A DNA stretch of 64,000 nt. Origin: Flavobacteriales bacterium (GTDB lineage Bacteria > Bacteroidota > Bacteroidia > Flavobacteriales_F > PHOS-HE28). Both the position numbers and the translations under genes were made by a program. The stretch spans positions 1,294,808 to 1,358,807 of the forward strand of contig JADKHI010000001.1 of NCBI GenBank assembly GCA_016721825.1, read 5' to 3'. Below the pieces are notes generated by a model. That model did not search any database and had not been told where the DNA came from. It saw only the letters and a program-made list of their open reading frames with translations. Positions 1 through 64,000 of this stretch are shown in pieces; within the stretch, counting starts at the first letter, position 1; the number at the start of each line of letters is the position of its first letter.

Positions 1-1880
1 TTCGCGGCCTGGCTCACCGTGATCGTGGCCGTGGACACGTCGTTCAAACAAGGAGCGATACCGGCTACCGTGTAGGTGTAGACGCCGGCCGCGGATGTTC
101 CAGGAACGAAGGTGCCGCTGAAAGCCTGGGCCAAGGGGTCCGTCCAAGCGCCGGAGGCATCGGGCGTTCCACCAAGCACCGTCAGCAGGTTGAATGCTGC
201 ATCTGAGGAGCACACCGTCCGCGTGCCGATGGTGCCAGCCTCCGGAGCCGTGATGATCGTAACGTTGACGGTAGCGGTCGCATTCGCGCAGGGCGCAGTG
301 CCGGTCACAGTGTAGGTGTAGATGCCTGGCGGGTCCACACCGGGGTCGAAGGTCACGCTATGGGCCCCTCCCAAGGGATCGGTCCAACTGCCACCCGCAT
401 TCGGCGATCCACCCAACTGCGTGAACAAGGAGAAGTTCGCAGCATCCGAGCAACGGACCACATTAGCACTGGTGCCTGCATTCGGAGCCGTGCTCACCGT
501 GACCGTAACGGTCGCAGTGGCGTTCGCGCAAGGAGCCTGGCCTGCCACGGTGTAGGTGTAGACGCCTGCTACATCCGTACCCGGCTGGAAGATCCCGGAA
601 TGCGAGGCGCCGCCCGGTTTGGTCCATGTACCGGTGATGTCCGGAGCGCCCCCCAGCTCATCGATCAGGTCGAAGTCCGCATCCGTGCTGCACACCGTGA
701 TGGTGCCATTGGTACCAGCATTGGGTGCTTGGCGCACGGTCACCGTCAACGTTGCGGTCGCGTTCGCGCAAGGGGCCGTCCCCAGCACCGTGTAGGTGTA
801 AGCACCCGAAACATCGACGGCGGGGTTGAACTGCGGACCGTGCGCAGATCCCCCAGGGCCCGTCCACGTGCCGCCTGCCTGCGGTGACCCGAGCAACTGA
901 CCGATCATCGCGAACGGAGCATCGGTGCTGCAAACGGTGATGGCCCGGCTCAGCCCTGCGTTCGGCGCAGCCACCTGCGAGACCTGCACCGTAGCAGAGG
1001 TCGAAGTGCAAGGAGGAACCCCAGCCACCGTGTATGTGTATGTGCCTTGAGGAGATGTGCCAGGTGTAAAGGTGTTGCTGACCACCCCACCGCCCGGACC
1101 GGTCCAGGAGCCGCCCACATTGGGGCTGCCACCAAGGACGGTGAAAAGGTCGACGGCCGCTGCGTTGCTACAGATGTTCAGTGTTCCGTTCGAACCGGCG
1201 TTGGGCGCAGCGTTCACGCTGACCGTGACGGTGGCCGATGCTGATGTACAGGAACCGGTTCCTGCGACGGTGTATGTGTATGCGCCCGGAGCGCTCGTGC
1301 CTGGTGTGAAGGTGCCCGTGGAAGCACCACCACCCGGAGCCGTCCATGTTCCACCAGCATCAGGCGTACCACCCAGGCTGTTGAACAACTGTACAGCAGC
1401 GGAGTTGCTGCAGAGGGCGATCGAACCGTTGGTGCCGGCATCCGGACCGGTGAGGATCGAAGCCACCCAGCCGTCCGCGGTCACCGAAGCATCAGAGACC
1501 CAGCGGAAGGTCAGGCAGCGCGAAGCACCGGTCGCCGTGAACGTCTGGTTCAACAGCGAATTACTGCCGTTGCCTGTGGCCAACAAAGGCGAAGCGATGG
1601 TCGGTCCATCGTAGATGAAGAGCTGATCAGTAGTACCCGACTGCACGCTCCAACTCGTGAACTTCACCGAACTGAAGGGGTTGCTGCCGCTTCCACCCGT
1701 GGGACACAAGGTCGCCGTGAGGTCCTCATTGTTCCCATATGCGCCTTGGTCGCCGCCGGTATCGACGATGATCCCAGCGCATGCATCCCACGTTGCGCCA
1801 TTGGCGAACGTCAAGGTCTGGGCCTTGGCGTCTGAGCCTATCAGAACGGCAAAGAGCGCGGACAGGAGGCCGCCCCGCAT
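1..1880 (-). CDS. Secreted repeat-rich adhesin-like protein. Its 5' end is in the window and its 3' end runs off the left edge (partial).
   Basis: Absent from the supplied ORF track because there is no stop in the window. My reverse-complement translation from the ATG at 1880-1878 reads MRGGLLSALFAVLIGSDAKAQ (signal peptide). A beta-sandwich-like region follows (TLTFANGATWDACAGIIVDTGGDQG...FRWVSDASVTADGW), and the frame stays open to base 1. It contains at least 6 copies of an 80-aa unit (AP.AG.NG..CS....L...LGG.P..GG.WT.P.G....F.PG...G.YTYTV.G..PC). On the + strand these are marked by GTGTAGGTGTA/GTGTATGTGTA at 71, 311, 551, 791, 1031 and 1271, an exact 240-nt period. The + strand ORFs listed here are antisense artefacts. 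Confidence 0.8.
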   Translation of the reverse strand, partial: MRGGLLSALFAVLIGSDAKAQTLTFANGATWDACAGIIVDTGGDQGAYGNNEDLTATLCPTGGSGSNPFSSVKFTSWSVQSGTTDQLFIYDGPTIASPLLATGNGSNSLLNQTFTATGASRCLTFRWVSDASVTADGWVASILTGPDAGTNGSIALCSNSAAVQLFNSLGGTPDAGGTWTAPGGGASTGTFTPGTSAPGAYTYTVAGTGSCTSASATVTVSVNAAPNAGSNGTLNICSNAAAVDLFTVLGGSPNVGGSWTGPGGGVVSNTFTPGTSPQGTYTYTVAGVPPCTSTSATVQVSQVAAPNAGLSRAITVCSTDAPFAMIGQLLGSPQAGGTWTGPGGSAHGPQFNPAVDVSGAYTYTVLGTAPCANATATLTVTVRQAPNAGTNGTITVCSTDADFDLIDELGGAPDITGTWTKPGGASHSGIFQPGTDVAGVYTYTVAGQAPCANATATVTVTVSTAPNAGTSANVVRCSDAANFSLFTQLGGSPNAGGSWTDPLGGAHSVTFDPGVDPPGIYTYTVTGTAPCANATATVNVTIITAPEAGTIGTRTVCSSDAAFNLLTVLGGTPDASGAWTDPLAQAFSGTFVPGTSAAGVYTYTVAGIAPCLNDVSTATITVSQAA

Positions 1881-2039
1881 TGCCAGCAGGATTGGAAAGG
1901 GTCGGATCACGTGGAAGCTGCGCCCGGTAAGAGGCCGGGCAAGTTAGCACGATCCACGCCATTGGCGCCAGTACCGGGCCTTTCGATCGCCCGCTAGCTG
2001 CGCTTCATCGACCGGTCGATCACATTGATCGACAACTAA

Positions 2040-2066
2040 AGGCCGCTTTCGCCCGCCGAACGGCCT
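2040..2066 (-). terminator. Possible intrinsic terminator after the PorP/SprF gene
   Basis: The minus strand reads AGGCCGTTCGGCGGGCGAAAGCGGCCT, a 6-8 bp GC-rich stem, followed by TTTAGTTG. It lies about 30 nt past the stop at 2098. Confidence 0.3.
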
Positions 2067-2097
2067 AAAACAACAGCCTTTCCTTGGGCCGAACGGT

Positions 2098-3048
2098 TCA
2101 CGGAGCGACAGTGCTCGGTGCAGCTGAGACGCCCGACGTGCTTACCGGCGGCAGCGACTTTCCGAAGGTGATCGCCAACATCACCTCGTGCGTACCGCTG
2201 TTGTAGTTGCGCAGGTTCGTCGTGGTCATGTCGAAGGAGTAGCCGAACTGGAAGGTCTTCTTCATCCAATATCCGACCATGATGGCGAAGGCGTCGTTCG
2301 TCCGGTAGGATGCTCCAAGCCATACCATGTCCCTGTAGCGCAAGGTGGCGGTAAGGTCCACTTTCGCCGGTACGGGGGACACATACTTCACCAGGAACGA
2401 GGGTTCGAGCTTCAGGTCATCACCAAGTGCGAACCGATAGCCCCCCATGCCATAGTAGTGGTTCTCCAAGCGGCTAAGCGTAGCATCATTCTCGTTGAAG
2501 AAATAGATCTTGTTGTGCAGCAGCTGCGGCGCCGTTGCACCTACCCACCAATTGTCATGGTACACCAGGAAACCGAAGGTGGCATCCGGTACCACCTGAC
2601 CGCGAAGCTGGTCGTCCATCACAGGGTCTCCCCCATCGTGGAACGTGATCTTGCTCCCGTCGATCAGGAACTGCTGCAACCCGAACGCCACGGACATTGA
2701 TAGCCTGACGCGTTGGGTCAGCGACAAGTGGTAAGCGTAGGAGAGCTGCGCACCGGTGCGGCGCGTGGGGCCCACATTGTCCGTGTACATGAATCCACCC
2801 AGGCCCATGTTCTTTCCCACAGGCGAAGTGGCGCTGAGCATGAAGGTCCGGGGCGCATCCTGAATGCCCACCCATTGGTTCCGGTGCGCGCTTCGCAGCT
2901 CGAACCAGGGTCGGCTGCCGGCCACCGCAGGATTGTAGAGGTAGTCCTGGCTCACGTACTGCGTGAGCTGAGGAAGCTGCTGTGCGCACAGCTTGATCCC
3001 GGCCAGCATGGTGACCAGAATGATCGTAAGGGTTCGCATCGTCCTCAT
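2098..3048 (-). CDS. PorP/SprF family type IX secretion system membrane protein (SprF-like partner of the upstream giant adhesin)
   Basis: 316-aa ORF. The N-terminus MRTLTIILVTMLAGIKLCAQQLPQLTQYVSQDYLYNPAVAG matches the PorP/SprF signature (signal peptide, then Q.P..tqY.....NPA.aG). The body is beta-barrel-like. It starts 3 nt after the stop of the SprB-like gene. Confidence 0.85.
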   Translation of the reverse strand: MRTMRTLTIILVTMLAGIKLCAQQLPQLTQYVSQDYLYNPAVAGSRPWFELRSAHRNQWVGIQDAPRTFMLSATSPVGKNMGLGGFMYTDNVGPTRRTGAQLSYAYHLSLTQRVRLSMSVAFGLQQFLIDGSKITFHDGGDPVMDDQLRGQVVPDATFGFLVYHDNWWVGATAPQLLHNKIYFFNENDATLSRLENHYYGMGGYRFALGDDLKLEPSFLVKYVSPVPAKVDLTATLRYRDMVWLGASYRTNDAFAIMVGYWMKKTFQFGYSFDMTTTNLRNYNSGTHEVMLAITFGKSLPPVSTSGVSAAPSTVAP

Positions 3049-3051
3049 GGG

Positions 3052-6000
3052 TTAGCGGATCACGGTGAGCGGACCAGTGTATGCCTCCGGGAATTTCGGA
3101 TCGTTGAGCTTGATCACGTAGTAGTAAGTACCCACAGGGACCAAGCCACCACTGTAGCGGCCGTCCCACGGCACCTTGTAGCCCACACTGCTGAAGAGCA
3201 GTTCGCCCCAGCGATTGTAGATCTCCACCTCGCACTCGGGGAACATGCCGATCAGATCGATCTGCCAGCCATCGTTCCAGCCATCCCCATTGGGGGTGAA
3301 GCCGCTCGGGATGATGATCTCCGGCACAATGGTCACAAGCACCGAATCAGTGTCGATGCAGCCGTTGGGCGCTGTCACGGTCAAGGTGTACCACGCGGTC
3401 TCCAGAGGCGCTGTCGTCGGGTTGGGGACCGTCGGTGCGTTCAACAAGCTGTCCGGCGTCCAGATGAAGGAGCTGCCAGCAGGACCGCTCGGCGACCCGC
3501 CCAAGGTGACCTCCCCGAAACCGATGATCGTCAGGTCAGGCCCGGCGTCCGCGAGCGGCAAGGCCAGCACGTTCACGGACACCGAATCCACGTCACTACA
3601 GGGGCCGTCGCTCACGGTCAGAATGAAGGTGTACGACCCGTTGGGCAAGTTGCCTAATGGGAGTACCGCGGTGTTGCCGACCACCACGCCGTTCGCATTC
3701 GTCCACTGGTAGCTCGTTCCACCCTGGCTCGCACTTCCATCCAACACGATGGCCACTTGCTCGCACTGGGAGAGGTCCGGCCCGGCATCGGCCACAACGG
3801 TCACCAGCGCGTTCACCGTGATCGGCAAGGTGGTCTGGCAGCCATTGGCATCGGTGACCGTCACCGCATACAGGCCTGGCAACAGCGCGCTGATGTCCTC
3901 CTGGGCACTGCTGAAACCAGGGCCGGTCCAAGAAACGGTATAGCCTTGCGTTCCGCCAGTGATCGTGATGTCGATGGCACCATCGTTGGCCGTGGCACAG
4001 CTCGCCTCCACAACTTGGTCAACTGTTATCAACAAGGTGTCCGGCTCTGTGATGGTGAAGGTGATCGTGGTGTCGCAACCCACGTTGTCCGCGATGGTCA
4101 CACTCCACGGTCCGGGGCAGAGCCCTGTGGCGCTCGAAGTGCCTTGACCGTTCGGTGGCACCGGCGACCAATCGTAGACGTAACCACCAAGACCGCCTGT
4201 CGGTGCGAGTTGGATCGAACCGTTGCAAGCGCCGTTGCACAGCACGTTCTGTACGGTGGCGTTCGGCAGGATCGGTGTGAATGGCAGGATCGTGAAGTTG
4301 AGCGTGGTGTCACAACCCAGTGTATCCGTGACGGTCACGCTCCAGTTGCCCGGACAGAGCCCTGTCGCGTTGGTCGTGCCCTGCCCGCCGCCGGGTTGCG
4401 GTTGCCACAGGATGGTGAACACACCAACACCACCGGTAGGGTTCACTGTTGCCGTAGCATCGCACGGTCCTTGGCAGGTTTCATTGCTGAACACGAGCGC
4501 AGCATCGATCGCAACACCTTGTGTGATGGTGAAGGGTGTGCTGAGCGTGCAGCCGTTCGAGTCGGTGACCACGAAGAGGTAGTCCCCGGCGCAGAGTCCT
4601 CCGATCGCGGTGGTGTCCTGTGCCACTGGGACTCCACCGGAAGTGGTCCAGCTGAGCGTGTACGGTTGAACACCGCCGGAGACCAAGGCCGTCGCCGTTC
4701 CTTGGCAATCGCCGAAGCAGAGGTTGCCCGTCTTGTTCACGGCGGCCAGAAGAACCTGTGGTTCAACAAGGGTGAAGGTGATCGAGGTGTCGCATCCGTT
4801 CACATCCATGATGGTGAGCGTCCAGTCACCCGCGCACAGGCTGTCGATCGAGGCCGTACCCTGGCCGATGGGCGGCTGCGGGGACCAGGTGAGCGTGAAG
4901 GGTCCGGTACCACCCTGCACCACCACATCCACACCTCCGTCACAGGCGCCATTGCAGGTGACGGGTGTGATCGTGGCAGCCACCGAGATGGGTTGCGGCT
5001 CCAATATCAAGGCCGGCACCACGATGCTGCAACCGATCGAATCGGTGATGGTAACGGACCATGCCCCAGCGCAGAGACCGGAGGCTTGCGGGGTGCCTTG
5101 CCCTAACGGTGGAACGGGGTCCCACAGATAGGTGTAGCTGCCTACGCCGCCCGTAGGACCAACTGTGGCCGAGCCATCGCAGGAGCCGGCGCAGCGGGCA
5201 GGCGTGGTGCTCAAGTTCGCCACGATCGGAGCGGGCTCGACCACCAGTGCCGTGTCGATGCTGATGCAGCCGTTGCCGTTCGTCACCTGCACGAAATAGG
5301 TTCCCGCGCACAGGCTGTCGAGCACATTGCCGGGTTCGTTGAAGGCGTTGCTCTGCGCATCGAACCAGATGATGCTGCAAGTGGGAATGCCGCACGCGAA
5401 CGCCACGCTCACTTCGCCGTCGCATTCTCCAGGGCAGGAGGTAAGACCATCCGTGGTGCTGAGCAGCTCGCCGTCAACATCCGTAACAGGCACGCTCGTA
5501 CTGGCCGTGCAACCATTGGCATCCGTCACATCCACGGCGTACAGTCCGGCACAGAGACCCGTGGCCAGGCTGTCCGTGCTGAACACGCCACCGTTCTGGC
5601 TCCAGGAATAGACGTAAGGGCCCGTGCCTCCCGTTGGTGTGGCCGTGGCCGTTCCAATGCACTGACCGCAGGCGCTCTGCGTGCTGGCGGTGGAAAGGCT
5701 GAGCGGTTGTGGCTCCGTGATCTGGAAGGTGAGCGTGGTGTCGCAACCGTTCGCATCCGCGATGGTCACGGACCAGGAGCCGGCGCAGAGGCTATCGGCA
5801 ACAGCCGTGCCCTGACCGAGCGGAGGAGCCGGGCTCCACGTGTAGCTCAGCGTGCCTGTTCCGCCTTGGGCCGTGAGCGTGATGCTTCCATCACATGCAC
5901 CGCTGCAGCTCACATCGCTCTGGTTCACCGCGGCCGTGATCTGCTGGGGACCGAGGATGAGCACGGTGACGGTGGTATCACATCCGCTCTGATCCACGAT

Positions 6001-9000
6001 CAGCAAGCTGTACACACCGGGGCATAGACCCGCGGCCTGTGGCGTTCCCTGACCGATGGGAGGAGCCGGTGTCCACGTGTAGATGTAAGGACCCACACCA
6101 CCGACCGGACCTGCAGTAGCCGTTCCATCGCAAGCGCCCGCGCACGTTTCAGGCGTGGAGCTGATGTTCGGGATGATCTGCGTTGAAGGGACCACTGAGG
6201 CCGTATCGATGGTCACGCAACCTGCGCCATTGGTCACCTGCACGTAATAGTCACCCACACACAGGCTCGCCACATCGAACACGTTCGTTCCGAGCACCGC
6301 GCCAAGTCCGTCCGTCCATTGGATCGTGCAAGGACCGTTGCTGCAGGTGAAGACCACACCCACCTGGCCATCGCACGAACCCGCGCACAACGTCTGTCCA
6401 TCGACGGTCGTCAACAGTTCGCCATCCGCATCGGACACTGCGATCGTTGCTTGTGTCGAACAACCGTTCGCATCGACCGCGGAGGCCGTGTAGAAGCCCG
6501 CGCAGAGTCCTGAGACCTGAGCTCCGGAACCAACGGATACGCCTCCCGCATCGGTCCAGGTGATCGTGGTGGTACCGGTACCGCCGGACACCGAGGCGGT
6601 GGCGGTGCCGTTGCAGACCTGGCATTGGCTCGGTGTGGCCGTGACCGACAGACCAAGTGGCTGTGGATCCGTGATGACGAAGGTGAGCGTGGTGTCACAA
6701 CCAGCACCATCAGCGATCACTACGTTCCACGTTCCGGCGCAGAGGTCGGTGGCCTGTGCGTTGCCTTGACCGTTCGGAGGTACTGGCGACCAGGTGAACG
6801 TGTAAGTGCCCGATCCACCGGCAGGTGCCAGCGTGATGTCCGCATCACATTGTCCGGCGCAGGAAATGCCTTGCTGAACAGCGTTCGGTTGCAGCGGTGT
6901 CGGTGAGGTGATAAGCACGGTGTAGGTCGTGTCGCAACCTCCGCCATCGGCGATCAGTACCGCATACACGCCCGGGCAAAGGCCCGTTGCGAACGGAGTG
7001 CCCTGTCCCCCACCCGGAGCCGGCGACCACGTGATCACGTACGGGGTCTGCCCACCGCTGAGGCCGATCGTCGCCGTTCCATCGCACAGCCCGCTGCAGC
7101 TCACCGGTGAACTGCTGACGGCCGCTGTAAGCGGCGTCGGTGTGATGACCTGAGCCGTGTCGATGCTCAAGCAACCATCGCCGTTCGTGACCTGCACGAG
7201 GTAGATGCCCTCGCATAGGCCGGTGAGCGTGTCCGTCGTGTTCGGCAGTGTGTTGCCCAAGCCATCGCTCCATGCAATGGAACAGGTCGGCACCGAGCAA
7301 GCGAAGCTGACCGATACACCACCATCACAGGTGTTCGGGCACGAAGTGATGCCGTCGTTCATGGTCAACACTTCGCCATTGCTGTCCGTGACCGGAACCG
7401 CGAAAGCGAGGCTACAGCCCAGGGAATCTTGTACCGTGACCGGATAGATACCTGCGCAGAGGTTCTGAACGAAGGGGTCCGTCGTAACGAGGTTCAAGGG
7501 TGGGCCCCAGGTGTAGGTGTAGGTACCCGAACCACCTGCGGTGCTCATCAGGATGGAGCCGATGCACACTTGGCACTGGCTCTGGACCACGGTCGGTGTG
7601 CTGGTGAGCGGCGCCGGTTCCGTGATGGTGAACGAAACAGTGGTGTCGCAACCGTTCGCATCCGCGATGGTCACGCTCCACACGCCAGGGCAGAGATCCG
7701 TGGCCGTGTTCGTTCCTTGGCCGTTGGGCGGAACAGGTGCCCAGGTGTACTGGTAGTTCGGTGTTCCACCCTGCGTGTTCAACACGATCGATCCATCACA
7801 CGCTCCTGCGCATTGCACGTTCTGGACCGTTGCTGATGGATCCAAAGGAGCCGGTCCGGTGATCAGCACGGTGACGGTGGTGTCGCATGCCGATGCATCG
7901 AAAATCGTGACGCTCCAAACACCCGCGCACAAGCCGCTCGCCGAAGGTGTCCCTTGGCCAACTGGCGGAACAGGATCCCAGGTATAGGCGTAAGGCGCCT
8001 CACCTCCCGTGGGCCCTACGGTCGCGGTGCCATCGCAGGCATTGCTGCACGAGACCGGTGTGCTGCTCAGGTTCGGTGTGATCGGCGTGAACGGATCCAC
8101 TTGGAAGGTGGTGGTGGTATCGCAGCCGTTCGCATCGGTGATGGTCACCGTGTACTGACCGACACAGAGCCCCGTGGCGATGTTCGTTCCCTGGCCACCG
8201 CCGGGAGGCGGGTCCCACAGCACTGAATAGCCGGGCGTTCCACCGAAGGGGAACACCGCGGCTTGGGCGGTGCATGCACCGTTGCAATCCTCGGGTTCCA
8301 CCACCAGGTTCGGTTCCAAGGGTGAAGGCTTGAAGATCACGAAGCCGATGGTGGTATCGCAACCCGCCACATCCGTGATGGTGACCTCCCAGAAACCGAG
8401 GCACAGTCCGCTTACCGAAGGGGTGCCTTGTCCGACCGGTGGGTTCGGCGTCCACGCATAGGTGAAGCCTCCTGCTCCTCCTGTGGGGTTCACAGTGGCG
8501 GCTCCGTTGCATTCGTTCCAGCAATCGGCGTCCGTGTAAGTGAGATCCGGAACAATGGGTTGCTCAGGCAGTACGGTGAAGGCGAAGACCGTATCGCAAC
8601 CCGAAGCATCACCGACCGTGCACGTCCAATTACCAGCGCATAATCCGGTCACGTTCGGAGTGCCTTGTCCGGCACCTGGTTGTGGGGACCAGAGGTAAGT
8701 GAAGGTCCCCAGTCCTCCTGTGGGGGCGACACTGGCGGTTCCTGTGCAGGGGCCGTTGCAGTTCTCGTTCGTGAAGGTGCCGTTCGGAATGATCGCAGGT
8801 GGCGAAGGCACAGTGACGATGAAGACCGTATCGCAACCTGCTTGATCGCCGATGTTCACCGTGTAGTCGCCAGCGCAAAGACCACCCACGCTCGGTGTGC
8901 CTTGACCTGTGCCCGGCGATGGCGACCAGTTGTAGGTATAGGATGGAACACCGCCCTGCGTGTTCAACACCACGGCGCCATCACACACGTCGGCGCACGA

Positions 9001-12000
9001 GGCGGCCACGATGGAAGGCACGGACGTGATGCCCGAAGGCGTGACCACGGTGAACTGAATGGTAGTATCGCAGCCTGCGGCATCCGCGATGGTGACGGTG
9101 TACACGCCGGGGCACAGCCCCGTGGCCGTACCGGTGCCTTGACCACCACCGGGAGGCGGGGCCCAGGTGATCACATAGCCGGGAGTGCCGCCGGTCGGTT
9201 GCACGTTGGCTTCTCCGTCGCAGGCACCACCGCAGCTGGCATTCTCAACGGTCAAGCCCGCATTGATCGGTGCAGGTGCGGTGATGGTGAACGCGATCGT
9301 GGTGTCGCAACCCAGCGCATCCGCGATCGTGAGCGTGTAGTTGCCAGCGCAAAGGCCGGTCGCGTTCGGTGTGCCTTGTCCGCCACCGGGGGCAGGTGAC
9401 CAGGCATAGGTATAGTTCGGCGTTCCACCCGTAACCGCTGCGGTCGCGCTGCCATCACAACTGTTCCAGCAGAGCGCTGCGGTCGTCGTCAGGCTGGCAT
9501 CGATCGGTGGCGGTTGGTCGATGGTGAAGCTGAGCGTGGTGTCGCAACCGCCACTGGTGATGGTCACCTGGATGTTCCCTGCGCACAGACCAAGCGCTTG
9601 TGCCGTGCCTTGTCCGTTGGAAGGGACCGGTACCCACAGATAGGTATAGGTGCCGTTGCCACCCGTAGGCGCCAGCACAACGGTGCCGTTGCAGGTTCCC
9701 GGACACACCGCATCCGTGACCACCGCGTTCGGCGCGATCGGCGTTGGAGCCGTGATGGTGAAGGAGATCGTGGTGTCGCAGTTCACCGCATCGGTAACGG
9801 TGAGCGAATAGGCTCCGGGGCAGAGGCCGGTAACGTTCGCCGTGCCTTGACCAGCGCCAGGAGCAGGTGACCATAGATAGGTATAGCCCGCAGTGCCACC
9901 GGTCACGATCACACCGGCCGTTCCATCGCACACATCGGGACAGCTCGCAGGTGTGATCTGAAGCGACAACTGCAACGGCACCGGCGCGGTGATGGTGAAG
10001 GGTACCGTGAGCGTGCACCCGCGCGAGTCCGTCACCAGCACACTGTAGGCACCAGCGCAAAGGCCGGTCGCATCAGGCGTGCCCTGTCCACCACCCGGAG
10101 CAGGCGACCATGCATAGGTGTAGTTCGGTGTGCCACCAGCGATCACCACCGAGGCCGTTCCATCGCAGTTGGTGCCGCAGGTCACGTTGGTGCTTGTGGA
10201 GGTCTGCGTAAGAGGTGGTGGCTCCAGAATGAGGAACTGCACCGTCGTATCGCAGCCGTTGGCGTCGGTGATCGTGGCGGTCCATGGGCCGGCGCACAGT
10301 CCGCTGGCCGTTGGTGTGCCTTGGCCGGCAGGAGGTACGGGGCTCCAGAGGTAGGTATATGGGCCAACGCCACCGGTCGGCGCACAGGTCGCTGTTCCAT
10401 CACAAGCACCGGCGCAGGTCACGTCGGTCTGGCTCTCGTTCGGCAGGATCGGCGGTGGCGCGTTGATCGTGAACGCAACGGTGGTGTCGCAACCCGAAAC
10501 GTCAGTGATGGTGACGCTCCATGGGCCCGGACACAATCCACTGACCGATGGTGTCCCCTGCCCCACCGGCGGGTTCGGTGTCCATAGATAGGTATACGGG
10601 CCAACGCCTCCGGTCACCACCAGGATCACGCTGCCATCGCATTCACCCGCGCAGCTTGCATCGGTGATCGTGAGCTGCGGATCGAGCGCCGTGGGTGATG
10701 AGATCGTGATGTTGACGAGCGTGTCACAACCACTGGCCTGATCGGTGATCAGCACCGTGTAGTTGCCCGCGCAGAGGCCCGTGACCGAACCGGTTCCCTG
10801 CCCACCACCGGGCGCAGGTGACCACAGGAACGTGTACGGACCAACAGCTCCAGAGGGCGCTACCGTGGCCGTGCCATCGCACTGGTTCGCGCACGAAACA
10901 TCTGTGTGGCTGCTGTTCGGAACGATCGGCGGTGGCTGTGTGATCTGGAAGGTTAGCGTGGTGTCACAACCGTTCGCATCGTTGATCGTCACGCTCCATG
11001 GACCCGAGCACAGTCCGCTCACGTTCGTTGTGCCTTGTCCGACAGGTGGAACGGGCGCCCATGTATAGGTATAGGTGCCGGTGCCCCCTGTCACCACCAC
11101 CTCGGCTTCGCCATCGCAGCCACCGTTGCAGGTGGCATTGGTCACCGTGAGCACTGGGGCCACCGGCTGAAGCGGGATGATGAAGGTGGTGTCGAAGAGG
11201 CAGTTGTTCTGGTCGCGGATCTCCAGGGTGTTCGTTCCGGCGCAGAGCTGGTTGAAGGAAGATCCGGTGCCAGCGCCATTGTTCCAGTTGAAGGTGTAAC
11301 CACTGCCCGTGCCGCCTACGGCCAACGCGTTACCGGTGCCGTCGCAGGTCTGCGCACAGCTGGGGGGTGTGAGCGCAGGGAAGAAGATGACGCCGACAGG
11401 AGGCGGACCCAGCACCTGCACCGTGGCCGCACAGCCGATGTTCTGTCCTTGGTCCGTAACGATCACCAGCTTGTTGCCCACACAGGTGTTCGACCAGGTC
11501 TGCGTGTTCGGACCGGTGGACCACGAATACACGAAAGGCCCCACCCCACCGGTCACCGATACGGTCACCGTCGCATCGCAGGAACCCGTGCAGCTCACGT
11601 TGAAGCCGTTGTAGTTCGTAAGCACCTGCGCGTTGATGGTGAAGGGCGTTTGACCAGGCCCCGTGCCGCAGACGGAGATGCCGCGAGCAGCCGCAGCAGG
11701 CCGCGTGGCCAGCGCACCCCAAGGCATGTCCACGCCGCGCACCAACAGGTGCGAAGCGCCGGGGTCAACAACACTGCGCACGCCACCCGCATCGAATGAA
11801 CGCAGCGCTTCGATCACCGAGCCACCAGCGATCAGCGACTTGCGGCCATTGCCAGCGAAACGCATGTCGCCGCAGACCACATGGTTGTCGTTGGTCACCA
11901 AGGTTCCTTCCTTCAATATGAGCGTACGATCGGCAGCGAGCTTCAGGTCGCTTAGCAGGTTCCAGCCGCCGGATCCATCGATCATCACATCACCCTTCAA

Positions 12001-12423
12001 CTCCACGCCCCCCACGTTCACATCGGCCACACGCTTGCGCACCGCCATACGCGTGGTGCCCGCCATGTTCCATTCCACAGCGCCCTGCATGCTCCAACCG
12101 CCCGTGATGTTCAACACCGTTGCCGCATCACCTTCCATGATCACACGACCGGAGCGCGGTGCCACGCGCAGATCACCGCACCAGTTCACATCGCTCAGGT
12201 GGATGCGCACATCGTGGTCGGGGCTGATCACCACCACATCACTGTTGCGCGGTACACCGGCACCGCCCGTACCCTTCGGCGTGGCGGACCAGTTGCTGGC
12301 GTCAGCCCAGTTGCCGTTGGTGCCCGTCCAGTAGAGGGCCGCGTCCTGCGCCTTCAACAAGGCAGGGAAGAACACCAGGGCCAGGGCGGGAAGGATGGTG
12401 CGGAACATGGAGCGGTGTTGCAT
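3052..12423 (-). CDS. Giant SprB-repeat cell-surface adhesin with a gliding-motility-associated C-terminal domain (CHU_C / T9SS type B sorting domain)
   Basis: Track ORF 3052..12459. I prefer the Met at 12423 (MQHRSMFRTILPALALVFFPALLKAQ signal peptide), or 12408, because earlier codons overlap the upstream gene. The body carries roughly 30 tandem ~78-aa Cys repeats of form C.G.CDG.A.....GG.GPYTY.WSP.P..GQGT....GLC.G.Y.VTI.D..GCDT. The C-terminus IIIPSGFTPNGDGWNDGWQI...IYNRWGELLFSS...WDGRYSGGLVPVGTYYYVIKL is the CHU_C domain. Confidence 0.9.
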   Translation of the reverse strand: MQHRSMFRTILPALALVFFPALLKAQDAALYWTGTNGNWADASNWSATPKGTGGAGVPRNSDVVVISPDHDVRIHLSDVNWCGDLRVAPRSGRVIMEGDAATVLNITGGWSMQGAVEWNMAGTTRMAVRKRVADVNVGGVELKGDVMIDGSGGWNLLSDLKLAADRTLILKEGTLVTNDNHVVCGDMRFAGNGRKSLIAGGSVIEALRSFDAGGVRSVVDPGASHLLVRGVDMPWGALATRPAAAARGISVCGTGPGQTPFTINAQVLTNYNGFNVSCTGSCDATVTVSVTGGVGPFVYSWSTGPNTQTWSNTCVGNKLVIVTDQGQNIGCAATVQVLGPPPVGVIFFPALTPPSCAQTCDGTGNALAVGGTGSGYTFNWNNGAGTGSSFNQLCAGTNTLEIRDQNNCLFDTTFIIPLQPVAPVLTVTNATCNGGCDGEAEVVVTGGTGTYTYTWAPVPPVGQGTTNVSGLCSGPWSVTINDANGCDTTLTFQITQPPPIVPNSSHTDVSCANQCDGTATVAPSGAVGPYTFLWSPAPGGGQGTGSVTGLCAGNYTVLITDQASGCDTLVNITISSPTALDPQLTITDASCAGECDGSVILVVTGGVGPYTYLWTPNPPVGQGTPSVSGLCPGPWSVTITDVSGCDTTVAFTINAPPPILPNESQTDVTCAGACDGTATCAPTGGVGPYTYLWSPVPPAGQGTPTASGLCAGPWTATITDANGCDTTVQFLILEPPPLTQTSTSTNVTCGTNCDGTASVVIAGGTPNYTYAWSPAPGGGQGTPDATGLCAGAYSVLVTDSRGCTLTVPFTITAPVPLQLSLQITPASCPDVCDGTAGVIVTGGTAGYTYLWSPAPGAGQGTANVTGLCPGAYSLTVTDAVNCDTTISFTITAPTPIAPNAVVTDAVCPGTCNGTVVLAPTGGNGTYTYLWVPVPSNGQGTAQALGLCAGNIQVTITSGGCDTTLSFTIDQPPPIDASLTTTAALCWNSCDGSATAAVTGGTPNYTYAWSPAPGGGQGTPNATGLCAGNYTLTIADALGCDTTIAFTITAPAPINAGLTVENASCGGACDGEANVQPTGGTPGYVITWAPPPGGGQGTGTATGLCPGVYTVTIADAAGCDTTIQFTVVTPSGITSVPSIVAASCADVCDGAVVLNTQGGVPSYTYNWSPSPGTGQGTPSVGGLCAGDYTVNIGDQAGCDTVFIVTVPSPPAIIPNGTFTNENCNGPCTGTASVAPTGGLGTFTYLWSPQPGAGQGTPNVTGLCAGNWTCTVGDASGCDTVFAFTVLPEQPIVPDLTYTDADCWNECNGAATVNPTGGAGGFTYAWTPNPPVGQGTPSVSGLCLGFWEVTITDVAGCDTTIGFVIFKPSPLEPNLVVEPEDCNGACTAQAAVFPFGGTPGYSVLWDPPPGGGQGTNIATGLCVGQYTVTITDANGCDTTTTFQVDPFTPITPNLSSTPVSCSNACDGTATVGPTGGEAPYAYTWDPVPPVGQGTPSASGLCAGVWSVTIFDASACDTTVTVLITGPAPLDPSATVQNVQCAGACDGSIVLNTQGGTPNYQYTWAPVPPNGQGTNTATDLCPGVWSVTIADANGCDTTVSFTITEPAPLTSTPTVVQSQCQVCIGSILMSTAGGSGTYTYTWGPPLNLVTTDPFVQNLCAGIYPVTVQDSLGCSLAFAVPVTDSNGEVLTMNDGITSCPNTCDGGVSVSFACSVPTCSIAWSDGLGNTLPNTTDTLTGLCEGIYLVQVTNGDGCLSIDTAQVITPTPLTAAVSSSPVSCSGLCDGTATIGLSGGQTPYVITWSPAPGGGQGTPFATGLCPGVYAVLIADGGGCDTTYTVLITSPTPLQPNAVQQGISCAGQCDADITLAPAGGSGTYTFTWSPVPPNGQGNAQATDLCAGTWNVVIADGAGCDTTLTFVITDPQPLGLSVTATPSQCQVCNGTATASVSGGTGTTTITWTDAGGVSVGSGAQVSGLCAGFYTASAVDANGCSTQATIAVSDADGELLTTVDGQTLCAGSCDGQVGVVFTCSNGPCTIQWTDGLGAVLGTNVFDVASLCVGDYYVQVTNGAGCVTIDTASVVPSTQIIPNISSTPETCAGACDGTATAGPVGGVGPYIYTWTPAPPIGQGTPQAAGLCPGVYSLLIVDQSGCDTTVTVLILGPQQITAAVNQSDVSCSGACDGSITLTAQGGTGTLSYTWSPAPPLGQGTAVADSLCAGSWSVTIADANGCDTTLTFQITEPQPLSLSTASTQSACGQCIGTATATPTGGTGPYVYSWSQNGGVFSTDSLATGLCAGLYAVDVTDANGCTASTSVPVTDVDGELLSTTDGLTSCPGECDGEVSVAFACGIPTCSIIWFDAQSNAFNEPGNVLDSLCAGTYFVQVTNGNGCISIDTALVVEPAPIVANLSTTPARCAGSCDGSATVGPTGGVGSYTYLWDPVPPLGQGTPQASGLCAGAWSVTITDSIGCSIVVPALILEPQPISVAATITPVTCNGACDGGVDVVVQGGTGPFTLTWSPQPPIGQGTASIDSLCAGDWTLTIMDVNGCDTSITFTLVEPQVLLAAVNKTGNLCFGDCQGTATALVSGGVQPYTLSWTTSGGVPVAQDTTAIGGLCAGDYLFVVTDSNGCTLSTPFTITQGVAIDAALVFSNETCQGPCDATATVNPTGGVGVFTILWQPQPGGGQGTTNATGLCPGNWSVTVTDTLGCDTTLNFTILPFTPILPNATVQNVLCNGACNGSIQLAPTGGLGGYVYDWSPVPPNGQGTSSATGLCPGPWSVTIADNVGCDTTITFTITEPDTLLITVDQVVEASCATANDGAIDITITGGTQGYTVSWTGPGFSSAQEDISALLPGLYAVTVTDANGCQTTLPITVNALVTVVADAGPDLSQCEQVAIVLDGSASQGGTSYQWTNANGVVVGNTAVLPLGNLPNGSYTFILTVSDGPCSDVDSVSVNVLALPLADAGPDLTIIGFGEVTLGGSPSGPAGSSFIWTPDSLLNAPTVPNPTTAPLETAWYTLTVTAPNGCIDTDSVLVTIVPEIIIPSGFTPNGDGWNDGWQIDLIGMFPECEVEIYNRWGELLFSSVGYKVPWDGRYSGGLVPVGTYYYVIKLNDPKFPEAYTGPLTVIR

Positions 12424-12440
12424 GGGGCTTCCGGTAGGGC

Positions 12441-13379
12441 TCATTCGAACACGGGACAACTGACGATGGTCTTGCTCGGGTCATTCGCCTTGCAGGGGTA
12501 GATCGCAAGGATGACCTCGTGGGTATTGGAACTGGCCACGCGCAACCGGCTCGTGGTCACGTCGTAGCTGTACCCCAAGGTGAAGTAGTTGAGGAAGGGC
12601 AACTTGATCATGAAGGACACCGCATCCTGGTTGCGGTAGCCGATGCCGAAGCCGAGCCGCTTCTTGTACTCGAACATCGCGTTGATGTCGAAGGCCAGCG
12701 GCGTGGCAGGCCCCAACTTCAACAAGGTGCTCGGCACCATGGAGAAGGTCTTGCTGAAGCGATACCGGTAGCCGGCGCTGGCCAGGAACTGGCGCGCCAG
12801 CCGGGAGTCCTCGCCCACATCGGTGATGCGGTTGCCCAGCACTTGGTGGATCGAAAGCCCCGCCCAGCCGCTCTTGCTGTAGAACCAGATGCCCGGCGTG
12901 ATCACCGGGTAGATCATGGTGGACCGCTTGGCGTCCAGGATCGGGTCGTTGTAATTGTTCAGCGTCAGGTCGGACACGTCCAGCTTGAACTGCTTCATGC
13001 CGCCGAAGAAGCCCAGGGACATGTAGCTGTCCTTGTTCATCTGGATGTGGTAGGCATAGGCCAGCAGGAATTGCGTGTAGCCGATGGGGCCGGTATCGTC
13101 CGCTTCCACGAAGGCACCGACACCGTGCCGGTTCTGTTGGTAGGGTTTGCCTTTCGGCTTGATCACGCCGTGCAAGCTGGCCCAGGCCGTCACCGGTGCG
13201 TTCTCAAAGCCCACCCACTGGCGCCGATAGCCCAGGCGCACATCCAGGCAATCCTTGCTGCCCGCCACGGCCGGGTTGATGCTGAAGTGGTTGAACACGT
13301 ACTGCGTGTACTGCGAGATCTGCTGCGCGGTTGCACGCGAGCCGATCACCAGGCCGATGAGGAGCAGCAGCTTTTTCAT
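12441..13379 (-). CDS. PorP/SprF family type IX secretion system membrane protein
   Basis: The track ORF is extended upstream. The real start is MKKLLLLIGLVIGSRATAQQISQYTQYVFNHFSINPAVAG at 13379. This ATG overlaps the stop of the upstream CHU_C gene (ATGA at 13376-13379). Confidence 0.85.
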   Translation of the reverse strand: MKKLLLLIGLVIGSRATAQQISQYTQYVFNHFSINPAVAGSKDCLDVRLGYRRQWVGFENAPVTAWASLHGVIKPKGKPYQQNRHGVGAFVEADDTGPIGYTQFLLAYAYHIQMNKDSYMSLGFFGGMKQFKLDVSDLTLNNYNDPILDAKRSTMIYPVITPGIWFYSKSGWAGLSIHQVLGNRITDVGEDSRLARQFLASAGYRYRFSKTFSMVPSTLLKLGPATPLAFDINAMFEYKKRLGFGIGYRNQDAVSFMIKLPFLNYFTLGYSYDVTTSRLRVASSNTHEVILAIYPCKANDPSKTIVSCPVFE

Positions 13380-14371
13380 CGGAGAATGGTGAGCGATCCG
13401 GTGTAGGGCGCCGAGCGGCCCTTCACCTGGTTCAGTTCGATGTACCAGTAGTAGGTGGCCACTGGCAGGGGCGAGCCGTTGTTGGTGCCGTCGAAGGGCT
13501 CCTTGTAACCAGTGCTGCTGAAGACCTTCTGCCCCCAGCGGTCGTAGATGTACACCTGGCACGAGGGGTAGTCCCCGATGCCCAGGATCTCCCACGTGTC
13601 GTTGATGTCATCACCGTTCGGGGTGATCGTGTTCGAGGGCGAGATCAGGCGCTTCACCTCCACGATCACCTGGTCGCTGTAAGTGCAGCCGTTCAGCTGC
13701 GTGGTCACGGTGTAGGTGGTGGTCTCTTCGGGTTGTGCGATGGGGTCCGGGATGTTGCTGCCGCTGAGGCCCGAGGTCGGTGTCCACGTGTAGGTGGTGC
13801 CGCCGGTGGCCTGCAATTGCGCGTTGTCGCCTTCGCCCAAGGTCACGTCCGGACCCGCATCGAAATCCACGTTCACGATGTCCGCGCCGGGACCGCTGGT
13901 AACGACCGAGAATCCGCATTGCGCCGGAATGGTGGCACCGTTGTTCGCGGCACCTGCGACCACCACCCAGTATTGCGTGTTGGGCAGCAAAGCCGGTGTG
14001 GTCATCACGAAGTCGTCGGAGTCCTCCAAGCAGGTTGACGCTGCGGCGAAGGAGCCGGGGGTGCAACTGCCATCGCCGCTCAGCACCACCACGCTCAGCT
14101 CGTTGTCCATGCCCGCCACGCCGGGGCAGTTGATGCTGGAGATGGAGACATCCACCGTGCCGCCGACGCTGTTGGTGGTGAAGGTGTACCAGAGCACATT
14201 GCCTGTGGCCGGACAGAAACCCGGCCAGCCCGTGGCACCCGTGTTGTTGCCCGTGAGCGGTTGTTGCGCGCACAAGGTGGCGGCGGTGCTGCAGTCGTCG
14301 TTGGGCGGTTGCGCCTTTACGACCAAGGCCAGTGCGAAGAACAGGAGGAAGTGGATCGCTCTCATCCCCAT
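13376..14371 (-). CDS. Secreted protein with a gliding-motility-associated C-terminal (CHU_C / T9SS type B) domain
   Basis: Start at MGMRAIHFLLFFALALVVKAQ (14371, or 14365). The N-terminal domain is Cys-rich (PPNDDCSTAATLC...). The C-terminus ITPNGDDINDTWEILGIGDYPSCQVYIYDRWGQKVFSS...PVATYYWYIEL matches CHU_C. Confidence 0.8.
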   Translation of the reverse strand: MGMRAIHFLLFFALALVVKAQPPNDDCSTAATLCAQQPLTGNNTGATGWPGFCPATGNVLWYTFTTNSVGGTVDVSISSINCPGVAGMDNELSVVVLSGDGSCTPGSFAAASTCLEDSDDFVMTTPALLPNTQYWVVVAGAANNGATIPAQCGFSVVTSGPGADIVNVDFDAGPDVTLGEGDNAQLQATGGTTYTWTPTSGLSGSNIPDPIAQPEETTTYTVTTQLNGCTYSDQVIVEVKRLISPSNTITPNGDDINDTWEILGIGDYPSCQVYIYDRWGQKVFSSTGYKEPFDGTNNGSPLPVATYYWYIELNQVKGRSAPYTGSLTILR

Positions 14372-14563
14372 AGGGGTCGGTGTCCGTGCGGGCATGCGCA
14401 CGGATGAGCCGAAGGTAGACGGGCCCCATGCGGCGCTTTCCGCTGGGATCGCGGCACTTACGCACAACACCTTGTTGGGTGCTCCGAAGCCCCCCGTTCG
14501 CTCGGTGGATCAGCGCTTTCGCAAGCCGGAGCTCTGCGATCCTTTCGCTATCCTTGCTCGACG

Positions 14564-15388
14564 ATGCTCGCACGCTTCAAGCTCCACCTCCAGCGGGAAT
14601 GGCAGGCCCGCCGACATGGCCGCGACGCCACCGAACGCCGCGCCATGGCCCGCACCCTCCATGCCTTGGACAAGGCCGCGGCCCAGCAGAAAGGTCCCGG
14701 CGAAGTGGCCGTGCCCATCCTCGGGCACCCCATGCGCGGCTTCAGCGTCGGCGCCCTGCGCTACCTGTTCAACGAGGTCTTCCTCACCGGCGAATACCGC
14801 TTCGAATGCGAGCGCCCCGACCCCGTGATCATCGACTGCGGCGCTAACATCGGCTTCGCTACGCTCTACTTCAAGCGCCTGTTCCCGCGCAGCACCGTGC
14901 ACGCCTTCGAGGCCAACCCCAACGCCTTCCGCCTGCTGGAGGCCAACGTGAAAGGCAACGCCCTCAGCAACGTCCACCTCAACCAGGTGGCGCTGTCCGA
15001 TGCCGAAGGGGAGCTCTCCTTCTTCATCAGCGACGATGCCGGCACCCTGCTCGGCTCCGTTCGTTCGGACCGCGGCGGCACTTCGGAACTGAAGGTGAAG
15101 GCCACGCGCCTCTCCAACTTGATCGCCAGCCTGGACCGTGTGGATGCCGTGAAGATCGACGTGGAAGGCGCCGAATGGCACATCCTGAAGGACCTGCAAC
15201 AGAGCGGCACGCTGGCCAAGCCGATGCGCTACCTGATCGAGTACCACCACCAGATGGGTAGCGACGCGCCCCGCCTATCGGAGTTCCTCGCGCCCTTCGA
15301 GGCCGCTGGCTACCGCTACCAGATCGCCGGCAAGCTCAACGCCATCACCGATTTCCAGGATGTGCTGATCCATTTGCAGCGGGGGTAG
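14564..15388 (+). CDS. FkbM family methyltransferase
   Basis: IIDCGANIGFATLYFKRLFPRSTVHAFEANPNAFRLLEANV...VALSDAEGELSFF matches the FkbM-type SAM methyltransferase core. Confidence 0.8.
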   Translation: MLARFKLHLQREWQARRHGRDATERRAMARTLHALDKAAAQQKGPGEVAVPILGHPMRGFSVGALRYLFNEVFLTGEYRFECERPDPVIIDCGANIGFATLYFKRLFPRSTVHAFEANPNAFRLLEANVKGNALSNVHLNQVALSDAEGELSFFISDDAGTLLGSVRSDRGGTSELKVKATRLSNLIASLDRVDAVKIDVEGAEWHILKDLQQSGTLAKPMRYLIEYHHQMGSDAPRLSEFLAPFEAAGYRYQIAGKLNAITDFQDVLIHLQRG

Positions 15389-15496
15389 GGTTATCAGTTG
15401 GAAGAAGTTCCTCTCGATCAATAGTCAGTCAGCGACATCAGGAAGTAGTATATGATTCCGGTCAAATCTCTCTTTGATGCTTTGCTATACCCCATG

Positions 15497-15527
15497 AAAA
15501 AACAGAAAAGGGAGCCTCTCAGCTCCC
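15497..15527 (-). terminator. Intrinsic terminator downstream of tRNA-Arg
   Basis: The minus strand reads GGGAGC-TGAGAG-GCTCCC followed by TTTTCTGTTTTTTC, starting 9 nt after the tRNA 3' end. Confidence 0.6.
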
Positions 15528-15535
15528 CTTGAATG

Positions 15536-15607
15536 TGACCCCACCAGGAGTCGAACCTGGATCAAGAGTTTAGGAAACTCCTATTCTATCCATTGAACTA
15601 TGGGGTC
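15536..15607 (-). tRNA. tRNA-Arg (anticodon CCT)
   Basis: The minus strand is GACCCCATAGTTCAATGGATAGAATAGGAGTTTCCTAAACTCTTGATCCAGGTTCGACTCCTGGTGGGGTCA. The acceptor stem GACCCCA/TGGGGTC has 7 bp. The anticodon stem is GGAGT/ACTCT with loop TTCCTAA (CCT). The T arm is CCAGG-TTCGACT-CCTGG. The discriminator is A and no CCA is encoded. Confidence 0.9.
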
Positions 15608-15843
15608 AGGGAGGCAGGTGCCCCCTTGCGGGCCGCAAATGTAGACCCCGCGCGGTAATGGAGACCCCGGAAGCAGGCGGACCGGGCCTTTCGCCCCCTT
15701 CCCCACCGGGCCAAGCCGCACCCGCTCAGCTTTTCACGGATGGATCGACTATTCGCATCGACCAGTTGATAGATGGGGACGACCAATGTTGACTTAAAGA
15801 AGTCGCTGACGGTACATTGCGGCAACTCCCAACCAAGAGACAC

Positions 15844-18153
15844 ATGCGGATCACTACCCTTGCCTTTCTCCTTGCAACGGCCACGGCCAGCGCCCAGGTC
15901 ACGATCGGGCAGAACGAGATGCCCCATGCGGGCGATGCCCTGCTGAAGACGCGGGCGGTCTCCAATCCCTTTCTGAACTACGGGGCCACGGGTGCCAACT
16001 ACACCTGGAACTTCACGAACCTGGTGGCCCAGGCACAGGAGACGCGCTCCTACCAGTCGGTGTCGTCCACGAACATCGTGTACGCGCTGATCTACGTGGA
16101 CCTCTTCTTCAACCCGAACCGCGCGAACCACGCCACGGAGGGTGTGGACATCCCCTTCAACCAGCTGCTTCCGATCGACAACCCCTACACCTTCTACCTG
16201 CACACGGGCAGCCAGTACAAGAAGGTGGGCTACGGTGCGGAGATCGCCGGCATTCCGCTGCCCATCACCTTCAACCAGCAGGATGTGGTGTATGAGCTTC
16301 CGCTGAACTACGGCAACACGAGCAGCTCCACTTCCTTCTACCAGCTGGCCGTGCCGAACCTCGCCTACTACGGCTACGGTCAGGAGCGCACCAACGATGT
16401 GGACGGCTGGGGCGCCATCACAACCCCTGCCGGCACCTACGACGTGCTTCGCGTACACACCGTGCTGAACGGTAAGGACTCGATCAACATCGACACCTTG
16501 AGCCTTGGCTTCGCGGTGGAACGCCCTGGTGTGCATGAGTACAAGTGGCTGGCGCCGGGCTTCCGCTTACCGATCCTGCAGATCAACACCACCGAGCTCT
16601 TCGGCACCGAGGTGATCACCGACGTGTGGTTCTACGACGAGCCCCGCAGCATTGAAGTGGTGGCCCCGCTGGCCGCTACGCTCTGCGCCGGTGGCGAATA
16701 CACCTTGACCTACGACGAGAACGGATCCTACAACCCCGGCGGTTTCCTGATCCCAGCGAACGTGTTCACCGCCCAGCTCTCGGATGAGAACGGCGACTTC
16801 GCTAACGCGACGAACATCGGCACCGTGACCTCCACGCAGTCCGGCACCATCACCGTCACCATCCCCGCCAACACACCTGCTGGCACCGGCTACCGCATCC
16901 GCGTGAACGCCAACAGCCCCGCGACCACGGGCACCGACAACGGCTTCGACATCACCATTCAGCCGGGCACCCTGCCCGTGGCCAGCGCTTCCGCTGGTGG
17001 ACCGACGACCTTCTGCGATGGCGGCGATGTGACGTTGAGCGCGGGCACCGATCCGAACTACACATACCAGTGGTTGCTCGATGGCACCGCGATCCCCGGC
17101 GCCACCGACCCCGACCTGCTCGCCGGTACTGACGGCACCTACTCCGTTGAGGTGTCGAACGTGTGCGGTAACGACGTGTCCACCGACATTGACGTGACGG
17201 TGAACGCCTTGCCGGTGAACGAACTGGACGCGACCAGCTATGCGAGTTGCCAAGGCACGGCTGTCACGATCACGGCGGTGGACCAATCGGGCCTGAACAA
17301 CCTGGACTACGTGTGGACCTTGGACGGCAACGTGATCCCCGGCGCGGACCAATCCTCCATCAGCGCAACGGATGCCGGTGCGTATGCGGTGGAAGTGACG
17401 GACAGCCAGACGGGCTGCGCCTACACCTCTGCTTCGTCCACCCTCGCTGTTGAAGCCACGCCTGTTGTGACCGTGAGCGCACAGGGCAACACGACCTTCT
17501 GCGCCGATGGTTCCGTGGTGCTTGACGCTGGCAACGACCCGAACCTGAGCTACCAGTGGTTCCTGGATGGCAACGCGATCAATGGCGCAACAGCCTCTAC
17601 CCTGACCGCCGATTCGACCGGTACGTACACGGTGGTGGCCACCAGCACGGGCGGCTGCGCTTCAGCCCCGAGCAACAGCACCGACGTAACGGAGAACCCG
17701 ATCCCTGCTGAACCGGTGATCACCCAAGGAACGGACACCCTCTATGCCAGCGGCACGGGTGACTTCCAGTGGAACCTCTTCGGATCACCGATCAACGGTG
17801 CCACCGATGCCTTCATCGAGACCGCGGTCAGCGGCGACTACACCGTGACGGTGACGGTGGACGGATGCTCCAGCACCTCGGCCATCTACACCTACATCGC
17901 CACCGGCATCGACCTGCTGGATGCGAGCGCCGTGCAGGTGTTCCCCAACCCTTCCGCCGGAGCCTTCACGATCCAGCTGAACAAGGGCGGCGCGCTCTAC
18001 ACCGTGACCGACATGACCGGCAAGCTGGTGCAACAAGGCCTGCTGAACGGCGTGCAGAACGCACTTGACCTCACCACCTACGGGACCGGCCTGTACATCC
18101 TCCGCATCACGCAGGATGGTGCTTCCCGCTCGGTGCGCCTGATGCGCAACTAG
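15844..18153 (+). CDS. T9SS type A sorting domain-containing surface protein with Ig-like repeats
   Basis: Start at MRITTLAFLLATATASAQ. There are repeated ~80-aa units (TFCDGGDVTLSAG.DPNYTYQWLLDG..I.GAT...L.A...GTY.V). The C-terminus VQVFPNPSAGAFTIQL...GLYILRITQDGASRSVRLMRN is a Por secretion tail. Confidence 0.8.
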   Translation: MRITTLAFLLATATASAQVTIGQNEMPHAGDALLKTRAVSNPFLNYGATGANYTWNFTNLVAQAQETRSYQSVSSTNIVYALIYVDLFFNPNRANHATEGVDIPFNQLLPIDNPYTFYLHTGSQYKKVGYGAEIAGIPLPITFNQQDVVYELPLNYGNTSSSTSFYQLAVPNLAYYGYGQERTNDVDGWGAITTPAGTYDVLRVHTVLNGKDSINIDTLSLGFAVERPGVHEYKWLAPGFRLPILQINTTELFGTEVITDVWFYDEPRSIEVVAPLAATLCAGGEYTLTYDENGSYNPGGFLIPANVFTAQLSDENGDFANATNIGTVTSTQSGTITVTIPANTPAGTGYRIRVNANSPATTGTDNGFDITIQPGTLPVASASAGGPTTFCDGGDVTLSAGTDPNYTYQWLLDGTAIPGATDPDLLAGTDGTYSVEVSNVCGNDVSTDIDVTVNALPVNELDATSYASCQGTAVTITAVDQSGLNNLDYVWTLDGNVIPGADQSSISATDAGAYAVEVTDSQTGCAYTSASSTLAVEATPVVTVSAQGNTTFCADGSVVLDAGNDPNLSYQWFLDGNAINGATASTLTADSTGTYTVVATSTGGCASAPSNSTDVTENPIPAEPVITQGTDTLYASGTGDFQWNLFGSPINGATDAFIETAVSGDYTVTVTVDGCSSTSAIYTYIATGIDLLDASAVQVFPNPSAGAFTIQLNKGGALYTVTDMTGKLVQQGLLNGVQNALDLTTYGTGLYILRITQDGASRSVRLMRN

Positions 18154-18180
18154 ACCACTGCTTCTTCGTCAAAGCATGCC

Positions 18181-18210
18181 GCTCCCCTGGGTCTTCGGAT
18201 CCGGGGGAGC
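18181..18210 (+). terminator. Possible intrinsic terminator
   Basis: GCTCCCCTGG-GTCTTCGGAT-CCGGGGGAGC, with outer stem GCTCCCC/GGGGAGC, lies 28 nt after the stop at 18153. The T-tail is weak. Confidence 0.4.
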
Positions 18211-18327
18211 GTTGCGTTCGGGGGCACTCCCGTTCGCGGGTTGAGTTTCCCCGCTCCATCATCTTCCTGTGAGCCCCACAACTGGACAGGGTGCGAACTT
18301 GCCGCCGTTCGACCGTGTTCCAGTTCC

Positions 18328-19179
18328 ATGCTCCAGAAGTTCACCACTGTCCTTTCCGCCGCCTTCGGCTTCCTTTTGCTATGCAGCGTTGCCCTCAATG
18401 ACGACGGCAAAGCGGGGCGCACGGGCTCGCCGGGCGAGCTGGACTGCACGGCTTGTCACAACAACTTCGCACTCAATAGCGGTGGTGGCTCCATCGTGTT
18501 AGGCGCGACCAACATGACCGGCTGGGAATACGTGCCGGGCACGGTCTACCACATGACGGCTACCGTGGCGCGCTCCGGCAACCCGCTGTTCGGCATGGGC
18601 CTGGAGGCCTTGACCGCAACGAACACCAACGCAGGCACCCTCACCATCACCAACAGCTCCACCCAGATCAAATCGTTCACGGTGAACGGCGTGTCGCGCA
18701 AGAACGTGGTACACACCCTGAACGGTGGCAATACACCCGATGCAAAGACATTCGAGTTCGATTGGACGGCGCCCAACACCAACATCGGCAACGTCACCTT
18801 TTATTACGCCGGGGTGGCCTCCAACGCGGACGGGGAAGAGAGCACCGGCGACCACGTGTACACCGGCAGCCAGGTGGTGACGCCCGCGCTGAGCACCAGC
18901 ATCCTTGAGCTCGCACCCGACGTGGAGATCAACGTGTACCCCAACCCGGTCACCGACATGGTGAAAGTGGACTATGCGTTGCGCGATGCGGAACGCGTGG
19001 CCATCACGCTCCACGACCTGAACGGCCGCGTGGTGGAACAACTGATGAGCGCCACACGCCAACCCGGAAGGCACACCGAAATGATCGGTGGCTTGGACCG
19101 CTTTGCAACCGGGAGCTACGTGCTGCGCACACAGCTCGGCGACCGCACCCTGGAGCGTCGCGTGCAGATCCAGCACTGA
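18328..19179 (+). CDS. T9SS type A sorting domain-containing protein with an N-terminal CXXCH motif
   Basis: Start at MLQKFTTVLSAAFGFLLLCSVAL (18328). The motif is in GRTGSPGELDCTACHNN. The C-terminus INVYPNPVTDMVKVDYAL...GSYVLRTQLGDRTLERRVQIQH is a type A sorting domain. Confidence 0.75.
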   Translation: MLQKFTTVLSAAFGFLLLCSVALNDDGKAGRTGSPGELDCTACHNNFALNSGGGSIVLGATNMTGWEYVPGTVYHMTATVARSGNPLFGMGLEALTATNTNAGTLTITNSSTQIKSFTVNGVSRKNVVHTLNGGNTPDAKTFEFDWTAPNTNIGNVTFYYAGVASNADGEESTGDHVYTGSQVVTPALSTSILELAPDVEINVYPNPVTDMVKVDYALRDAERVAITLHDLNGRVVEQLMSATRQPGRHTEMIGGLDRFATGSYVLRTQLGDRTLERRVQIQH

Positions 19180-19195
19180 GCACGCAGTGTGCTGA

Positions 19196-19238
19196 ATGAA
19201 GGCCATCGAGGGATCTCGGTGGCCTTCATCATTTTTCA
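19196..19238 (+). terminator. Intrinsic terminator
   Basis: ATGAAGGCCA-(14 nt loop)-TGGCCTTCAT forms a 10-bp perfect stem and is followed by CATTTTTC. Confidence 0.65.
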
Positions 19239-19332
19239 ACCGGCCGTGCGGGGAAGCGCATGGTTCTCACATGGGCTCTCCTGAAGTATCTTCATCGGAA
19301 CAACCATGCTGTTTCACCGACGTCTGTCTCCT

Positions 19333-20829
19333 ATGGCAACTAAGAAGGTGTTCCGCTTGATGCCCGTTCTCTTGCTGTACCTGCTTGGCCTGAGCAGCAT
19401 GGCTCAACTACGCAATGCCCATTGGATCACAACCCATTGGGTTCAGTTCGGATCTGGTACACCGACCGTATTCCCACTGCCGTGTCAAGGCACAGGAATG
19501 TCACCGGCATCCCTGTCAGACCCAAGTGGCAATCTGCTGTTGTATTCCGGGGCCGACGCCAATATTTTCTGCCTCCGGTGTGCCGATGGCTCCTTAATGC
19601 CGGTGCCGGGTTCCTTCTGTAACATACCTGACGAAGGAGCTCTGTCCTTTCTCATGCTTCCTTGGCCTGGGGACCTGACCAAGGTGGCAGCGATCCGCCG
19701 GGTGCAAACTCCAGGACTCCCGTACGGATATCAGCGGATCATGGTGGGGTGTGTGGACCTTACCCTGAACAACGGTTTGGGGTCCATGCCGCTCCCGCCG
19801 GTCTTCATGACCGATTCGTTGAACGACAAGCTTACCGCCGTGCCGCATGCGAATGGCCTGAGCTATTGGATCATTGGGCAAAAAAGGAGATCCAACGCTT
19901 TCCATGCCTATCAGCTTAGACCTACGGGCGTCGATACCGTACCTGTTGTGAGCTATGCAGGTGCCGTACTACCTGATACGGTGGGTGGTATATACAACCC
20001 GATGCAGTTAGGCTCATTGACCGCCTCCTACGATGGTACCAAGCTTGCCAGCCAATCGTACAGTGGAAATCCGTGGCTGATGGATACTTCCATCACCGAG
20101 GTGTTCAATTTCGATGCAGCCACAGGACAGGTCACCTTGATGGTGTCACTGCGCAGCAATCTGAATTACACGGGAGCAGCGGGGATCGAGTTCTCACCCG
20201 ATGGCTCTAAGCTTTACGTGGTGGATATGTCCCACTTGAACGGATTCGATCAGACGATATGGCAATACGACCTCACGGTACCCGATCCGAGCACGATACT
20301 GGGCAGCGAATACTTGCTATCGCATGCACTACGTCTGCCTAGCTTAACCAATCCCTATCCGCTAATGGCGGCCGGACCTGATGGCCGGATCTATTTGCCG
20401 CACGGCAGCAACGGAGGCTGGGGTCCCTTGTGGTATGGTGCAATTCAAGAACCTAATTTGCCCGGTTCTGCTTGTGATCTGGACTCCAATGCCATCTTTC
20501 TACAAGCAGGCCAAGGTGCCATCAACGTTCCCAATTTCTGCAAGCGCTATCACGATAGTGAGCTATCGGTGGGGGTGCGGGAAGGGCTGGGAGCGAACGC
20601 CTCGCTTCAGGCATGGCCGGTGCCCGCCAGTGACCTGTTGAATGTGACCCTACCCGAAGCAGGGCGCCTGACCGTACTGGACATGCTCGGGCGGGAGTTG
20701 CTGTGGCAGCAGGTCCCCGGAAGTGGTTCGCACGCTGTACCCATCGGCGAATTGGCACCGGGCACTTACGTGCTACGCTTCACCAATGAACGTGGCGTGT
20801 CGCTTACGCGCGGTTTCGTGAGGGACTGA
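19333..20829 (+). CDS. T9SS type A sorting domain-containing protein (beta-propeller-like body)
   Basis: Start at MATKKVFRLMPVLLLYLLGLSSMAQ. The body includes IEFSPDGSKLYVVD and AAGPDGRIYLPHG motifs. The C-terminus LQAWPVPASDLLNVTL...LAPGTYVLRFTNERGVSLTRGFVRD is a type A sorting domain. The gene is visibly less GC-rich than its neighbours. Confidence 0.7.
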   Translation: MATKKVFRLMPVLLLYLLGLSSMAQLRNAHWITTHWVQFGSGTPTVFPLPCQGTGMSPASLSDPSGNLLLYSGADANIFCLRCADGSLMPVPGSFCNIPDEGALSFLMLPWPGDLTKVAAIRRVQTPGLPYGYQRIMVGCVDLTLNNGLGSMPLPPVFMTDSLNDKLTAVPHANGLSYWIIGQKRRSNAFHAYQLRPTGVDTVPVVSYAGAVLPDTVGGIYNPMQLGSLTASYDGTKLASQSYSGNPWLMDTSITEVFNFDAATGQVTLMVSLRSNLNYTGAAGIEFSPDGSKLYVVDMSHLNGFDQTIWQYDLTVPDPSTILGSEYLLSHALRLPSLTNPYPLMAAGPDGRIYLPHGSNGGWGPLWYGAIQEPNLPGSACDLDSNAIFLQAGQGAINVPNFCKRYHDSELSVGVREGLGANASLQAWPVPASDLLNVTLPEAGRLTVLDMLGRELLWQQVPGSGSHAVPIGELAPGTYVLRFTNERGVSLTRGFVRD

Positions 20830-20930
20830 TCCGACTGGCTTCGGGGAGCCCCGGTGGCCTTCTTCATTTTCAACCGCTCTTGCACGGAAGGGGGGAACGA
20901 CTAGTTTCACGGTATCCAAGCCCTACCGAC

Positions 20931-22484
20931 ATGAAACACGCTCTCCTCTTCCCCGTGCTGTCCATGGTCCTGCTGATGACCGCTTGCAGGCGCGAACCCG
21001 TTGGACCGGATGGATGCGGCAACTCTTCGCAGGATGTCCTGAAGGAAAAGGCCGATCCGCAGCCCGTACCGCAAGGCGATCCGTTGAGCCAGGAAGACTT
21101 GGACCGCGCCGTGATCGGTGTGCTCGAAACGAACAACGACTTCCAGTGGCCGATGGTGGACCTGCGCACCTTGTGGAGCGCAACCCTGTACAACGATCAC
21201 AGCGTTTCCATCGGCTACAAGCCCGCCAACGTGGGCAACATCGATGACATCATCGCCACCATCGACATCCGGAAGGCCGAATGGCGCGCCGTGCATGATG
21301 CGCTGATCGATCTGGTGCTGGAAGAGCTGAACAACGGAGCCCGCGTGAAGGTGACCTTGGCCGACATCCTGGTGGAGGATGATCCCGTGCTGCCCATCAT
21401 CACGCTGCGGTTTACCGACAAGGAGCTGATCACGCGCTTGTACAACCTGGAGAACGTGCGCTACATCGAGCCACTGGACTACTGGCCCGCAGTGGCCAAC
21501 GACGAGCGCAGCACCAGCGGCTGCAGCCCTTCCACCTACGCCCTCAACAGCGCCGACGTTACCACCATCACGCCGAACGCGAAGCTGCCATGGAACTTCA
21601 ACCTGCACAACATCCCTTCGGCCTGGAACACGGTGCAAGGGCAAGGCATCACCGTGGGTGTGATCGATGCCGGTCTGAGCTCCGCACAGAACTACGTAGG
21701 CAGTGACTTCAACAACGGCGACAGCAACGTGGGCCGCACCTTCACCGCTTCCGCCACCTTGGGCGCTTCCCCCTACACCAGCTGCTCACACGGCACCAGC
21801 ATGGCCGGACAGGCCGTAGGTCCGCGCAACAACGGCGGCGCCAGCACCGGGGTGGCCTACAAGAGCAACCTGCGCTTCATCCGTGCCAGCGAGGATGTGG
21901 TCCTGGACCAGGGCAGCGAGCGCACGGCCGTGAAGAACGCCTTGACCGCCATGGGCAACGATGCCAACGTGCGCGTGATCAGCATGAGCATCGGTTCGCC
22001 CTTCAGCTATGGCGTGCTTAGCGACGGTGTGAACTACGCCACCGGCTTCGGCAAGTTGGTGATGGCCGCGGCAGGCACCAGCTTCAGTTGGACCAGCTGG
22101 TGGGGCGTGATCTATCCTGCGGCCTACAGCAACTGCGTGGCCGTTACTGGTGTGAAGGAAAACGGAAGCAAGTGCGCCAGCTGCCACGACGGTTCGCAGG
22201 TGGACCTGACGATCTGCATGGAACGCACCGCGAACAGCTCGCGCAACTCCCTCTCGCTCGCACCCAGCGGCAACACGCCGAACTACATCGGTGGCAGCAG
22301 TTCCGCCACGGCCACGGCTGCCGGTATCGCGGCCTTGGCGTGGAGCGCGAAGCCAACGGCCACACGCGCCCAGATCCTGAACTGCCTCACGAGCACCGCA
22401 CAGTTCGCGGGCGCTCCGAGCAGCAGCAAGGGCTATGGCAACATCAACGCGAACGCAGCGGTGAACGCGGCGCTTGCGTTGTAA
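20931..22484 (+). CDS. S8 family (subtilisin-like) serine peptidase, lipoprotein
   Basis: Start at MKHALLFPVLSMVLLMTAC (lipobox). The catalytic motifs occur in D-H-S order: ITVGVIDAGL, SCSHGTSMAGQAVG, GGSSSATATAAGIAALAWS. Confidence 0.85.
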   Translation: MKHALLFPVLSMVLLMTACRREPVGPDGCGNSSQDVLKEKADPQPVPQGDPLSQEDLDRAVIGVLETNNDFQWPMVDLRTLWSATLYNDHSVSIGYKPANVGNIDDIIATIDIRKAEWRAVHDALIDLVLEELNNGARVKVTLADILVEDDPVLPIITLRFTDKELITRLYNLENVRYIEPLDYWPAVANDERSTSGCSPSTYALNSADVTTITPNAKLPWNFNLHNIPSAWNTVQGQGITVGVIDAGLSSAQNYVGSDFNNGDSNVGRTFTASATLGASPYTSCSHGTSMAGQAVGPRNNGGASTGVAYKSNLRFIRASEDVVLDQGSERTAVKNALTAMGNDANVRVISMSIGSPFSYGVLSDGVNYATGFGKLVMAAAGTSFSWTSWWGVIYPAAYSNCVAVTGVKENGSKCASCHDGSQVDLTICMERTANSSRNSLSLAPSGNTPNYIGGSSSATATAAGIAALAWSAKPTATRAQILNCLTSTAQFAGAPSSSKGYGNINANAAVNAALAL

Positions 22485-22572
22485 GCGCGCACTACCCGGC
22501 ACTGGGGGGCGCGGTCGCGAAGCAGCGAACCCGTTGCAGAGAACGTCCTTGGAACGTAGTGGAACACCGAAA

Positions 22573-23772
22573 ATGCGTGATCCAATGAGAACACATCTGC
22601 TCCTCATCCTAGGACTTTTCTTGACCTGCCCGATCGTTACCACCGGCCAGTCCACCGCGGTCCTGTACACCATCCACAACCCTTCGCCGGGCATCTTCTC
22701 GTTCGGCACCTTCGACCTAGCGACAGGGGTGGTGACGGATCTGGAGGCCGCGCCGATCACTACCATTTCCAGCATGGCGAGTGCATGCGTTGATGTGACA
22801 GGCGGCCTCTACCACTTCTGCGACGGTAAGCAGATCCATACGTTCGACATGAACAGCGTGACCGCCGTAAGCACCATGTCCTTGGGGCTGGGGTCGCTCC
22901 AGAACCTGTTCGCGATCGAATGGGATCCTTGCGAGCAGGTTTTTTTGGGCGTGCTGAACGCGCCACCTGACAGTATCGTCCTCGTGCGTTTCGATCCTGG
23001 CAACCAACAATTCACCACGCTGGCGGCCTTGTCCTCGAGCATGTCCTTCTGTTCCGGCTGCCAAGGGATGTTCGACCCGGTGCTGCGGCGTTACATGTTG
23101 CGCTACGGAGGCGGCATACTCACCTTGGACCCCGATGCCGGCGCGGTGTTGTTCGACGTTCCCATGGTGGATCCTCCCGGCTTCACCCCGGTGCATCACT
23201 TGTCCTATTCCTGCGCACAACAACGCATCGTGGGCACCGCGGTTGGCACCAGTCCGGAAGGCCATTCCGGCAAGTTCCTCTTCGAGGTGGAAGAGACCAC
23301 GGGTGCAACGACGATGCTGACCACCCTACCGGCGAGTACCGGACTGTGGAAGCCTGCGCTCGGCAACTCCTGCATCGACGACAACACGGGCACCTTCTAT
23401 TGGTCGGGCGTTGACGGTATGATCACGGGCGCTGACATCAGCATTGGGACCATGACCTATGCGCAACAAGCGAGCAGCGATGAGCTCTTCTTGATCGAAC
23501 ATGCGACCACCTGTGCCTGCACGGCCAGTAACATGCCCGCTCAGGTTCAACAACCGTCCTTTCTGATCTACCCGAACCCGGCTGCGGACATGGTCAACCT
23601 TGTTGGGAAGCGGACTGAAGGCATTGTCTCCGTGCATGACCATACCGGTCGGGCAGTATGGTCGGGAGCAGCACGCCAGCAGCGCACGACCATCCCGTTA
23701 CAGGGTCTAGCTCCAGGCCACTACGTCGTTCGGCTGGGCGAGCGTGCCGTCCCGCTGATCGTTGCGGAATAA
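22573..23772 (+). CDS. T9SS type A sorting domain-containing hypothetical protein
   Basis: Start at MRDPMRTHLLLILGLFLTCPIVTTGQS. The C-terminus FLIYPNPAADMVNLVG...LAPGHYVVRLGERAVPLIVAE is a type A sorting domain. Confidence 0.7.
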   Translation: MRDPMRTHLLLILGLFLTCPIVTTGQSTAVLYTIHNPSPGIFSFGTFDLATGVVTDLEAAPITTISSMASACVDVTGGLYHFCDGKQIHTFDMNSVTAVSTMSLGLGSLQNLFAIEWDPCEQVFLGVLNAPPDSIVLVRFDPGNQQFTTLAALSSSMSFCSGCQGMFDPVLRRYMLRYGGGILTLDPDAGAVLFDVPMVDPPGFTPVHHLSYSCAQQRIVGTAVGTSPEGHSGKFLFEVEETTGATTMLTTLPASTGLWKPALGNSCIDDNTGTFYWSGVDGMITGADISIGTMTYAQQASSDELFLIEHATTCACTASNMPAQVQQPSFLIYPNPAADMVNLVGKRTEGIVSVHDHTGRAVWSGAARQQRTTIPLQGLAPGHYVVRLGERAVPLIVAE

Positions 23773-23774
23773 GC

Positions 23775-25883
23775 TCAACGCACTTCGGCGCCCGGGGCAA
23801 TAATGTCCTTGGGCTGCACGAACACGAGCTTGCCCGCGCTGTCCTCGGCCATCAGCACCATGCCCTGGCTTTCGACACCGCGCATCTTGCGGGGTTCGAG
23901 ATTGGCCACCAGCACGACCTGCTGACCGACCAGTTCCTCCGGCGCGTAGTGCATGGCAATGCCGCTGACAACGGTTCGTGGTGACGCTTCACCCAGGTCC
24001 ACGGCGAGCTTCAGCAGCTTGTCGGCCTTGGGCACGCGCTCGGCGGCAGTGATGGTGCCCACGCGCAGGTCGAGCTTCGCGAAATCGTCGAAGGTGATGT
24101 TGGGCTTGGCAACAGGGGCAGGAACAGGAGCCGGACCAGGGGCAGGACCAGGGGCGGGAGCAGGGGCTGCTTGTTGAGGCTCCATGGCGTGCAGGCGTTC
24201 CACTTCCACGGCGATCTCTTCGTCGGTAATGGGCTTGAAGAGGTGCTCGGCTTTGCCCAGCGCCTGGCCTTCGCCTACGAGGTCACTGCGGAAGGCCTGG
24301 TCCCACGGCAGCGCGTTGATGCCGAGCATGCGGCGCAGCTTCTGCGCGGTGAAGGGCAGGAAAGGCTCCAGCACGATGCTGAGCGTGGCCGCGATGTTCA
24401 GACTGTTGGCCAGGATGGTGCGGGTGCGGACCGGATCGGTCTTCTCCAACTTCCACGGCTCGTTGTCGCTGAGGTACTTGTTGCCGGCGCGCGCCACGTT
24501 CATGGCACTGCTCAGCGCATCGCGGAAGCGGAAGTGGTCGATGTGCCTCGCCACCTCTTCCACGTTGCCGTGCACGGCGCTCCACAGGTCCATATCCAGG
24601 TCCGAGCGTTCACCGGCCGCCGGTGCGTTGCCGCCGTAGTACTTGTGGCAGAGCACGAACACGCGCTGCACGAAGTTGCCGAGGATGGCGACCAGCTCGT
24701 TGTTGTTCTTGTCCTGAAAGTCCTTCCACGTGAACTCGCTGTCGCGGAACTCGGGGATGATGGTGGCCAGTGCGTAGCGCAGCTCATCCTGGCGATCGGG
24801 CCAACGCTCGATGTACTCGTGCAACCAAACAGCCCAGTTGCGGCTGGTGCTGATCTTGCGGCCTTCGAGGTTGAGGAACTCGTTCGCGGGCACGTTCTGT
24901 GGAAGCACGTAGCCGCCGTGCAACTTCAGCAGGATCGGGAAGATGATGCAGTGGAAAACGATATTGTCCTTGCCGATGAACTGCACCAGGCGTGTGTCGT
25001 CGTTCTTCCACCACTTCTGCCAATCCTCGCCCTTGTCCTTCGCCCATTGCTTGGTGGCGCTGATGTAGCCGATGGGCGCATCGAGCCATACGTAGAGCAC
25101 CTTGCCTTCTGCACCGGGCAATGGCACGGGCACGCCCCAATCCAGGTCGCGCGTCATCGCACGGGGACGCAGACCGTCCTTCAACCAGCTGTTGCATTGG
25201 CCCAGTACCTGTGGCTTCCATTCGCCCGCGTCGTGGTGCTTCACACCGTCGAGCATGCCGGTGTTGATCCACTCATCCACCCATTGCTGGCTGCGCTCCA
25301 TGGGCAGGTACCAGTGCGTGGTGGGCCGCAGCACGGGCTTGGCACCGCTGAGGGTGCTGCGCGGATCGATCAGGTCCTTCGGGCTCAACGCGCTGCCGCA
25401 CTTCTCGCATTGGTCGCCGTAGGCATCGGGGTTGGCGCAGGTGGGGCAGGTGCCCATGATGTAGCGGTCCGCCAGGAACTGCTTCGCCTCCTCGTCGTAG
25501 TACTGCTGCTCCTCCTGTTGGGTGAAGGCGCCGTTCTCGTTCAGCTTGAGAAAGAAGCCCTGGCTGGTCTCCTTGTGCAGCTCGCTGCTGGTGCGGTGGT
25601 AGATGTCGAAGTGGATGCCGAAGTCCTGAAAGGCCTTGCCCATCAACGCGTGGTACTTGTCCACGATGGCGCGCGGGGTGGTGCCTTCCTTCAGCGCGCG
25701 GATGGTGATGGCCGCCCCATGCTCATCGCTGCCGCACACGAAGAGCACGTCCTTGCCGCGCTGGCGCAGGCTGCGCACGTAGATGTCCGAAGGCAGGTAG
25801 GCCCCGGCAATGTGGCCGATGTGCAGGGGGCCGTTGGCGTAGGGCAGGGCGGCGGTAACGGTGTGGCGGGCGGGTTCCTTCAC
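23775..25883 (-). CDS. metG: Methionine--tRNA ligase with a C-terminal EMAP/tRNA-binding domain
   Basis: TAALPYANGPLHIGHIAGAYLPSDIYVRSLRQRGKDVLFVCGSDEHG carries the HIGH motif. Zinc knuckle: CPTCANPDAYGDQCEKCG. C-terminal tRNA-binding domain: DLRVGTITAAERVPKADKLLKLAVDLG...LVANLEPRKMRGVESQGMVL. Confidence 0.95.
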   Translation of the reverse strand: MKEPARHTVTAALPYANGPLHIGHIAGAYLPSDIYVRSLRQRGKDVLFVCGSDEHGAAITIRALKEGTTPRAIVDKYHALMGKAFQDFGIHFDIYHRTSSELHKETSQGFFLKLNENGAFTQQEEQQYYDEEAKQFLADRYIMGTCPTCANPDAYGDQCEKCGSALSPKDLIDPRSTLSGAKPVLRPTTHWYLPMERSQQWVDEWINTGMLDGVKHHDAGEWKPQVLGQCNSWLKDGLRPRAMTRDLDWGVPVPLPGAEGKVLYVWLDAPIGYISATKQWAKDKGEDWQKWWKNDDTRLVQFIGKDNIVFHCIIFPILLKLHGGYVLPQNVPANEFLNLEGRKISTSRNWAVWLHEYIERWPDRQDELRYALATIIPEFRDSEFTWKDFQDKNNNELVAILGNFVQRVFVLCHKYYGGNAPAAGERSDLDMDLWSAVHGNVEEVARHIDHFRFRDALSSAMNVARAGNKYLSDNEPWKLEKTDPVRTRTILANSLNIAATLSIVLEPFLPFTAQKLRRMLGINALPWDQAFRSDLVGEGQALGKAEHLFKPITDEEIAVEVERLHAMEPQQAAPAPAPGPAPGPAPVPAPVAKPNITFDDFAKLDLRVGTITAAERVPKADKLLKLAVDLGEASPRTVVSGIAMHYAPEELVGQQVVLVANLEPRKMRGVESQGMVLMAEDSAGKLVFVQPKDIIAPGAEVR

Positions 25884-25920
25884 GGGTTCGGTTCACTTCG
25901 TTGCGCGAAAGTACCGGAAT

Positions 25921-26140
25921 GTGCAGTTGACAGTAGGCAGGGGCAGGTGGCAGGAGCAGGTGGCAGGTGGCAGGAGCAGTTGGCAGGTGGCAGGAGCAGG
26001 GATGTGCGGCAGCGGAGCTTTCTTCTTCCGGGCCACAGGCCATGGGCTGCGAGCTTCGGGCCACGAGCTTGTTCTCGGCAGCGGAGCGTTCTTCATCTGT
26101 GGGCAGTGGGCAGTTGACAGTGCGCAGTTGGCAGTTGAAG
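25921..26140 (+). repeat. Mosaic intergenic repeat element, copy R1 (modules G-A-J-B-J-C-G)
   Basis: GGCAGG-type tandem array at 25937-26000. Two copies of the GCGGCAGCGGAGC..TTCTTC junction motif. GGGCCACGAGCT-type array at 26028-26070. GCAGTTG array at 26103-26140. The core matches 40449-40542 reverse-complemented. Confidence 0.8.
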
Positions 26141-26187
26141 TGCGCGCGGATGCTGAAGGACCGGTCTCGCGAGGATCTTCGCGGTTG

Positions 26188-27162
26188 ATGTCCTTGATCC
26201 TTCCCCCTGCACTCCGACCCGGCGACACCATCGCCATCATCCCAACCGCCCGCGCCATCACGGTGGAAGAGCTGCGCGATGGAATTGCAATGGCGGAAAG
26301 CTGGGGCTTGAAGGTGAAGCTGGGCGCAGGCATCGGGCGCAAGCATTTTCAGCAGGCCGGTACCGCCTTGGAGCGAGCCGCGGATCTGCAGGCCGCGATC
26401 CAAGACCCTGCGGTGAAGGCCATCTGGTGCGCGCGCGGCGGCTACGGCACCGTGCGGCTCATGGAGCACATCGACCTTTCGCCTCTACTGAAGAACCCGA
26501 AATGGATCGTCGGTTTCAGTGATGTCACCGTGTTGCACAATGCGTTGCACAACCTCGGTATCAGCACCCTGCATGCCCAGATGCCCCACAACATCGGCGT
26601 GAAGACGGCGGAGTGCGTGGAGACGTTGAGGAGGGCGTTGTTCGGAGAACTGCTTCAGATAGAGGCCACGGGCTCTGGGCCACGGGCCACGGGCTCAATT
26701 TCGGACAACGAACAACGAACAACCGACAACCGCCCCGGCACCTGCGAAGCCGAGCTCATCGGCGGCAACCTCTCCTTGCTCTACGCCTTGCGCGGAACAC
26801 CCTACGACATCGATCCGCGCGGCAAGATCCTCTTCATCGAAGACCTGGACGAGCTGCTCTACCACATGGACCGCATGGTGATGAACCTGCAGCTGTCCGG
26901 TTGGTTCAAGGAGCTGGCAGGCTTGGTTGTGGGTGGCATGGCGGATATGCACGACCGCAATCCGGCGGATCCCTTCGGGCAAAGCGCGGAGGCCATCATC
27001 GCGCAAGCGGTGGCACCCTGCACGTATCCGGTCTGTTACGGTTTCCCCGCAGGCCACATCCCGGACAACCGGGCGCTGGTACTGGGCCAAAAGGCGAAGC
27101 TCAGCGTCACCGCATCGGGTGCAACGCTGGTGTACAATGTTCCGACCAACGCTCGTTCGTAA
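26188..27162 (+). CDS. ldcA: S66 family LD-carboxypeptidase (muramoyltetrapeptide carboxypeptidase)
   Basis: The real start is MSLILPPALRPGDTIAIIPTA at 26188; the upstream part of the track ORF is translated repeat. Family motifs: WCARGGYG, VGFSDVTVLH (Ser nucleophile), GGNLSLLYALRGT, ILFIEDLDE, GFPAGH. Confidence 0.85.
   Translation: MSLILPPALRPGDTIAIIPTARAITVEELRDGIAMAESWGLKVKLGAGIGRKHFQQAGTALERAADLQAAIQDPAVKAIWCARGGYGTVRLMEHIDLSPLLKNPKWIVGFSDVTVLHNALHNLGISTLHAQMPHNIGVKTAECVETLRRALFGELLQIEATGSGPRATGSISDNEQRTTDNRPGTCEAELIGGNLSLLYALRGTPYDIDPRGKILFIEDLDELLYHMDRMVMNLQLSGWFKELAGLVVGGMADMHDRNPADPFGQSAEAIIAQAVAPCTYPVCYGFPAGHIPDNRALVLGQKAKLSVTASGATLVYNVPTNARS
26664..26732 (+). repeat. In-frame repeat-module segment inside ldcA
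   Basis: GGCCACGGGCTCTGGGCCACGGGCCACGGGCTC, then AATTTCG, then GACAACGAACAACGAACAACCGACAACCG. Total 69 nt = 23 codons, encoding ATGSGPRATGSISDNEQRTTDNR. Confidence 0.7.
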
Positions 27163-27211
27163 CACGGCCGCATGGCCAAGGGCCTTTGCCGGTTGGGCCA
27201 AAAACAAGTAG

Positions 27212-27230
27212 GTCGACCCGGTGGGTCGAC
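27212..27230. terminator. Hairpin between convergent genes (possible bidirectional terminator)
   Basis: GTCGACCC-GGT-GGGTCGAC forms a perfect 8-bp stem between the ldcA stop (27162) and the DUF4412-like stop (27269). Confidence 0.4.
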
Positions 27231-27268
27231 GCTACAGGTGCGTATCTACAATGTTGGCGCGTTGCCGA

Positions 27269-27901
27269 TCAGTTCCGCTCGAACTTGTTGAAGCCGGCGG
27301 GGATCTCGAAGATGGTCGGCTTCTGCGCGACCTTGATCACTTTGGTGACCTCGAGCTTGCTGACCTCCGCGCCGTCCAGCTTGTTCTCCACGCCGAGCAT
27401 GGGGAACACACCTTTGGCATCCTTGATCTCCAGGAAGAACACGGCCTGTTCGTCCTTGCGGTTCAGCGTTTCCAGCAGGGGCACGAAGAAGTTGAACTCG
27501 TCGTTGGCCACCCAATAGGTGATCACACGGTCCTCGCGGGGGCTCTTCACCACCCACTTCTCGCACTTGTAGCCGGCCATGTCCTTCATTTCGCCGGTCT
27601 TTTTGATCTCGGTCTCCACGTCCTTGGGCAGGCGCATGTTCGGCACGTCCATGTAGAGCTTGCGTTCGGGGCTGAGCGCGATCACCGTGCGGTCGCGGGT
27701 GTCCACGAGCATGATGCCCTGCACATCGCCACGGGCGCTGATCTCCTCAATGCGGATGTGGTCGCCCTTGACGTAGTACTTGTAGTTCGTGACCACCGGA
27801 CCGGTGGTCTTAGTGAACTCGAGCACGCCCTCGAAGGCCTGGGCCTGAGCAGCGGAGAGACTGCCGAGCAGTGCGAGGGAGAGAATGAAGCGTTTCATCA
27901 T
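27269..27901 (-). CDS. Secreted DUF4412-like protein
   Basis: Start at MMKRFILSLALLGSLSAAQAQ (27901). The family assignment is from memory of similar Bacteroidota proteins (FEGVLEF.K......Y.YYVKGD..R.E). Confidence 0.6.
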   Translation of the reverse strand: MMKRFILSLALLGSLSAAQAQAFEGVLEFTKTTGPVVTNYKYYVKGDHIRIEEISARGDVQGIMLVDTRDRTVIALSPERKLYMDVPNMRLPKDVETEIKKTGEMKDMAGYKCEKWVVKSPREDRVITYWVANDEFNFFVPLLETLNRKDEQAVFFLEIKDAKGVFPMLGVENKLDGAEVSKLEVTKVIKVAQKPTIFEIPAGFNKFERN

Positions 27902-28017
27902 GCGGTGGTGTTGATCGAACGACCGTTCGCTTGGCGGATGAGGCGGAAAGTTCCTCAATTTTAGACCCTTCAACGGGCCCTGGCGCCACAGGTTACGCAC
28001 AGAGGCAAGTTGTTTTC

Positions 28018-28392
28018 ATGGCCGAGCATCTCCGAACGGGTTCATTGGGTGAGCAACTGGCGTGCCAGTTCCTGGAACGCAAGGGATTCAACATCCTGCA
28101 CCGCAACTGGCGTTTCAAGCACGATGAGCTCGACATTGTGGCCCTTGACGGCCGCTTTCTGGTGTTCGTGGAAGTGAAGACCCGGAGCACCGACCGCTGG
28201 GGTGATCCCGAGGACGATGTGAGCCCCGCGAAGATCCGCAAGCTGATGCGCGCTGTGGATGGTTACCTTGACGCATTCCCGACCGAGCTGGAGCTGCGCT
28301 TCGATGTGGTGAGCATCACCCTGAAGCCCCACGAGCCCGAGATCCTGCATATCACTGACGCCTTCTACCCCACACTCGATGAGCAAAGCTGA
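28018..28392 (+). CDS. yraN: YraN family (UPF0102) endonuclease-like protein
   Basis: GEQLACQFLERKGFNILHRNWRFKHDELDIVALDGRFLVFVEVKTRS is the canonical YraN core. Start chosen at MAEHLRTG (28018). Confidence 0.85.
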   Translation: MAEHLRTGSLGEQLACQFLERKGFNILHRNWRFKHDELDIVALDGRFLVFVEVKTRSTDRWGDPEDDVSPAKIRKLMRAVDGYLDAFPTELELRFDVVSITLKPHEPEILHITDAFYPTLDEQS

Positions 28393-30196
28393 CCGACCCA
28401 AGCGCACCGGCAAACCCGCCAAGCGCGCCGGCGCACGGGCCTCCACAGAACGACGCCCCCGCAAGGGCAAACCCGGTGACGATGCCGTCGGCGACGACGA
28501 CCGCGCACGCAGTGCCTTCCGCGGCGAACCCGCGCCCGAACGCCCCCGCCGTTCCTTCGGTGACAACGACGACCGCCCACGCCGCCCCGCACCCCGCGGA
28601 GATGATCGCGGTGGCCGCCCCAGCAGCGACCGCCCCTACCGCAGTGGCCCACGTTCCGATGACCGCGGCGACCGTCCTTCACGCCCCAGCCGTCCGGGCA
28701 GCGACAGGCCTTCCGGTGATCGCCCCTACCGCAGTGGTCCGCGTTCCGATGATCGCGGCGACCGCCCTTCACGCCCCAGCCGTCCGGGTGGCGACCGGCC
28801 TTCCGGTGATCGTCCCTACCGCAGTGGTCCGCGTTCCGATGATCGCGGCGACCGTCCTTCGCGCCCCAGCCGTCCGGGCAGTGACGGGCCTTCCGGTGAT
28901 CGCCCCTACCGCAATGGCCCCCGTTCCGATGACCGTGGTGACCGCCCCTCACGCCCCAGCCGTCCGGGTAGTGACCGACCTTCCGGTGACCGCCCCTACC
29001 GCGCTGGCTCCCGCTCGGAGGACCGCGAACGCCCTTCGCGTTCCGCACGCCCCGGCAGCGACAGGCCCTCCGGTGACCGTCCTTACCGCAGCGGACCGCG
29101 TTCGGATGACCGCGGAGATCGGCCCTCGCGCCCCTACCGCCCCGGTGGCGACCGTCCTTCGGGCGACCGACCGTACCGCGGTGGCAGCGACGGACCGAGC
29201 CGTGGCCGCGATGGCCGCTTCACCAGCCGGGATGACAGTCGCCCTTCGCGCCCCTACGGTGGTCGTGGGGATGACCGCCGCCCGCCCTATTCCGACCGGC
29301 CCGCGCGCCCTTCCAAGGACGAACGCACTTACCGCCCGGACGATCCGCTGGCCCGCAGGCCTTACAACAAGGGCGAGCGCAGCCAACGCTTCGCTCTGCC
29401 CAACCCGGACAACGAAGGCCTGGTGCGCCTGAACCGCTACCTGGCCCAGGCCGGTGTGGGCAGCCGCCGCGAGGCCGATGAGCTGATCACCACCGGTGTG
29501 GTCACGGTGAACGGCAATGTGGTGACCGAGCTGGGCACCAAGATCAAGCCGGACGATGTGGTGCACTACGGCGGCCAGAAGCTGAGCATGGAGCAGAAGC
29601 GCTACGTGCTGATGAACAAGCCCAAGGACACCATCACCACCACGGATGATCCGCGCGAGCGCCACACCGTGATGGACCTGATCGCCAAGGCCTGCACCGA
29701 GCGCCTGTACCCCGTGGGCCGCCTGGACCGCAACACCACCGGCGTGCTGCTGCTCACCAACGACGGCGACCTGGCCAAGAAGCTCACCCACCCCAGCCAC
29801 GGCGCCGAGAAGATCTACCACGCCACCCTGGACAAGAGCATCACCGTGGACGACCTGCACAAGCTGGTGGAGGGCGTGCGCCTGGACGACGGACCCGCCA
29901 GCGCCGAAGAGGCCAGCTACGTGGGCGACAGCAAGCGCGAAGTGGGCCTGAAGCTGCACATGGGCCGCAACCGCGTGGTGCGCCGCATGTTCGAAGCCCT
30001 CGGCTACGAGGTGGTGAAACTGGACCGCGTGATCTTCGCCGGCCTCACCAAGAAGGAACTGCAACGCGGCCACTGGCGCCACCTGACCGATAAGGAGGTG
30101 ACCATGCTGAAGCGCATCAAGAGCGTGGCCACACCCACCACCAAGGAGGAACGCGGCGGCGGAAGACTGCGCGGCCAGCACTTTGGGGATGAGTGA
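28379..30196 (+). CDS. rluB: RsuA/RluB-family rRNA pseudouridine synthase with a long disordered R/D/P/S-rich N-terminal extension
   Basis: S4 domain: VRLNRYLAQAGVGSRREADELITTGVVTVNG. Catalytic motif: YPVGRLDRNTTGVLLLTNDGDLA. The N-terminal ~280 aa are low complexity and include 30-aa tandem repeats. Confidence 0.85.
   Translation: MSKADRPKRTGKPAKRAGARASTERRPRKGKPGDDAVGDDDRARSAFRGEPAPERPRRSFGDNDDRPRRPAPRGDDRGGRPSSDRPYRSGPRSDDRGDRPSRPSRPGSDRPSGDRPYRSGPRSDDRGDRPSRPSRPGGDRPSGDRPYRSGPRSDDRGDRPSRPSRPGSDGPSGDRPYRNGPRSDDRGDRPSRPSRPGSDRPSGDRPYRAGSRSEDRERPSRSARPGSDRPSGDRPYRSGPRSDDRGDRPSRPYRPGGDRPSGDRPYRGGSDGPSRGRDGRFTSRDDSRPSRPYGGRGDDRRPPYSDRPARPSKDERTYRPDDPLARRPYNKGERSQRFALPNPDNEGLVRLNRYLAQAGVGSRREADELITTGVVTVNGNVVTELGTKIKPDDVVHYGGQKLSMEQKRYVLMNKPKDTITTTDDPRERHTVMDLIAKACTERLYPVGRLDRNTTGVLLLTNDGDLAKKLTHPSHGAEKIYHATLDKSITVDDLHKLVEGVRLDDGPASAEEASYVGDSKREVGLKLHMGRNRVVRRMFEALGYEVVKLDRVIFAGLTKKELQRGHWRHLTDKEVTMLKRIKSVATPTTKEERGGGRLRGQHFGDE
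28628..29200 (+). repeat. 90-nt (30-aa) tandem repeat, about 6.4 copies, inside the rluB-like gene
   Basis: The unit is DRPYRSGPRSDDRGDRPSRPSRPGSDRPSG. The nucleotide string ACGCCCCAGCCGTCCGGG recurs with 90-nt spacing, for example at 28681 and 28771. Confidence 0.85.
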
Positions 30197-30220
30197 TGTG
30201 TGTTGAACTGCATTAAATGA

Positions 30221-30247
30221 ACAAGCCCGGTGATGTGCCGGGCTTGT
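30221..30247 (+). terminator. Intrinsic terminator after the rluB-like gene
   Basis: ACAAGCCCGG-TGATGTG-CCGGGCTTGT forms a 10-bp perfect stem and is followed by GCGTTTGGGG. Confidence 0.55.
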
Positions 30248-30362
30248 GCGTTTGGGGTGTGATCGGAACATCCGGCATCGCCGCCTCTGGCAGGCGAAGG
30301 TGCTCCATTGCGTATGTTCGAGGAATGAGATCGTGCAAGCGGCCGGAGGCCGGGATGGAAAG

Positions 30363-30922
30363 GGCACTCGGCACAGCCGAGCGCCGGTCGGAATTAAACA
30401 ACCAACACAGGGAATGAATCATGAATAAATCAATCAAAGCAGTGATGCTCTTGTCGCTACTCGCCATTTCAAATTGTGGCACTCGGGAAACTGCCGTTCT
30501 CTTGGAAGAAGCTCGGAAGGAAACAGTTGGGTCGAAGAAATTTGAACTCTACGATCAAATTATTCTTGCTGATAGCATGAATGATGTTGCACTTTATGAA
30601 AGGGGTCTACTACATGTCATGTATTACGAACATAGTATAGAATTGAGAAATGAAGGAAACAATATTGATAGTAGTGTTACACAGAAACATTATTTAAACG
30701 CACTTTCTGATTTCAGCAGAACTATTAAGCTTAATCCGAAAAACGGAATGGCCTATGCTAAAAGAGCGCGATTATATTCAATTATGAACAACATTAAGGA
30801 TGCATGCCAAGACTATATGAGTGCCTTTTCAAATGGCATTCCTGTCGATTCAGTTATATTGATTAATTGTCGTGACTGATTACCAAGCTTTACCTTACCA
30901 GCGGTTGGCTGTGCCGAGTGCC
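30363..30922 (+). mobile_element. AT-rich single-gene cassette bounded by perfect 16-bp inverted repeats
   Basis: GGCACTCGGCACAGCC at 30363-30378 and its exact reverse complement GGCTGTGCCGAGTGCC at 30907-30922 bracket the AT-rich ORF 30421-30879. No transposase is present. Confidence 0.4.
30421..30879 (+). CDS. Small lipoprotein with TPR-like repeats, foreign composition
   Basis: MNKSIKAVMLLSLLAISNCG contains a lipobox. The helical repeats (ALYERGLLHVMYYE..., YLNALSDFSRTIKLNPKNGMAYAKRARLYSIMNNIKDACQDY) are TPR-like. Sampled stretches are about one-third GC, against a GC-rich background. Confidence 0.75.
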   Translation: MNKSIKAVMLLSLLAISNCGTRETAVLLEEARKETVGSKKFELYDQIILADSMNDVALYERGLLHVMYYEHSIELRNEGNNIDSSVTQKHYLNALSDFSRTIKLNPKNGMAYAKRARLYSIMNNIKDACQDYMSAFSNGIPVDSVILINCRD

Positions 30923-30976
30923 TTAGCGAAAATCATCATGCTCTGACTGGAAGCCGACCGGACATTTCAAACGCAG

Positions 30977-31001
30977 AACCCCCGGAACCGTTCCGGGGGT
31001 T
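30977..31001. terminator. Bidirectional terminator hairpin between convergent genes
   Basis: AACCCCCGGAA-CCG-TTCCGGGGGTT forms an 11-bp perfect stem between the stops at 30879 (+) and 31058 (-). Confidence 0.55.
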
Positions 31002-31057
31002 GTGCTGAGTGAGAAGAAGGTGCTTCTCGTGGTGTTGTGCACGGGGAAGTGCCGGGC

Positions 31058-31675
31058 TTAAGCGGCGCGGCCGCTGACCACATCGCTCGCGGGGCCTTCG
31101 CCGATACGGCCGAGGGCTGTCACGCGGAACGAGTAGAACTTACCGGGCACCAGATCGGTGATGCGGGCTTTCGCCTTGCTGCTCACCGCCACCATCTGCC
31201 ACTTGCTGGGATCGCTGGGGTCCGCATCGTTGATGTACACCTGGTACATCCGCGCGTCCTCCACACGTTTCCACAACAGGTCCACGCACCCTTCGAAGTC
31301 GCTTACGCGGGCTTCGAGCTTCACTGGCGGGTTCAGGTGAGAGGTGGGTTCAGGCTTCTTGGCCAGCTCAAAGCCGCTGGTCAAGGCCATGTTCACATCC
31401 CCACCGGCCACGTTGTTCACGTAGCGCGCCAGGTTCACCAACAGGGTACGCAGCACCTCGGCGAGTTCGTTCCGCACGGCAATGTCAGCGATGGCACGGC
31501 TCTCCGCTTTCGCGACGGCCGCCACCAAAGCCTCCCGTGCGGCGGTAACGTCGGTGATCTTCGGGTTCGGCGTGGGGAAGTTGGCGTTGGCCGTCATCTT
31601 CCCTTCCACGTACTCCGACTTGGCGATGAGGCCATCGGCGTTCAGCGCGCTGGTTCCTGCCTTGATCAGTTTCAT
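31058..31675 (-). CDS. Fibronectin type III domain-containing hypothetical protein
   Basis: Start chosen at MKLIKAGTSALNADG (31675). The C-terminal ~90 aa (PPVKLEARVSDFEGCVDLLWKRVEDARMYQVYIND...VPGKFYSFRVTALGRIGEGPASDVV) has an FN3 pattern. Confidence 0.65.
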   Translation of the reverse strand: MKLIKAGTSALNADGLIAKSEYVEGKMTANANFPTPNPKITDVTAAREALVAAVAKAESRAIADIAVRNELAEVLRTLLVNLARYVNNVAGGDVNMALTSGFELAKKPEPTSHLNPPVKLEARVSDFEGCVDLLWKRVEDARMYQVYINDADPSDPSKWQMVAVSSKAKARITDLVPGKFYSFRVTALGRIGEGPASDVVSGRAA

Positions 31676-31903
31676 GGGTGTTCGTTGTTGGTTGTTCCGT
31701 TCGACTTCGAGTGCGTCCGTGTTGCTCTGGCCTCGGCGCATCACTGGGGGTGATCCCGCTGGCCAAGGGTTTTAACCGAAAAGGTCGCCGCCGTGCCCTG
31801 CGGCCGATCGTGAACAACCGGGCAAAGCCCCGCCCCTGCTGGCTTTGCAGCGCCCTCCGGAACGCACTTTTAACAATTGGGATGCGGAACATGCCCCAAA
31901 AAC

Positions 31904-32155
31904 ATGCGCATCATGGCCGCTACAATGCGCATCATGATCGCTACAATGCCCAACATAGCGTCTACCATGCGCATCCTGATCCCTACAATGCCCATCATAG
32001 CGCCTACTATGCGCATCATGATCCCTACAATGCCCATCCCAGCCGCTACCATGCGCATCATGATCGCTACCATGCCCATCATGGTCGCTACAATGCGCAT
32101 CATGATCGCTACCATGCCCATCATGGCGGCTACCATGCGCAGGGCATCCGCTTGC
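31904..32155 (+). repeat. 21-nt tandem repeat (true period 42 nt), about 12 copies
   Basis: ATGCGCATCATGATCGCTACM alternates with ATGCCCATCATGGNSGCTACM. Two + frames and two - frames stay open across the array. Confidence 0.9.
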
Positions 32156-32298
32156 ATGCACATGGCCCAAGCCATTACAGACCCCAATGCGTGCCCCTTG
32201 CACGCTTCGTTCATCAACAACTCCAGGTCGAAAAATGAAGGTGCCCCCTGTGAAAAAGACGTTAGTACGGCGTGTGCTGAACATGGAGCTTCGGGTCC

Positions 32299-32913
32299 AT
32301 GGTGGCCGCGGCCAGCATCGGGGTGGAACAACCGTGCCGCCAAAGTCCGGCGGAACAGGCCCATGTAGTGGTGCTGCTGGGCGGTACACCCCTTTACCAA
32401 GGCCAGCCACGCCCGGGCCGCCTGCTACCGCCCCGCTCCCTCGGCAAGGCCCTGCGCCAGCTCCTGAAAAGCTGCGAGTCGCGCGTGCGCGAACAACTGA
32501 AGGCGCTGCCGCCCGGCCGCCCCGCACAGGCCGAAGCCTTGGTTGCCGCCTACAAGCACTGGGAGCACCGCGTGCGTACCCGCCACCTGACGCCCCACCA
32601 CCTGCGCGCCCCCGAGGCCGATCACTTCCAGGCCTTCACGCTGCCCAACGCCGTGCGCCAGCAACTTCGCCGCCAACTGGCCGAACCCTTAAGCGCCACC
32701 GCGCCCGACTGCCGCCTGCGCATTGAGGCCCGGCTGCCCATCACCCCCTGTTTGCGCCTGCTGGACAAGGTGGCCGTGTACCTGCGCGCGCCGCACTATT
32801 GCACCCGCAGCAAGCGCTACCGCCCCTTTGCCACCGGCCAGTGGGAACCCCTTGCCGAGGACCGCGTGAAGGCCGCGCTCTGTTGCGGAACCTTGGTGGT
32901 GGTGGTGGAATAG
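32299..32913 (+). CDS. Hypothetical protein (very GC-rich, strong GC3 bias)
   Basis: 204-aa ORF starting at an ATG. Third codon positions are almost all G/C in this frame (ctc ggc aag gcc ctg cgc cag ctc ctg...), which supports real coding. I recognise no family. Confidence 0.5.
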   Translation: MVAAASIGVEQPCRQSPAEQAHVVVLLGGTPLYQGQPRPGRLLPPRSLGKALRQLLKSCESRVREQLKALPPGRPAQAEALVAAYKHWEHRVRTRHLTPHHLRAPEADHFQAFTLPNAVRQQLRRQLAEPLSATAPDCRLRIEARLPITPCLRLLDKVAVYLRAPHYCTRSKRYRPFATGQWEPLAEDRVKAALCCGTLVVVVE

Positions 32914-32931
32914 CGAGAAACGACGCAACAG

Positions 32932-33471
32932 CTACTTCAACGTTGCGCTCGTGTCTGTCGACATCGTTTGGCCCTCTGGATTCATTCGTTCCTTGACAAC
33001 GGGGTGATAACGCGCCTCATGTTCTCTTACTGCATTGGCATCGTCCGCTCTTGACCAGCCGATCGTGTACGCCGTTAGACCCATCGTGATGAGAGTGAAG
33101 AGACCGTTGATCACCAAGAAGCGCTTATTCCAGATCGTATCTGTGATCTTGGCGCGATTCGCTCCGCGAACCTCTTCCTGGGCTTTCTTCTGGTCCTCCC
33201 AGTACGCGATCGGCCCTCCTTTGAACTTTAGTGCGGCCCGGCCCTCCTTGCCCATTTCGAGGATTTGGGAATAGTCCTTCGGTACAATGATGCACCCGCG
33301 ATCCGCTAGAAATTCCTTGGCACGCTTCTCATGTGGATGGCCGAAGTAAGGTTCTACGGACGTTCGCCATCCCGACCAATTCCCACCCGGTAAACGGCCC
33401 TCATGGTCCTTGAAATAGTAGAGGAAGTGCTCCGCTAGCTGCTCGTCACTCCAGTCGAGGTGATTGATCAT
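32932..33471 (-). CDS. Hypothetical protein with one C-terminal transmembrane helix
   Basis: 179-aa ORF of intermediate GC. It has a soluble N-terminal domain, then FLVINGLFTLITMGLTAYTIGW. I recognise no family. Confidence 0.55.
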   Translation of the reverse strand: MINHLDWSDEQLAEHFLYYFKDHEGRLPGGNWSGWRTSVEPYFGHPHEKRAKEFLADRGCIIVPKDYSQILEMGKEGRAALKFKGGPIAYWEDQKKAQEEVRGANRAKITDTIWNKRFLVINGLFTLITMGLTAYTIGWSRADDANAVREHEARYHPVVKERMNPEGQTMSTDTSATLK

Positions 33472-33755
33472 TCAACCAAGCTATTCGAATTGTAGATAGC
33501 GAAAGCTATGGCAGGAGAAAGGCAGCATGTCGGGCATCCTGGGTCTTAACCTAAGAAGGCCAACAAGCCACTGGGCCTGGACAGCCTTGAGGCCTCTGAA
33601 CGCCACTGACCGCTCAGGCCCTTGGCCTAGAAGCAGCGTAGCGAAGAGGCTATTAGCAAAGAGCCTCTGGCGGGTGAAGGAGCGCTCGCACCGTTGACAA
33701 CTCCATATTAACCCTTCTACACTCAGCCGTAAGTTAGGCTCATAATTACAACACC

Positions 33756-34790
33756 ATGCACAGCGCCGAGCAATACGAGACCGTCCAGAAGGAACTACGG
33801 ACCAATCTCGATCAACTCTCAGCCCTAGACCTGGAGCGGGACCTCATACGCCGGGATGATCTTGGCACTGAATTCAATTTCGAGCGGGCGAGGCACGTCT
33901 TCGTTGAAGTGCTGGACACGGTCCGTCTTACGCGCTATTGGGACTTGCGATTAGCGCCACATTCTCAACTTCTACAGATCAAGCATCGGCTCTTGGAGCT
34001 CGCAGATGCGATCAACGCTGTGCAGCAGTTCAAGCCGGGTAGAGCGAACAATCCGGTCAACACACGCGATCACCTCGCGACTAACATTAGCAGCGCCTAC
34101 GACAACTTCTACCAAAGCCTAACATCCGGTCTCGTATCCAGCGCCCTTATCGGCACCACACAGGAGGACCTGAAGGGTCAAGCTAAGGCTACTCTACATG
34201 AAGTGGCTTCCATCCGGGAGGAAGCTAGGGATGAACTGAACAAGCTGCTTGTTGAGGCGCAGGCCACCCTCGCAACGCTTCGCGAAACCGCAGCAGAATC
34301 GGGCGTCACCCACCATGCCACCGTGTTCAGTGAAGAAGCACGGGCACATGATACCATGGCAACGACTTGGCTAAGGACAATCTACGGCACCTTGACGATC
34401 ACTGTGTTGTGCGGAATCGGGCTGCTCTTCTTGCAATTGGAAACGCTCACGGGAAATGCGGATGCCTCGAATATGGCTCATGTCCAGTTCACCATAACCA
34501 AAGTGGTGCTGATCGCGGCTTGTTTCTACGCCTTATCCCTGGCGGCCCGGAACTACAAGGCACACCGGCACAACGCCGTAATGAACAAGCACCGCCAGAA
34601 CGCGCTACAGACCTTCGAGACCTTTGTGAAGGCGAGCGCCGATGAGCAGACGCGCAATGCCGTTCTACTGGAAGCCGCACGCACCATCTACGGCAACCAA
34701 TCCACGGGTTACCTGGCCAACACGGGTGACACGGACAACCCCAGCCGGGTGATCGAGATCTTCAAAGCGGCTGATCGTAGCTCTACCTGA
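33756..34790 (+). CDS. Hypothetical membrane protein: N-terminal helical/coiled-coil region plus two TM helices
   Basis: 344-aa ORF. TM helices: WLRTIYGTLTITVLCGIGLLFL and FTITKVVLIAACFYALSLAA. These are followed by the basic helix RNYKAHRHNAVMNKHRQNAL. I recognise no family. Confidence 0.65.
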   Translation: MHSAEQYETVQKELRTNLDQLSALDLERDLIRRDDLGTEFNFERARHVFVEVLDTVRLTRYWDLRLAPHSQLLQIKHRLLELADAINAVQQFKPGRANNPVNTRDHLATNISSAYDNFYQSLTSGLVSSALIGTTQEDLKGQAKATLHEVASIREEARDELNKLLVEAQATLATLRETAAESGVTHHATVFSEEARAHDTMATTWLRTIYGTLTITVLCGIGLLFLQLETLTGNADASNMAHVQFTITKVVLIAACFYALSLAARNYKAHRHNAVMNKHRQNALQTFETFVKASADEQTRNAVLLEAARTIYGNQSTGYLANTGDTDNPSRVIEIFKAADRSST

Positions 34791-34923
34791 TGTTCCTCCA
34801 TCAAGAGAATTGAAACGCCGACACGAGCCTGGAGATCTTCCGGACCTTGAATAGACGCACCATTTGGAGGCTAAGCTCACCAATCCAAACCATGGCTTAC
34901 TGTGAATGCTTCGGGCCTATCGC

Positions 34924-35616
34924 TCAAAGCAACTCAGCAGCGATCAGGTTCGAGTACGTAATGTGGCTCCCTTCCCCAGTCGGCTTTCCATCATAGCGCT
35001 TGAGGCCTAACTTCTCGGCTGCTTCGTCGCAGATCCGAATGAACTGTTCGGTGTCAGTTACCTCCTTTCGCTCCGGTTTCACTCTCACATACACAAGCCC
35101 GCCTGGTTTAGACCACGCTTGTATCCTTGACCAAGCCTCGCGAAGCTGTGTAATAGGAAGAAAGTGCAAGACGTTGCTCGCTATTACCAGATCATAATGT
35201 GGCTGCAAGCTCACATAATTCTGTATGTGACAACCATACCGCAATTGAATCTTCTCACGAAGCGCTGAGTAAGTCTGCTTTACTGCAATTGCGCATGACG
35301 GAACTGGCTCAACCTCAGACCATAAATAGTGCAATGTGCGGGGGTATGGCCATGCCTCACCTTTTGCCTCCTCCCGTATCTTTATGTGAGCTTCTACAGC
35401 CCCCTCCTCACTGTTCCTGTCAACCCCTTCCAGATGTTCGAATCCAAAGGTATAGTACAGCATGACCGTACCTATTCCCACGCCGACGCCAAGATCCAAT
35501 ACTGACCGAACGTGGGCTTCTCTAATACGCTGGTCGATGCGGTCGTCACTCTGACCGCAAAACAACTCCCAAAAAGCTCCCTCTTCTCCGAGTGTCTTGA
35601 ACTTAGCTGGTTCCAT
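34924..35616 (-). CDS. Class I SAM-dependent methyltransferase
   Basis: VLDLGVGVGIGTVML is motif I (the G-rich loop). Also DLVIASNVLHFLP...KPGGLVYVRV. No DNA-methyltransferase motifs (DPPY/PC-type) were seen. Confidence 0.75.
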   Translation of the reverse strand: MEPAKFKTLGEEGAFWELFCGQSDDRIDQRIREAHVRSVLDLGVGVGIGTVMLYYTFGFEHLEGVDRNSEEGAVEAHIKIREEAKGEAWPYPRTLHYLWSEVEPVPSCAIAVKQTYSALREKIQLRYGCHIQNYVSLQPHYDLVIASNVLHFLPITQLREAWSRIQAWSKPGGLVYVRVKPERKEVTDTEQFIRICDEAAEKLGLKRYDGKPTGEGSHITYSNLIAAELL

Positions 35617-35994
35617 AGCTGTATTGCAGGTAAGTTATCCAGAATTCTATGAAGTCATTCCCCCTCCGACGCTCGGGTGTCCCGGGTGTGTTACGCTCGC
35701 ACCCATCCGCTTGCCGCTCAATAACTCGCCGCTTACATTCGGACAGGAGGGCGAAGGAGCGCCCGACCACAACAGTTGAAAGGCCCAAAGGCTCAGTAGC
35801 CAGCGTCGCAATTCGAGTAAAGCAAAGCTCGTGGCTCAGGGCTCGGGGCCAATGGACGAAGGAGCAAGCTCCGCTGACGTAGACCAACTCGCCGCTAGCC
35901 GCTCAATACCTCGCCGCTAAAGAATGAGGCAAGCTCCGCGTCCATTGCGTATGTTCGATGAGCGAGATCACAGTTGCACACGAATGCCAAGGTC

Positions 35995-36957
35995 ATGAAA
36001 AGCGCTCTATTCCTTCTTAGCACCCTGCTCGGCTTAGGAACCTACGGACAGAACCTAGTTCCGAACGGCAGCTTCGAACAGTACACTGGCTCCTGTCAGT
36101 TCGGTGTTGGATACGCTAACATGTATGATTGGGTCCGGCCAGATTGTGGTCAATGGCCGGGTTTCGGACATGCTTGCAACAATGGGCTCGGCAATGGTTC
36201 TGGAACCCCGCAAGGTGGCTTGGGATATCAAGAACCAGTTGAGGGTGTTGGCTATGCAATGCTTTGGACATTGCGGATGAATTCCCAGTTATACCCGGAC
36301 GGGAACCCTCAGGTCTATGTCTCTGTGGATTTGACAACACCACTGGTTGCCGGCCAGCGCTATTGCATGCGCTTCTACGCGAACCTCGTCGATTCGGCGA
36401 GCTACAAGACCACAGCTCTGCATGCCTTGTTCTGGTATGGTGTACCAAGTGCATGCAACCAAGCAGATTCCACATGGGACGACCAAGCACAGATCACCTT
36501 TGACATAACCGATGTTGACACGATGAACTGGAAGCTCCTTGAAGGATCCTTCGTGGCCAATGGAGGTGAAGTGAACTTGACGATCGGCTCGTTCCTATTC
36601 GACAGTGAGATCATCAGTACATTTTTAGGGAGTCATCCGATCCATGGCGATAATGCTCTGTATTTGATCGATGATGTCTGGGTGTGGGCCTGCGAAGTCG
36701 GTGTAGAGGAGCACACCAATGATCGCCTGCGCCTGTACCCGAACCCGGCTACGGACCTGGTGCGGATCGCGTTGAACGCCGGTGAGGAAATGGGTACCGT
36801 GAGCGTGCTGGATGTGCAGGGCCGCACGGTGCTTCAGCAGGCCTTCCGAGGCGTGCAAGCGGAGCTGGATGTTTCCGGCTTGAGCAGTGGTGCATACGTG
36901 GTGCAACTGCGCACGGAGCGTTCGGTGTTGTCGGCGCCGTTGCAGGTGGTGCGGTAG
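35995..36957 (+). CDS. T9SS type A sorting domain-containing protein, tandem paralog 1
   Basis: Start at MKSALFLLSTLLGLGTYGQNLVPNGSFEQ. The C-terminus LRLYPNPATDLVRIAL...VLDVQGRTVLQQ...SGAYVVQLRTERSVLSAPLQVVR is a type A sorting domain. The N-terminal two thirds diverge from paralogs 2 and 3 and are less GC-rich. Confidence 0.8.
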   Translation: MKSALFLLSTLLGLGTYGQNLVPNGSFEQYTGSCQFGVGYANMYDWVRPDCGQWPGFGHACNNGLGNGSGTPQGGLGYQEPVEGVGYAMLWTLRMNSQLYPDGNPQVYVSVDLTTPLVAGQRYCMRFYANLVDSASYKTTALHALFWYGVPSACNQADSTWDDQAQITFDITDVDTMNWKLLEGSFVANGGEVNLTIGSFLFDSEIISTFLGSHPIHGDNALYLIDDVWVWACEVGVEEHTNDRLRLYPNPATDLVRIALNAGEEMGTVSVLDVQGRTVLQQAFRGVQAELDVSGLSSGAYVVQLRTERSVLSAPLQVVR

Positions 36958-37108
36958 TTCGTTCCGAGGATTGGGTGACTCGCGTGCGTCACGCTCTTAC
37001 CCATCCGCTAGCCGCTCAAGAACTCGCCGCTAGAGGAATGAGGCAAGCTCCGCGTCCATTGCGTATGTTCGATGAGCGAGATCACTGTTGCACACGAATG
37101 CCAAGGTC

Positions 37109-38068
37109 ATGAAAAGCGCTCTATTCCTTCTTAGCACCTTGCTCGGCTTAGGAACCTACGGACAGAACCTGGTGCCCAACGGCAGTTTCGAGCAGTTCAC
37201 GACGAACTGCAATTTCGGCCTTCAATACTCGATGTTACAGGACTGGGTCTATCCAGATTGCGCTTCTAGTCCCGGGTTAGCTCATGCATGCAACCCGCTT
37301 GCCGGTGTTCCACATAGTGGTTATGGATTCCAAGAGGCCCACAGCGGTGATGCGTTCATTGTCCTTTGGACCCTGAGCATGAACTCTCAGGGTGGTTTCC
37401 CTGATGGCAACCCACAGATGTATGCGAATATCGATCTGAACCAACAGCTTGTAGCGGGCCAGCACTATTGCCTCCGGTTGTGGATGAACATGGCCGATTC
37501 ATCATGCTATCGCACCAGTGCCTTCCATGCCTTCCTGTGGTACGGAACGCCCACGGTGTGCAACTACCAGGATACCGCATGGGACACGTACGCGGCGGTG
37601 ACCTTCGACATCAGTGCGGTGGATACCGCAGGTTGGACCTTGCTGGAAGCCGGGTTCGAGGCCAGTGGTGGCGAGAGCAACCTGACGCTCGGTGCTTTTC
37701 AAACGCTGGACGAGATCGACAGTGTCTTCATCGCGGACCATAGCAATGCGCTTGGGGCCCTACTGGCCGCATATTTCATTGATGACGTGGAGCTGTGGGC
37801 ATGCGAAGTCGGCGTGGAAGAGCATGCCAACGATCGACTGCGCTTGTACCCGAACCCGGCTACGGACCTGGTCCGGGTCGCGTTGAACGCCGGAGAGGAA
37901 ACAGGTACCGTGAGCGTGCTGGATGTGCAGGGGCGCGTGGTGCTTCAACAGGCCTTCCGAGGCGTGCAAGCGGAGCTGGATGTTTCCGGCTTGAGCAGTG
38001 GTGCGTATATGGTGCAGCTGCGCACAGAGCGTTCGGTGTTGTCGGCGCCGTTGCAGGTGGTGCGGTAG
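37109..38068 (+). CDS. T9SS type A sorting domain-containing protein, tandem paralog 2
   Basis: It has the same signal peptide and C-terminal domain as paralog 1. It is nearly identical to paralog 3 from about codon 120 onward. Confidence 0.8.
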   Translation: MKSALFLLSTLLGLGTYGQNLVPNGSFEQFTTNCNFGLQYSMLQDWVYPDCASSPGLAHACNPLAGVPHSGYGFQEAHSGDAFIVLWTLSMNSQGGFPDGNPQMYANIDLNQQLVAGQHYCLRLWMNMADSSCYRTSAFHAFLWYGTPTVCNYQDTAWDTYAAVTFDISAVDTAGWTLLEAGFEASGGESNLTLGAFQTLDEIDSVFIADHSNALGALLAAYFIDDVELWACEVGVEEHANDRLRLYPNPATDLVRVALNAGEETGTVSVLDVQGRVVLQQAFRGVQAELDVSGLSSGAYMVQLRTERSVLSAPLQVVR

Positions 38069-38219
38069 TTCGTTCCGAGGATTGGGTGTCCCGCGTGCGT
38101 CACGCTCTTACCCATCCGCTAGCCGCTCAAGAACTCGCCGCTAGAGGAATGAGGCAAGCTCCGCGTCCATTGCGTATGTTCGATGAGCGAGATCACTGTT
38201 GCACACGAATGCCAAGGTC

Positions 38220-39191
38220 ATGAAAAGCGCTCTATTCCTTCTTAGCACCTTGCTCGGCTTAGGAACCTACGGACAGAACCTGGTGCCCAACGGCAGTTTC
38301 GAGCAGTTCACGACGAACTGCAATTTCGGCCTTGGCTACAATAGTTTGCAGGATTGGACAGATCTGGATTGTGCAGCAAGTCCCGGTTTAGCGCATGCGT
38401 GCAATAACAGCTTGGGCAATGGCAGCGGAGTGCCTCAAGGGGGGCTTGGGTATCAAGTCAGTCACAGTGGCGATGGGTTTATGATGGTATCGACTTTGGT
38501 CATGAATAGCCAGGGTGGCTTCCCGGATGGCAACCCACAGGCTTATGCGAATGTCGACCTGACGCAACCGCTGGTGGCGGGCCAGCACTATTGCCTACGG
38601 TTGTGGATGAACATGGCCGATTCATCATGCTATCGCACCAGTGCCTTCCATGCCTTCCTGTGGTACGGAACGCCCACGGTGTGCAACTACCAGGATACCG
38701 CATGGGACACGTACGCGGCAGTGACCTTCGACATCAGTGCGGTGGATACCGCAGGTTGGACCTTGCTGGAAGCCGGGTTCGAGGCCAGTGGTGGCGAGAG
38801 CAACCTGACGCTCGGTGCTTTTCAAACGCTGGACGAGATCGACAGTGTGTTCATCGCGGACCATAGCAATTTGTTTGGGGCCCTGGTGGCTGCATATTTC
38901 ATTGATGACGTGGAGCTGTGGGCCTGCGAGGTCGGCGTGGAGGAGCATGCCAACGATCGACTGCGCTTGTACCCGAACCCGGCTACGGACCTGGTGCGGA
39001 TCGCGTTGAACACGGGTGAAGAAGCTGGTACGGTAAGCGTGCTGGATGTGCAGGGCCGCACGGTGCTTCGGCAAGCCTTCCGAGGTGTGCAAGCGGAGCT
39101 GGATGTTTCCGGCTTGAGCAGTGGTGCGTATATGGTGCAGCTGCGCACAGAGCGTTCGGTGTTGTCGGCGCCGTTGCAGGTGGTGCGGTAG
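38220..39191 (+). CDS. T9SS type A sorting domain-containing protein, tandem paralog 3
   Basis: It has the same signal peptide and C-terminal domain. Its N-terminal patch is a mosaic of paralog-1-like and paralog-2-like sequence. Confidence 0.8.
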   Translation: MKSALFLLSTLLGLGTYGQNLVPNGSFEQFTTNCNFGLGYNSLQDWTDLDCAASPGLAHACNNSLGNGSGVPQGGLGYQVSHSGDGFMMVSTLVMNSQGGFPDGNPQAYANVDLTQPLVAGQHYCLRLWMNMADSSCYRTSAFHAFLWYGTPTVCNYQDTAWDTYAAVTFDISAVDTAGWTLLEAGFEASGGESNLTLGAFQTLDEIDSVFIADHSNLFGALVAAYFIDDVELWACEVGVEEHANDRLRLYPNPATDLVRIALNTGEEAGTVSVLDVQGRTVLRQAFRGVQAELDVSGLSSGAYMVQLRTERSVLSAPLQVVR

Positions 39192-39351
39192 TGGCGGAGG
39201 AAGCACGTGCAGTAGATCCGGTGCGTCCATTTCTGCGCGCCAGCGGCCCAAGATCTGGGCACCACGCAGTTCCCTTCAGTGGCATCACGGCTTGCTCCTC
39301 GCCAAGGCGACCCTCTATTTTCCGGAGTATAAGTGAACCATCACCCCCCCA

Positions 39352-39390
39352 AACGAAAGAAGCCCGGCACATCGCCAGGCTTCTTTCGTT
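39352..39390. terminator. Bidirectional terminator hairpin between convergent genes
   Basis: AACGAAAGAAGCC-(13 nt)-GGCTTCTTTCGTT forms a 13-bp perfect stem between the stops at 39191 (+) and 39407 (-). Confidence 0.65.
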
Positions 39391-39406
39391 CAGAACGGTC
39401 CAACAC

Positions 39407-39997
39407 TCACTTCACACACGCCATCCCCTCCTCCACGGCGCGGAACTTAGCCAGCACGGCGGCTTGGTCCTGCGCGTCGGCAGCGGTAAGGTCCACGGGG
39501 CCGTTGGTGGTGTGGATGCGCACGGCCTGGGCCTGATCATCGAGGAAGGTGAGGATGGGCTGATCGCAGACCAGGGCGTCGCTGTAGTTCCAGCTGCGGT
39601 TGGTGCGGTCGAACTTGAGGATGCGCACGGCACCGGCGTCGGCACCGGTGAGCTGCGTGGTGGTGAAGGTGTCCTTGGTGGCATCGATGCGGTAATCAAT
39701 GCCCTTCAGGGTCACCAGCTGCAGCTCGTGGTCGCCCTCGTTCATGCTGATGGGGTTGCTGCCGCTCCAGAACTCGATCAGGTTCAGGATGATGGTGTCC
39801 ACACCGACAACGATGGGGTATACGATGCATCCGGGGATCCAGAACAGCAGGGACTTGAGGAACTTGCTGTCGGTGATGCCGTCGTGGAAGGCATAGGCCT
39901 TCTTGGTGAGGGCGAAGCTGCCGAAGCAGCCGGTCTGGGTGATGGTGATGCTGCCGAGCAGCAGGAACAAGGAGGCGTTGCGCAGGGTCTTCTTCAT
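39407..39997 (-). CDS. DUF3332 family lipoprotein
   Basis: MKKTLRNASLFLLLGSITITQTGCFGSFALTKKAYAFHDG matches the characteristic DUF3332 N-terminus (GCFGSF.LT.K.Y). Confidence 0.75.
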   Translation of the reverse strand: MKKTLRNASLFLLLGSITITQTGCFGSFALTKKAYAFHDGITDSKFLKSLLFWIPGCIVYPIVVGVDTIILNLIEFWSGSNPISMNEGDHELQLVTLKGIDYRIDATKDTFTTTQLTGADAGAVRILKFDRTNRSWNYSDALVCDQPILTFLDDQAQAVRIHTTNGPVDLTAADAQDQAAVLAKFRAVEEGMACVK

Positions 39998-40097
39998 GGG
40001 TGCGGTGGGTTGGGTTGAGCGCCAAAGGAACCGGGGATGGGGGGCTGCACACGGAGATGGAGGCGGGCGTTATCAACGGGATGCGGTGGATCGGGGT

Positions 40098-40660
40098 GGC
40101 TCGCAGGCTCGCTGGGGGTTAACCGCAGATGACGCAGAGCACGCAGATGAAATGGCGGCATAGCGAAGGCTCGCTGGCTCGCTGGAGTTTAGAACCACAG
40201 ATGAACGCAGATGCACACAGATGGAATTCTGAGCGCGCGATGGTTGAGCTCGCAGGCTCGCTAGTTGAACCACAGATGGCACAGATGGCCGCAGATGAAA
40301 TGGCGGCATGGTAGGGGCTCGCAGGCTCGCTAGTGGTGAACCACGGATGGACACGGATGAACACAGATGGAAATACCTAGAGCGATGAACGGGGTTCGCT
40401 GGCTCGCTGGGTGCTAACCACGGATGGACACGGATGCACACGGATACTGATAAGAGCTTGCTGCCGAAAACAAGCTCGCGGCCCGAAGCTCGAAGCTCGT
40501 GGCCGCAGCTGAAGAGGAAAGCTCCGCTGCCGCACATCCCTCTTGCCGCTAGCCGCTGGCCAACTCGCCGCTCCTGCCCTTGCTCCTGCTCCTTCCAACT
40601 GCCCCTGCCCCTGCCCCTGCCCCTGCTCCCGCGCCTGCTCCTGCCCCCGCCCCTGCCCCC
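40098..40660 (-). repeat. Mosaic intergenic repeat element, copy R3 (largest copy; forward orientation on the minus strand)
   Basis: Five tandem 68-79 bp units start at 40098, 40168, 40247, 40315 and 40393. Each is GGCTCGCWGGCTCGCT plus three CRCRGATG units. They are followed by modules J, B, J, F and an 89-bp C-rich A module (40572-40660). Confidence 0.85.
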
Positions 40661-40740
40661 TGATCTTCCCTCCCCGAACACTTCCCCCCCGCCCCGGCAC
40701 GTTCTGTGCTCAACAACACGCTGTGAACGATCGGTCTTCC

Positions 40741-43428
40741 ATGAGGGTCAGGGCCTTGCGGCTGCGGGATACTTTGCGCATCGTGCCCATTCTGCGCAAG
40801 CTCCGCAAGGTGCTCCTGATCTCCGTTGGGGTCGTGGTGCTGCTGTTCGGCGCCCTGATGGGCCTCGCCTACGCCTACGAGGATAAGGTGTTGGCGGTGT
40901 TGCGCGACGAGCTGAACGCCCACCTGACCACCCCCGTGCAGGTGGCCGGCATGGAGCTCACCCTGATCAAGCGTTTCCCCCAGGCCAGCCTCAGGCTCAC
41001 CAACGTGATGGCCTTGGAGGCCCGGCGCGACAGCCTGCCTGCCGACACCCTCCTTTACGCCGGTGACCTCTACCTGGAGTTCGGCCTCTTCGACCTGCTG
41101 GGCGGCGACTACACCATCAAGCAGGTACACGGCCAGGATGTGCGGCTCTACCCCGGGCTGGACGCGGATGGCCTGGGCAACTGGACCATCTGGAAGACCG
41201 ACAGCACCGCCAGCAGCAGCACGGCCTTCGCGCTGAACAAGGTGACCTTCGACGACCTGGTGGTGCGCTACCGCGATGCGCGCAGCGAACTGGAGATCCT
41301 GACCACGAGCCCCGACCTGGCCTTGAGCGGCCGCTTCAAGCCCGAAGGCAGCACCACCACGTTGCGTGGCCGCGCCACCTTGTTGCACTGGACCGAGAAG
41401 GGCAACGACGTTCTGAACGACCGCAGCGCCCAACTGGCTCTGGAGCTGGCGTTCGGGGGAAGCGACGGCGGCTTCCACATCACCAAGGGCGAAGTGCTCA
41501 CTGGCGATGTACCGCTGAACGTGACACTGGACGTAACACCCGGACCGAAGGGCGAAGCGCTGGACCTGAAGGCCAACGGACTGGGGCTCGACCTAGCCGA
41601 TGTGGTGCAACTGCTGCCCGAGGTGGCCGTGAAGAAACTGCGCCGCTATGGCATGGAAGGTGACGCCGACCTCGCCTTGCACTACCGCGGTGTCATTGCC
41701 GAAGGGCTCGCGCTGAGCGCCGGGTTGAAGGTGCGCGATGGGCGGATGAAGGAGCAGCGCAGCGGCACCGTGTTCAAGAACATCAACGGCGAATTCGCGG
41801 TGGACCTGCGGCCCGATGGCACACCGACCAAGCTTGTGGTGAAGGGCTTCAGCGCCCAGGCCGCCAGTGGCACCGTGAGCGGTTCGCTGGACATGCAGGG
41901 CCTCGCCAACGCCAAGGTGAAGCTGGACCTGAAGGCCAACATCGCCCTGGCCGACCTGCTGCGTTTCGCCCAGGTGGATACGCTGGAACAAGTGCAAGGC
42001 ACCCTCGTCGCCGACGCCCATGCCGTGGGGAAACTGCGTGACGTCAGCGACATCCGTGCGGCGGACCTGCGGGCTCTGACCTTGAGCGGTACCGGTCGCC
42101 TGAGCGGCGCCAGTTTGAAGCTGAAAGGCGTGCGCCACCGCCTGACCGACCTGGACGCGCAGCTCGCCCTGAAAGGCAACGACGCCACCGTGAGCGGCCT
42201 TACCGCCAGCGTGCAGGGGCAAGCCATCCAACTGGATGGTTCCCTGCGGAACCTGATGCCTTATCTGCTCTTCAAGGACCAGCGCCTGGCCATCGACGCG
42301 CGGCTCGTGTCGCCCTCGTTGGACCTTGCGGCGTTGCTGCATGAAGAGGGTGGCGCGCAGGGCACCGACTATGCACTCGTGCTGCCCACCCTGATCGACC
42401 TCGACCTGCAGGCCGACATCGCGCAGCTCGCTTTTGAGGACTTTCGCGCCGAACGCATCCACACCAAGTTGCGCTTGCACGACCAGGTGCTGAGCGCCGC
42501 GCCCCTCACCTTCGGCACAGCAGGCGGCACGGTGGTCGCGGACCTGGAGCTGGACGGTCGATCCGCGCAGGCCTATCCGCTGGCCGTGAACGCCTCGGTG
42601 AAGGGCATGGACATCAGCGCCTTCTTCAAGGAGTTCCAGGATTTCGGGCAGACCTTCATCGGCCACAAGAACCTGAAGGGCACCACGCACGCGCAGATCG
42701 CCTTCGCCGCGCCGCTGAGCCCCGCGCTGCAGATCGATCAGGACCGCATGGTTTGCGTGCTCGACCTGGGCATCGACAAGGGCGAACTGATCGGCCACCA
42801 GCCGCTGATCGACGTGGCGGACTACCTACGCAGCAACAAGCTCGTGTCGCCCTTCGTGGACACCGACGAACTGCGGAAGCGCCTGGCGCACGTCACCTTC
42901 AGCGACCTCGACAACCAGATCGAGATCCGCGACCGCACGGTCTTCATCCCCAACATGCTCGTGCACAGCAGCGCCATGGACATTGAGGTGAGCGGCTCGC
43001 AGACCTTCGCCGGCGGCATCGACCACCACCTCAACTTCCGCCTGAGCGACCTGTTCCGCAAGAACAGCGGCGAGGACGAGTTCGGCCCCGTGGTGGACGA
43101 CGGCACCGGCATGCGTGTGTTCCTGCACATGTACGGCACCACCGCCGACCCACAGTTCGCCAACGATGGCGCCATGGCCAGCGCACGCCGTAAGCAGCAG
43201 CTGAAGCAGGAGACCGCTACGTTGAAGAACATCCTGCGCGAAGAATTCAGCGGCGCGGGCGAACGCACCAGCACCCCGAACACCGCCACCCCGCAGCCCA
43301 GCTTCACTGTGGAATGGGACGGCACCGACAGCACCACCACCGCCCTGCCGCCCCCACCGAAACGCCGCAAAGGCCTGGGCCGCTTGCTGAGCGAGGAAGA
43401 GGAGAAGCCGGTGATCACTGTTGAGTAA
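40741..43428 (+). CDS. AsmA family outer-membrane assembly protein
   Basis: The real start is MRVRALRLRDTLRIVPILRKLRKVLLISVGVVVLLFGALMGLAYAY (N-terminal TM anchor) at 40741. The long beta-rich body and the C-terminal region (DIEVSGSQTFAGGIDHHLNFRLS) are typical of AsmA-like proteins. The upstream part of the track ORF is translated repeat. Confidence 0.75.
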   Translation: MRVRALRLRDTLRIVPILRKLRKVLLISVGVVVLLFGALMGLAYAYEDKVLAVLRDELNAHLTTPVQVAGMELTLIKRFPQASLRLTNVMALEARRDSLPADTLLYAGDLYLEFGLFDLLGGDYTIKQVHGQDVRLYPGLDADGLGNWTIWKTDSTASSSTAFALNKVTFDDLVVRYRDARSELEILTTSPDLALSGRFKPEGSTTTLRGRATLLHWTEKGNDVLNDRSAQLALELAFGGSDGGFHITKGEVLTGDVPLNVTLDVTPGPKGEALDLKANGLGLDLADVVQLLPEVAVKKLRRYGMEGDADLALHYRGVIAEGLALSAGLKVRDGRMKEQRSGTVFKNINGEFAVDLRPDGTPTKLVVKGFSAQAASGTVSGSLDMQGLANAKVKLDLKANIALADLLRFAQVDTLEQVQGTLVADAHAVGKLRDVSDIRAADLRALTLSGTGRLSGASLKLKGVRHRLTDLDAQLALKGNDATVSGLTASVQGQAIQLDGSLRNLMPYLLFKDQRLAIDARLVSPSLDLAALLHEEGGAQGTDYALVLPTLIDLDLQADIAQLAFEDFRAERIHTKLRLHDQVLSAAPLTFGTAGGTVVADLELDGRSAQAYPLAVNASVKGMDISAFFKEFQDFGQTFIGHKNLKGTTHAQIAFAAPLSPALQIDQDRMVCVLDLGIDKGELIGHQPLIDVADYLRSNKLVSPFVDTDELRKRLAHVTFSDLDNQIEIRDRTVFIPNMLVHSSAMDIEVSGSQTFAGGIDHHLNFRLSDLFRKNSGEDEFGPVVDDGTGMRVFLHMYGTTADPQFANDGAMASARRKQQLKQETATLKNILREEFSGAGERTSTPNTATPQPSFTVEWDGTDSTTTALPPPPKRRKGLGRLLSEEEEKPVITVE

Positions 43429-43429
43429 G

Positions 43430-43694
43430 TGTCAAGGGTCAAGTAGCAAGGGACAAGTGACAAGAGGCTTCGGGCCATGAGCTGCGAGCCACGAGCTTAT
43501 TTGCGGCAGCAGAGCCCTCCTCATCTGTGTCCATCCGTGTTCATCTGTGGTTTATTCAACGCCGGCAGCGCGCTTGCGCGCGGTTCCATCTGTGGCCATC
43601 ATATCGCGCGCAGGCACAGGCAGTGCAGTTCATCTGTGTCCATCTGCGTCCATCTGTGGTTAAGTCTCTCGGAAGGAACTGCGAGCCTGCGAGC
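43430..43694 (+). repeat. Mosaic intergenic repeat element, copy R4 (modules E-B-J-C...C-D)
   Basis: GTGTCAAGGGTCAAGTAGCAAGGGACAAGTGACAAG (E). CTTCGGGCCATGAGCTGCGAGCCACGAGCTT (B). TTGCGGCAGCAGAGCCCTCCTCATC (J). CATCTGTGTCCATCCGTGTTCATCTGTGGTT appears twice (C). GCGAGCCTGCGAGC (D). Confidence 0.8.
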
Positions 43695-43799
43695 AACGCG
43701 TCCTATGCGGTTCAGCATTCCTGCCGTTCCCGGCTTTCTCCGCGCCTCAGCGTCTCTGCTGCCAACCAATGAACGCCTCCGATCACCGATCTTCACCCC

Positions 43800-45305
43800 G
43801 TGGACCTCTATTCCCGTAAGCAACGTTGGAAGCTGGTGCTGGCCTTGATCGCCATGGCGATCGTGGGGGCCTCGCTGTGGTACAGCAACCGCATTGTGAG
43901 CAAGGTGCGGCAGGAGGAACGCAAAAAGGTGGAGCTCTGGGCCGAAGCGGTGAAGAGCCGCGCCCAGCTCGTCAACTACACCGACTCGCTCTTCCACCGC
44001 CTGCGCGATGAGGAACGCAAGAAGGTGGAGCTCTGGGCCGAAGCCATGGGCCGCCTGGTGAGCAGCGACCAGACCGACCTGAGCTTCTACCTGAAGGTGG
44101 CCAGCGACAACACCACCATCCCCGTGGTGATCACCGATGCCAGCGGTCGCTTCGGGCCCAACCGCAACCTCGACAGCCTGATCACGCGCGACACCACCGC
44201 CCTGCGACAGGAAGTGCTGACCATGGACAGCCTGCACGAGCCCATCGTCATCAACGTGTTCGCCGACCAGAAGCAATACCTCCATTACAAGGACTCGCGG
44301 CTGGTGACGGAACTCCAGGAGGTGATGGACGGCATCATCAGTTCCTTCATCAGCGAAACGGTGATGAGCACCGCCGTGGTGCCGGTGATCTACACCGACA
44401 GCACACGCACCCGCATCATCGAGTACGGCCACATCGACAGCCTTGTGGTGGCGGACAGCGCGGCCATGCAGGCGCGCATCCGCTCCATGGCCCAGGCCAA
44501 CAAGCCCATCGCCATCGACCTGCCGGGCAAGGGCCGCAACTACATCTTCTACGAGGAGTCTTTGGTGATCACGCAGCTGCGCTACTTCCCCTATGTGCAG
44601 CTGGTGATCCTTGGCCTGTTCCTCATCGTGGCCTACGCGCTCTTCAGCCTGTTCCGCAACGCCGAGCAGAATCAGGTGTGGGTGGGCATGGCGAAGGAGA
44701 CCGCGCACCAGCTCGGCACGCCGCTCAGCTCGCTGATGGCCTGGATGGAACTGTTGAAGAGCAGGGGCGTCGACCCTTCCGCCGTTACGGAGATGAAGAA
44801 GGACGTGGACCGCCTGGAGGTGATCACCGAGCGCTTCAGCAAGATCGGCTCCGCACCGGACCTCACACCCGAGAAGCTCTACCACACTTTGCGCGCCACG
44901 GTGCTCTACCTGCGGCCCCGTCTTCCTTCCCGCGTGAAGATCGAAGTGGTGACACCGGAGGATACCGAGCGCACCGTGCCCTTGAACCGCTCGCTCTTCA
45001 GTTGGGTGCTGGAGAACCTGGTGCGCAACGCCATCGATGCCATGGAGGGCGAAGGCAGCCTCACCATCGAGATCGTCCCCGAAGGTCCCGAGGTACACAT
45101 CGACATCACCGACACCGGCAAGGGCATTCCGACGGCCCAGTTCCGCACCGTTTTCCAGCCGGGCTTCACCACCAAGAAACGCGGCTGGGGTCTCGGCCTC
45201 TCGCTCAGCAAACGCATCATCGAGCAATACCACGGCGGGCGGATCTTCGTGAAGCGGAGCGCGCCGGGCAAGGGGACGACGTTCAGGATCACGCTTAACG
45301 CTTGA
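43800..45305 (+). CDS. Sensor histidine kinase (membrane-anchored, HisKA plus HATPase_c)
   Basis: GTG start with N-terminal TM WKLVLALIAMAIVGASLWY and a second TM VQLVILGLFLIVAYALFSLF. H-box: ETAHQLGTPLSSLMAWMELL. N/G boxes: LVRNAIDAM, DTGKGIP, GWGLGLSLSKRII. Confidence 0.85.
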   Translation: MDLYSRKQRWKLVLALIAMAIVGASLWYSNRIVSKVRQEERKKVELWAEAVKSRAQLVNYTDSLFHRLRDEERKKVELWAEAMGRLVSSDQTDLSFYLKVASDNTTIPVVITDASGRFGPNRNLDSLITRDTTALRQEVLTMDSLHEPIVINVFADQKQYLHYKDSRLVTELQEVMDGIISSFISETVMSTAVVPVIYTDSTRTRIIEYGHIDSLVVADSAAMQARIRSMAQANKPIAIDLPGKGRNYIFYEESLVITQLRYFPYVQLVILGLFLIVAYALFSLFRNAEQNQVWVGMAKETAHQLGTPLSSLMAWMELLKSRGVDPSAVTEMKKDVDRLEVITERFSKIGSAPDLTPEKLYHTLRATVLYLRPRLPSRVKIEVVTPEDTERTVPLNRSLFSWVLENLVRNAIDAMEGEGSLTIEIVPEGPEVHIDITDTGKGIPTAQFRTVFQPGFTTKKRGWGLGLSLSKRIIEQYHGGRIFVKRSAPGKGTTFRITLNA

Positions 45306-45306
45306 T

Positions 45307-45795
45307 CAGGGGCAGGGCCAGGACCAGGGGCATTGAACCTCCGTATCATTTCGTCCGCTTTAGCTTTCGTGAAAACGAACCAACAATGGCAGGCTTCAAG
45401 GACATGTCCATCTACAAGAAAGCGTTCGAAATGGCACGCATGGTGTTCACACTGAGCAAACGCTTTCCGAGCGAAGAGAAGTTCTCACTTACCGATCAGG
45501 TGCGGCGTTCGTCGAGATCGGTGACCGCTCAATACGCCGAGGGCTATCGCAAGAAGCGCTACCCGGCCCATTTCATTTCAAAGATGACCGATGCGGACGG
45601 CGAGAACGCCGAAACGCAAGTGTGGTTAGACCATGCCGTGGCCTGTGGCTACGTCACAGAGAATGATATCGCCCCCATCCTCAAAGTCTCCGAAGAAGTT
45701 GGACGCATGCTTGGGGACATGATCGAGAACCCCGAGAAATACGTTGGCAAGCGGCCCTAAAGGGATCACTTGCCCCTGCGCCTGCTCCTGCCCCT
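45307..45795 (+). mobile_element. Candidate cassette: four-helix-bundle gene bracketed by about 25-bp imperfect inverted repeats of the GGCAGG module
   Basis: The left end is AGGGGCAGGGCCAGGACCAGGGGCA (45308-45332). The reverse complement of the right end (45771-45795) is AGGGGCAGGAGCAGGCGCAGGGGCA, a 21/25 match. The cassette fills the whole gap between the kinase stop (45305) and the hemW start (45800). Its interior is less GC-rich than the flanks. Confidence 0.4.
45386..45760 (+). CDS. Four-helix-bundle protein (23S rRNA intervening-sequence protein family; Avd-like fold)
   Basis: MAGFKDMSIYKKAFEMARMVFTLSKRFPSEEKFSLTDQVRRSSRSVTAQYAEGYRKKRY...ETQVWLDHAVACGY matches the conserved pattern of this family. 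Confidence 0.8.
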   Translation: MAGFKDMSIYKKAFEMARMVFTLSKRFPSEEKFSLTDQVRRSSRSVTAQYAEGYRKKRYPAHFISKMTDADGENAETQVWLDHAVACGYVTENDIAPILKVSEEVGRMLGDMIENPEKYVGKRP

Positions 45796-45799
45796 AACT

Positions 45800-46924
45800 A
45801 TGTCCGGCCTGTATCTCCATATCCCCTTCTGCCGGAAGGCCTGCACGTACTGTGACTTCCACTTCAGCACGTCACTGCAGACCAAGCCCGCAGTGCTGGA
45901 GGCGATGCACGCCGAGCTGGCCCAACGCGCTGCAGAACTCAACGGCGCTACTGTCGAGACCATCTACTTCGGCGGCGGCACACCGAGCCAGCTAACCGAC
46001 GCGGAACTGAAGGCATTCATCGACCAAGCACGAACGCTCTTCACCCTAACGCCCGATGCGGAGGTGACGATGGAAGTGAATCCGGATGACGTGGATGCGG
46101 AACAGCTGGCGGTCTGGAAGTCCATCGGCATCACACGCCTCAGCATCGGTGTGCAGAGCTTTCGCGAAGAGCGCTTGCAGTTCATGGGCCGCGCGCACGA
46201 TGCCGCGCAAAGCCGCGAGAGCCTGCGCCTGATCAGCGCCGCCGGGTTCGCGTCGTGGACGATGGACCTGATCTACGGGCTGCCGGGCATGACCATGGAC
46301 GAGTGGAACGAACAGCTCGACACCGCCCTCTCCTTCGCGCCGCCGCACATCAGCGCCTACTGCCTTACGGTGGAAAGCAAAACCGCGCTGGACCACCAGG
46401 TGAGCAAGGGCCTCGTGACCATGCCCGGTGATGCGGACCAGGCCGCGCAGTTCGAACGCTTGATCGAACGTCTGGAAGGCGCCGGATACGTGCAGTACGA
46501 GATCAGCAACTTCGGCCAACCGGGCCACTTCAGCCGCCACAACAGCAGCTACTGGAAAGGGGTGCCTTATCTAGGCATCGGCCCTTCCGCGCACTCGTAC
46601 AACGGCACCAAGCGCCGCTGGAACGTGTCCCACAACCTGCGCTACGCCCAGGGCATCAGCGCCGGAACGACCTACTGGGAAGAAGAGACCCTGACACCCG
46701 TGCAGGTCACCAACGAAGCCCTGCTCACCGGCCTGCGCACCAGCTGGGGCGTGGACCTGTCAGCGCTGCCTTTGGACCTGCTGGAGGCCCGTTCACCGAC
46801 CGTGGTGCATTATCGGTCGCAGGGGCTGTTGGAGCACAGCGATGGGCGGTTAGTTTTGACAAAGGCGGGGCGTGCCTTCGCGGATCGCATCGCCAGCGAC
46901 CTGTTCCTCACCGATGATCGCTGA
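45800..46924 (+). CDS. hemW: Radical SAM family heme chaperone HemW
   Basis: MSGLYLHIPFCRKACTYCDFHF carries the CxxxCxxC radical SAM motif. Also IYFGGGTPS and the HemN-like C-terminal domain. Confidence 0.9.
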   Translation: MSGLYLHIPFCRKACTYCDFHFSTSLQTKPAVLEAMHAELAQRAAELNGATVETIYFGGGTPSQLTDAELKAFIDQARTLFTLTPDAEVTMEVNPDDVDAEQLAVWKSIGITRLSIGVQSFREERLQFMGRAHDAAQSRESLRLISAAGFASWTMDLIYGLPGMTMDEWNEQLDTALSFAPPHISAYCLTVESKTALDHQVSKGLVTMPGDADQAAQFERLIERLEGAGYVQYEISNFGQPGHFSRHNSSYWKGVPYLGIGPSAHSYNGTKRRWNVSHNLRYAQGISAGTTYWEEETLTPVQVTNEALLTGLRTSWGVDLSALPLDLLEARSPTVVHYRSQGLLEHSDGRLVLTKAGRAFADRIASDLFLTDDR

Positions 46925-47675
46925 GATCACCCACCACGGCCAGCAGTTCCGCGTGGACCTGTCCAAGCCCATCGACCTGTCGGTGCCCTTGGCCGCGGGC
47001 GAAGGCCACATGCGCGCCTGGTACGTGGACCCGGTGACCATGGAGCCCGTGCGCGATGGCGACAAGGTGTACGCGATCAAGGACGGTGCGCCGGTCAACT
47101 TCCGCAACATCTTCTTCAACCCGCACGGCCACGGCACGCACACCGAGAGCGTCGGCCACATCACGCCGGACATCGAGCCGGTGGGCAACCTGCTGAAGCG
47201 CTACTTCTTCATCGCCCAGCTGATCACCATACGCCCCGAGGAACGCCGCGCCCCCGACGGCAAGGTGGACACCGTGATCACGCTCGAACAACTGCGCGGC
47301 GCCATCGACGAGAAGCCGCCCGAGGCCGTGGTCCTTCGCACGACCGCCACTGCAGCCACTAAGTCCACCCGCAACTGGAGCGGCACCAACGCCACCTACT
47401 TGCAGAGCACCGCCACCGCCTGGCTCCGCAGCATCGGCGTGCGCCACCTGCTGGTGGACCTGCCCAGCGTGGACCGCGAGGAGGACGGCGGCACCCTGGC
47501 CGCGCACCACGCCTTCTGGGATTTCCCCAACACCATCGACCTCACCCGCACCATCAGCGAAATGATCGTGGTGCCCGACGAAGCGCGCGACGGCCGCTAC
47601 CTGCTGGAGCTGCAACTGCCGCACTTCATCAACGACGCGGCGCCGAGCCGGCCGGTGTTGTATGCGATGGTGTGA
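46914..47675 (+). CDS. Cyclase family protein (arylformamidase-like)
   Basis: FNPHGHGTHTESVGHIT resembles the HxGTHxDxPxH metal motif. The ORF overlaps the hemW end by 11 nt. Confidence 0.65.
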   Translation: MIAEITHHGQQFRVDLSKPIDLSVPLAAGEGHMRAWYVDPVTMEPVRDGDKVYAIKDGAPVNFRNIFFNPHGHGTHTESVGHITPDIEPVGNLLKRYFFIAQLITIRPEERRAPDGKVDTVITLEQLRGAIDEKPPEAVVLRTTATAATKSTRNWSGTNATYLQSTATAWLRSIGVRHLLVDLPSVDREEDGGTLAAHHAFWDFPNTIDLTRTISEMIVVPDEARDGRYLLELQLPHFINDAAPSRPVLYAMV

Positions 47676-48025
47676 TGGACCTCGAACGCTTCCGCCAGTT
47701 CTGCCTCACCAAGCCGGGAGTCACCGAAGAAACACCTTTCGGTCCGGATGTGCTCGTGTTCAAGGTGGCCGGTAAGATGTTCGCACTGGCGCCCTTGGAG
47801 TTCTTCGCAAGCGTGAACCTGAAGTGCGATCCCGAACACGCCGTGGAGCTCCGCGCTGAATACCCGGGCATCACGCCGGGCTACCACATGAGCAAGGTGC
47901 ACTGGAACACCGTGAGCTGCGATGGCACCGTGCCCGACCGGTTGATCCTGGAGCTCACCACGCACAGCTACGAGCTGGTGAAGGCTGCGCTGCCGAAGAA
48001 GGTGCGCGAGGCGTTGGGGGAGTGA
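47672..48025 (+). CDS. MmcQ/YjbR family DNA-binding protein
   Basis: MDLERFRQFCLTKPGVTEETPFGPDVLVFKVAGKMFAL...GYHMSKVHWNTV is typical of the family. The start overlaps the previous stop (ATGA). Confidence 0.8.
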   Translation: MMDLERFRQFCLTKPGVTEETPFGPDVLVFKVAGKMFALAPLEFFASVNLKCDPEHAVELRAEYPGITPGYHMSKVHWNTVSCDGTVPDRLILELTTHSYELVKAALPKKVREALGE

Positions 48026-48049
48026 GCTGTTCGCGCTGGTAGGATCTTC

Positions 48050-48229
48050 AGCGAAGCCCATGCTTCCTATCATCCCCCGCGCCCTAGCGAGGGGGTGGAG
48101 GGGGAGCCCACAACGCAGGGGCTTCGCTACGATGCTCTTCAAGGTGCGGATCGCGCTTCTGCTCCCCCTCCGCCCCCTCGTTGTTCCTCCCTGCGGTCGG
48201 ACGCGGGGGATGGAACGAAGCGATCCGCA
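48050..48229 (+). other. Dense set of interleaved inverted repeats (candidate structured RNA or palindromic element)
   Basis: There are four complementary pairs of at least 10 nt. Pair one: 48088-48106 with 48162-48180 (19 nt, one T-G position). Pair two: 48072-48081 with 48202-48211. Pair three: 48050-48059 with 48119-48128. Pair four: 48145-48154 with 48220-48229. Confidence 0.3.
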
Positions 48230-48482
48230 ATGCTCGGCACGGAGATCCGGCTTCGGATTCCTGCGCGCCAGCGGCTTAGGAGATGGCCACGTCGGGCCAG
48301 CTTTACTGGGATCTCTTGTGCCCTCCTCGCCAGGACGTGAGGAGGTCATGGGCGTCCCGCAGGCGCGAAGCTCCCGCCGCTGGCGCATGGATGGCACAGT
48401 CCTTCGCGGATGACACACCGACACATCTCCGATCACCTTCCCCACCGCAAGTACCTTTGGCCCTCGCTCGCTCCCTACGCCC

Positions 48483-49052
48483 ATGAACCCCCGTCCTTTC
48501 GGCCGCCTGTTGCTCGGCTACTTCTTCCGCGGTCTGCTGCTGGTGGTCCCTGTGGCCATCCTGATCTACGTACTGTACCAGACCCTCACCTACCTCGACG
48601 GGCTGATCCCCATCGAGATCCCGGGACTTGGTCTGCTCACGCTGCTGGTCGGGCTCACGATCTTCGGCTGGTTGGGCAGCACCTTCCTCTACGCCCCCAT
48701 CGCGGACTTTGGCGAGGAGGTGCTGAAACGCATCCCCTTCCTCAAGACCATCTATGACGCGCTGAAGGACCTGATGGAGGCGCTGGTTGGCAGCAAGAAG
48801 AAGTTCGACCGGCCGGTGCTGGTGAAGATCGTGCAGGACTCCAGCCTTGAAAAGCTTGGCTTCATCACGGCGGACGACCTGAGCCACCTCGGCGTGGGCG
48901 CTGGGAAAGTGGCCGTCTACCTGCCCCACAGCTTCGCCTGGAGCGGCAACCTCTACATCGTGCCCGTGGAGAACGTGACCCCGCTGGACGCCAAGGCCGC
49001 CGAGGTGATGAAGTTCATTGTGAGCGGTGGTGTGGCCCACATGGACGAGTGA
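48483..49052 (+). CDS. DUF502 domain-containing membrane protein
   Basis: Two N-terminal TM helices are followed by RIPFLKTIYDALKDLMEAL...FDRPVLVKI, as in DUF502 proteins. Confidence 0.75.
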   Translation: MNPRPFGRLLLGYFFRGLLLVVPVAILIYVLYQTLTYLDGLIPIEIPGLGLLTLLVGLTIFGWLGSTFLYAPIADFGEEVLKRIPFLKTIYDALKDLMEALVGSKKKFDRPVLVKIVQDSSLEKLGFITADDLSHLGVGAGKVAVYLPHSFAWSGNLYIVPVENVTPLDAKAAEVMKFIVSGGVAHMDE

Positions 49053-49103
49053 CCCGGACGTCTTCGGCACGTCCATTGTTCAAGGCCCCGAACGCCACCG
49101 ACC

Positions 49104-49967
49104 ATGAGAACCCTGCTGACCCTTCTGCTCACGACACTGATCACCATCGCTTCGGCACAGACCGAAGTGGTGATGCGCAGCCACAAGTTCAGCAACGGTG
49201 TGCAACCCACCTTCAGCGTCAACTTCCCCGGTGCGGACAAGGCCTCGGTGGAAGCCTGGTTCGAGCGTGCCCTGAAAGGCATCAGCGATGAGGTGCGTGA
49301 CAAGAAGGAAGTTGTCGCCACCGGCGCGCGCATCCCGGCCGCTACAGGCGATACGCTCGCGGTCTTCCTCGCCGTGGAACAGCGCTCGAAAGGCGATGAT
49401 GCCGTCGTACACCTCGGCTTCCGCATCCAGAACGTGTTCATACACAGCGACAGCGAGCAGCGCCGGATCGATGGCTGTAAAGCCTGGGTGTACGAGCAAG
49501 CCGTGGCCTACAAGAAGGACCTGGCGAACAAGTCGCTCGATGAAGCCCTCAAGGTGAAGGCGCGCTTGAACAGTGAAATGGAGATGCTCCAGAAGGAACA
49601 GAAACGAGCCGAGCTGGCCATCGAACGCAACACCACACGCAGCGCCGAAGCCGTGACGGACAAGGCCAAAACCGAGCTCGACCTGAAACTCGCCGACGAG
49701 GATGTGCGCACCCACCAGGCCAGCAGCACCGCCAACCCCACGGACGAAGAGATCAAGCAGCTGAACGCCGCACTGAAAGAGCAACGCAAGTTGCAGGAGC
49801 GCATCACCAAGCTCACCAAGGAAGATTCCGACGCGCAGCAGAAGATCGTGGAGCTGAAGCAGGCGCTGGTGAAGAACGCCACCGATCAGGATGCAAAGAC
49901 GAAGGCGATCGCCGAACAGCAAGTCGTCGTGGAAACGCGAAGGAAGGTGCTGGATGAGGTGAAGTAG
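49104..49967 (+). CDS. Secreted hypothetical protein with a C-terminal coiled-coil
   Basis: Signal peptide MRTLLTLLLTTLITIASAQ. The C-terminal 150 aa are K/E/Q/A-rich heptad-like sequence. Confidence 0.65.
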   Translation: MRTLLTLLLTTLITIASAQTEVVMRSHKFSNGVQPTFSVNFPGADKASVEAWFERALKGISDEVRDKKEVVATGARIPAATGDTLAVFLAVEQRSKGDDAVVHLGFRIQNVFIHSDSEQRRIDGCKAWVYEQAVAYKKDLANKSLDEALKVKARLNSEMEMLQKEQKRAELAIERNTTRSAEAVTDKAKTELDLKLADEDVRTHQASSTANPTDEEIKQLNAALKEQRKLQERITKLTKEDSDAQQKIVELKQALVKNATDQDAKTKAIAEQQVVVETRRKVLDEVK

Positions 49968-50109
49968 GTCAGGAGGCAGGGGCAGAAGCAGGAGGCAGTG
50001 ATCTGGACAGCGAAGCCTTCGTCTTCAGCCGGCCACGAGCTGCGAGCCTTGAGCCCCGAGCTTCTTTTCGTTAGCAAGCTCCTATCAATTTCCGTGTTGA
50101 TCCGTGGTT
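49968..50109 (+). repeat. Mosaic intergenic repeat element, copy R6 (modules A-J-B-J-C)
   Basis: GTCAGGAGGCAGGGGCAGAAGCAGGAGGCAGTG (A). GGCCACGAGCTGCGAGCCTTGAGCCCCGAGCTT (B). TTCGTTAGCAAGCTCCTATC (J-like). TCCGTGTTGATCCGTGGTT (C). Confidence 0.75.
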
Positions 50110-50167
50110 CGTTCTTTGGCCATACATACTCTAGAGCGCTTCGGCCCATGGATCCTATCTTTCCGCC

Positions 50168-51079
50168 GTGCTACACTCCCGTCGCAACGCGCTGTTCCTG
50201 CTGCACTTCATCGTGTTCATCTGGGGCTTCACGGGCATTCTGGGAAAACTGATCGACCAGTCCACGTTGCACCTGGTGCTCACGCGCACCTGGATCGGCA
50301 TGGTGGGCCTGGTGGCCGTGGCCCTGTGGATGGGCAAGAGCCTGAGCCCGAACACGCCGGACCTCAAGCACTACCTGCTCACCGGCGCGATCATCACCGC
50401 GCATTGGATCACCTTCTACGGCGCCATCAAGCTGAGCACGGCGAGCATCGCTGCGGCCTGTCTCAGCACCAGCACGGTCTTCACGGCCTTGCTGGAACCC
50501 TTCTGGTTCAAGCGGCGCATCCGGTCTTATGAGGTGGTGCTCGGCTCCATCGTGGTAGCCGCGCTGCTGTTGATCTTCGGCCTGGAGACCAAGTTCCGCG
50601 TCGGCATCGCGGTGGCCACCCTGAGCGCCTTGTTCAGCGCGTGGTTCAACGTCATCAATGCTGTGCTCGTGAAACGCGATCACGCCATCCGCATCGGCTT
50701 CTACGAGATGCTCAGCGTGGTGCTGATCATCGGCGGCTACCTGCTGGTGACCAACGACCTGCCGCCGCTCTTCTGGGAACTTCCGACCAAGGACCTTGTC
50801 TACCAGCTGATCCTCGGCCTGGTCTGCACCAGCTTCGCCTTCGTGGCTGGCATCGCGGTAATGAAGCAGCTCAGCCCCTTCACCGTCATGCTCACCGTGA
50901 ACCTGGAACCCGTCTACACGATCATCATCGCGCTCATGATCTGGGGTGCGGAGGAACGGCTCACGCTCGGCTCCTACCTCGGCATCGCGCTGATCCTCGC
51001 CTGCCTGTTCGTGAACGGATGGCTCCAGCGCAAGCGACCCGATGAGGTGGTCGAGCCGGATCCGCTGGCGCAGGTCTAG
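50168..51079 (+). CDS. EamA/DMT superfamily transporter
   Basis: About ten hydrophobic helices, GTG start, FIVFIWGFTGILGKL. The two-EamA-repeat layout is typical of the family. Confidence 0.75.
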   Translation: MLHSRRNALFLLHFIVFIWGFTGILGKLIDQSTLHLVLTRTWIGMVGLVAVALWMGKSLSPNTPDLKHYLLTGAIITAHWITFYGAIKLSTASIAAACLSTSTVFTALLEPFWFKRRIRSYEVVLGSIVVAALLLIFGLETKFRVGIAVATLSALFSAWFNVINAVLVKRDHAIRIGFYEMLSVVLIIGGYLLVTNDLPPLFWELPTKDLVYQLILGLVCTSFAFVAGIAVMKQLSPFTVMLTVNLEPVYTIIIALMIWGAEERLTLGSYLGIALILACLFVNGWLQRKRPDEVVEPDPLAQV

Positions 51080-51116
51080 CGACCTCCGATCGACGCACCC
51101 GCCACTGGCCGATTGG

Positions 51117-52529
51117 TTACTTGGCGCTCCTGCCCTTCCCTAATTCCACGCGTTCATCGCCCTCCCGGAAGTCCACGTAGTTCACGAAGAACTGGAACAT
51201 CTCATCGGTGGTGCGCATGAAACGGCTGTCGGTGCCGACCACATCGCGCGGCGGCTTGTAGGGCTGATCCGGATTGTTCGCCGTGTTGTCGAAGGTGCCG
51301 AACACGTGGATCACCGAGCCCTTCTTCAATGGCAACATGCGTTCGAACGTGTAGGCGTACTGCCAACGGAAGTTCCATTGATTGATCCGCACCAAGGGCA
51401 CGGTGTCGTTCTGTGGCGTCACAGCGTACGCGAGGAATGCTTTCCCGAGCAAGTGCATGTGCGGGTTCACCGTCAGTACGCTGATGTCCTTGGGCAAGGT
51501 GTACTGCGTATGGAACGTTCCCACTTCACCTGCCTTCAAGCGCAACGGCGGTTCCACAGGCGTAACACCATTGGTGCCCAACTGCAATTCCTGCAAGGGG
51601 CGCTCGGGTGGCTTCGCTGCGAACCAGACCGCCACATGTGATCGGTCAACCGTATCGCGTGGCATCGGTCCGTAGTGCAACGAGTTCATCAGAAAGGTGC
51701 CTTTCCGTTTGAAGTAGTAGCCACCGATGCCTTCCGGATAGACGGTGGCCTCCATGCCGGGCAGGTAGTTCACCGCGCTGGGCACCATGGGCGGATAGGT
51801 CCCATCGTCGTTGGCCAGGCGCAACGCCGTGAATGCATCCAGGCTGCGCATCACTTCCGCGTCGATGTATTGTGCGCCAGTGAACACATCGGTCTTCGTC
51901 CCTTCGCCGTATTCGATCAGCGCACCGTTCATGTGGTGTACCGCGCGTCGGTTACCGGGCACGAAAGCGATGGCCCGGACGAAGGTGTCGCGAGGCAGTT
52001 CGTAAGGTGCCTTGGCAATGATGAAGTGATCCCGTCGATCGCCGGGTTGGTGGAAGGTGTCGGGCAACCACACTTCCAGGTCCGGCTCACCAAGACCATG
52101 GTGTGCGATCGGCGTTTCGGGTTCCGGCAAGGCGGACGTGTCGCCGGGCAATAGGCCTTGCCCCACCCACTTCGCGATCAGCGCGATCTGTCGTGCATCC
52201 AGTCGGCGCTCACCGAGGTAGCGCGCGTAGGTAGTGTCGGCAGGCCACGGAGGCATGTATCCTCGGCCAGTGACGTCCCGCACCATTCGACTTCGTTTCG
52301 CCACATCGGCGTAGGTGATCAGTGGGAACGGCCCCGCATGTCCGGCACGGTGGCACGGCAGGCAGTTCGTGCGAACGATCGGCGCGATGTGCTCCGCGAA
52401 GGTGACAGTGTCGGGTAGGGTGTACGTGGCAACGACGGCTTCCTCCGGTGCGGAAGGCCCCGCGCAACCAGCGACCACGATCATCATGGTCACCTGGAAC
52501 ACCATCGGGCCGCGCAGCCTACTTGCCAT
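51117..52529 (-). CDS. Lipoprotein with an N-terminal cytochrome-c-type heme-binding domain fused to a copper type II monooxygenase-like (PHM/DBH-like) region
   Basis: Start chosen at MASRLRGPMVFQVTMMIVVAGC (lipobox) so that it does not overlap the divergent gene. Heme-binding domain: HIAPIVRTNCLPCHRAGHAGPFPLITYADV...YMPPWPAD. His clusters: AVHHMNG and NPHMHLLGK. Confidence 0.6.
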   Translation of the reverse strand: MASRLRGPMVFQVTMMIVVAGCAGPSAPEEAVVATYTLPDTVTFAEHIAPIVRTNCLPCHRAGHAGPFPLITYADVAKRSRMVRDVTGRGYMPPWPADTTYARYLGERRLDARQIALIAKWVGQGLLPGDTSALPEPETPIAHHGLGEPDLEVWLPDTFHQPGDRRDHFIIAKAPYELPRDTFVRAIAFVPGNRRAVHHMNGALIEYGEGTKTDVFTGAQYIDAEVMRSLDAFTALRLANDDGTYPPMVPSAVNYLPGMEATVYPEGIGGYYFKRKGTFLMNSLHYGPMPRDTVDRSHVAVWFAAKPPERPLQELQLGTNGVTPVEPPLRLKAGEVGTFHTQYTLPKDISVLTVNPHMHLLGKAFLAYAVTPQNDTVPLVRINQWNFRWQYAYTFERMLPLKKGSVIHVFGTFDNTANNPDQPYKPPRDVVGTDSRFMRTTDEMFQFFVNYVDFREGDERVELGKGRSAK

Positions 52530-52569
52530 GGCGGCGAAGATACCCGCCCGTCCTCGCCATCTTTGCTCC

Positions 52570-53190
52570 ATGAAACGCACCGTCGGTCTTCTGCTCCTGC
52601 TGGGCGTGGCCCTGCTGGTGTTCTTCATCACCCGCGAGGTCTACAAGCCCGCTCCGCCAACCGAACACATCACCAGCGACGTGCTGCTGGAGCGCATCCG
52701 GCCCGTGATGAAGCTGGTGACCGCGGAAGGCGACTTCAGCGAGATCTACACTTACACGAACGCCGACGCCTCCTTCGACTGGTTGAAGCAGTTCTCTCCT
52801 TTTCAGAAGAAGGCCATCCTGCGCGTGAAGGCAAAGGTGAGCGTGGGCTACGACCTGGAAGGCATGGGCCTGGTGTTCGACGAGGCCACGCACACCGTGC
52901 GCTACAACGGCATGGGTAAGGCGCAGGTGCTGTCCATCCAGCACGATGTCGACTACTACGACCTGGAAGCCGGCACCTTCAACGAGTTCACTGCAGCGGA
53001 CCACACCAAGATCAACGCTCAGGCCAAGCAGTTCATCGAGAAGAAGATCGCCAGCAGCGGGCTGATGGAAGCGGCGGAAAAGCAGCAGGGCGAGTTCCTC
53101 GTGGTGCTCCGCGCCGTGGTTGAGAACGCCGGTTGGAACTTTGAGGACGGCGCTACACCGGTGGATGGACGGACACGGTTGAAACCCTGA
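52570..53190 (+). CDS. DUF4230 domain-containing protein
   Basis: Start at MKRTVGLLLLLGVALLVFFI (52570). VMKLVTAEGDFSEIYTY...AILRVKAKVSVGYDLEGM fits the DUF4230 pattern. Confidence 0.65.
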   Translation: MKRTVGLLLLLGVALLVFFITREVYKPAPPTEHITSDVLLERIRPVMKLVTAEGDFSEIYTYTNADASFDWLKQFSPFQKKAILRVKAKVSVGYDLEGMGLVFDEATHTVRYNGMGKAQVLSIQHDVDYYDLEAGTFNEFTAADHTKINAQAKQFIEKKIASSGLMEAAEKQQGEFLVVLRAVVENAGWNFEDGATPVDGRTRLKP

Positions 53191-53291
53191 TCAAGCTTCA
53201 AGTCACAAGGGACAGGTGACAAGGGTTCAATGGGGGTGCTCGGAGTTCAGTCCTTGAGACTTGGTACTTGACCCTTGCGCCTTGTCACTTG
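53191..53291. repeat. Two inverted CAAG-type (module E) arrays
   Basis: TCAAGCTTCAAGTCACAAGGGACAGGTGACAAGGGTTCAA lies at 53191-53230. CTTGAGACTTGGTACTTGACCCTTGCGCCTTGTCACTTG lies at 53253-53291. They are imperfectly complementary and the first begins directly after the stop at 53190. Confidence 0.7.
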
Positions 53292-53353
53292 CCCGCCTTC
53301 CTCAAGAACATTCCCCCATCTCCCCTGTTCCTACCTTCGTTCGTCAGTTCACC

Positions 53354-55297
53354 ATGACCATCGCGACCGCCTCTTCCATCTACTGCCCTTCGATGACCCG
53401 ATACGAGCGCTGGCAAACGCGCGCGGTGCGCATCGGCGACATCGGCATTGGTGGCGACAACCCGATCCGGGTGCAGAGCATGACCACTACGGATACGATG
53501 GATACGGCCGGCACGGTGGCCCAGAGCATCCGCATGATCGAAGCCGGCTGCGAGCTGGTGCGCATCACAGCCCCGAGCAAGAAGGAAGCAGAGAACCTGG
53601 CCGAGATCAAAAAGCAGTTGCGCGCCCAAGGCTATTCGACCCCGTTGGTGGCTGACATCCACTTCACACCGAACGCCGCCGAGATCGCGGCCCGCATCGT
53701 GGAGAAGGTGCGTGTGAACCCCGGCAACTACGCCGACAAGAAGAAGTTCGATGTGCGCGAGTACACCGACGACCAGTACCACGAGGAGCTGGAGCGCATC
53801 CGCGAACGCTTCACGCCGCTGGTCCGCATTTGCAAGGAGAACGGCACTGCCATGCGCATCGGCACCAACCACGGTAGCCTCAGCGACCGGATCCTGAACC
53901 GCTACGGCGACACACCGCTCGGCATGGTGGAGAGCGCGATGGAGTTCCTGCGCATCTGTGAGGATGAAGGCTATCACGAGGTGGTGCTTAGCATGAAGGC
54001 CAGTAACCCGCAGGTGATGGTGCAGGCCTACCGACTGCTGGTGAACCACATGCTGCGCGAAGGCATGACCTACCCGCTGCACCTCGGTGTTACCGAGGCC
54101 GGTGATGGTGAGGACGGTCGCGTGAAGAGCGCCGTGGGCATCGGTGCCTTGCTGGAGGATGGGCTCGGCGACACCATCCGCGTAAGTCTGACGGAAGATC
54201 CGGAAGCGGAGATCCCCGTGGCCAAGGCACTGGCCGATCGCTACACTGCGCGCCGCGGCCACGAGCCGATCCCCGAGATCCACCATGTGCCCATCGACCC
54301 CTTCAGCCACACGCGCCGCCACACACGTGCCGTGCTGAACATCGGTGCGCGCCATGTGCCGGTCGTGATCGCCGACCTCAGCACCAAGACCAAGATCACG
54401 CCCGCCACGCTCTTCCCTTGGGGATACCACTACAGCGTGCCGTTGGACAAGTGGAACCTGACCGATCAGGCCTGCGACTACCTCTTCCTCGGCGACCATC
54501 ACCTGGACTTCGAGATCCCCGGCACATTGGGTGTCATTCAGGAACACGCGACCTGGTTGAAGGACCGCAACAAGCCCCGCCACTACCCGCTGCTCACCGC
54601 GCGCGAACTGATGGACAACGCAGCCGTGCACCACGACCTCAACTTCGTCTACGCCACACTGAAGGAGCTGACGCCCGAGCTGATCGAAGCGCTGGAAGAG
54701 GACGACAGCTGCGTGCTGCTGCTCGACACCTTCAACGGACATGGCTACGCCGAACAGCGCGCCGCCTTCTTCAAATTGCTGGAGGCCAAGTGTGAAGTGC
54801 CAGTGATCATCGGCCGCGATTACGTGAACCTCGATCCGGAGCACCTGATGCTGCACGCCAGCACGGACCTCGGTGCCTTGCTGCTCGATGGTCTTGGCGA
54901 CGGCATCATGATCTGCCCGGAAAAGAGCGGCGGTGATGAGCTGGTGAACCGCTGTGCCTTCGGTGTGCTTCAAGCTACACGCACACGCATCAGCAAGACC
55001 GAGTACATCAGCTGCCCCAGTTGCGGGCGCACGCTCTTCGACCTGCAGGAGACCACCGCGAAGATCCGCTCACGCACCAGCCACCTCAAAGGGATCAAGA
55101 TCGGCATCATGGGCTGCATCGTGAACGGGCCGGGCGAAATGGCAGATGCCGATTACGGGTACGTAGGCACTGGCCCAGGCGTGATCACGCTGTACAAGGA
55201 GAAGGATGTTGTGAAGCGTAACGTGCCCAGTGAGCAGGCCGTGGACGAGCTCATCGGCTTGATCCGCCAGCATGGCGATTGGGTGGAGCCGGGGTAG
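53354..55297 (+). CDS. ispG: 4-hydroxy-3-methylbut-2-en-1-yl diphosphate synthase (long Bacteroidota-type IspG)
   Basis: IGIGGDNPIRVQSMTTTDT, VRITAPS, VADIHF, RVNPGNY, and C-terminal ISCPSCGRT...GIMGCIVNGPGEMADADYGYVG. Start chosen at 53354. Confidence 0.9.
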   Translation: MTIATASSIYCPSMTRYERWQTRAVRIGDIGIGGDNPIRVQSMTTTDTMDTAGTVAQSIRMIEAGCELVRITAPSKKEAENLAEIKKQLRAQGYSTPLVADIHFTPNAAEIAARIVEKVRVNPGNYADKKKFDVREYTDDQYHEELERIRERFTPLVRICKENGTAMRIGTNHGSLSDRILNRYGDTPLGMVESAMEFLRICEDEGYHEVVLSMKASNPQVMVQAYRLLVNHMLREGMTYPLHLGVTEAGDGEDGRVKSAVGIGALLEDGLGDTIRVSLTEDPEAEIPVAKALADRYTARRGHEPIPEIHHVPIDPFSHTRRHTRAVLNIGARHVPVVIADLSTKTKITPATLFPWGYHYSVPLDKWNLTDQACDYLFLGDHHLDFEIPGTLGVIQEHATWLKDRNKPRHYPLLTARELMDNAAVHHDLNFVYATLKELTPELIEALEEDDSCVLLLDTFNGHGYAEQRAAFFKLLEAKCEVPVIIGRDYVNLDPEHLMLHASTDLGALLLDGLGDGIMICPEKSGGDELVNRCAFGVLQATRTRISKTEYISCPSCGRTLFDLQETTAKIRSRTSHLKGIKIGIMGCIVNGPGEMADADYGYVGTGPGVITLYKEKDVVKRNVPSEQAVDELIGLIRQHGDWVEPG

Positions 55298-55299
55298 CG

Positions 55300-55609
55300 T
55301 CAACGCCCGGTACGGTTCACTCGCGTGTTCAGGTAATCCTTGATCGCCTTCACATACTGTTCGAAAGCCTTCAAACCCCTTCTGCGTGATGCTGCACACC
55401 GTGTTGGGGTAGTTATTCTTGAAGGTCTTCTTCACGTTGATGTAGCCTGCCTCCTTGAGCTTGGTGATCTGCACGCTGAGGTTACCACGGGTGGCGCCGG
55501 TCTTCTCCAGCAAAAAGTTGAAATCGCCCTCTTCCACAGCGACCAACAGGCTCATGACCGCCAGCCGCAACTGGTTGTGAAGGACCGGATCAAGCGGCGC
55601 GAAGCCCAT
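55300..55609 (-). pseudogene. Winged-helix (HTH_34-type) transcriptional regulator with an apparent 1-nt frameshift near 55367-55369
   Basis: The N-terminus MGFAPLDPVLHNQLRLAVMSLLVAVEEGDFNFLLEKTGATRGNLSVQITKLKEAGYINVKKTF...SITQKGFE is canonical. After FE the track frame runs antisense through the ispG 3' end. Shifting one base gives AFEQYVKAIKDYLNTRVNRTGR-stop, ending at 55300, 2 nt from the ispG stop. Confidence 0.6.
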
Positions 55610-56171
55610 CCTCTTTGCGTTTCAGCAGGATCCCCGGAACGATGTAGCCGACCACGATGGCGAAGGCGAACACCAATGAGCTGAACTCGTGCAACACGAA
55701 CAGCGATGCCAGACCGATCACCCAGAAAAGCACGCCACCGACCATCAACGGCCGGAATCGGATGAGGGCGCCGGTAACGAAGGTGGGCAGACCTGTTAGC
55801 AGCAGAACGTATGGATTCGGGTCTCGACCACCCGATACCGTTGCGACAATGAGCAGGACCAGCGTGACCGTATAGCTGCCCCAAAGCCACATCTGCACAC
55901 GGTCCATCAACGTGTTCACTTCCGCGCGCCTACCCTGCCGGGCTCCGTACACACCGCTGATGATCCCGCCTAACAGCCCCATGGCCGGCCACACAAGCCA
56001 ATGCATGCCAACCCCCTGCTGAAGCAGGATGTGATCGACCACGCCGGCCAAGGCGAAAAGCATTCCCCAGGCCAGGAAGTAGAAGTTCGATTTCTGTACG
56101 CTTTGCCTTGCCTGCTGCACCATCTCCTGGATCAGCTGGAGGCTTTGGGAAGGGGTCATCTCGGTTTCCAT
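55590..56171 (-). CDS. Hypothetical integral membrane protein (5-6 TM), first gene of the operon with the HTH regulator
   Basis: 193-aa ORF with multiple hydrophobic helices. It overlaps the regulator start by 20 nt. Confidence 0.65.
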   Translation of the reverse strand: METEMTPSQSLQLIQEMVQQARQSVQKSNFYFLAWGMLFALAGVVDHILLQQGVGMHWLVWPAMGLLGGIISGVYGARQGRRAEVNTLMDRVQMWLWGSYTVTLVLLIVATVSGGRDPNPYVLLLTGLPTFVTGALIRFRPLMVGGVLFWVIGLASLFVLHEFSSLVFAFAIVVGYIVPGILLKRKEDGLRAA

Positions 56172-56190
56172 GGTAGAGCGTTTGATGAAG

Positions 56191-56220
56191 CAAATGTAAA
56201 CATGTTTATTTCATAAACAA
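56191..56220 (-). promoter_or_regulatory. Bacteroidota-type promoter (TTG-N19-TACATTTG) with an embedded 12-bp palindrome (candidate operator)
   Basis: The minus strand reads TTGTTTATGAAATAAACATGTTTACATTTG. TACATTTG matches the TAnnTTTG -7 box and lies 20 nt upstream of the ATG at 56171. TTG sits 19 nt upstream of the box. The perfect palindrome TAAACATGTTTA (56197-56208) spans the spacer and the start of the -7 box. Confidence 0.45.
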
Positions 56221-56263
56221 TAGTCGACCAAAAAGCTCTCCCTCCAACCACTACTTTTCGTCC

Positions 56264-57223
56264 ATGTTCCGCCTGCTGCTCCTCCTCTCCCTTGCTTCCG
56301 CATCGCTCACCGCCCTTGGCCAGGACAAGGACATCCGTATCACACCCGCTTGGATACTGGGTGACACGCGTGTGGTGCGGACGACCGTCAACCTGCGCAT
56401 GCACCTCTCCGACTCCATGGACATGAAGGAGTCCAGCATCAGTTCCTACCACCTCAGCGTAAGGGAGCGCCGCAAGGATGGATCCAAGCTCTCCATCTCC
56501 TTCGCACCGGAAGACCTGCTGCCCCGCATGGAGGTGGATATGACCGGCGCTACGCCTGCAGCCGCCAACGCCATGATCGCGGCCAATGCCCCTCTGAAGC
56601 ATATGAACAACGCCGTTGAGGGCCCCATGCACGGCCTCGTACTGGACTACAACGTGGGGTTGAAAGGAGATCTGATCGGTCCGGTACAGGACGATGCCGC
56701 CAAGGAAAAGCTCCTTGATGCCTTGGCCACGGGAGCTGGCACCTACTACAGTACCGTGTCCAACGGTCCCAAATTCTCCAAGCCCCAGATCTACCACCTC
56801 TGTGACAGCATGCGTGATGATCTGGCCGCCTCACTTGAGAACGAAATGAGCTTGCTGCTGGATGGCTACCAGTATGCCTACCCGGCCAAAGGCAGCAAGC
56901 GCGAGCCCATGCAGGTGAAGGATGTGCAGGCACCCATGTTCCCGGATATTCCCGAGCTGCCGGCCATGGTGGAATACGGTTTCGACGAGATCAGTGCTGA
57001 CCGCGCCGTATGCCGCGTGGTGTTCCAGTACGACCAGAAGGCCCTGCGTGCCGCCTTGGTGAAGGAGGGACAGAAAGTGGAGCGTCTTGATCTGAGCGAA
57101 GAGCGCGTCTACACTTTCGACCGCCGCAGTGGTTGGCTCATCAGTGCTAGCCAGGCCGTGACGCTGGTGAAGGACCAGGTTCGGGTGAACATGGTAACAC
57201 GCTCGGATCTCAGCCCGAAATGA
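56264..57223 (+). CDS. Secreted hypothetical protein
   Basis: Signal peptide MFRLLLLLSLASASLTALGQ. 319 aa. I recognise no family. Confidence 0.6.
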   Translation: MFRLLLLLSLASASLTALGQDKDIRITPAWILGDTRVVRTTVNLRMHLSDSMDMKESSISSYHLSVRERRKDGSKLSISFAPEDLLPRMEVDMTGATPAAANAMIAANAPLKHMNNAVEGPMHGLVLDYNVGLKGDLIGPVQDDAAKEKLLDALATGAGTYYSTVSNGPKFSKPQIYHLCDSMRDDLAASLENEMSLLLDGYQYAYPAKGSKREPMQVKDVQAPMFPDIPELPAMVEYGFDEISADRAVCRVVFQYDQKALRAALVKEGQKVERLDLSEERVYTFDRRSGWLISASQAVTLVKDQVRVNMVTRSDLSPK

Positions 57224-57888
57224 GCGGTCGCCGGATCCTGCTTGCGGGAGCCACCGGGATGATCGGAAGCGCTGTTCTTGAATGCGCGCTGGCCGATGCG
57301 CGTATTGGAGAAGTGATCGTGCTCACGCGAAAGCCGCTGGGCTTTTCACACGCCAAGCTTGAAGAGCGCTGCTCGCTCGGGGCGGATCTGCTCACAGCGC
57401 TTCGACCCGAACCCGTTGATGCGGTGATCTGCTGCCTCGGCACAACGATCCGCAATGTCGGCGGTGACCAACGCAAGTTCATGCACGTCGACAAGGACCT
57501 CGTTGTCGGCCTGGCTCGCTGGGCGAAGGCACAGGCTGTGGGCACGCTCGCCATTGTGAGCGCCATCGGCGCCGATGCGGACAGTCGCATCTTCTACAAC
57601 CGCACGAAAGGGGAAATGGAACGCGAGGTAATCGCTTTCGGCATTCCTGCTACGCACCTCTTCCAGCCTTCCATCCTGACCGGGCCGCGAAAGGAAGTGC
57701 GGACCGGCGAACGCATAGGCATCACCGTCACCAAGCTCATCGCACCGCTCATGATCGGCAGCTTGCGCAAGTACCGGCCCATGCCACATGATGTGCTTGC
57801 CCAAGCCTTGATCAACGTCGCGATCATTGGCATGGCCGGTGTGCACCGACATACTTACGATGACATTCTGAAGTTGGCGCTCCGCTAG
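57220..57888 (+). CDS. NAD(P)H-binding (atypical SDR / HTATIP2-like) oxidoreductase
   Basis: The N-terminus ILLAGATGMIGSAVL is a Rossmann GxxGxxG motif. Also YNRTKGEME. The start overlaps the previous stop (ATGA). Confidence 0.75.
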   Translation: MSGRRILLAGATGMIGSAVLECALADARIGEVIVLTRKPLGFSHAKLEERCSLGADLLTALRPEPVDAVICCLGTTIRNVGGDQRKFMHVDKDLVVGLARWAKAQAVGTLAIVSAIGADADSRIFYNRTKGEMEREVIAFGIPATHLFQPSILTGPRKEVRTGERIGITVTKLIAPLMIGSLRKYRPMPHDVLAQALINVAIIGMAGVHRHTYDDILKLALR

Positions 57889-59159
57889 AACGTCGCTGTG
57901 CTGATGCGAAGCGCCTCGTTCTGCGCTTCGTCCAACTGCGCCAACAGCGTCGATCGCACTTGGTCGAAAGCTGCGCGCTCGGCAGGTGGGACAGGTTCGG
58001 CGCTGGGCATCTCCTCCTTGCGGTGGTCCACCTGCTCGCCGTTCTTCCAGAAGCGGAAGCAGACGTGTGGACCTGTGGCCAGACCTGTGCTGCCCACTTC
58101 CCCGATGCTTTGCCCCTGACCCACGTGCTGGCCGTTGCGCACCAGGATCTTGCGCATGTGCAGGTATTGCGTGCTGTAGGTGCCGTTGTGGCGGATCTTC
58201 ACGTAGTTGCCATTGCCAGCGGTCCAGCCGGCCTTCTCCACTACCCCATCGCCCACGGCCAGGATCGGTGTGCCATAGGGCGCGGCATAGTCGGTGCCCA
58301 GGTGCGCCTTGAACCGCTTCTGCACAGGATGGAAACGACGCTGGGTGAACCCGGAGCTCATGCGACTGAACTTCAACGGCGCCTTCAGGAAGGCCTTGCG
58401 CAGGCTGTTGCCCTCCCCATCGAAGTAGGCCACATGCGCACTGTCCGGAGCGAAGCGGAAGGCTTCCTTCGTGATATCGCTGGTGCTGTAGCGCACGCCC
58501 AGCACACGCGGCGCCCCATACGGCTCTCCATCCACCGTACGCTCTTCGTACACCACCGTGAAGCGGTCGTTCTTCTGGATCCGGTAGAAGTCGACAGACC
58601 ACTGGAACACGTCGGCCAGCTGCATGGTGAGCGCTGGATCCGCTCCGGCCTCCTTCAGGTCGTTCCACAACGCACCCGTCACCGCCACGCTCACGCTCTT
58701 CACCTCGGTCACCACCGGACGCTTGCCTACCCGGACGTTCATGGGCGGCTGCACGGCGAAGATCACATGCTCCACAGCGTCCACTTCGTACACGAAGTAG
58801 TGCGGCAGCCGCTCGGCATCATCCGTGAAGATCAGCGCGTAGGGATGCCCCGTCCGCAGCTTGCGTACGTCGAAGAGTGGCTGTGCCAACCGCACCAGGC
58901 TATCGATCGAGATGGCGCTAACGCCATGTCCGGCCAGCAGATCGCTGAAGGTCTGGCCAGCCTTCACGATGCCTTGCTCCAGTATGAAGCCGCTCATGGG
59001 CAGCCCGTAGGCGCTCGGTGGTGGTAGGGTGCTGTCGACCGCTGCGAGGGGCGGATCGGGCACGTACTCCACGTGGGGCGCCAGGTCCACACTGGTGACC
59101 ACGAGGCCCACGGTGGCCACAAGTCCACACGCCACCGTCCACTTCTGCCATCGCTTCAT
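57885..59159 (-). CDS. M23 family metallopeptidase
   Basis: HLGTDYAAPYGTPILAVGDGVV...NGNYVKIRHNGTYSTQYLHM...GEVGSTGLATGPHVCF are the HxxxD and HxH-type M23 motifs. Start chosen at MKRWQKWTVACGLVATVGLVV (59159). Confidence 0.85.
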   Translation of the reverse strand: MKRWQKWTVACGLVATVGLVVTSVDLAPHVEYVPDPPLAAVDSTLPPPSAYGLPMSGFILEQGIVKAGQTFSDLLAGHGVSAISIDSLVRLAQPLFDVRKLRTGHPYALIFTDDAERLPHYFVYEVDAVEHVIFAVQPPMNVRVGKRPVVTEVKSVSVAVTGALWNDLKEAGADPALTMQLADVFQWSVDFYRIQKNDRFTVVYEERTVDGEPYGAPRVLGVRYSTSDITKEAFRFAPDSAHVAYFDGEGNSLRKAFLKAPLKFSRMSSGFTQRRFHPVQKRFKAHLGTDYAAPYGTPILAVGDGVVEKAGWTAGNGNYVKIRHNGTYSTQYLHMRKILVRNGQHVGQGQSIGEVGSTGLATGPHVCFRFWKNGEQVDHRKEEMPSAEPVPPAERAAFDQVRSTLLAQLDEAQNEALRISTATF

Positions 59160-59208
59160 GTTCCCCCCCGCCGTGCGTTGATGCCCGGACCAGTGCCAAG
59201 AAAGCACA

Positions 59209-59235
59209 TCGCCCCGACGGTTAACGTCGGGGCGA
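59209..59235 (-). terminator. Hairpin after the DUF3108 gene
   Basis: TCGCCCCGAC-GGTTAAC-GTCGGGGCGA forms a 10-bp stem. On the minus strand it is followed by TGTGCTTTCTT. Confidence 0.45.
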
Positions 59236-59277
59236 CACGGATCATTTCAACGGTGCCCTCTTGATAGCGGCCAGCGC

Positions 59278-60111
59278 TTACTCCTTCGCGATGGGGTTGG
59301 ACAGGCCTTCATAGGCGCTCAATTCCATCTTGATCGAACCCACCAGCACCTTCGCTTCCGCAAGCACCGGGATGTGGTTCGCGTCATCGGTCACCCACAC
59401 GTTCAGGTCGTCGTTGGCCTTGAAGATGCGCCCTTCTTGCACCACGGGTTGGAACTTCATGCAACGGTACTTGCCACCGCGCAGCTTAACGGTCTCACGA
59501 CCCACAAAGCGCATCTTCAGCGGCCAGATCGCATCGTCCAGGAAGCAGTCAATGGCGAACTCATCTCCGGGCTTGGCCTTGCTGTAGTCGATGGTGCGGG
59601 CATAGTAGAAGGCGCTCAACATGTCCTGCACGTGGGCCGGTACGGCGTGCGTTTCCTTCTTCTGCGTGCTCACCTGATGGAGGTGCTGCTTGTAGCTGTA
59701 GTCCTGGCTGAAGGTGTAGCCTCCCTCGTTCACTCGCCGGATGAAGATCCACGGGAACACGCCCTGGCGATCGAAGTAGGTCTCGTAGTGGTCGTCCACC
59801 TTGTAGAAGGTGTTGAAGGCACCAACGCTGCGTCCTTTACCCACCGCACGAAGCATCTTGCGCCCTTGGATCATCAGGTCGCTCTCCTGTAGCTCGATCA
59901 CCGCCTCACCGGCGTTCACGAAACCATAGTGCAGCACGTAGGTCAACTTCTCGCCCGCTTTGAAGGCGCTATGTTCCACCGTCCGTAACGGAAAGGTCGA
60001 GGGCACACCTGGCGCAGGGCCGCCGGTCTGCACCTTGCCTTGTGCCATGGCCGAGGTCATCAGGGAAAGTCCGAACAACAGGAACAGGCTATTGCGTGTC
60101 ATGTCTCCCAT
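59278..60111 (-). CDS. DUF3108 domain-containing protein
   Basis: Signal peptide (MGD)MTRNSLFLLFGLSLMTSAMAQ; the start is 60111 or 60102. GEKLTYVLHYGFVNAGEAVIEL is the typical DUF3108 opening. Confidence 0.75.
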   Translation of the reverse strand: MGDMTRNSLFLLFGLSLMTSAMAQGKVQTGGPAPGVPSTFPLRTVEHSAFKAGEKLTYVLHYGFVNAGEAVIELQESDLMIQGRKMLRAVGKGRSVGAFNTFYKVDDHYETYFDRQGVFPWIFIRRVNEGGYTFSQDYSYKQHLHQVSTQKKETHAVPAHVQDMLSAFYYARTIDYSKAKPGDEFAIDCFLDDAIWPLKMRFVGRETVKLRGGKYRCMKFQPVVQEGRIFKANDDLNVWVTDDANHIPVLAEAKVLVGSIKMELSAYEGLSNPIAKE

Positions 60112-60156
60112 AACGCAAAGGTGGTGCCGAACAGGTGAAAGCCGGCTGTGGTCACC

Positions 60157-61452
60157 CTATAACAGCCTTCCGGCCAGCCACTTGAGCTGCAACTCGGACA
60201 CTTTGGCCTCGTAGCGGGCGACCAGCAGACGCTGTTCCGCAGCCAGGTAGCCTACCTGTACATCGCGGAGCTCCAAAGCGGTGAGAACACCTAGCCGATA
60301 GCTCTCAAGGGCCACATCCACCTGCGTACGGGCACCGGTCAGCTGCTCCAATTCCAGGGCTTCGCGTTGCAAGGCGGTGGTGTGCGCGTTCCAGGCGTTC
60401 AGCAGGCTTTCCTGCAGGTTCAGGGCCACCTGCTCCGTGGATAACGCGGCCTGCTCACGCTGAAGCCGGGCGACATCCCGGGCTGTGCGTTGCTGGCCTC
60501 CGTGGAAGAGCGGGATGGAGAGGCGCGCTCCCATGTCCGGACCCAGGCTTTGGTTGCTCTGAAGAAAGCCAACGGCCGAGCTGGAGCGCGTATAGCCATA
60601 GTTGGCGAACACGTCCAACCGTGGCAACATGTCACCGCGAAGCTCCTGCACGTGCAGGTCCGCAGCGATCTGCTGTTGGCGGGCCTGTTGCAGCATGCTG
60701 TTGGCCTGAAGGGACTGTTCGTTCAGTTGGGCCCTATCCAACGGGGCGATCGTCGGGATCTCAGGCGCTACGGCAAGCGGCGTTGCAGGATCGCGCGCCA
60801 TCAGGGTGTTCAGTCGACTTGCACTTTCGGCATCGCGCAACAGCAGATCCATCACGGAGGCGCTGTCGGTGCTCAGGTCCAAGCGCGCTTGTACCACGGC
60901 CAGTCCGCTGGCGGTCCCGATCCGTTGCCCGGCCTCTGCGATCGTCAGGCGCTCCTGCGAGATCCGCATCACTTCGCGTTGCAACGAGATGCCTTTGCGC
61001 AACTGCACCAGCTGGTAATAAGTCGAAAGCACCTCGTACACCGTAGCCTCGATCCGTTGGCGGAGCTGTGTCTGCCCGATCAGCTCCAAGGCTTCCAACC
61101 GGTCCTTGGTGGCGAACATCGTCAGCCCATCGAAGACGGTCCAGTTGAGCTGGACGGCTGCATCGAGCACACGCGCATCGGCATTATCGGCCTCACGCAC
61201 TTCACCGCTGAAGAAGGTCTGCTTCGTGCTGCTGTTGTCGATCGTGTAAGCGCCGACAGCGTCGAGGTTCGGCAGCATACCGGCCAGACCGGGCGTATTG
61301 AGCAGCTCCGCCCCTTTCGCATCCAGGCGTGCCAAGCGGATGCCGTAGTTCCTTTCCACGGCCAGGCGGACGGCTTCTTCGGCCGTAAGCACTTCCTGGG
61401 CGAAAAGACCGGTGGTCAGGCACAGGACGAGGAAGGTGATCAGCGGCCTCAT
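60157..61452 (-). CDS. TolC family outer membrane efflux protein
   Basis: Signal peptide MRPLITFLVLCLTTGLFAQ. EAVRLAVERNYGIRLARLD and the two-repeat helical/beta pattern fit TolC. The start overlaps the stop of the RND gene (ATGA at 61449-61452). Confidence 0.85.
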   Translation of the reverse strand: MRPLITFLVLCLTTGLFAQEVLTAEEAVRLAVERNYGIRLARLDAKGAELLNTPGLAGMLPNLDAVGAYTIDNSSTKQTFFSGEVREADNADARVLDAAVQLNWTVFDGLTMFATKDRLEALELIGQTQLRQRIEATVYEVLSTYYQLVQLRKGISLQREVMRISQERLTIAEAGQRIGTASGLAVVQARLDLSTDSASVMDLLLRDAESASRLNTLMARDPATPLAVAPEIPTIAPLDRAQLNEQSLQANSMLQQARQQQIAADLHVQELRGDMLPRLDVFANYGYTRSSSAVGFLQSNQSLGPDMGARLSIPLFHGGQQRTARDVARLQREQAALSTEQVALNLQESLLNAWNAHTTALQREALELEQLTGARTQVDVALESYRLGVLTALELRDVQVGYLAAEQRLLVARYEAKVSELQLKWLAGRLL

Positions 61453-64000
61453 GCGTGCAGTACGGTTTCGTCGTTCGTTTCCGTACCGACAGCTGGTTCC
61501 TCTTTGCGCTCACGGCTCATGTAGCTGTACAATGCGGGTACCACGTAAAGTGTCAGCAACAAGGCGAACATCAGCCCGCCGATGATGGCGATGCCCATAG
61601 GCACACGGCTCTTCGCCGCAGCACCCAGACCCAACGCGATGGGCAATGCGCCCAAGACGGTGGCGAGGCTCGTCATCAGGATCGGACGGAAACGCTTTCC
61701 GGCAGCATCCACCACAGCATCCATCTTCTTCAGCCCTTGCTCCTTGCGCTGATTGGCGAACTCCACGATCAGGATCCCGTTCTTGGTGACAAGACCCACA
61801 AGCACGATGATCCCGATCTGACTGAAGATGTTGAGCGTGTGACCACCGACCCACAAGCTGAACAAGGCGCCTGCCAAGGCAAGGGGCACGGTGAACATCA
61901 CAACGAGTGGATCGACGAAGCTCTCGAACTGTGCTGCGAGGATCAGGAAGATCAACACAAGTGCCAGCAGGAAAGCGAACATCAAGCTGCTACCGCTCTC
62001 GGCGAACTCCTTGCTGACCCCGGCCAGCGATGTGCTGAACGAATCATCGAGCACCTCCTTCGAGATCCGGTCCATGGCTGCGATACCGTCTCCGATCGTG
62101 AAGCCTTCAGCAGGATCTGCACTGACGGTGGCGCTCACGTAGCGGTTGTACCGGAAGAGCTGCGGAGGGGTGCTGCGGTCACTCAAACGGACCAGGTTGT
62201 CCAACTGGATCAGCTCACCCTTGTCGTTCCGGACATACGCGCTCTTCAGATCGATGGGGGCATCCCGGTTGTCCCGCGTGGCCTGCCCGATCACCTGGTA
62301 CTGCTTGCCCCCCATGATGAAGTAGCCATAGCGCTGTCCGCTGAAGTAGAGCTGCAGGGTCTCAGCGATGTCCTGCATGCTCACGCCCATCGCACGGGCA
62401 CGGTCGCGGTCGATCTCCACGTTCAGCTCTGGCTTGTTGAACTTCAGGTTGAGGTCCACGACGCGGAAGGTCTTGTCCGCAGAAGCCTTTTCCATGAACT
62501 TCGGAATGATGGCACGCAGACGCTCGAAGTCGGGTGCCTGGATCACGTACTGCACGGGTAGGGTCACGAAGCGACTTCCACCGATGGTAGGTTCCTGGAT
62601 CACGAAGCTCTTCGCCAGGTTGAAGCGCTGCACCTTTCCCATCACGCTCTTCGCCAGCTCATCCTGCGTCTTGTTGCGTTGATCCGGCTGAACAAGCGTC
62701 ACGCGGACGAAGCCGGTGTTGGTCGCGCTGGCGGTTCCGAATCCAGGGGCCGTAACACTGATCAATGATTGCCGCTCAGGCATGGTGTCCACCACCTCGA
62801 TGATGTTGGCGAGGTAGGCGTTCATCAGTTCGAAGCTCGTGCCTTCGGGCGCCGTGCTCTGAACCATGAAGCGGCTCTTGTCCTCGTTCGGTGCCAGCTC
62901 GCTTGGGATGTTAAGCCATCGCCGACGGAGGAAGGCCGAAAGCGAACGTTCATAGCCGTTGCCCAGGCGCGTGAAGAAGCGTTCGGTGACCTCGAAGAAG
63001 CGGCTCTGCTTCGTCTTGTGCTTCAACAGACGTGCGCTCATCATCGGCGTGAGCGTGAGCGAGACAACGGCACTGATCAGCACCGAGCCCGCCACGACGA
63101 TACCGAACTCGCGGAACAGGCGACCGGTCAAGCCGCTCAAGAAGATCACCGGTAAGAAGACCGCTGCAAGCGTAACTGTGGTACTGATGATCGCGAAGGT
63201 GATCTCCTTCGAACCTTCGTGGCCGGCCTTCATGGGATCCATGCCACCTTCGATCTTGGCGTAGATGTTCTCCAGCACCACGATCGCATCGTCCACCACG
63301 ATCCCCGTGGCCAGCACAATGGCGAGCAGCGTAAGGATGTTGATGCTGAAGCCCGCGATGTACATGATGAAGAAGGCACCGATCAAGGAGATGGGTATCG
63401 CGAGCACAGGGATCAGTGTGGTACGCCAGTCACGCAGAAAGAGGAAGATGATGAGCACCACCAGTCCAAAGGCGATGAGGATGGTCTCCTCCACTTCACT
63501 GATGGCCGAGCGGATGCCGATGGTGGTGTCGAGCGCCACATTGTACCGCAGGTCGGAGGGCAGGTCCTTCTTGATCTGTTCGACACGCTTGTAGAACTCA
63601 TCCGCGATGGCCACGTAGTTGCTGCCGGGCTGTGGGGTGATGGCCACCGCCACCTGCGGCACTCCTCCGTTACCGCGCAGCAGCGAACGCTCGTTCTCCG
63701 GCTTCAGTTCGGCGATGCCAATGTCCCGCAGCTTTACAACGGGTCCGCCATCGTCGCGGAGAATGAGGTCGTTGAAGTCCTCTTCAGTGGTCAGTCGGCC
63801 CAGCGTGCGGATGCTCAACTCGGTATTGAAGCCCTCGATGCGGCCGCTGGGAAGCTCGACGTTCTCCCGGGCCAACGCGTTGCGCACATCCACCGGCGTG
63901 ATGTTGAAGCCGGCCATCCGCAAGGGGTCGAGCTGCAGCTTCATGCTGTACTTCTTCTCGCCCCACACGTTGATCGCGCTCACCCCCGGGATCGTCTGGA
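61449..64000 (-). CDS. RND family efflux transporter permease (AcrB-like); 5' end outside the window
   Basis: Conserved blocks: GIVVDDAIVVLENI, LTGRLFREFG, AQFESFVDPLVVMFTVPLA, GLVTKNGILIVEF, RFRPILMTSLATVLGALP. The ORF continues past 64000. There is no hydrophobic TM7 between RRRWL and NIPSELAPNED. Confidence 0.85.
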   Translation of the reverse strand, partial: QTIPGVSAINVWGEKKYSMKLQLDPLRMAGFNITPVDVRNALARENVELPSGRIEGFNTELSIRTLGRLTTEEDFNDLILRDDGGPVVKLRDIGIAELKPENERSLLRGNGGVPQVAVAITPQPGSNYVAIADEFYKRVEQIKKDLPSDLRYNVALDTTIGIRSAISEVEETILIAFGLVVLIIFLFLRDWRTTLIPVLAIPISLIGAFFIMYIAGFSINILTLLAIVLATGIVVDDAIVVLENIYAKIEGGMDPMKAGHEGSKEITFAIISTTVTLAAVFLPVIFLSGLTGRLFREFGIVVAGSVLISAVVSLTLTPMMSARLLKHKTKQSRFFEVTERFFTRLGNGYERSLSAFLRRRWLNIPSELAPNEDKSRFMVQSTAPEGTSFELMNAYLANIIEVVDTMPERQSLISVTAPGFGTASATNTGFVRVTLVQPDQRNKTQDELAKSVMGKVQRFNLAKSFVIQEPTIGGSRFVTLPVQYVIQAPDFERLRAIIPKFMEKASADKTFRVVDLNLKFNKPELNVEIDRDRARAMGVSMQDIAETLQLYFSGQRYGYFIMGGKQYQVIGQATRDNRDAPIDLKSAYVRNDKGELIQLDNLVRLSDRSTPPQLFRYNRYVSATVSADPAEGFTIGDGIAAMDRISKEVLDDSFSTSLAGVSKEFAESGSSLMFAFLLALVLIFLILAAQFESFVDPLVVMFTVPLALAGALFSLWVGGHTLNIFSQIGIIVLVGLVTKNGILIVEFANQRKEQGLKKMDAVVDAAGKRFRPILMTSLATVLGALPIALGLGAAAKSRVPMGIAIIGGLMFALLLTLYVVPALYSYMSRERKEEPAVGTETNDETVLHA

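What the first reader, a model, noticed from the sequence alone, without database searches (positions are those of the whole stretch)
25921..26140. Second full copy of the mosaic element; about 95-bp core shared with 40449-40542 in inverted orientation; possible orientation rule
On the + strand the order is G (GTGCAGTTGACAGTAG), then a 64-bp A array, J (GATGTGCGGCAGCGGAGCTTTCTTCTTC) and B (CGGGCCACAGGCCATGGGCTGCGAGCTTCGGGCCACGAGCTT). These are followed by J (GTTCTCGGCAGCGGAGCGTTCTTCATC), one C unit (CATCTGTGG) and G again. Bases 25999-26097 align to the reverse complement of 40449-40542 (GAGGGATGTGCGGCAGCGGAGCTTTCCTCTTCAGCTGCGGCCACGAGCTTCGAGCTTCGGGCCGCGAGCTTGTTTTCGGCAGCAAGCTCTTATC). In all four full copies the C/D end points at the start codon of a co-oriented gene about 50-100 bp away: ldcA at 26188, DUF3332 at 39997, the histidine kinase at 43800 and the DMT transporter at 50168. 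Only the two copies lying between tandem genes are informative for this rule, so it is suggestive only. If it holds, the element could supply promoter or 5'-leader function.
Basis: seen in the sequence. Interest (0 to 1): 0.6.

Follow-up and report, generated by a model that had tools for sequence, protein, structure and literature searches.

The report
Strain-variable mosaic repeat between genes
The stretch between metG and ldcA is a real copy of a non-coding repeat family made of short tandem arrays around a conserved core; it is confined to one lineage of sludge Flavobacteriales, varies between strains, and shows no promoter, leader or folded-RNA features.

Summary
Bases 25921-26145 have the stated module order (G, A array, J, B, J, C, G). 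They align with the reverse complement of 40446-40610 far above chance (score 148; shuffles 20 +/- 2.4). Four independent sludge assemblies reproduce the stretch without a difference.

The element belongs to a dispersed, non-coding mosaic family. It consists of tandem arrays of 7- and 10-base units around a conserved core of about 30-95 bp. It occurs in one uncultured Flavobacteriales lineage from activated sludge. Relatives with 92% and 83% identical MetRS showed none in the 13-22 kb read. Strains 97-99% identical differ by whole repeat units.

In tandem gene contexts the orientation count is 4 with and 1 against (efp / reversed element / lpxD), which is not significant. No promoter consensus lies inside any copy. 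Boxes resembling the Bacteroidota -7 box lie in the unique spacers between the elements and the start codons. No folded RNA or Rfam family was detected, and the RNA data are too thin to decide.

Most likely this is slippage-prone dispersed repeat DNA tolerated upstream of core promoters. Its closest relatives in kind are heptamer simple-sequence repeats. Two side findings are unexplained: module C alone recurs in 66 viral contigs, and inverted G-rich arrays bracket four-helix-bundle gene cassettes.

The parts
25921..25936 (+). Module G, first occurrence (GTGCAGTTGACAGTAG). GCAGTTGACAGT recurs as a direct repeat at 26109-26120.
25937..26000 (+). Module A: G-rich tandem array of GGCAGGN units (7-nt period x8.9; 20-nt period x3.2).
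26001..26028 (+). Module J1 (GATGTGCGGCAGCGGAGCTTTCTTCTTC).
26029..26070 (+). Module B: units of type GAGCYNN / GGGCCAC. Its 3' end, together with J2, forms the most conserved block of the family (GCCNCGAGCTTNTTYNCGGCAGC).
26071..26097 (+). Module J2 (GTTCTCGGCAGCGGAGCGTTCTTCATC).
26094..26102 (+). A single C unit (CATCTGTGG). Other copies carry 2-4 units of CATCYGYGKN ending in GGTT.
26099..26145 (+). Module G array (7-nt period x5.3). One sludge sample holds a variant with a 34-nt duplication of 26102-26135.
26146..26187 (+). Unique spacer before ldcA. It holds a -7-box-like GATCTTCG at 26174-26181 and is not part of the repeat.
   Evidence: inference
25906..25913 (-). TACTTTCG, a match to the Bacteroidota -7 box, 22 nt upstream of the metG start and outside the element. 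GCGAAAGTACCG is kept in a related strain whose sequence further upstream differs.
40098..40660 (-). Copy 2: A arrays, J1, B, J2, then five C-D super-units. It lies between DUF3332 (-) and the AsmA-like gene (+).
43429..43694 (+). Copy 3: CAAGKNN array, B, J2, C arrays and D. It lies between the AsmA-like gene and the histidine kinase, both on the + strand.
49968..50107 (+). Copy 4: short A array, J1-like, B, J2 and two C units. It lies between a 287-aa gene and the EamA/DMT gene, both on the + strand.
35826..35844 (-). Partial copy, B-type units only, in the divergent spacer 35617-35973.
   Evidence: (I16)

Best explanation
The element is one copy of a lineage-specific, non-coding dispersed repeat. 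A conserved J-B-J core is flanked by arrays of 7-nt units (A, G, B and CAAGKNN types) and 10-nt units (C). The most invariant part of the core is GCCNCGAGCTTNTTYNCGGCAGC.

Shown: copies share 80-89% identity over 95-170 bp at unlinked sites. All modules of a cluster lie on one strand. Arrays gain and lose whole units between strains, and modules are swapped between orthologous sites.

Inferred: the arrays grow and shrink by replication slippage. The core spreads and is homogenised by copying or gene conversion between loci. The copies persist where they do least harm, in the distal part of intergenic regions just upstream of compact promoters that sit close to the start codon.

The tendency of the C/D end to face the next gene would then be a weak filter of selection or insertion. 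It would not be a sign that the element provides the promoter or the leader.
For: Dispersed copies far above chance. Single-strand polarity of all modules per cluster.

Lineage restriction: six further copies turned up only in related metagenome contigs. There are none in 13-22 kb around metG of relatives with 92% and 83% identical MetRS. The core pattern has 0 hits in IMG/VR.

The spacer between the AsmA-like gene and the kinase is 371 nt here and 44 nt in L147.

Strain variation by whole units: C units number 2, 3 or 4. The A array differs by 17-27 nt. An extra super-unit of about 77 nt is present in some strains. All this is between genomes 97-99% identical. A 34-nt duplication variant exists in one sample. 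The 88% relative L136 shows module swaps at orthologous sites.

No excess RNA stability: z = -0.40, +1.36 and +0.06. The consensus fold of 10 cores is -5.4 kcal/mol with an unfavourable covariation term. There are no Rfam hits.

Promoter boxes lie outside the elements.

Literature: heptanucleotide units are the commonest long simple-sequence repeats in genomes rich in them, and slippage is the proposed cause (Mrazek 2007, as summarised in PMC4679880).
Against: A conserved sequence block of about 30 nt across 10 copies could mark a recognition site for a protein. Recent copying is not the only explanation for it.

The J-B-J core of copy 2 is nearly invariant among strains while the arrays around it vary.

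The 4:1 orientation count and the constant 54-112 nt gap to start codons are compatible with a cis-regulatory role.

Module C recurs in many unrelated viral contigs right at gene starts. That hints at a function for at least this module.

No mechanism of dispersal was identified.

The census covers only about 100 kb of this species plus six short contigs.
Confidence: 0.55

Rival explanations
1. One reading: the element supplies a promoter or a 5' leader for the gene that its C/D end faces.
For: All four window copies face a gene start 61-106 nt away. Four of five independent tandem-context copies are co-oriented. In L218 an inverted pair of C arrays points outward to ftsX and leuS at 112 and 54 nt. 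In some viral contigs a C array sits 13-40 nt before a Shine-Dalgarno sequence plus ATG: 14 forward against 1 reverse. One RNA contig (43740-43890) shows that the spacer upstream of the kinase start is transcribed.
Against: There is no sigma-70 or TAnnTTYS box inside any copy, and the boxes lie in the unique spacers. Relatives lacking the element keep the same genes and the same box. L145 is inverted. Array length varies freely between strains. There is no RNA structure. In viral contigs the C array is co-oriented 17 times and anti-oriented 18 times. No RNA contig of this organism covers an element.
Confidence: 0.15
2. The arrays, mainly the 10-bp-phased C units and the conserved core, are binding sites for a DNA-binding protein. 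The protein could be a regulator, a nucleoid protein or a recombinase. The element would then act as an upstream regulatory or architectural site.
For: A 10-nt period puts successive C units on one face of the helix. The C array ending in GGTT is conserved in 66 viral contigs against about 3.5 expected. The core block is invariant across 10 copies. The elements sit just upstream of promoters.
Against: No candidate protein was found. Unit number, and the C/T variation within units, are unconstrained. Orientation and distance to genes differ among viral contigs. Most genes of the window lack the element.
Confidence: 0.15
3. A miniature mobile element moved in trans by a transposase (MITE or REPIN-like).
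For: Copies are dispersed and lineage-restricted. A 12-nt direct repeat, GCAGTTGACAGT, flanks copy 1. Relatives encode a Y1 (RAYT-like) transposase.
Against: The elements have no terminal inverted repeats and no palindromic units. Copy ends are ragged and module content differs. The 12-nt repeat is itself part of the G array. The Y1 transposase sits among a different, classic REP hairpin that is absent from the window. The window holds no transposase.
Confidence: 0.1
4. A structured non-coding RNA, either a small RNA or a riboswitch-like leader.
For: Some cores can form a 6-7 bp hairpin (GAGCTTG...CAAGCTC), with one compensatory change in L146.
Against: Folding z-scores are near 0. The consensus structure is -5.4 kcal/mol with a covariation term of +0.73. 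No Rfam family matches. Length is hypervariable.
Confidence: 0.03

Closest known systems
Long simple-sequence repeats with heptanucleotide units: Mrazek's LSSR, cyanobacterial STRR and the TAACTGA repeat sets of Beggiatoaceae, Cyanobacteria and some Bacteroidetes (PMC4679880)
   Same: Intergenic tandem arrays with a dominant 7-nt period. Sporadic, lineage-specific distribution. Indels in whole units between close strains. A reported tendency to lie 'forward' upstream of start codons. Function unknown, with slippage as the proposed origin.
   Different: Here several array types are joined in a fixed order around a unique conserved core, and the whole block of about 95-170 bp is itself dispersed. 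The arrays end 54-112 nt from the start codon, not 1-43 nt. The unit sequences are unrelated. STRR is cited from my own knowledge, not from a paper read here.
Bacterial interspersed mosaic elements (BIMEs) built of REP sequences in Enterobacteria and Pseudomonas (PMC2817692)
   Same: High-copy extragenic mosaics assembled from a small set of sequence modules. Variable module content from copy to copy.
   Different: BIMEs consist of palindromic REP units in alternating orientation and are linked to RAYT transposases. This element has no palindromic unit, all its modules share one strand, and the window holds no RAYT.
MITEs / REPINs
   Same: Short, non-coding, dispersed and lineage-restricted.
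   Different: No terminal inverted repeats, no defined ends, no target-site duplications, and internal tandem arrays of variable length.

Membership tests
Long simple-sequence repeats (LSSR / STRR-type heptamer arrays) | Head-to-tail arrays of a 5-11 nt unit, longer than chance, mostly non-coding | tested here: met
   Tandem Repeats Finder: 25936-25994 period 7 x8.9; 26099-26135 period 7 x5.3; 40472-40499 period 7 x4; C arrays period 10 x2.7-3. All lie in intergenic DNA.
Long simple-sequence repeats (LSSR / STRR-type heptamer arrays) | Unit-number polymorphism between close strains (slippage) | tested here: met
   Alignments A4 and A5 of four strains 97-99% identical show gains and losses of whole units. 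One sample holds a 34-nt duplication variant.
Long simple-sequence repeats (LSSR / STRR-type heptamer arrays) | Made up only of a simple repeated unit | tested here: not met
   The J-B-J core is unique sequence of 70-95 bp, conserved between unlinked copies.
REP / BIME | Imperfect palindromic unit of 20-40 nt able to form a stem-loop | tested here: not met
   No inverted repeat of 10 nt or more within 60 nt, apart from one 10-nt palindrome and one 11-nt pair. Folding z-scores are about 0.
REP / BIME | Units in alternating orientation | tested here: not met
   All modules of each cluster lie on one strand.
REP / BIME | Associated RAYT (Y1 transposase) flanked by the same repeat | tested here: inconclusive
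   No Y1_Tnp in the 64-kb window. Relatives have one, but it is flanked by a different REP (GCGACCCCTTCGGGGTCGC) that is absent from the window. The whole genome was not searchable.
MITE | Terminal inverted repeats and target-site duplication at defined ends | tested here: not met
   The two ends (A/G arrays and C/D arrays) are unrelated. The boundaries of similarity differ between copies.
Rfam RNA families / structured RNA | Match to a covariance model, or a conserved structure with covariation | tested here: not met
   Only a tRNA matched in the window. Nothing matched in 10 related loci. RNAalifold gave a covariation term of +0.73.
Bacteroidota sigma-A promoter | -7 box TAnnTTTG (relaxed here to TAnnTTYS) at a short distance upstream of the start | tested here: not met
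   None of the 31 matches in the window lies inside an element. The box is about 28-fold enriched within 45 nt of start codons.

The most novel reading that the evidence does not exclude
The mosaic would be a functional, polar cis-element of a kind not yet described. The decamer array (CATCYGYGKN)n-GGTT would be a recognition signal shared by several bacterial lineages and their phages and placed at gene starts. In this Flavobacteriales lineage it would have been combined with a conserved core and G-rich arrays into an upstream control or insulator module. The same G-rich arrays also serve as the inverted ends of four-helix-bundle gene cassettes.
Probability: 0.15. Interest if true: 0.7.

Novelty: new variant of a known kind. 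Interest (0 to 1): 0.4.

Why it matters
Short tandem arrays in bacterial intergenic DNA have been known for decades and remain unexplained. This case offers a tractable example. It has a fixed module order, a conserved core, clear differences between strains in well-sampled wastewater communities, and one module shared with many uncultured phages. If the polarity reflects function, it would reveal a new layer of gene control in Bacteroidota, whose promoters and translation signals are unusual. If it does not, the family is still a useful strain marker, a cause of broken assemblies, and a warning against reading regulatory meaning into repeat orientation from a handful of copies.

Tried and rejected
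1. The genome-contig scan used a 16-base pattern. That was too short for 596 Gb.

2. I searched the protein database with the translated element, hoping to catch spurious ORFs at other copies. Nothing scored.

3. RNA-type runs exist only as assembled contigs at low depth. None covers an element of this organism, so transcription stays untested.

4. BLAST of a C array against GenBank phages and plasmids gave one cyanobacterial plasmid hit and nothing else.

5. Host assignment of the C-bearing viral contigs by tblastn, and by counts of Shine-Dalgarno sequences and -7 boxes, was uninformative. The hosts appear mixed.

6. I considered that the reverse strand is C-rich and G-poor and would act as a Rho loading site. 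I dropped this because only copy 1 is strongly skewed (G 0.42, C 0.22), while the other copies are balanced.

7. I considered that reversed C units (ACGGAUG) are CsrA-type GGA sites. I rejected this because the G varies freely with A (CACAGATG) in the window copies.

8. A literature search for the motif sequences found only unrelated primers.

9. The D-module scan of viral contigs gave hits at chance level only.

Full report
**Observation**

The stretch 25921-26145 lies in the 304-nt spacer between two divergent genes. These are metG (23775-25883, minus strand) and ldcA (26188-27162, plus strand), by Pfam assignment.

Tandem Repeats Finder reports the A array (25936-26000) with periods 7, 13 and 20. 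It reports the terminal G array (26099-26145) with periods 7 and 21.

A local alignment of the whole spacer against the reverse complement of 39998-40713 scores 148. Shuffled sequence gives 20.1 +/- 2.4, with a maximum of 29. The aligned part is about 25936-26101 versus 40446-40610, so the shared block is longer than claimed because the A arrays align too.

The copies at 49968-50167 and 43429-43799 also align, with scores 67 and 57. The most conserved stretch, GAGCTTNTTYNCGGCAGC, occurs four times in the window against 0.11 expected.

The sequence is real. A separate metagenome assembly matches 25549-28822 at 99.97%. Contigs of four independent sludge runs span 25500-26600 without a single difference.

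**Source and distribution**

The window carries T9SS, SprB, PorP and DUF3332 genes and has 62% G+C. DNA runs that hold it are sludge and wastewater metagenomes. The nearest named MetRS relatives are 'Flavobacteriales bacterium' MAGs. The same species occurs in GCA_016719255.1, GCA_016714845.1 and GCA_964268635.1.

A metagenome scan with a 20-base core pattern gave 25 loci. Only six of them are true copies: L126, L134, L136, L138, L145 and L146. All six have similar G+C and partly syntenic genes.

Relatives whose MetRS is 92% identical (L150, L151) and 83% identical (L147) have no module cluster in the 13-22 kb read around metG. In L147 the spacer between the AsmA-like gene and the kinase is 44 nt. 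It is 371 nt here.

The core pattern has no match in IMG/VR. The composite element is therefore confined to a narrow lineage.

**Anatomy and dynamics**

Within each cluster all modules lie on one strand. The order is G/A arrays, J1, B, J2, C arrays, and then often D (GCGAGCCWGCGAGC).

An alignment of ten cores shows an invariant block, GCC-CGAGCTT-TT--CGGCAGC--AGC. Similarity decays on both sides of it.

Four strains 97-99% identical differ by whole units:
- Copy 4 carries two, three or four C units.
- The A arrays differ by 17-27 nt.
- Copy 2 has an extra C-D super-unit of about 77 nt in some strains.
- The J-B-J core of copy 2 is almost invariant.
- The core of copy 4 carries many substitutions, some of which resemble other copies.

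One sample has a 34-nt duplication in the G array of the copy under study. In the 88% identical relative L136 the orthologous spacers keep elements, but with modules swapped.

These are the marks of slippage-prone arrays joined to a dispersed core that is copied or converted between loci.

**Tests of function**

*RNA structure.* Folding energies of copy 1 (both strands) and copy 3 do not differ from shuffles: z = -0.40, +1.36 and +0.06. The consensus fold of ten cores is -5.4 kcal/mol with an unfavourable covariation term. No Rfam family matches in the window or in ten related loci.

*Promoter.* The spacer holds no sigma-70-type site. The Bacteroidota -7 box is known as TAnnTTTG; I relaxed it to TAnnTTYS. 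It occurs within 45 nt upstream of 12 of 39 start codons against 0.43 expected. None of its 31 matches lies inside an element.

Exact matches serve DMT (TATCTTTC, 50156) and metG (TACTTTCG, 25906-25913, minus strand). Near matches serve ldcA (GATCTTCG, 26174-26181), the kinase (GATCTTCA, 43788-43795) and DUF3332 (TTCCTTTG, 40023-40030, minus strand). All of these lie in the unique spacers between element and start codon. These spacers are invariant among strains. The kinase box is kept in L147, which lacks the element.

That the boxes are the working promoters is an inference. One 151-nt RNA contig (43740-43890) shows transcription upstream of the kinase box. So read-through, or a start site further upstream, is not excluded.

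*Transcripts.* The RNA libraries available are contig-only and shallow. None covers an element of this organism.

**Orientation**

Three of the five clusters in the window lie between divergent genes and say nothing about orientation. Among independent copies between tandem genes, four are co-oriented: window copies 3 and 4, L138 (dnaJ-like to icd) and L146.

One is clearly reversed. In L145, efp is followed by its terminator hairpin, then an element on the opposite strand, then lpxD. Four of five gives p = 0.19.

In new flanking sequence of the same species, an inverted pair of C arrays points outward to ftsX and leuS. This is compatible with the rule but not a test of it.

No cluster lies between convergent genes. 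With about eight such spacers in the window, that is not significant either.

**Comparison with known kinds**

The arrays meet the definition of long simple-sequence repeats. Heptanucleotide units are the commonest class in genomes rich in such repeats, and polymerase slippage is the proposed cause. The TAACTGA repeat sets of Beggiatoaceae, Cyanobacteria and five Bacteroidetes are intergenic, mostly 'forward' to the next start codon, and differ between close strains in 7-nt steps (PMC4679880).

The element differs from these in two ways. It is a fixed-order mosaic with a unique conserved core, and the mosaic itself is dispersed.

It resembles BIMEs in being a modular extragenic mosaic (PMC2817692). 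It fails their defining features, because it has no palindromic unit and no alternating orientation.

It has no terminal inverted repeats and no defined ends, so it is not a MITE.

**Verdict**

The best reading (confidence about 0.55) is a lineage-specific, hypervariable dispersed repeat that is tolerated just upstream of compact promoters. A cis-regulatory or protein-binding role remains possible, at about 0.15 each. The conserved core and the wide occurrence of module C are the reasons to keep that possibility open.

**Side findings**

Module C as a two-unit pattern, ATCYGTGKNCATCYGTGGTT, occurs in 66 IMG/VR contigs. About 3.5 are expected, calibrated on a control pattern that behaved as chance.

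In those contigs it lies either 13-40 nt before a Shine-Dalgarno sequence plus ATG, or reversed and filling the gap between a stop codon and the next ATG, or as inverted pairs. The same contigs are rich in perfect heptamer arrays. They show mixed translation signals, so several host lineages are involved.

Wastewater RNA-type libraries hold contigs of other organisms that match only the C arrays. One of them has a depth of 791.

Separately, a four-helix-bundle gene (PF05635) is bracketed by inverted G-rich arrays at 45299-45332 and 45771-45795. It sits between the kinase and hemN. Its relatives are bracketed in the same way at a rho/DUF4199 locus (seen in two genomes) and at the kinase locus of a more distant relative. 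L147 has the kinase and hemN adjacent, without the cassette.

Noticed in passing
window 45299-45332, 45386-45760, 45771-45795; L232 9861-9913 and 10390-10425; L238 9925-9950 and 10395-10420; L242 9930-9960 and 10379-10431: A small four-helix-bundle gene (Pfam 23S_rRNA_IVP / bAvd-like, 124 aa) sits between the histidine kinase and hemN. It is bracketed by inverted G-rich hexamer/heptamer arrays. Homologous cassettes are bracketed the same way at a rho/DUF4199 locus (seen in two genomes) and at the kinase locus of a more distant relative. L147 has the kinase and hemN adjacent, without the cassette. The family has many members 68-99% identical, mostly on very short contigs. This looks like a mobile or RNase III-processed cassette whose ends are the same kind of array as module A.
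   Followed up: partly
L152-L217 (IMG/VR contigs): The decamer array (CATCYGTGKN)n ending in GGTT occurs in 66 viral contigs of 42-67% G+C, far above chance. It lies forward just before a Shine-Dalgarno sequence plus ATG, or reversed and filling stop-to-ATG gaps, or as inverted pairs. The same contigs carry many perfect heptamer arrays.
   Followed up: partly
window 40336-40369, 40415-40445, 43519-43552, 43629-43659 (read laying, runs X25, X27, X29): RNA-type wastewater libraries contain contigs of other organisms that match only these C arrays and then diverge. One 401-nt contig has depth 791 and one 3159-nt contig has depth 80. Some C-array-bearing sequence is therefore very abundant in those libraries.
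   Followed up: no
L238 6270-7352 (also L239-L241): Relatives carry a 147-aa Y1 transposase (RAYT-like) flanked by classic REP hairpins (GCGACCCCTTCGGGGTCGC) and tandem units of about 60 nt. This REP is absent from the window and unrelated to the mosaic element.
   Followed up: partly
window 43427-43464 and 53191-53353: A further heptamer array type (CAAGKNN) replaces module A in copy 3. Between DUF4230 and ispG it forms an inverted pair with hairpin potential.
   Followed up: no
window, 45 nt upstream of start codons (e.g. 50156, 52535-52542, 53332, 56191-56198, 48452): -7-type promoter boxes (TAnnTTYS) often lie only 3-25 nt before the start codon. This suggests many very short or absent leaders in this organism.
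   Followed up: partly
window 24111-24167: A 12/24-nt array, AACAGGGGCAGG, lies inside metG, between the Pfam anticodon-binding domain (aa 421-563) and the tRNA-binding domain (aa 606-699). It resembles the intergenic A arrays in sequence (inverted match to 40619-40659, 83%).
   Followed up: no
window 35974-39191; 31904-32141; 28628-29184; 3052-12459: Other repeats: three tandem paralogous T9SS-tail genes (82-90% identical), a 21/42-nt array, a 90-nt array x6.2 inside the 5' part of the long rluB-type ORF (28379-30196), and a 3135-aa SprB-type gene built of 237-nt repeats.
   Followed up: no
L136 6601-6760 versus window 30907-31066: In the 88% identical relative, the DUF3332 side of the locus joins directly to sequence that lies at about 31 kb in the window. 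So the 31-39 kb segment, which has lower G+C (0.57), is an insertion or rearrangement in one of the two lineages.
   Followed up: no

Follow-up and report, generated by a model that had tools for sequence, protein, structure and literature searches.

Interspersed repeats of bacteria such as REP/BIME, ERIC, MIRU and STRR have informed on genome plasticity, mRNA processing and strain typing, and to our knowledge almost everything known of such repeats comes from cultured Proteobacteria, Actinobacteria and Cyanobacteria. The MIRU of mycobacteria are tandem intergenic units of 40-100 bp which abut genes, vary in number and carry short ORFs phased with their neighbours. The SDR sequences that Elhai et al. 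are said to have described from Nostoc in 2008 are reportedly dispersed sequences of 21-27 nt that are linked to tandem heptamer tracts or lie inside them. The foldback (FB) transposons of Drosophila, eukaryotic elements of which some copies carry a known transposase, possess inverted arms of short tandem repeats with variable arm length and a loop that is empty or gene-bearing. Genes of the PF05635 four-helix-bundle family are very abundant and unexplained. BIME, REP and REPIN are used here as defined in PMC3116915. Intergenic tandem repeats of 5-11-nt units, with prominent heptamers and variable copy number, are treated in PMC4679880, which summarises Mrazek et al. 2007, reports that some tracts overlap stop codons and that a few lie in frame inside genes, and describes TAACTGA heptamer repeats in Beggiatoaceae, Cyanobacteria and Bacteroidetes for which post-transcriptional binders were proposed. 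The IVP protein family was first found in rRNA intervening sequences that are excised by RNase III (PMC10053308).

The window analysed here is a stretch of 64,000 nucleotides from an activated-sludge Flavobacteriales metagenome-assembled genome of an uncultured species. The results showed that positions 40098-40660 are the largest copy of an intergenic repeat that is dispersed and restricted to one clade, and that this repeat family is real, unusual and previously undescribed. An earlier, sequence-only reading had described five tandem C/D units followed by J', B, J, F and an A run, and our own reading of the sequence bore this out, the A run being an 88-bp hexamer run:

40098-40445, minus strand: five C/D units of 68-79 bp each (Tandem Repeats Finder, shuffle counts)
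40098, 40168, 40246, 40316 and 40393: D doublets GGCTCGCWGGCTCGCT (sequence reading)
40121, 40193, 40268, 40339 and 40416: C triplets, 3 x CRCRGATGNN with an AACC start, one behind each D
40449-40539, minus strand: core J-B-J', matched at 87.8 bits (E=1.9e-26) by R1, a model of J-B-J' built from sequence only
40449-40471: J' (sequence reading)
40472-40504: B, 3 x GGCCRCGAGCT-type heptamer-like units
40511-40539: J (CGGCAGCRRAGC; sequence reading)
40540-40572, minus strand: F module of AGCGGCNAG-type units (sequence reading, shuffle counts)
40573-40660, minus strand: A run of ~14 hexamer/heptamer units, GGCAGG on the minus strand (Tandem Repeats Finder)

On the minus strand, D reads as 2 x 8 bp GCGAGCCW and C as 3 x ~10 bp CATCYGTGNN with the end GTGGTT. 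Most blocks consist of 2-14 tandem copies of a 6-10-nt unit, and all blocks within one copy point the same way. J and J' are two non-repetitive joints of ~25 nt on either side of B, and J-B-J' is the best-conserved part of the family. Tandem Repeats Finder returned periods of 6, 7, 8 and 9-10 at every block, with regular unit spacing in C (period 9-10) and D (period 8), a period of 6 x 14.3 at 40573-40659, and a period of 146 x 2.3 at 40099-40439; the latter is a two-unit super-repeat of 146 bp which results from C/D spacers common to alternate units.

Pattern counts against Markov shuffles confirmed that the blocks are in excess over shuffled sequence (4-10 observed vs 0.02-0.14 expected): the C doublet was observed 10 times vs 0.02 expected, D 5 times vs 0.02, B (GGCCRCGAGCT) 4 times vs 0.06, J 4 times vs 0.04, and A (GGCAGGNGCAGG) 7 times vs 0.14. 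R1 matched 40449-40539, 26000-26095, 50002-50087 and 43463-43522 at E = 1e-16 to 1e-26, and more weakly 26653-26704, 35862-35940 and 35825-35856. The copies and tracts found outside the main copy are the following:

43430-43694, plus strand: second composite, E-B-J'-C-spacer-C-D (R1 E=5.8e-16)
25921-26145, plus strand: composite, GCAGT heptamers-A-J-B-J'-GCAGT heptamers, in the divergent metG / LD-carboxypeptidase spacer (R1; six-copy alignment)
49968-50109, plus strand: composite, A-J-B-J'-C, its first base directly behind a stop codon (R1; six-copy alignment)
35700-35950, minus strand: partial copy with F, B, J, F and a J-like block, upstream of the first gene among three Por_Secre_tail paralogs (R1 model)
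53191-53291, no strand: E / E' inverted heptamer tracts forming a cargo-free hairpin, its first base directly behind the DUF4230 stop codon (sequence reading)
26653-26732, plus strand: B-like and ACAACGA heptamer tracts, in frame within the LD-carboxypeptidase interdomain linker (R1 E=2.9e-6)

The six copies that were aligned have an identical block order, namely A or E, optional F-J, then B, J', C and D, and hold the non-repetitive J joints in common; the claim that the order of the main copy recurs at 25921-26145, 43430-43694 and 49968-50109 thus stood in the block alignment. The block start was 0-2 nt from a stop codon in 4/4 window cases; for this genome, ~71 kb is the basis from which copy number and site preference were extrapolated. 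F is also present at 35705-35735, 35886-35918, 37005-37031 and 38116-38142, of which the last two, counted earlier as independent loci, lie in tandem-duplicated paralogs ~94% identical to 35892-36086. Two further loci fell away: 24113-24168 is an in-frame Pro/Ala linker of MetRS, and 26664-26732 belongs to the in-frame LD-carboxypeptidase linker tracts. The dispersal behind the earlier figure of at least ten loci was retained, with ~8 independent loci left after the coding and duplication copies were removed. The description of the element as oriented holds for its internal block order and fails for its orientation to flanking genes, which is not fixed: the L057 copy is opposite to those at 43430 and 49968. 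A fixed orientation as a 5' leader was rejected, only two copies in the window being informative. The element was found in five independent assemblies, identical except in the A run, and is thus not an assembly artefact.

True members of the family are confined to the source species and near relatives (L001, L024, L040, L042, L047, L057 and L060). Among loci of more distantly related Flavobacteriales, ~125 kb in all, the R1 core gave no match at E<0.01, the best score being E=0.039 in L078. The viral contigs of IMG/VR contained neither the J-B core nor the C-D junction. Searches of phage and plasmid collections with the element by blastn gave no match, and neither did a full-text literature search for the C sequence. 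In Rfam, 39990-40750 had no match at gathering scores or at E<=1, the only match within the window being a tRNA. Scans of genome and metagenome collections for the J-B core returned mostly chance matches in coding sequence (AAKKLAA-type peptides) and only 6 true J-B members; a 520-bp strain-specific insertion in L001 was examined and rejected as a member. The family had been proposed as undescribed, and this applies to the family itself, for which Rfam, phage/plasmid blastn and full-text searches gave no name, while the general class is known (PMC4679880). Modules in unrelated phage contigs of different, Opitutales-like composition agree with the C triplet at 30/31 positions; the Opitutales-like host assignment comes from a weak signal in tetranucleotide usage only, with tblastn uninformative. 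Analogous triplets with other units (CTCYGCG...GTGA and CATTCGTG...GGTT) occur in relatives and phages, and phmmer found no IVP genes beside the C modules in the phage contigs.

Slippage was observed in the hypervariable A run, which shows 11 and 22 bp indels plus substitutions among assemblies otherwise identical in the element and differs even between 99%-identical strains; across the five same-species assemblies only this microsatellite varies and the C/D unit number is constant. Between the window and the related species L042, where 4-fold-site identity (0.84) served as the neutral reference, identity was 0.67 for the A run and 0.70, with 43 gap columns, for C/D units 2-5, and the unit number was 5 vs 6, so C/D number and order turn over faster than neutral sites. 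The F-J-B-J'-C1 core had 0.93 identity over 159 nt, above the 4-fold sites, which is a hint of constraint. The segments adjoining both start codons are conserved (0.89-0.99), and the element lies beyond them. Y positions vary freely inside units, and species differ by 1-2-nt gaps within the element, so that any reading frame would break. Replacement of whole blocks was also observed: the orthologous AsmA-HK site holds E+B in the window and F in L042, one C triplet is swapped for a CTCCGCG-type triplet in L042, and the B block at the metG site of L024 is closer to the main-locus B of the window than to its own ortholog. In general, orthologous copies are closer to each other than paralogous ones, suggesting that conversion between loci is not frequent. 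At one site a copy was apparently gained: the metG / ldcA spacer is ~0 bp in L090, whereas in the window it measures 305 bp and includes a composite copy. All copies compared are shared between species, and thus no recent movement was observed.

The earlier statement that the element is not a CRISPR, an IS or an ordinary MITE, and that no ORF explains it, was upheld by the block, junction and Pfam tests. The J joints are only ~65% alike between one another, the would-be CRISPR spacers are themselves repeated blocks, and no cas domains were present among the ORFs scanned. One end of the element is a D doublet and the other an A run, which are not inverted as in a MITE, and neither target-site duplications nor fixed termini were seen at the copy junctions. 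No transposase or recombinase gene lies beside any copy, no Y1_Tnp domain was found among ORFs scanned near copies or across the annotated 20-kb stretch, and the ORFs running through the element had no Pfam match. Folding of 40440-40670 was no better than that of shuffles on both strands (z +0.8 and -0.2). No sigma-70 promoter pattern was found, nor any intrinsic terminator pattern between AsmA and the next gene, both patterns being of limited value for Bacteroidota.

The best explanation, to which we give slightly less than an even chance, is a dispersed repeat that acts at the DNA level without a dedicated function. New intergenic sites would be reached by ectopic recombination or gene conversion, which the short oligo tracts common in the spacers of this lineage could seed, and a trans-acting transposition step is another possible route of spreading. 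Unit number would be altered by replication slippage together with unequal exchange, and whole blocks would be replaced by conversion between copies, also between the two arms of an inverted pair. The element would in this way fill tolerated space between stop codons and conserved promoter/leader segments, and length-variable spacers, recombination substrates and, where two copies are inverted, long complementary arms would be side effects. Several observations speak against this explanation: the conservation of the core above 4-fold sites hints at constraint, the greater likeness of orthologous than of paralogous copies means that conversion between loci is not frequent, the near-identity of the C triplet with phage modules is hard to reconcile with functionless DNA, the complementarity kept by the arms of the IVP cassette described below could reflect selection for pairing, and the block starts at stop codons could indicate a defined role or an insertion target rather than passive filling.

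Several copies are arranged in inverted pairs. The main copy and the 43430 copy bracket the AsmA-family gene at 40741-43428, and their arms, which are unequal in content, have a cofold gain of -61.5 kcal/mol vs -13.9 +/- 4.5 for shuffles. The main copy itself fills the gap between two divergent genes and is situated upstream of the conserved leaders of both. A further bracket is a cassette around an IVP gene:

45307-45332, plus strand: left A-type arm of the IVP cassette, 25 nt, 84% complementary (I6)
45386-45760: four-helix-bundle (23S_rRNA_IVP) gene, enclosed by the inverted A-type arms
45771-45795, minus strand: right A-type arm of the IVP cassette, inverted partner of the 45307 arm

Both the pair around the AsmA-family gene and the nature of 45307 and 45771 as arms of one cassette had escaped the earlier reading. 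The long-range stem around the IVP ORF folded with z=-3.0, 1/100 shuffles being as good, and the duplex statistics at most IVP loci ranged from z -1.5 to -3.3, with one at +0.6. The cassette with inverted tracts was also present in L042 and in four other lineages, and its arms co-vary: they are GGCAGG-type in L078 and L080, and GGGCAGT vs ACTGCCA in L082 and L083, so the unit sequence differs between lineages and complementarity is kept, which could reflect selection for pairing. The 4-fold-site identity of the IVP gene was 0.63 in comparison to 0.84 for its neighbours, suggesting a different history, and the gene sits at HK-HemN in the window and at rho-DUF4199 in relatives. In addition, an inverted tract pair surrounds DUF3332 in L084, empty tract hairpins occur at 53191-53291, at L076 10915-11000 and in the FtsX/LeuRS spacer of L091, and in L090 the LD-carboxypeptidase linker contains an in-frame heptamer hairpin. 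The inverted brackets had similar duplex energies for sense and antisense, and no asymmetry in pairing energy or G:U use was found in any bracket, as DNA-level copying predicts. The z-scores for flank pairing (all genes, 110-nt flanks) were noisy, with the RAYT, one IVP and a TPR cassette standing out; an apparent match at 49104-49967 was spurious.

The inverted pairs could also be taken as a non-autonomous foldback-like mobile element, in which tandem-oligo inverted arms would be recognised in trans by a putative enzyme, and the space between them could be empty or taken up by a gene, whether small (IVP) or large (AsmA). Solo composites would be half-elements or decayed copies. We regard this as unlikely, though with an appreciable chance of being correct. 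The recurrence of inverted tract pairs with differing cargo (AsmA, IVP, DUF3332 or none), the in-frame hairpin of L090, the separate history and changing site of the IVP gene and the probable gain at metG / ldcA are all consistent with it. Movement of this kind is, however, at variance with the lack of an adjoining transposase or recombinase gene and of target-site duplications or fixed termini, and with copies that are all shared between species; 2/4 composites are solo, the AsmA arms are unequal, and the only Y1 transposase found, in L078, is flanked by palindromic REPs. A broader version, which we think is probably not correct, sees in the family a bacterial counterpart of foldback elements, with shared, partly cross-phylum ~30-nt tandem-oligo blocks, of which the C triplet is an example, assembled as cargo-bracketing inverted arms. 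Its cargo may range from nothing via the Avd-like four-helix-bundle IVP to the 2.7-kb AsmA-family gene, the mosaic composites may be arms or half-arms, the arms may be kept complementary by selection on a processing stem or by hairpin-templated repair, and the IVP protein could belong to the machinery.

Bracketing of genes at the RNA level was the next possibility, in which the transcribed complementary tracts would pair into a long-range stem for RNase III cutting or end protection and the enclosed gene (IVP or AsmA) would be uncoupled from its neighbours, as in rRNA precursors and the 23S rRNA IVS. The fold of the IVP stem, the co-variation of its arms, the cofold energy of the AsmA arms, tracts that start at stop codons with no intrinsic terminator pattern between AsmA and the next gene, and the origin of the IVP family in RNase III-excised intervening sequences (PMC10053308) would all suit such a stem. 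Complementarity is, however, automatic for two inverted copies of one repeat, most IVP loci are weak, solo copies have no partner, and no bracket shows the sense/antisense asymmetry. The position of the main copy upstream of both divergent leaders also means that co-transcription with AsmA may not occur, and we consider this explanation unlikely.

The blocks may alternatively be arrays of binding sites for a putative sequence-specific DNA- or RNA-binding protein, C providing three sites phased at ~10 bp and D two at 8 bp, so that the main locus would present 15 + 10 putative sites between divergent promoters as a regulator, an insulator or a sponge. Regular unit spacing, the conserved core, the C triplet common to genome and phage contigs, the analogous triplets in relatives and phages, and the binders proposed for TAACTGA repeats (PMC4679880) would fit such a role. 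It is nonetheless a doubtful one in our view: none of the copies is associated with a candidate binding protein, Y positions are free to vary, C/D number and order turn over faster than neutral sites, both orientations to genes occur, and the host of the phages is assigned by tetranucleotide usage only. Transcription of the element as a structured non-coding RNA or as a 5' leader, suggested by its length, its conservation within the species and its place upstream of genes, is already disfavoured and highly improbable, as the element folds like shuffles on both strands, has no Rfam match at E<=1, is built of direct rather than inverted repeats and is inconsistently oriented to downstream genes.

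The family comes from uncultured wastewater Flavobacteriales, and its principle is the concatenation of tandem-oligo tracts, not of palindromes. The element breaks short-read assemblies, the flanking genes having their closest homologues on contigs of 1-2 kb. If the inverted IVP and AsmA brackets are functional or mobile, they would provide a first handle on the PF05635 genes, and also one on the sharing of short modules with phages. If the family is only selfish DNA, the A run would be a ready VNTR marker for strain tracking, and even then the family is a caution against ORF or RNA calls in these spacers.

In comparison with known systems, the C/D part resembles MIRU in its tandem intergenic units, which number 5 vs 6 between species and are constant in number among the five same-species assemblies, whereas MIRU units carry phased ORFs and the C/D units are irregular (68-79 bp) and frameless. 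The J joints would be the analogue of the SDR sequences reported from Nostoc, which are a lead for comparison; phylum and sequences differ. BIME, REP and REPIN of Enterobacteria and Pseudomonas are likewise extragenic, dispersed, many-copy, non-coding mosaics of conserved motifs (PMC3116915), and the earlier naming of BIME as the nearest concept holds for this architecture. It does not hold for the units, since BIMEs consist of imperfect palindromes in alternating orientation, while the present blocks are oligo repeats in direct tandem without palindromic units (fold z +0.8 and -0.2) and those of one copy share one orientation. REPINs are mobilised by RAYT transposases, and no Y1 transposase is flanked by these blocks; the genuine RAYT of L078 is flanked by GACCCCGAAGGGGTC classical palindromic REPs, a system that looks unlike the present one. 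Cyanobacterial STRR and TAACTGA repeats are also intergenic tandem arrays of short units (5-11 nt), longer than chance, with prominent heptamers (PMC4679880). They are single-unit arrays, whereas here several different tracts follow one another in a set order, have the non-repetitive joints in common and are copied as a whole, which argues against a plain array arising in situ, and the inverted pairs around genes set the family further apart. The likeness to FB elements is one of arrangement: inverted arms of tandem short repeats, seen in the AsmA bracket, the IVP arms and the hairpins, a variable arm length, and a loop that is empty or carries genes. Finally, the PF05635 23S rRNA intervening sequences place the same protein family between stem-forming complementary flanks; these lie in rRNA, whereas the present cassette has protein-coding genes on both sides and arms made of tandem oligo tracts.

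The window (G+C ~62%) was matched at 99.35% identity by contig JADKCB010000021.1 of MAG GCA_016714845.1 and at 98.9% identity by a second MAG, GCA_016719255.1. Leaving aside its A run, the main copy of the mosaic repeat (40098-40660) was identical across five assemblies made independently from different samples, and is therefore not an assembly artefact. Its blocks and neighbours are as follows.

39407-39997, minus strand: DUF3332 gene, on one side of the main copy, divergent from the AsmA-family gene
40098-40445, read on the plus strand: five tandem C/D units of 68-79 bp, each a D doublet plus a C triplet
40449-40471: J', the first block after the C/D units
40472-40504: B, following J'
40511-40539: J, following B
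40540-40572: F, following J
40573-40660: A, a hexamer run and the last block
40741 (ATG) to 43428 (end), plus strand: AsmA-family gene, on the other side of the main copy

On the plus strand the D doublet is GGCTCGCWGGCTCGCT and the C triplet is AACC followed by three CRCRGATGNN; spacers are common to alternate C/D units, which is why Tandem Repeats Finder called a 146-bp super-repeat in this region.

The block patterns were 30- to 500-fold commoner in the window than in its Markov shuffles, and alignments showed that the order A/E-(F-J)-B-J'-C-D does recur at 25921-26145, 43430-43694 and 49968-50109, as well as in relatives. A J-B-J' model built on sequence alone found exactly four copies, the main one and these three recurrences (E = 1e-16 to 1e-26), and also matched three weaker partial copies; with about 71 kb of this genome surveyed, the tally for the 64-kb window is four full copies, with another two or three that are partial. 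Several of the at least ten loci claimed earlier were not independent members: 24113-24168 encodes, in frame, the Pro/Ala linker of MetRS, 26664-26732 is likewise in-frame coding sequence, for an interdomain linker of an LD-carboxypeptidase, and 37005 and 38116 are copies produced by tandem duplication of three Por_Secre_tail paralogues. The LD-carboxypeptidase linker (26653-26732) carries in-frame heptamer tracts, and comparison of homologues shows it to be hypervariable in both sequence and length. Copies downstream of genes begin 0-2 nt from the stop codon (43428, 49967, 53190, 45305), and orientation relative to flanking genes is variable, the copy at L057 (L-numbers denote comparison loci from other assemblies or contigs) being opposite to those at 43430 and 49968. 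The earlier statement that no ORF explains the element also stood, as Pfam matched none of the ORFs that cross it and 1-2-nt gaps between species break them.

Other repeats were also observed in the window. An RluB-like pseudouridine synthase has an N-terminal extension in which a 90-bp coding repeat occurs six times (28628-29184), and a 21-bp unit (ATGCGCATCATGGTCGCTACA) occurs eleven times at 31904-32141, where translation of the minus strand would give (HCSDHDA)n, a heptad rich in His, Cys and Asp, without Pfam match. A 26-nt inverted repeat (30363-30388 / 30897-30922, 88% complementary) surrounds a TPR lipoprotein-like ORF (30421-30879) of low GC (49%), which is apparently foreign DNA. A nested inverted-repeat cluster, e.g., CGAGGGGGTGGAGGGGGAGC / GCTCCCCCTCCGCCCCCTCG at 95%, lies 3' of the YjbR gene (48050-48230). 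The motif CCATTGCGTATGTTCGA is found just 5' of ORFs at 30300, 35950, 37058 and 38168, each time after a J-like segment, and the TAtgTTcG within it resembles the Bacteroidetes -7 promoter box. Strain L001 carries, between cyclase stop and YjbR start (1807-2327), a 520-bp segment with G/C-rich runs and an ORF for a small membrane protein; this segment is missing from the window (47676) and does not belong to the repeat family.

Between strains the A run alone varies, by indels of 11 and 22 bp plus substitutions. For comparison with L042, from a related species, 4-fold sites of AsmA and HK, a neighbouring gene, were used as the neutral reference.

Identity to L042
4-fold sites, AsmA and HK: 0.84
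A run: 0.67, indels present
C/D units 2-5: 0.70, 43 gap columns
F-J-B-J'-C1 core: 0.93
Segments of ~100 nt adjoining both start codons: 0.89-0.99

There is thus a modest hint that the core is under constraint. The number of C/D units was five in the window in comparison to six in L042, where one C triplet is swapped for a CTCCGCG-type triplet and the main site has an additional J-F; the orthologous AsmA-HK site holds E+B in the window in comparison to an F block in L042, and the B block at the metG site of L024 is closer to the main-locus B of the window than to its own ortholog. The comparison shows that slippage and unequal exchange act within tracts and that tracts undergo conversion-like replacement.

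Scans of whole collections with the J-B junction gave mostly chance matches in coding sequence and only six true members (L024, L040, L042, L047, L057 and L060), with window-like composition wherever composition was tested. The core model found nothing at E<0.01 in ~125 kb of more distant Flavobacteriales, at loci where homologues of the flanking proteins are 55-80% identical (best E=0.039, L078). With many copies in the window in comparison to none significant in these distant relatives, the repeat is a clade-specific expansion. The metG / LD-carboxypeptidase spacer is essentially absent in L090 in comparison to 305 bp with a composite copy in the window. A phage or plasmid origin was rejected, as neither phage nor plasmid records showed anything similar to the element.

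The reading we prefer, though we would give it somewhat less than an even chance, is a DNA-level, clade-specific, dispersed repeat which was copied and then remodelled without dedicated function. Copying would proceed through recombination seeded in shared tracts or through a transposition step of some kind, and remodelling by slippage and conversion would follow, with no dedicated function involved.

Two of the alternatives concern the inverted arms. The AsmA-family gene lies between the main copy and the one at 43430, which are mutually inverted and bracket it with their A/E ends innermost; the bracket is also kept in L042, where the inner pair is F'/F. The arms contain one 46-nt pair (76% complementary) and five 31-nt pairs (87-94%); the duplex was -188 kcal/mol in comparison to -140 +/- 8 for shuffles, and the cofold gain -61.5 kcal/mol in comparison to -13.9 +/- 4.5. 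A foldback-like mobile element is an unlikely account of such arms; the element has neither terminal inverted repeats nor target duplications, and is not a MITE, as the sequence-only reading had suggested. It is rather unlikely that the brackets form RNA stems for RNase III-type processing, and as no sense/antisense asymmetry was seen in any bracket examined, there is no reason to prefer a stem at the RNA level to copying at the DNA level.

What had been taken for single A modules (45307-45332 and 45771-45795) are inverted arms flanking a PF05635 (23S_rRNA_IVP / bAvd-like) gene, of the Avd-like family first seen within 23S rRNA intervening sequences (PMC10053308), and form a long-range stem (z=-3.0). 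Inverted arms surround the IVP gene in every cassette found (window 45307-45795, L042 150-640, L076/L078/L080/L082 ~9850-10450). The locus is HK-HemN in this species in comparison to rho-IVP-DUF4199 in related MAGs, whose homologues (70-81% identical) also have inverted tandem-oligo arms, with a lineage-dependent unit. Identity at 4-fold sites was 0.63 for the IVP gene in comparison to 0.84 for its neighbours, and this much higher divergence and the distinct locus indicate that the cassette has its own history. Arm units and further inverted tract pairs, cargo-free or in other contexts, are listed here.

L078, L080: IVP arm unit GGCAGG / GCAGGA
L082, L083: IVP arm unit GGGCAGT against ACTGCCA
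53191-53291: E/E' pair
L076, 10915-11000: pair between convergent genes
FtsX/LeuRS spacer, just outside the window: pair
L084: pair around DUF3332
L090, 1975-2100: (GTGGCGA)n-loop-(TCGCCAC)n, in frame in the LD-carboxypeptidase linker, a perfect heptamer-arm hairpin within coding sequence

The C triplet was found at 30/31 identity in 15 IMG/VR contigs with phage genes (capsid, DnaB, exonuclease), which also hold other heptamer runs and variant triplets; the core model had no match in phage contigs. Their nearest tetranucleotide usage, that of an Opitutales reference, is weak evidence that the host may be Opitutales-like. In phage contigs L061-L075, L088 and L089 the triplet (CATCYGTGNN x3, ending GTGGTT) and its variants (CTCTGCG...GTGA, CATTCGTG...GGTT, CACGAAT) are often 3-7 nt from a stop codon or in inverted pairs, adjoining other heptamer runs. 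A 500-bp array in L078, made up of CGCAGAGG-type triplets and spacers, is analogous to the C/D units. That the blocks are protein-binding arrays seems to us improbable; the functional alternatives are kept alive by the conserved core, by the near-identity of the C triplet with phage contigs and by the co-varying IVP arms. A structured RNA is very improbable indeed, since for neither strand was the fold of the composite better than that of shuffles (z +0.8, -0.2) and Rfam gave no match to the element even at E<=1, so that it is not a known RNA family.

The dispersed, DNA-level repeat that we prefer was compared with known systems. Known extragenic mosaic elements are BIMEs (PMC3116915), named earlier as the nearest concept, but the element is not one of them: the blocks within a copy are all co-oriented and none is palindromic, so that it lacks what defines a BIME. 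Nor does it resemble the true RAYT/REP system of a relative: at L078 6280-7120 (a related MAG) a classical RAYT (Y1_Tnp, 147 aa) has palindromic REPs (GACCCCGAAGGGGTC) on its flanks, which shows that ordinary REP systems occur in this order too and differ from the oligo-tract blocks. Tandem 5-11-nt intergenic repeats, heptamers prominent, have been described in Cyanobacteria, Beggiatoaceae and a few Bacteroidetes, with slippage and translational regulation as proposed explanations (PMC4679880). We found no published description of different tracts concatenated in fixed order with non-repetitive joints and copied as a unit, nor of such tracts serving as inverted arms around genes.

What the first reader, a model, noticed from the sequence alone, without database searches (positions are those of the whole stretch)
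45307..45795. Four-helix-bundle (23S rRNA IVS / Avd-like) gene as a cassette with module-A inverted ends
The 494-bp gap between the histidine kinase stop (45305) and the hemW start (45800) is exactly filled by three parts: a left GGCAGG-type end, a 375-bp four-helix-bundle gene of visibly lower GC, and a right end that is the inverted complement of the left. The left end is AGGGGCAGGGCCAGGACCAGGGGCA and the reverse complement of the right end is AGGGGCAGGAGCAGGCGCAGGGGCA, matching at 21 of 25 positions. Genes of this family are known to be multi-copy and were first found inside 23S rRNA intervening sequences. They are also homologous to the DGR accessory protein Avd. How they disperse is not well explained, and a TIR-bounded cassette that shares its ends with the intergenic mosaic family would link the two.
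Basis: partly seen in the sequence, partly recalled or inferred. Interest (0 to 1): 0.6.

Follow-up and report, generated by a model that had tools for sequence, protein, structure and literature searches.

The report
Hairpin-armed four-helix-bundle gene cassette
A small four-helix-bundle gene lies between two housekeeping genes as an inserted cassette bracketed by complementary G-rich and C-rich repeat arms, the same build as the gene-carrying intervening sequences of 23S rRNA; the same layout was found around most sampled genes of this family in several bacterial phyla, which gives a concrete handle on how these multi-copy genes spread.

Summary
Arms 45308-45332 and 45771-45795 are 21/25 complementary and bracket a PF05635/TIGR02436 gene (45386-45760) that fills the kinase-hemW spacer.

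It is not chance. In about 170 related loci, 69% of four-helix-bundle or GxxExxY genes have inverted flanks, against 6% of neighbouring genes. The polarity is fixed: G-rich upstream, C-rich downstream.

The unit behaves as an insertion:
- Most relatives join kinase to hemW through 5-130 bp with no arms, and two further filled/empty site pairs show the same.
- Close copies (72-92% identical) sit at five or more different sites, always with GGCAG-type arms.
- Cassette history is decoupled from its flanks: near-identical within the species while flanks differ 1-11%, but 3-4 times or more higher dS than the flanks between species, and two cassette types in hosts with 98%-identical kinases.
- Cassettes are co-oriented with both neighbours (56 versus 3), and the canonical Bacteroidetes -7 promoter motif is not enriched in their leaders.

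The anatomy matches ORF-bearing 23S rRNA intervening sequences. I therefore infer an RNA panhandle in read-through transcripts, probably cut by RNase III.

How the DNA moves is unknown: I found no target-site duplication, no transposase and no defined termini. I found no published description.

The parts
45308..45332 (+). Left (5') arm: G-rich hexamer array, AGGGGCAGGGCCAGGACCAGGGGCA. It starts 3 nt after the kinase stop codon.
   Evidence: (I1). It pairs with the right arm in the MFE fold. The same G-rich array type lies upstream of all close homologues.
45333..45385 (+). Leader, 53 nt and AT-richer, between the left arm and the ATG. It is conserved within cassette type A (window, L011, L105, L113) and differs in type B.
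   Evidence: Alignment A1. No canonical sigma-70 promoter here. The Bacteroidetes -7 motif TAnnTTTG is not enriched in leaders across loci.
45386..45760 (+). Four-helix-bundle protein gene (124 aa; PF05635 / TIGR02436; S23p / Avd-like fold family).
   Evidence: dN/dS about 0.04. GC 0.54 against about 0.63 for the locus.
45761..45770 (+). Trailer, 10 nt, between the stop codon and the right arm.
45771..45795 (+). Right (3') arm: C-rich array TGCCCCTGCGCCTGCTCCTGCCCCT, the complement of the left arm at 21 of 25 positions. It ends 4 nt before the hemW ATG.
   Evidence: (I1). A C-rich array lies downstream of all close homologues.
43800..45305 (+). Upstream host gene: sensor histidine kinase, same strand. 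It defines the left edge of the insertion site.
   Evidence: Orthologues in L011-L013 and L090-L169.
45800..46924 (+). Downstream host gene: hemW (radical-SAM haem chaperone), same strand. It defines the right edge of the insertion site.
   Evidence: TIGR00539, 266.6 bits. It directly follows the kinase in most relatives.

Best explanation
The 488-bp unit 45308-45795 is one copy of a widespread class of small gene cassettes. Each cassette is a promoterless ORF, here a four-helix-bundle (S23p/Avd-like) protein under strong purifying selection, with a short leader. It is bracketed by a G-rich tandem-hexamer arm on the 5' side and the complementary C-rich arm on the 3' side.

Shown:
- The unit, arms included, was inserted into a very short spacer of a kinase-hemW transcription unit.
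- Closely related units sit at other sites in related genomes.
- The unit's history is decoupled from that of its flanking genes, meaning horizontal exchange or replacement with breakpoints at the arms.
- Such units lie in the sense orientation inside host gene strings.

Inferred mechanism: the cassette is transcribed by read-through from the upstream host gene. In that transcript the two arms pair into a closing stem of about 22 bp (a panhandle) that loops out the whole ORF. As in the 23S rRNA intervening sequences that carry genes of the same family, this stem is a substrate for RNase III. Cleavage would release a discrete cassette RNA and limit damage to the host transcript, which would explain why carriers tolerate the insertion.

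Not known: how the DNA is inserted or copied. The cassette encodes no recombinase.

The confidence of 0.55 is for the whole statement. I put the 'inserted, horizontally exchanged arms-plus-ORF cassette' part at about 0.85 and the RNase III panhandle part at about 0.4.
For: Anatomy.

Not chance, and family-wide:
- Inverted-flank score >=30 in 61 of 88 four-helix-bundle/GxxExxY ORFs against 41 of 689 other genes in the same loci.
- Tandem arrays occur at 3.9 per kb within 200 bp of the gene ends against 0.57 per kb elsewhere. Upstream arrays are G-rich 53 to 4 and downstream arrays C-rich 62 to 5.
- The same layout appears in 4 of 5 cyanobacterial plasmid copies.
- The arm unit differs between lineages and between cassettes of one genome, but the two arms stay complementary.

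Insertion:
- Kinase-hemW adjacency is ancestral. Most relatives have 5-130 bp spacers with no gene and no GGCAGG arrays.
- Two more reciprocal filled/empty pairs between L016 and L018 show the same.
- Genome GCA_009612815.1 is empty at kinase-hemW (L119) but filled at rho-DUF4199 (L175).
- There are five or more sites for copies that are 72-92% identical.
- Sister cassettes L016 and L018 sit at different sites, with 87% bootstrap.

Decoupled history:
- Within the species the cassette differs by 0-1% while the flanking 300 bp differ by 1-11%.
- In a metagenome, one cassette unitig joins two flank haplotypes (X16).
- Between species, 4HB dS is 1.04-1.08 against 0.27-0.39 for kinase and hemW.
- L012 and L105 have kinase dS 0.11 (98% amino-acid identity) but only 81% identical 4HB of two different types, and their sequences diverge sharply just after the kinase stop codon.

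RNA-level reading:
- Both neighbours lie on the cassette strand in 56 cases against 3 on the opposite strand.
- Neither a sigma-70-type promoter nor an intrinsic terminator is predicted between kinase and hemW.
- TAnnTTTG is found in 3 of 79 leaders against about 2 expected.
- The MFE fold of 45296-45806 closes with the arm-arm stem, -186.4 kcal/mol, z = -4.7. The arms alone give -46.2 kcal/mol, z = -5.4.
- The Coxiella IVS is 428-444 nt with a 28-bp terminal stem, an S23p ORF, GC lower than the genome, tandem heptamers 5' of the ORF, and is cut by RNase III (PMC4990558).
- Sparse metatranscriptome contigs span each arm.
Against: - No RNA-specific signature. Sense and antisense duplex energies tie at 38 to 38. 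G:U-type mismatches (91) are not significantly more frequent than A:C-type (75), and transversion mismatches are commonest (194). Selection for pairing on the sense RNA specifically is therefore not demonstrated, and a DNA-level or templated origin of complementarity fits equally well.
- There is no fine-scale cognate covariation beyond the repeat-unit type (permutation p = 0.09).
- No processing sites could be seen. The RNA data are a few low-depth contigs without strand or end information, and some may be DNA.
- RNase III cleavage of an mRNA would separate kinase from hemW and might harm rather than protect them.
- The fixed polarity of G-rich 5' and C-rich 3' is not explained by pairing alone.
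- About 30% of family ORFs lack clear inverted flanks, and some show other arrangements: L027 is flanked by two complete hairpins, and the Oscillatoria and L021 copies have direct repeats.
- All genomes close to the window are MAGs or metagenome contigs.
Confidence: 0.55

Rival explanations
1. DNA-level mobile element. The arms are terminal inverted repeats recognised by a transposase or recombinase supplied in trans. The cassette is then a non-autonomous, cargo-carrying MITE-like or REPIN-like element, and the gene-less array-loop-array hairpins are its deletion derivatives.
For: - Presence/absence at three sites, with the arms absent from the empty sites.
- Relocation between sites.
- Exchange breakpoints fall at the arms.
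- Gene-less hairpins with the same repeat unit occur in the same genomes (L017 2178-2340, L056 8957-9260).
- Mismatch spectrum and duplex energies are strand-symmetric, as expected for DNA.
- The RAYT gene in L088 shows that the analogous layout, a gene flanked by inverted REPs, exists in these loci.
Against: - No target-site duplication at any filled site.
- The arms are low-complexity arrays of variable length (3 to more than 20 units) with no conserved terminal nucleotides.
- Three cassettes in one genome (L022) have three unrelated arm units, which would need several cognate enzymes.
- No transposase or integrase gene lies within the cassette or within 10 kb of the window copy.
- The 56:3 sense-orientation bias is not expected of a DNA transposon unless strong post-insertion selection acts.
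Confidence: 0.22
2. The arms act as portable homology. Cassettes spread and are replaced by homologous recombination or gene conversion between loci, or between strains, that already carry arrays of the same unit. The ORF is copied into pre-existing intergenic hairpins of the GGCAGG mosaic family.
For: - Allele replacement at the same site, with breakpoints at the arm edges.
- Any GGCAGG-type left arm pairs equally well with any CCTGCC-type right arm, so the arms are interchangeable.
- Empty hairpins of the same unit exist.
- GGCAGG arrays occur elsewhere in the window.
Against: - The empty alleles at all three compared sites contain no such arrays, so primary insertion there cannot have used arm homology.
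- Replacement at an occupied site can equally use homology in the conserved flanking genes.
Confidence: 0.15
3. The arms are binding sites for the encoded protein. The pentameric four-helix-bundle protein recognises its own flanking repeats, either for autoregulation or as the factor that propagates the hairpin, by analogy with RAYT and REPIN.
For: - Within one genome the arm unit tracks the protein subfamily. KMTDADGE-type proteins have GGCAG-type arms, while the second subfamily has AATGGTTA, GAGATTGATGG or TCAATGGTTATTCAG arms.
- The homologue Avd is, from my own knowledge of the field, a nucleic-acid- and RT-binding cofactor.
- The protein is under strong purifying selection.
Against: - An unrelated cargo, GxxExxY PD-(D/E)XK proteins, has the same build.
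- Co-inheritance of gene and arms explains the correlation without any binding.
- There is no catalytic domain.
- No binding data exist.
Confidence: 0.08
4. Coincidence. Two independent intergenic repeat arrays of a repeat-rich genome happen to lie on either side of an ordinary resident gene.
For: GGCAGG-type arrays also occur away from the gene, at 25930-26000, at 40560-40660 and in the coding sequence at 24111-24152.
Against: - 69% against 6% inverted flanks.
- Polarity of 53:4 upstream and 62:5 downstream.
- The arms are absent from empty sites.
- The same build is seen in cyanobacteria.
Confidence: 0.02

Closest known systems
ORF-bearing intervening sequences (IVS) of 23S rRNA (Leptospira; Coxiella burnetii helix 45; S23p ORF)
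   Same: - Cargo of the same protein family (PF05635 is named after it).
- Similar size: 428-444 nt in Coxiella against 488 nt here.
- Complementary termini forming a stem: 28 bp in Coxiella, about 22-25 bp here.
- GC lower than the host.
- Short tandem repeats 5' of the ORF whose copy number varies between strains.
- Sense orientation within a host transcript.
- Sporadic distribution suggesting horizontal transfer (PMC4990558).
   Different: - It sits between two protein-coding genes, not in an rRNA helix. Rfam finds no rRNA here.
- The arms are hexamer arrays, G-rich on the 5' side and C-rich on the 3' side.
- The ORF is under strong purifying selection (dN/dS about 0.04), whereas the Coxiella ORF is described as probably unexpressed and expendable.
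- RNase III processing is not shown here.
REP/REPIN elements and their RAYT (IS200-like Y1) transposase
   Same: - A small gene flanked by inverted repeats.
- Many gene-less hairpin copies in intergenic spacers.
- A classic example sits in L088 5178-5552.
   Different: - The cargo here is a non-enzymatic helical bundle, or a PD-(D/E)XK protein, not a Y1 transposase.
- The arms are tandem arrays rather than a fixed palindrome.
- Arm units differ between cassettes of one genome.
- The RAYT repeats in L088 are unrelated to the four-helix-bundle arms in the same contig.
Cyanobacterial STRR (short tandemly repeated repetitive) hairpins between genes, for example hupS-hupL
   Same: - Tandem repeats of about 7 bp in intergenic spacers of operons that can fold into hairpins.
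- Function unknown; transcript stability or translational coupling has been proposed (PMC2670836).
- They resemble the gene-less array-loop-array hairpins seen here.
   Different: - To my knowledge STRR hairpins have not been described as enclosing genes.
- Here the loop holds a complete ORF.
- The cyanobacterial four-helix-bundle arms I saw are of the GGGGAGCAG type.
Integron gene cassettes
   Same: Small, promoterless, single-ORF units, co-oriented with an external promoter and bounded by imperfect inverted repeats that fold as hairpins.
   Different: - No intI, attI or cassette array is present.
- An integron cassette has one attC at its 3' end, not two symmetric arms.
- Cassettes here are scattered singly inside ordinary operons.
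DGR accessory protein Avd
   Same: Homologous fold and family (PF22296 E = 4e-9; NF033474 E = 9e-9).
   Different: - Scores are below both curated cutoffs (37.3 against 40; 35.5 against 80).
- No reverse transcriptase family appears among the Pfam families listed for the genes within +/-10 kb. Template/variable repeats were not specifically searched for.

Membership tests
Four-helix-bundle protein family (Pfam PF05635 23S_rRNA_IVP / TIGR02436) | Protein matches the family model above the curated cutoff. | tested here: met
   PF05635 100.9 bits against cutoff 33.8; TIGR02436 94 bits against cutoff 24. PDB relatives 2RLD and 2GSC.
DGR Avd (NF033474 equivalog; PF22296 bAvd) | Score above the curated cutoff, and an adjacent reverse transcriptase with template/variable repeats. 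| tested here: not met
   NF033474 35.5 bits against 80; PF22296 37.3 against 40. No RT family appears among the Pfam families of genes within +/-10 kb in L001-L003. Template/variable repeats were not searched for.
23S rRNA intervening sequence (IVS) | Located inside a 23S rRNA gene, replacing the tip of helix 9, 25 or 45. | tested here: not met
   It lies between a histidine kinase and hemW. There is no rRNA or other significant Rfam match in 43300-46300.
23S rRNA intervening sequence (IVS) | Complementary termini that form a long stem enclosing the element. | tested here: met
   25-nt arms, 21/25 complementary. They form the closing stem of the MFE fold, z = -4.7. Arms alone give -46.2 kcal/mol.
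23S rRNA intervening sequence (IVS) | Excised from the host transcript by RNase III without religation. | not testable with these tools
   Only sparse, unstranded metatranscriptome contigs are available.
Transposon / MITE with terminal inverted repeats | Target-site duplication flanking the inverted repeats. | tested here: not met
   The flanks are TGATC and AACTATG in the window. No direct repeat is seen at any of the filled sites inspected. The empties come from other species, so base-pair resolution is limited.
Transposon / MITE with terminal inverted repeats | Defined, conserved terminal nucleotides shared by all copies, and a cognate transposase in the genome. | tested here: inconclusive
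   The arms vary in length and register. The units differ between cassettes of one genome. No transposase lies within +/-10 kb. The whole source genome was not available.
Transposon / MITE with terminal inverted repeats | Presence/absence polymorphism at orthologous sites, and copies at several sites. | tested here: met
   Three filled/empty site pairs. Five or more sites for copies 72-92% identical.
Integron gene cassette | An attC at the 3' end only, within an array next to intI/attI. | tested here: not met
   Single cassette with symmetric arms between housekeeping genes. No integrase among the neighbours.
Intergenic 'module A' (GGCAGG) mosaic repeats of this genome | Shares the GGCAGG-type hexamer unit with other intergenic arrays of the window. 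| tested here: met
   AGGGGCAGG occurs at 25939, at 40604-40624 (minus strand) and in the two arms. This is unit-level similarity only; common origin is not shown.

The most novel reading that the evidence does not exclude
The four-helix-bundle proteins, and in parallel the GxxExxY PD-(D/E)XK proteins, are the trans-acting factors of a previously unrecognised class of hairpin mobile elements. Each protein lineage would recognise its own tandem-repeat arms, as RNA or DNA. The abundant gene-less array-loop-array hairpins (STRR-like repeats) of Bacteroidota and Cyanobacteria would be their non-autonomous derivatives, as REPINs are to RAYTs. The rRNA intervening sequences would be the special case of such an element landing in an rRNA helix.
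Probability: 0.1. Interest if true: 0.9.

Novelty: new variant of a known kind. Interest (0 to 1): 0.72.

Why it matters
The PF05635/TIGR02436 family is large: more than 7,400 relatives of this one protein score E<=1e-10. It is multi-copy in many Bacteroidota and Cyanobacteria, is homologous to the DGR cofactor Avd, and has had no assigned function or known means of dispersal since it was found inside 23S rRNA intervening sequences in the 1990s.

If the pattern holds, three things follow:
- The rRNA intervening sequence is one landing site of a general cassette type, arms plus ORF, that mostly lives inside ordinary operons.
- The short tandem-repeat hairpins that litter intergenic spacers in these phyla, including cyanobacterial STRRs, gain a candidate origin.
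- Two enigmatic small-protein families, four-helix-bundle and GxxExxY, are tied to one vehicle.

This makes the old question of how these genes spread and what they do testable with simple experiments: RNase III mapping, protein-array binding, and comparison of insertion sites between strains. It also matters for annotation. The arms can be mis-called as coding sequence: the ORF list extends hemW to a TTG at 45770 through the right arm, and at 40543 a TTG-started ORF reads a CCTGCC array as a 'PCPCPCPC' N-terminus.

Tried and rejected
1. Strand-asymmetry tests for RNA pairing gave no signal. RNAduplex of sense against antisense flanks tied 38 to 38. G:U-type against A:C-type mismatches in the aligned arms were 91 to 75, not significant.
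2. A cognate versus non-cognate arm pairing test among 13 GGCAG-type cassettes showed no specificity beyond the unit type (p = 0.09).
3. An internal promoter was not supported. There is no sigma-70 match, and the Bacteroidetes -7 motif TAnnTTTG is not enriched in leaders (3 of 79). An apparent TAGCTTTC box in type A leaders is not general.
4. Metatranscriptome and metagenome read laying gave depth too low and contigs without strand or ends. No processing sites were visible, and no joints skip the cassette within the species.
6. No Rfam family matches.
7. No target-site duplication was found by eye at the filled sites. The empties are from other species, so boundaries cannot be placed to the base.
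8. I considered that the arms pre-existed as a local hairpin into whose loop the gene inserted. I rejected this for these sites because the empty alleles lack GGCAGG arrays, although some carry unrelated small hairpins (L109, L110, L111, L101, L141).
9. A RAYT/REP link was rejected. The L088 RAYT repeats are unrelated to the four-helix-bundle arms in the same contig.
10. A literature search (7 queries) found no description of non-rRNA four-helix-bundle genes flanked by inverted tandem arrays. The library is incomplete, so prior description cannot be excluded.
11. The paralogs of the source genome itself could not be fetched.
Full report
**1. What is there**

The sensor histidine kinase ORF ends with TGA at 45303-45305, and hemW (TIGR00539, 266.6 bits) starts with ATG at 45800. 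The 494-bp spacer contains, in order:
- 2 nt;
- a G-rich arm, AGGGGCAGGGCCAGGACCAGGGGCA (45308-45332);
- a 53-nt leader;
- a 375-bp ORF (45386-45760);
- a 10-nt trailer;
- a C-rich arm, TGCCCCTGCGCCTGCTCCTGCCCCT (45771-45795);
- 4 nt.

The repeat finder reports the two arms as a 25-nt inverted pair, 84% complementary (I1). The ORF product matches PF05635 (100.9 bits, cutoff 33.8) and TIGR02436 (94 bits, cutoff 24). It falls below the curated cutoffs for DGR Avd. Its nearest solved relatives are 2RLD and the pentameric XCC0516, 2GSC. GC drops to 0.51-0.57 across the unit against about 0.63 around it. It is the only gene of this family in the 64-kb window.

**2. Source**

The exact protein occurs only at this locus, on contigs of activated-sludge Flavobacteriales MAGs (GCA_016719255.1, GCA_016714845.1, GCA_964268635.1) and on many short metagenome contigs. 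These are conspecific with the window at about 97-99% DNA identity.

**3. Is it more than chance, and is it general?**

A genome-collection scan with the protein returned 79 loci. In all nine close Flavobacteriales relatives (72-91% protein identity) the gene has a GGCAGG- or GGCAGT-type array upstream and the complementary CCTGCC- or ACTGCC-type array downstream. This holds whatever the genomic context and whatever the genome GC, which ranges from 0.50 to 0.68.

Across all loci:
- The local alignment score of the upstream flank against the reverse complement of the downstream flank greatly exceeds the direct score in most cases.
- Tandem arrays are about seven-fold denser within 200 bp of the gene ends (3.9 against 0.57 per kb).
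- The polarity is almost fixed: upstream arrays are G-rich 53 to 4, downstream arrays C-rich 62 to 5.

The repeat unit changes with lineage but the partner arm always follows it. Units seen include GGCAGG, GGCAGT, GGAGTT in Pedobacter, TCAGAAG in a verrucomicrobial contig, and AATGGTTA, GAGATTGATGG and TCAATGGTTATTCAG around a second subfamily.

As a control, I ran the same computation on 689 other genes in the same loci. It gives a score >=30 in 6.0% of them, against 69% (61 of 88) for family ORFs.

Four of five four-helix-bundle genes sampled on cyanobacterial plasmids show the same build with GGGGAGCAG-type arms.

Other array pairs in the loci fall into three groups:
- They enclose further four-helix-bundle paralogs.
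- In three cases they enclose GxxExxY (TIGR04256, PD-(D/E)XK) proteins.
- They are gene-less array-loop-array hairpins, such as L017 2178-2340 and L056 8957-9260.

**4. It is an insertion that brings its own arms**

A metagenome scan with the kinase returned 80 orthologous loci. Kinase followed directly by hemW is the common state down to 48% kinase identity. In most relatives the two genes are 5-130 bp apart, with no four-helix-bundle gene and no GGCAGG array. Examples are L095, L104, L119, L108, L090, L097 and L103.

The gene is present, always with arms, only in the window species, L011, L012, L013, L092, L105 and L113. On a kinase tree these are interleaved with empty lineages.

Two further reciprocal comparisons give the same picture. 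The L016 site is filled where L018 is empty, and the L018 site is filled where L016 is empty. Both empty spacers, about 115 bp each, lack arrays.

A second recurrent site, rho to DUF4199, is filled in L014, L015, L017, L175, L177 and L180. L175 belongs to the same assembly as L119, whose kinase-hemW junction is empty.

The subfamily therefore occupies at least five sites. The sister cassettes of L016 and L018 (87% bootstrap) lie at different sites. I saw no target-site duplication.

**5. The cassette's history is decoupled from its flanks**

Within the species:
- The 494-bp spacer shows 0-1% differences.
- The adjacent 300 bp of kinase and hemW show 1-11%.
- In L003 the difference-free run (45317-45797) coincides with the arms.
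- In a wastewater metagenome, two flank haplotypes (0 against 10 differences, and 3 against 11) collapse into a single cassette contig, 45207-45810 (X16).

Between species the opposite holds:
- dS of the gene is 1.04-1.08, where kinase and hemW have 0.27-0.39.
- L012 and L105 have kinases 98% identical (dS 0.11) but cassettes of two different types: 81% protein identity, different leaders, saturated dS.
- Their sequences diverge abruptly just after the kinase stop codon.
- Type A (window, L011, L105, L113) and type B (L012, L013, L092) are supported at 77% and 96% bootstrap.

The protein itself is under strong purifying selection, with dN/dS about 0.04. Together these results show exchange or replacement of the arms-plus-ORF unit as a block.

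**6. How it most likely works**

Evidence that the cassettes are embedded in host transcription units in the sense orientation:
- Both neighbours are on the cassette's strand in 56 cases and on the opposite strand in 3.
- The median gap is about 86 bp to the upstream gene and about 46 bp to the downstream ORF call.
- No sigma-70-type promoter or intrinsic terminator is predicted between kinase and hemW.
- The Bacteroidetes -7 motif is not enriched in the leaders.

A read-through transcript would therefore contain both arms. Folding 45296-45806 pairs the arms as the closing stem, 10 + 4 + 8 bp with two small internal loops, around the whole ORF. The MFE is -186.4 kcal/mol with z = -4.7. The arms alone give -46.2 kcal/mol.

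This is the anatomy of the ORF-bearing 23S rRNA intervening sequences. The Coxiella element is 428-444 nt, has a 28-bp terminal stem cut by RNase III, carries an S23p ORF, has GC below the genome, and even has strain-variable tandem heptamers 5' of the ORF (PMC4990558).

I therefore commit to an IVS-like panhandle cassette. The arm stem marks the insert for RNase III, or at least loops it out, in host read-through RNA. That would give a discrete cassette RNA and would make insertion into operons tolerable. This step is inference.

The strand-asymmetry tests that could have shown RNA-specific selection were neutral. Available RNA data are too thin to show ends. The mechanism of DNA insertion remains unknown. 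Rivals are trans-mobilised TIRs, arm-mediated homologous exchange, and protein-array recognition. The evidence does not exclude them, and they are partly compatible with the RNA reading.

**7. Comparison with what is known**

- It works like an rRNA IVS but fails that family's defining location test. No rRNA is present.
- It resembles REPIN/RAYT in layout, and a true RAYT with REPs is seen in L088. It differs in cargo and in repeat type.
- Its gene-less relatives resemble cyanobacterial STRR hairpins, whose function is unknown (PMC2670836).
- It is not an integron cassette, and it is not a DGR Avd.
- Seven literature queries found no description of four-helix-bundle or GxxExxY genes outside rRNA being bracketed by complementary tandem-array arms. 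The library is incomplete, so I rate it a new variant of a known kind rather than categorically new.

**8. Limits**

- Every close relative is a MAG or metagenome contig.
- Paralogs in the source genome itself could not be retrieved.
- The empty sites are from other species, so insertion boundaries are not resolved to the base.
- The trees rest on 124 or 501 residues.
- Gene calls for the orientation and control tests are simple ORF heuristics.

Noticed in passing
L022 4333-4737; L065 9477-9929; L049 11396-11803: GxxExxY proteins (TIGR04256, PD-(D/E)XK), an unrelated small multi-copy family, are also enclosed by inverted flanking arms, each with its own sequence: tandem TACGAAT/ATTCGTA units in L022, CACATAGG-type in L065, and a plain inverted repeat in L049. 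A second cargo appears to use the same vehicle.
   Followed up: partly
L017 2178-2340; L056 8957-9260; L013 48-125; L027 9705-9937 and 10386-10551; junctions of L109, L110, L111, L101, L141: Gene-less array-loop-array hairpins, G-rich arm first, occupy intergenic spacers. Some sit at the kinase-hemW junction of relatives, with repeat units unrelated to GGCAGG. They resemble cyanobacterial STRR hairpins.
   Followed up: partly
L014, L015, L017, L175, L177, L180-L182 (rho to DUF4199 junction): The spacer just downstream of the transcription termination factor gene rho is a recurrent home for cassettes of this subfamily in several Flavobacteriales lineages. On the protein tree these cassettes do not form one clade.
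   Followed up: partly
L038 9992-10372 and 10460-11590: In a distant, low-GC Bacteroidetes MAG a cassette that is 58% identical again sits directly upstream of hemW (40% identical), without the kinase. This may be a coincidence or a site preference for the hemW 5' region.
   Followed up: no
L100 from about 4595 to its end at 4677; L102 4497-6500; L091 and L099 junctions; L096 3640-4003: The kinase-hemW junction is an insertion hot spot in relatives. L100 has what reads, by eye, like the N-terminus of an IS3-family transposase (not checked against a family library). L102 has a 2-kb insert with a duplicated hemW 5' end. L091 and L099 have other small ORFs. L096 has a 362-bp repeat-rich insert.
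   Followed up: no
window 25930-26140; 40100-40660; 43430-43700: Long intergenic mosaics built of several different short tandem units (GGCAGGTG/GGCAGGAG, GGGCCACGAGCT, CAGATGNACA/CATCTGTG, GGCTCGCTGG). The 25.9-kb and 40.5-kb mosaics share modules in inverted orientation 14.6 kb apart. ORF callers read them as protein, for example the 'PCPCPCPC' N-terminus of the TTG-started ORF at 40543.
   Followed up: partly
window 24111-24152 (minus-strand coding): A GGCAGG-like array here is coding. It translates as a Pro/Ala-rich linker (AAPAPAPGPAPGPAPVPAPVAKP) ahead of what looks, by eye, like a tRNA-binding domain (not checked against a family library). Not every 'module A' match is an intergenic repeat.
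   Followed up: yes
L088 5178-5552 with flanks 5000-5060 and 5555-5640: An IS200-like Y1 transposase (PF01797), RAYT-like, is flanked by classical inverted REP palindromes in a verrucomicrobial contig that also carries a four-helix-bundle cassette. The two sets of repeats are unrelated.
   Followed up: yes
L173 (Oscillatoria nigro-viridis plasmid) 1300-2060; L021 9983-10500; L027 9650-10560: Exceptions to the rule. The Oscillatoria copy has G-rich arrays on both sides (direct score 132). L021 has directly repeated flanks, with what looks like a second copy starting just downstream. L027 is flanked by a complete hairpin on each side.
   Followed up: no
window 35892-39192: Three tandem paralogous genes with Por_Secre_tail (T9SS sorting) domains carry internal repeats about 90-94% identical. 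Their copy structure differs slightly between conspecific MAGs.
   Followed up: no
window 45770-45799: The mechanical ORF list extends hemW upstream to a TTG at 45770 through the right arm ('MPLRLLLPLT...'). Homologues start at the ATG at 45800 (MSGLYLHIPFC). Arms can inflate gene calls.
   Followed up: yes
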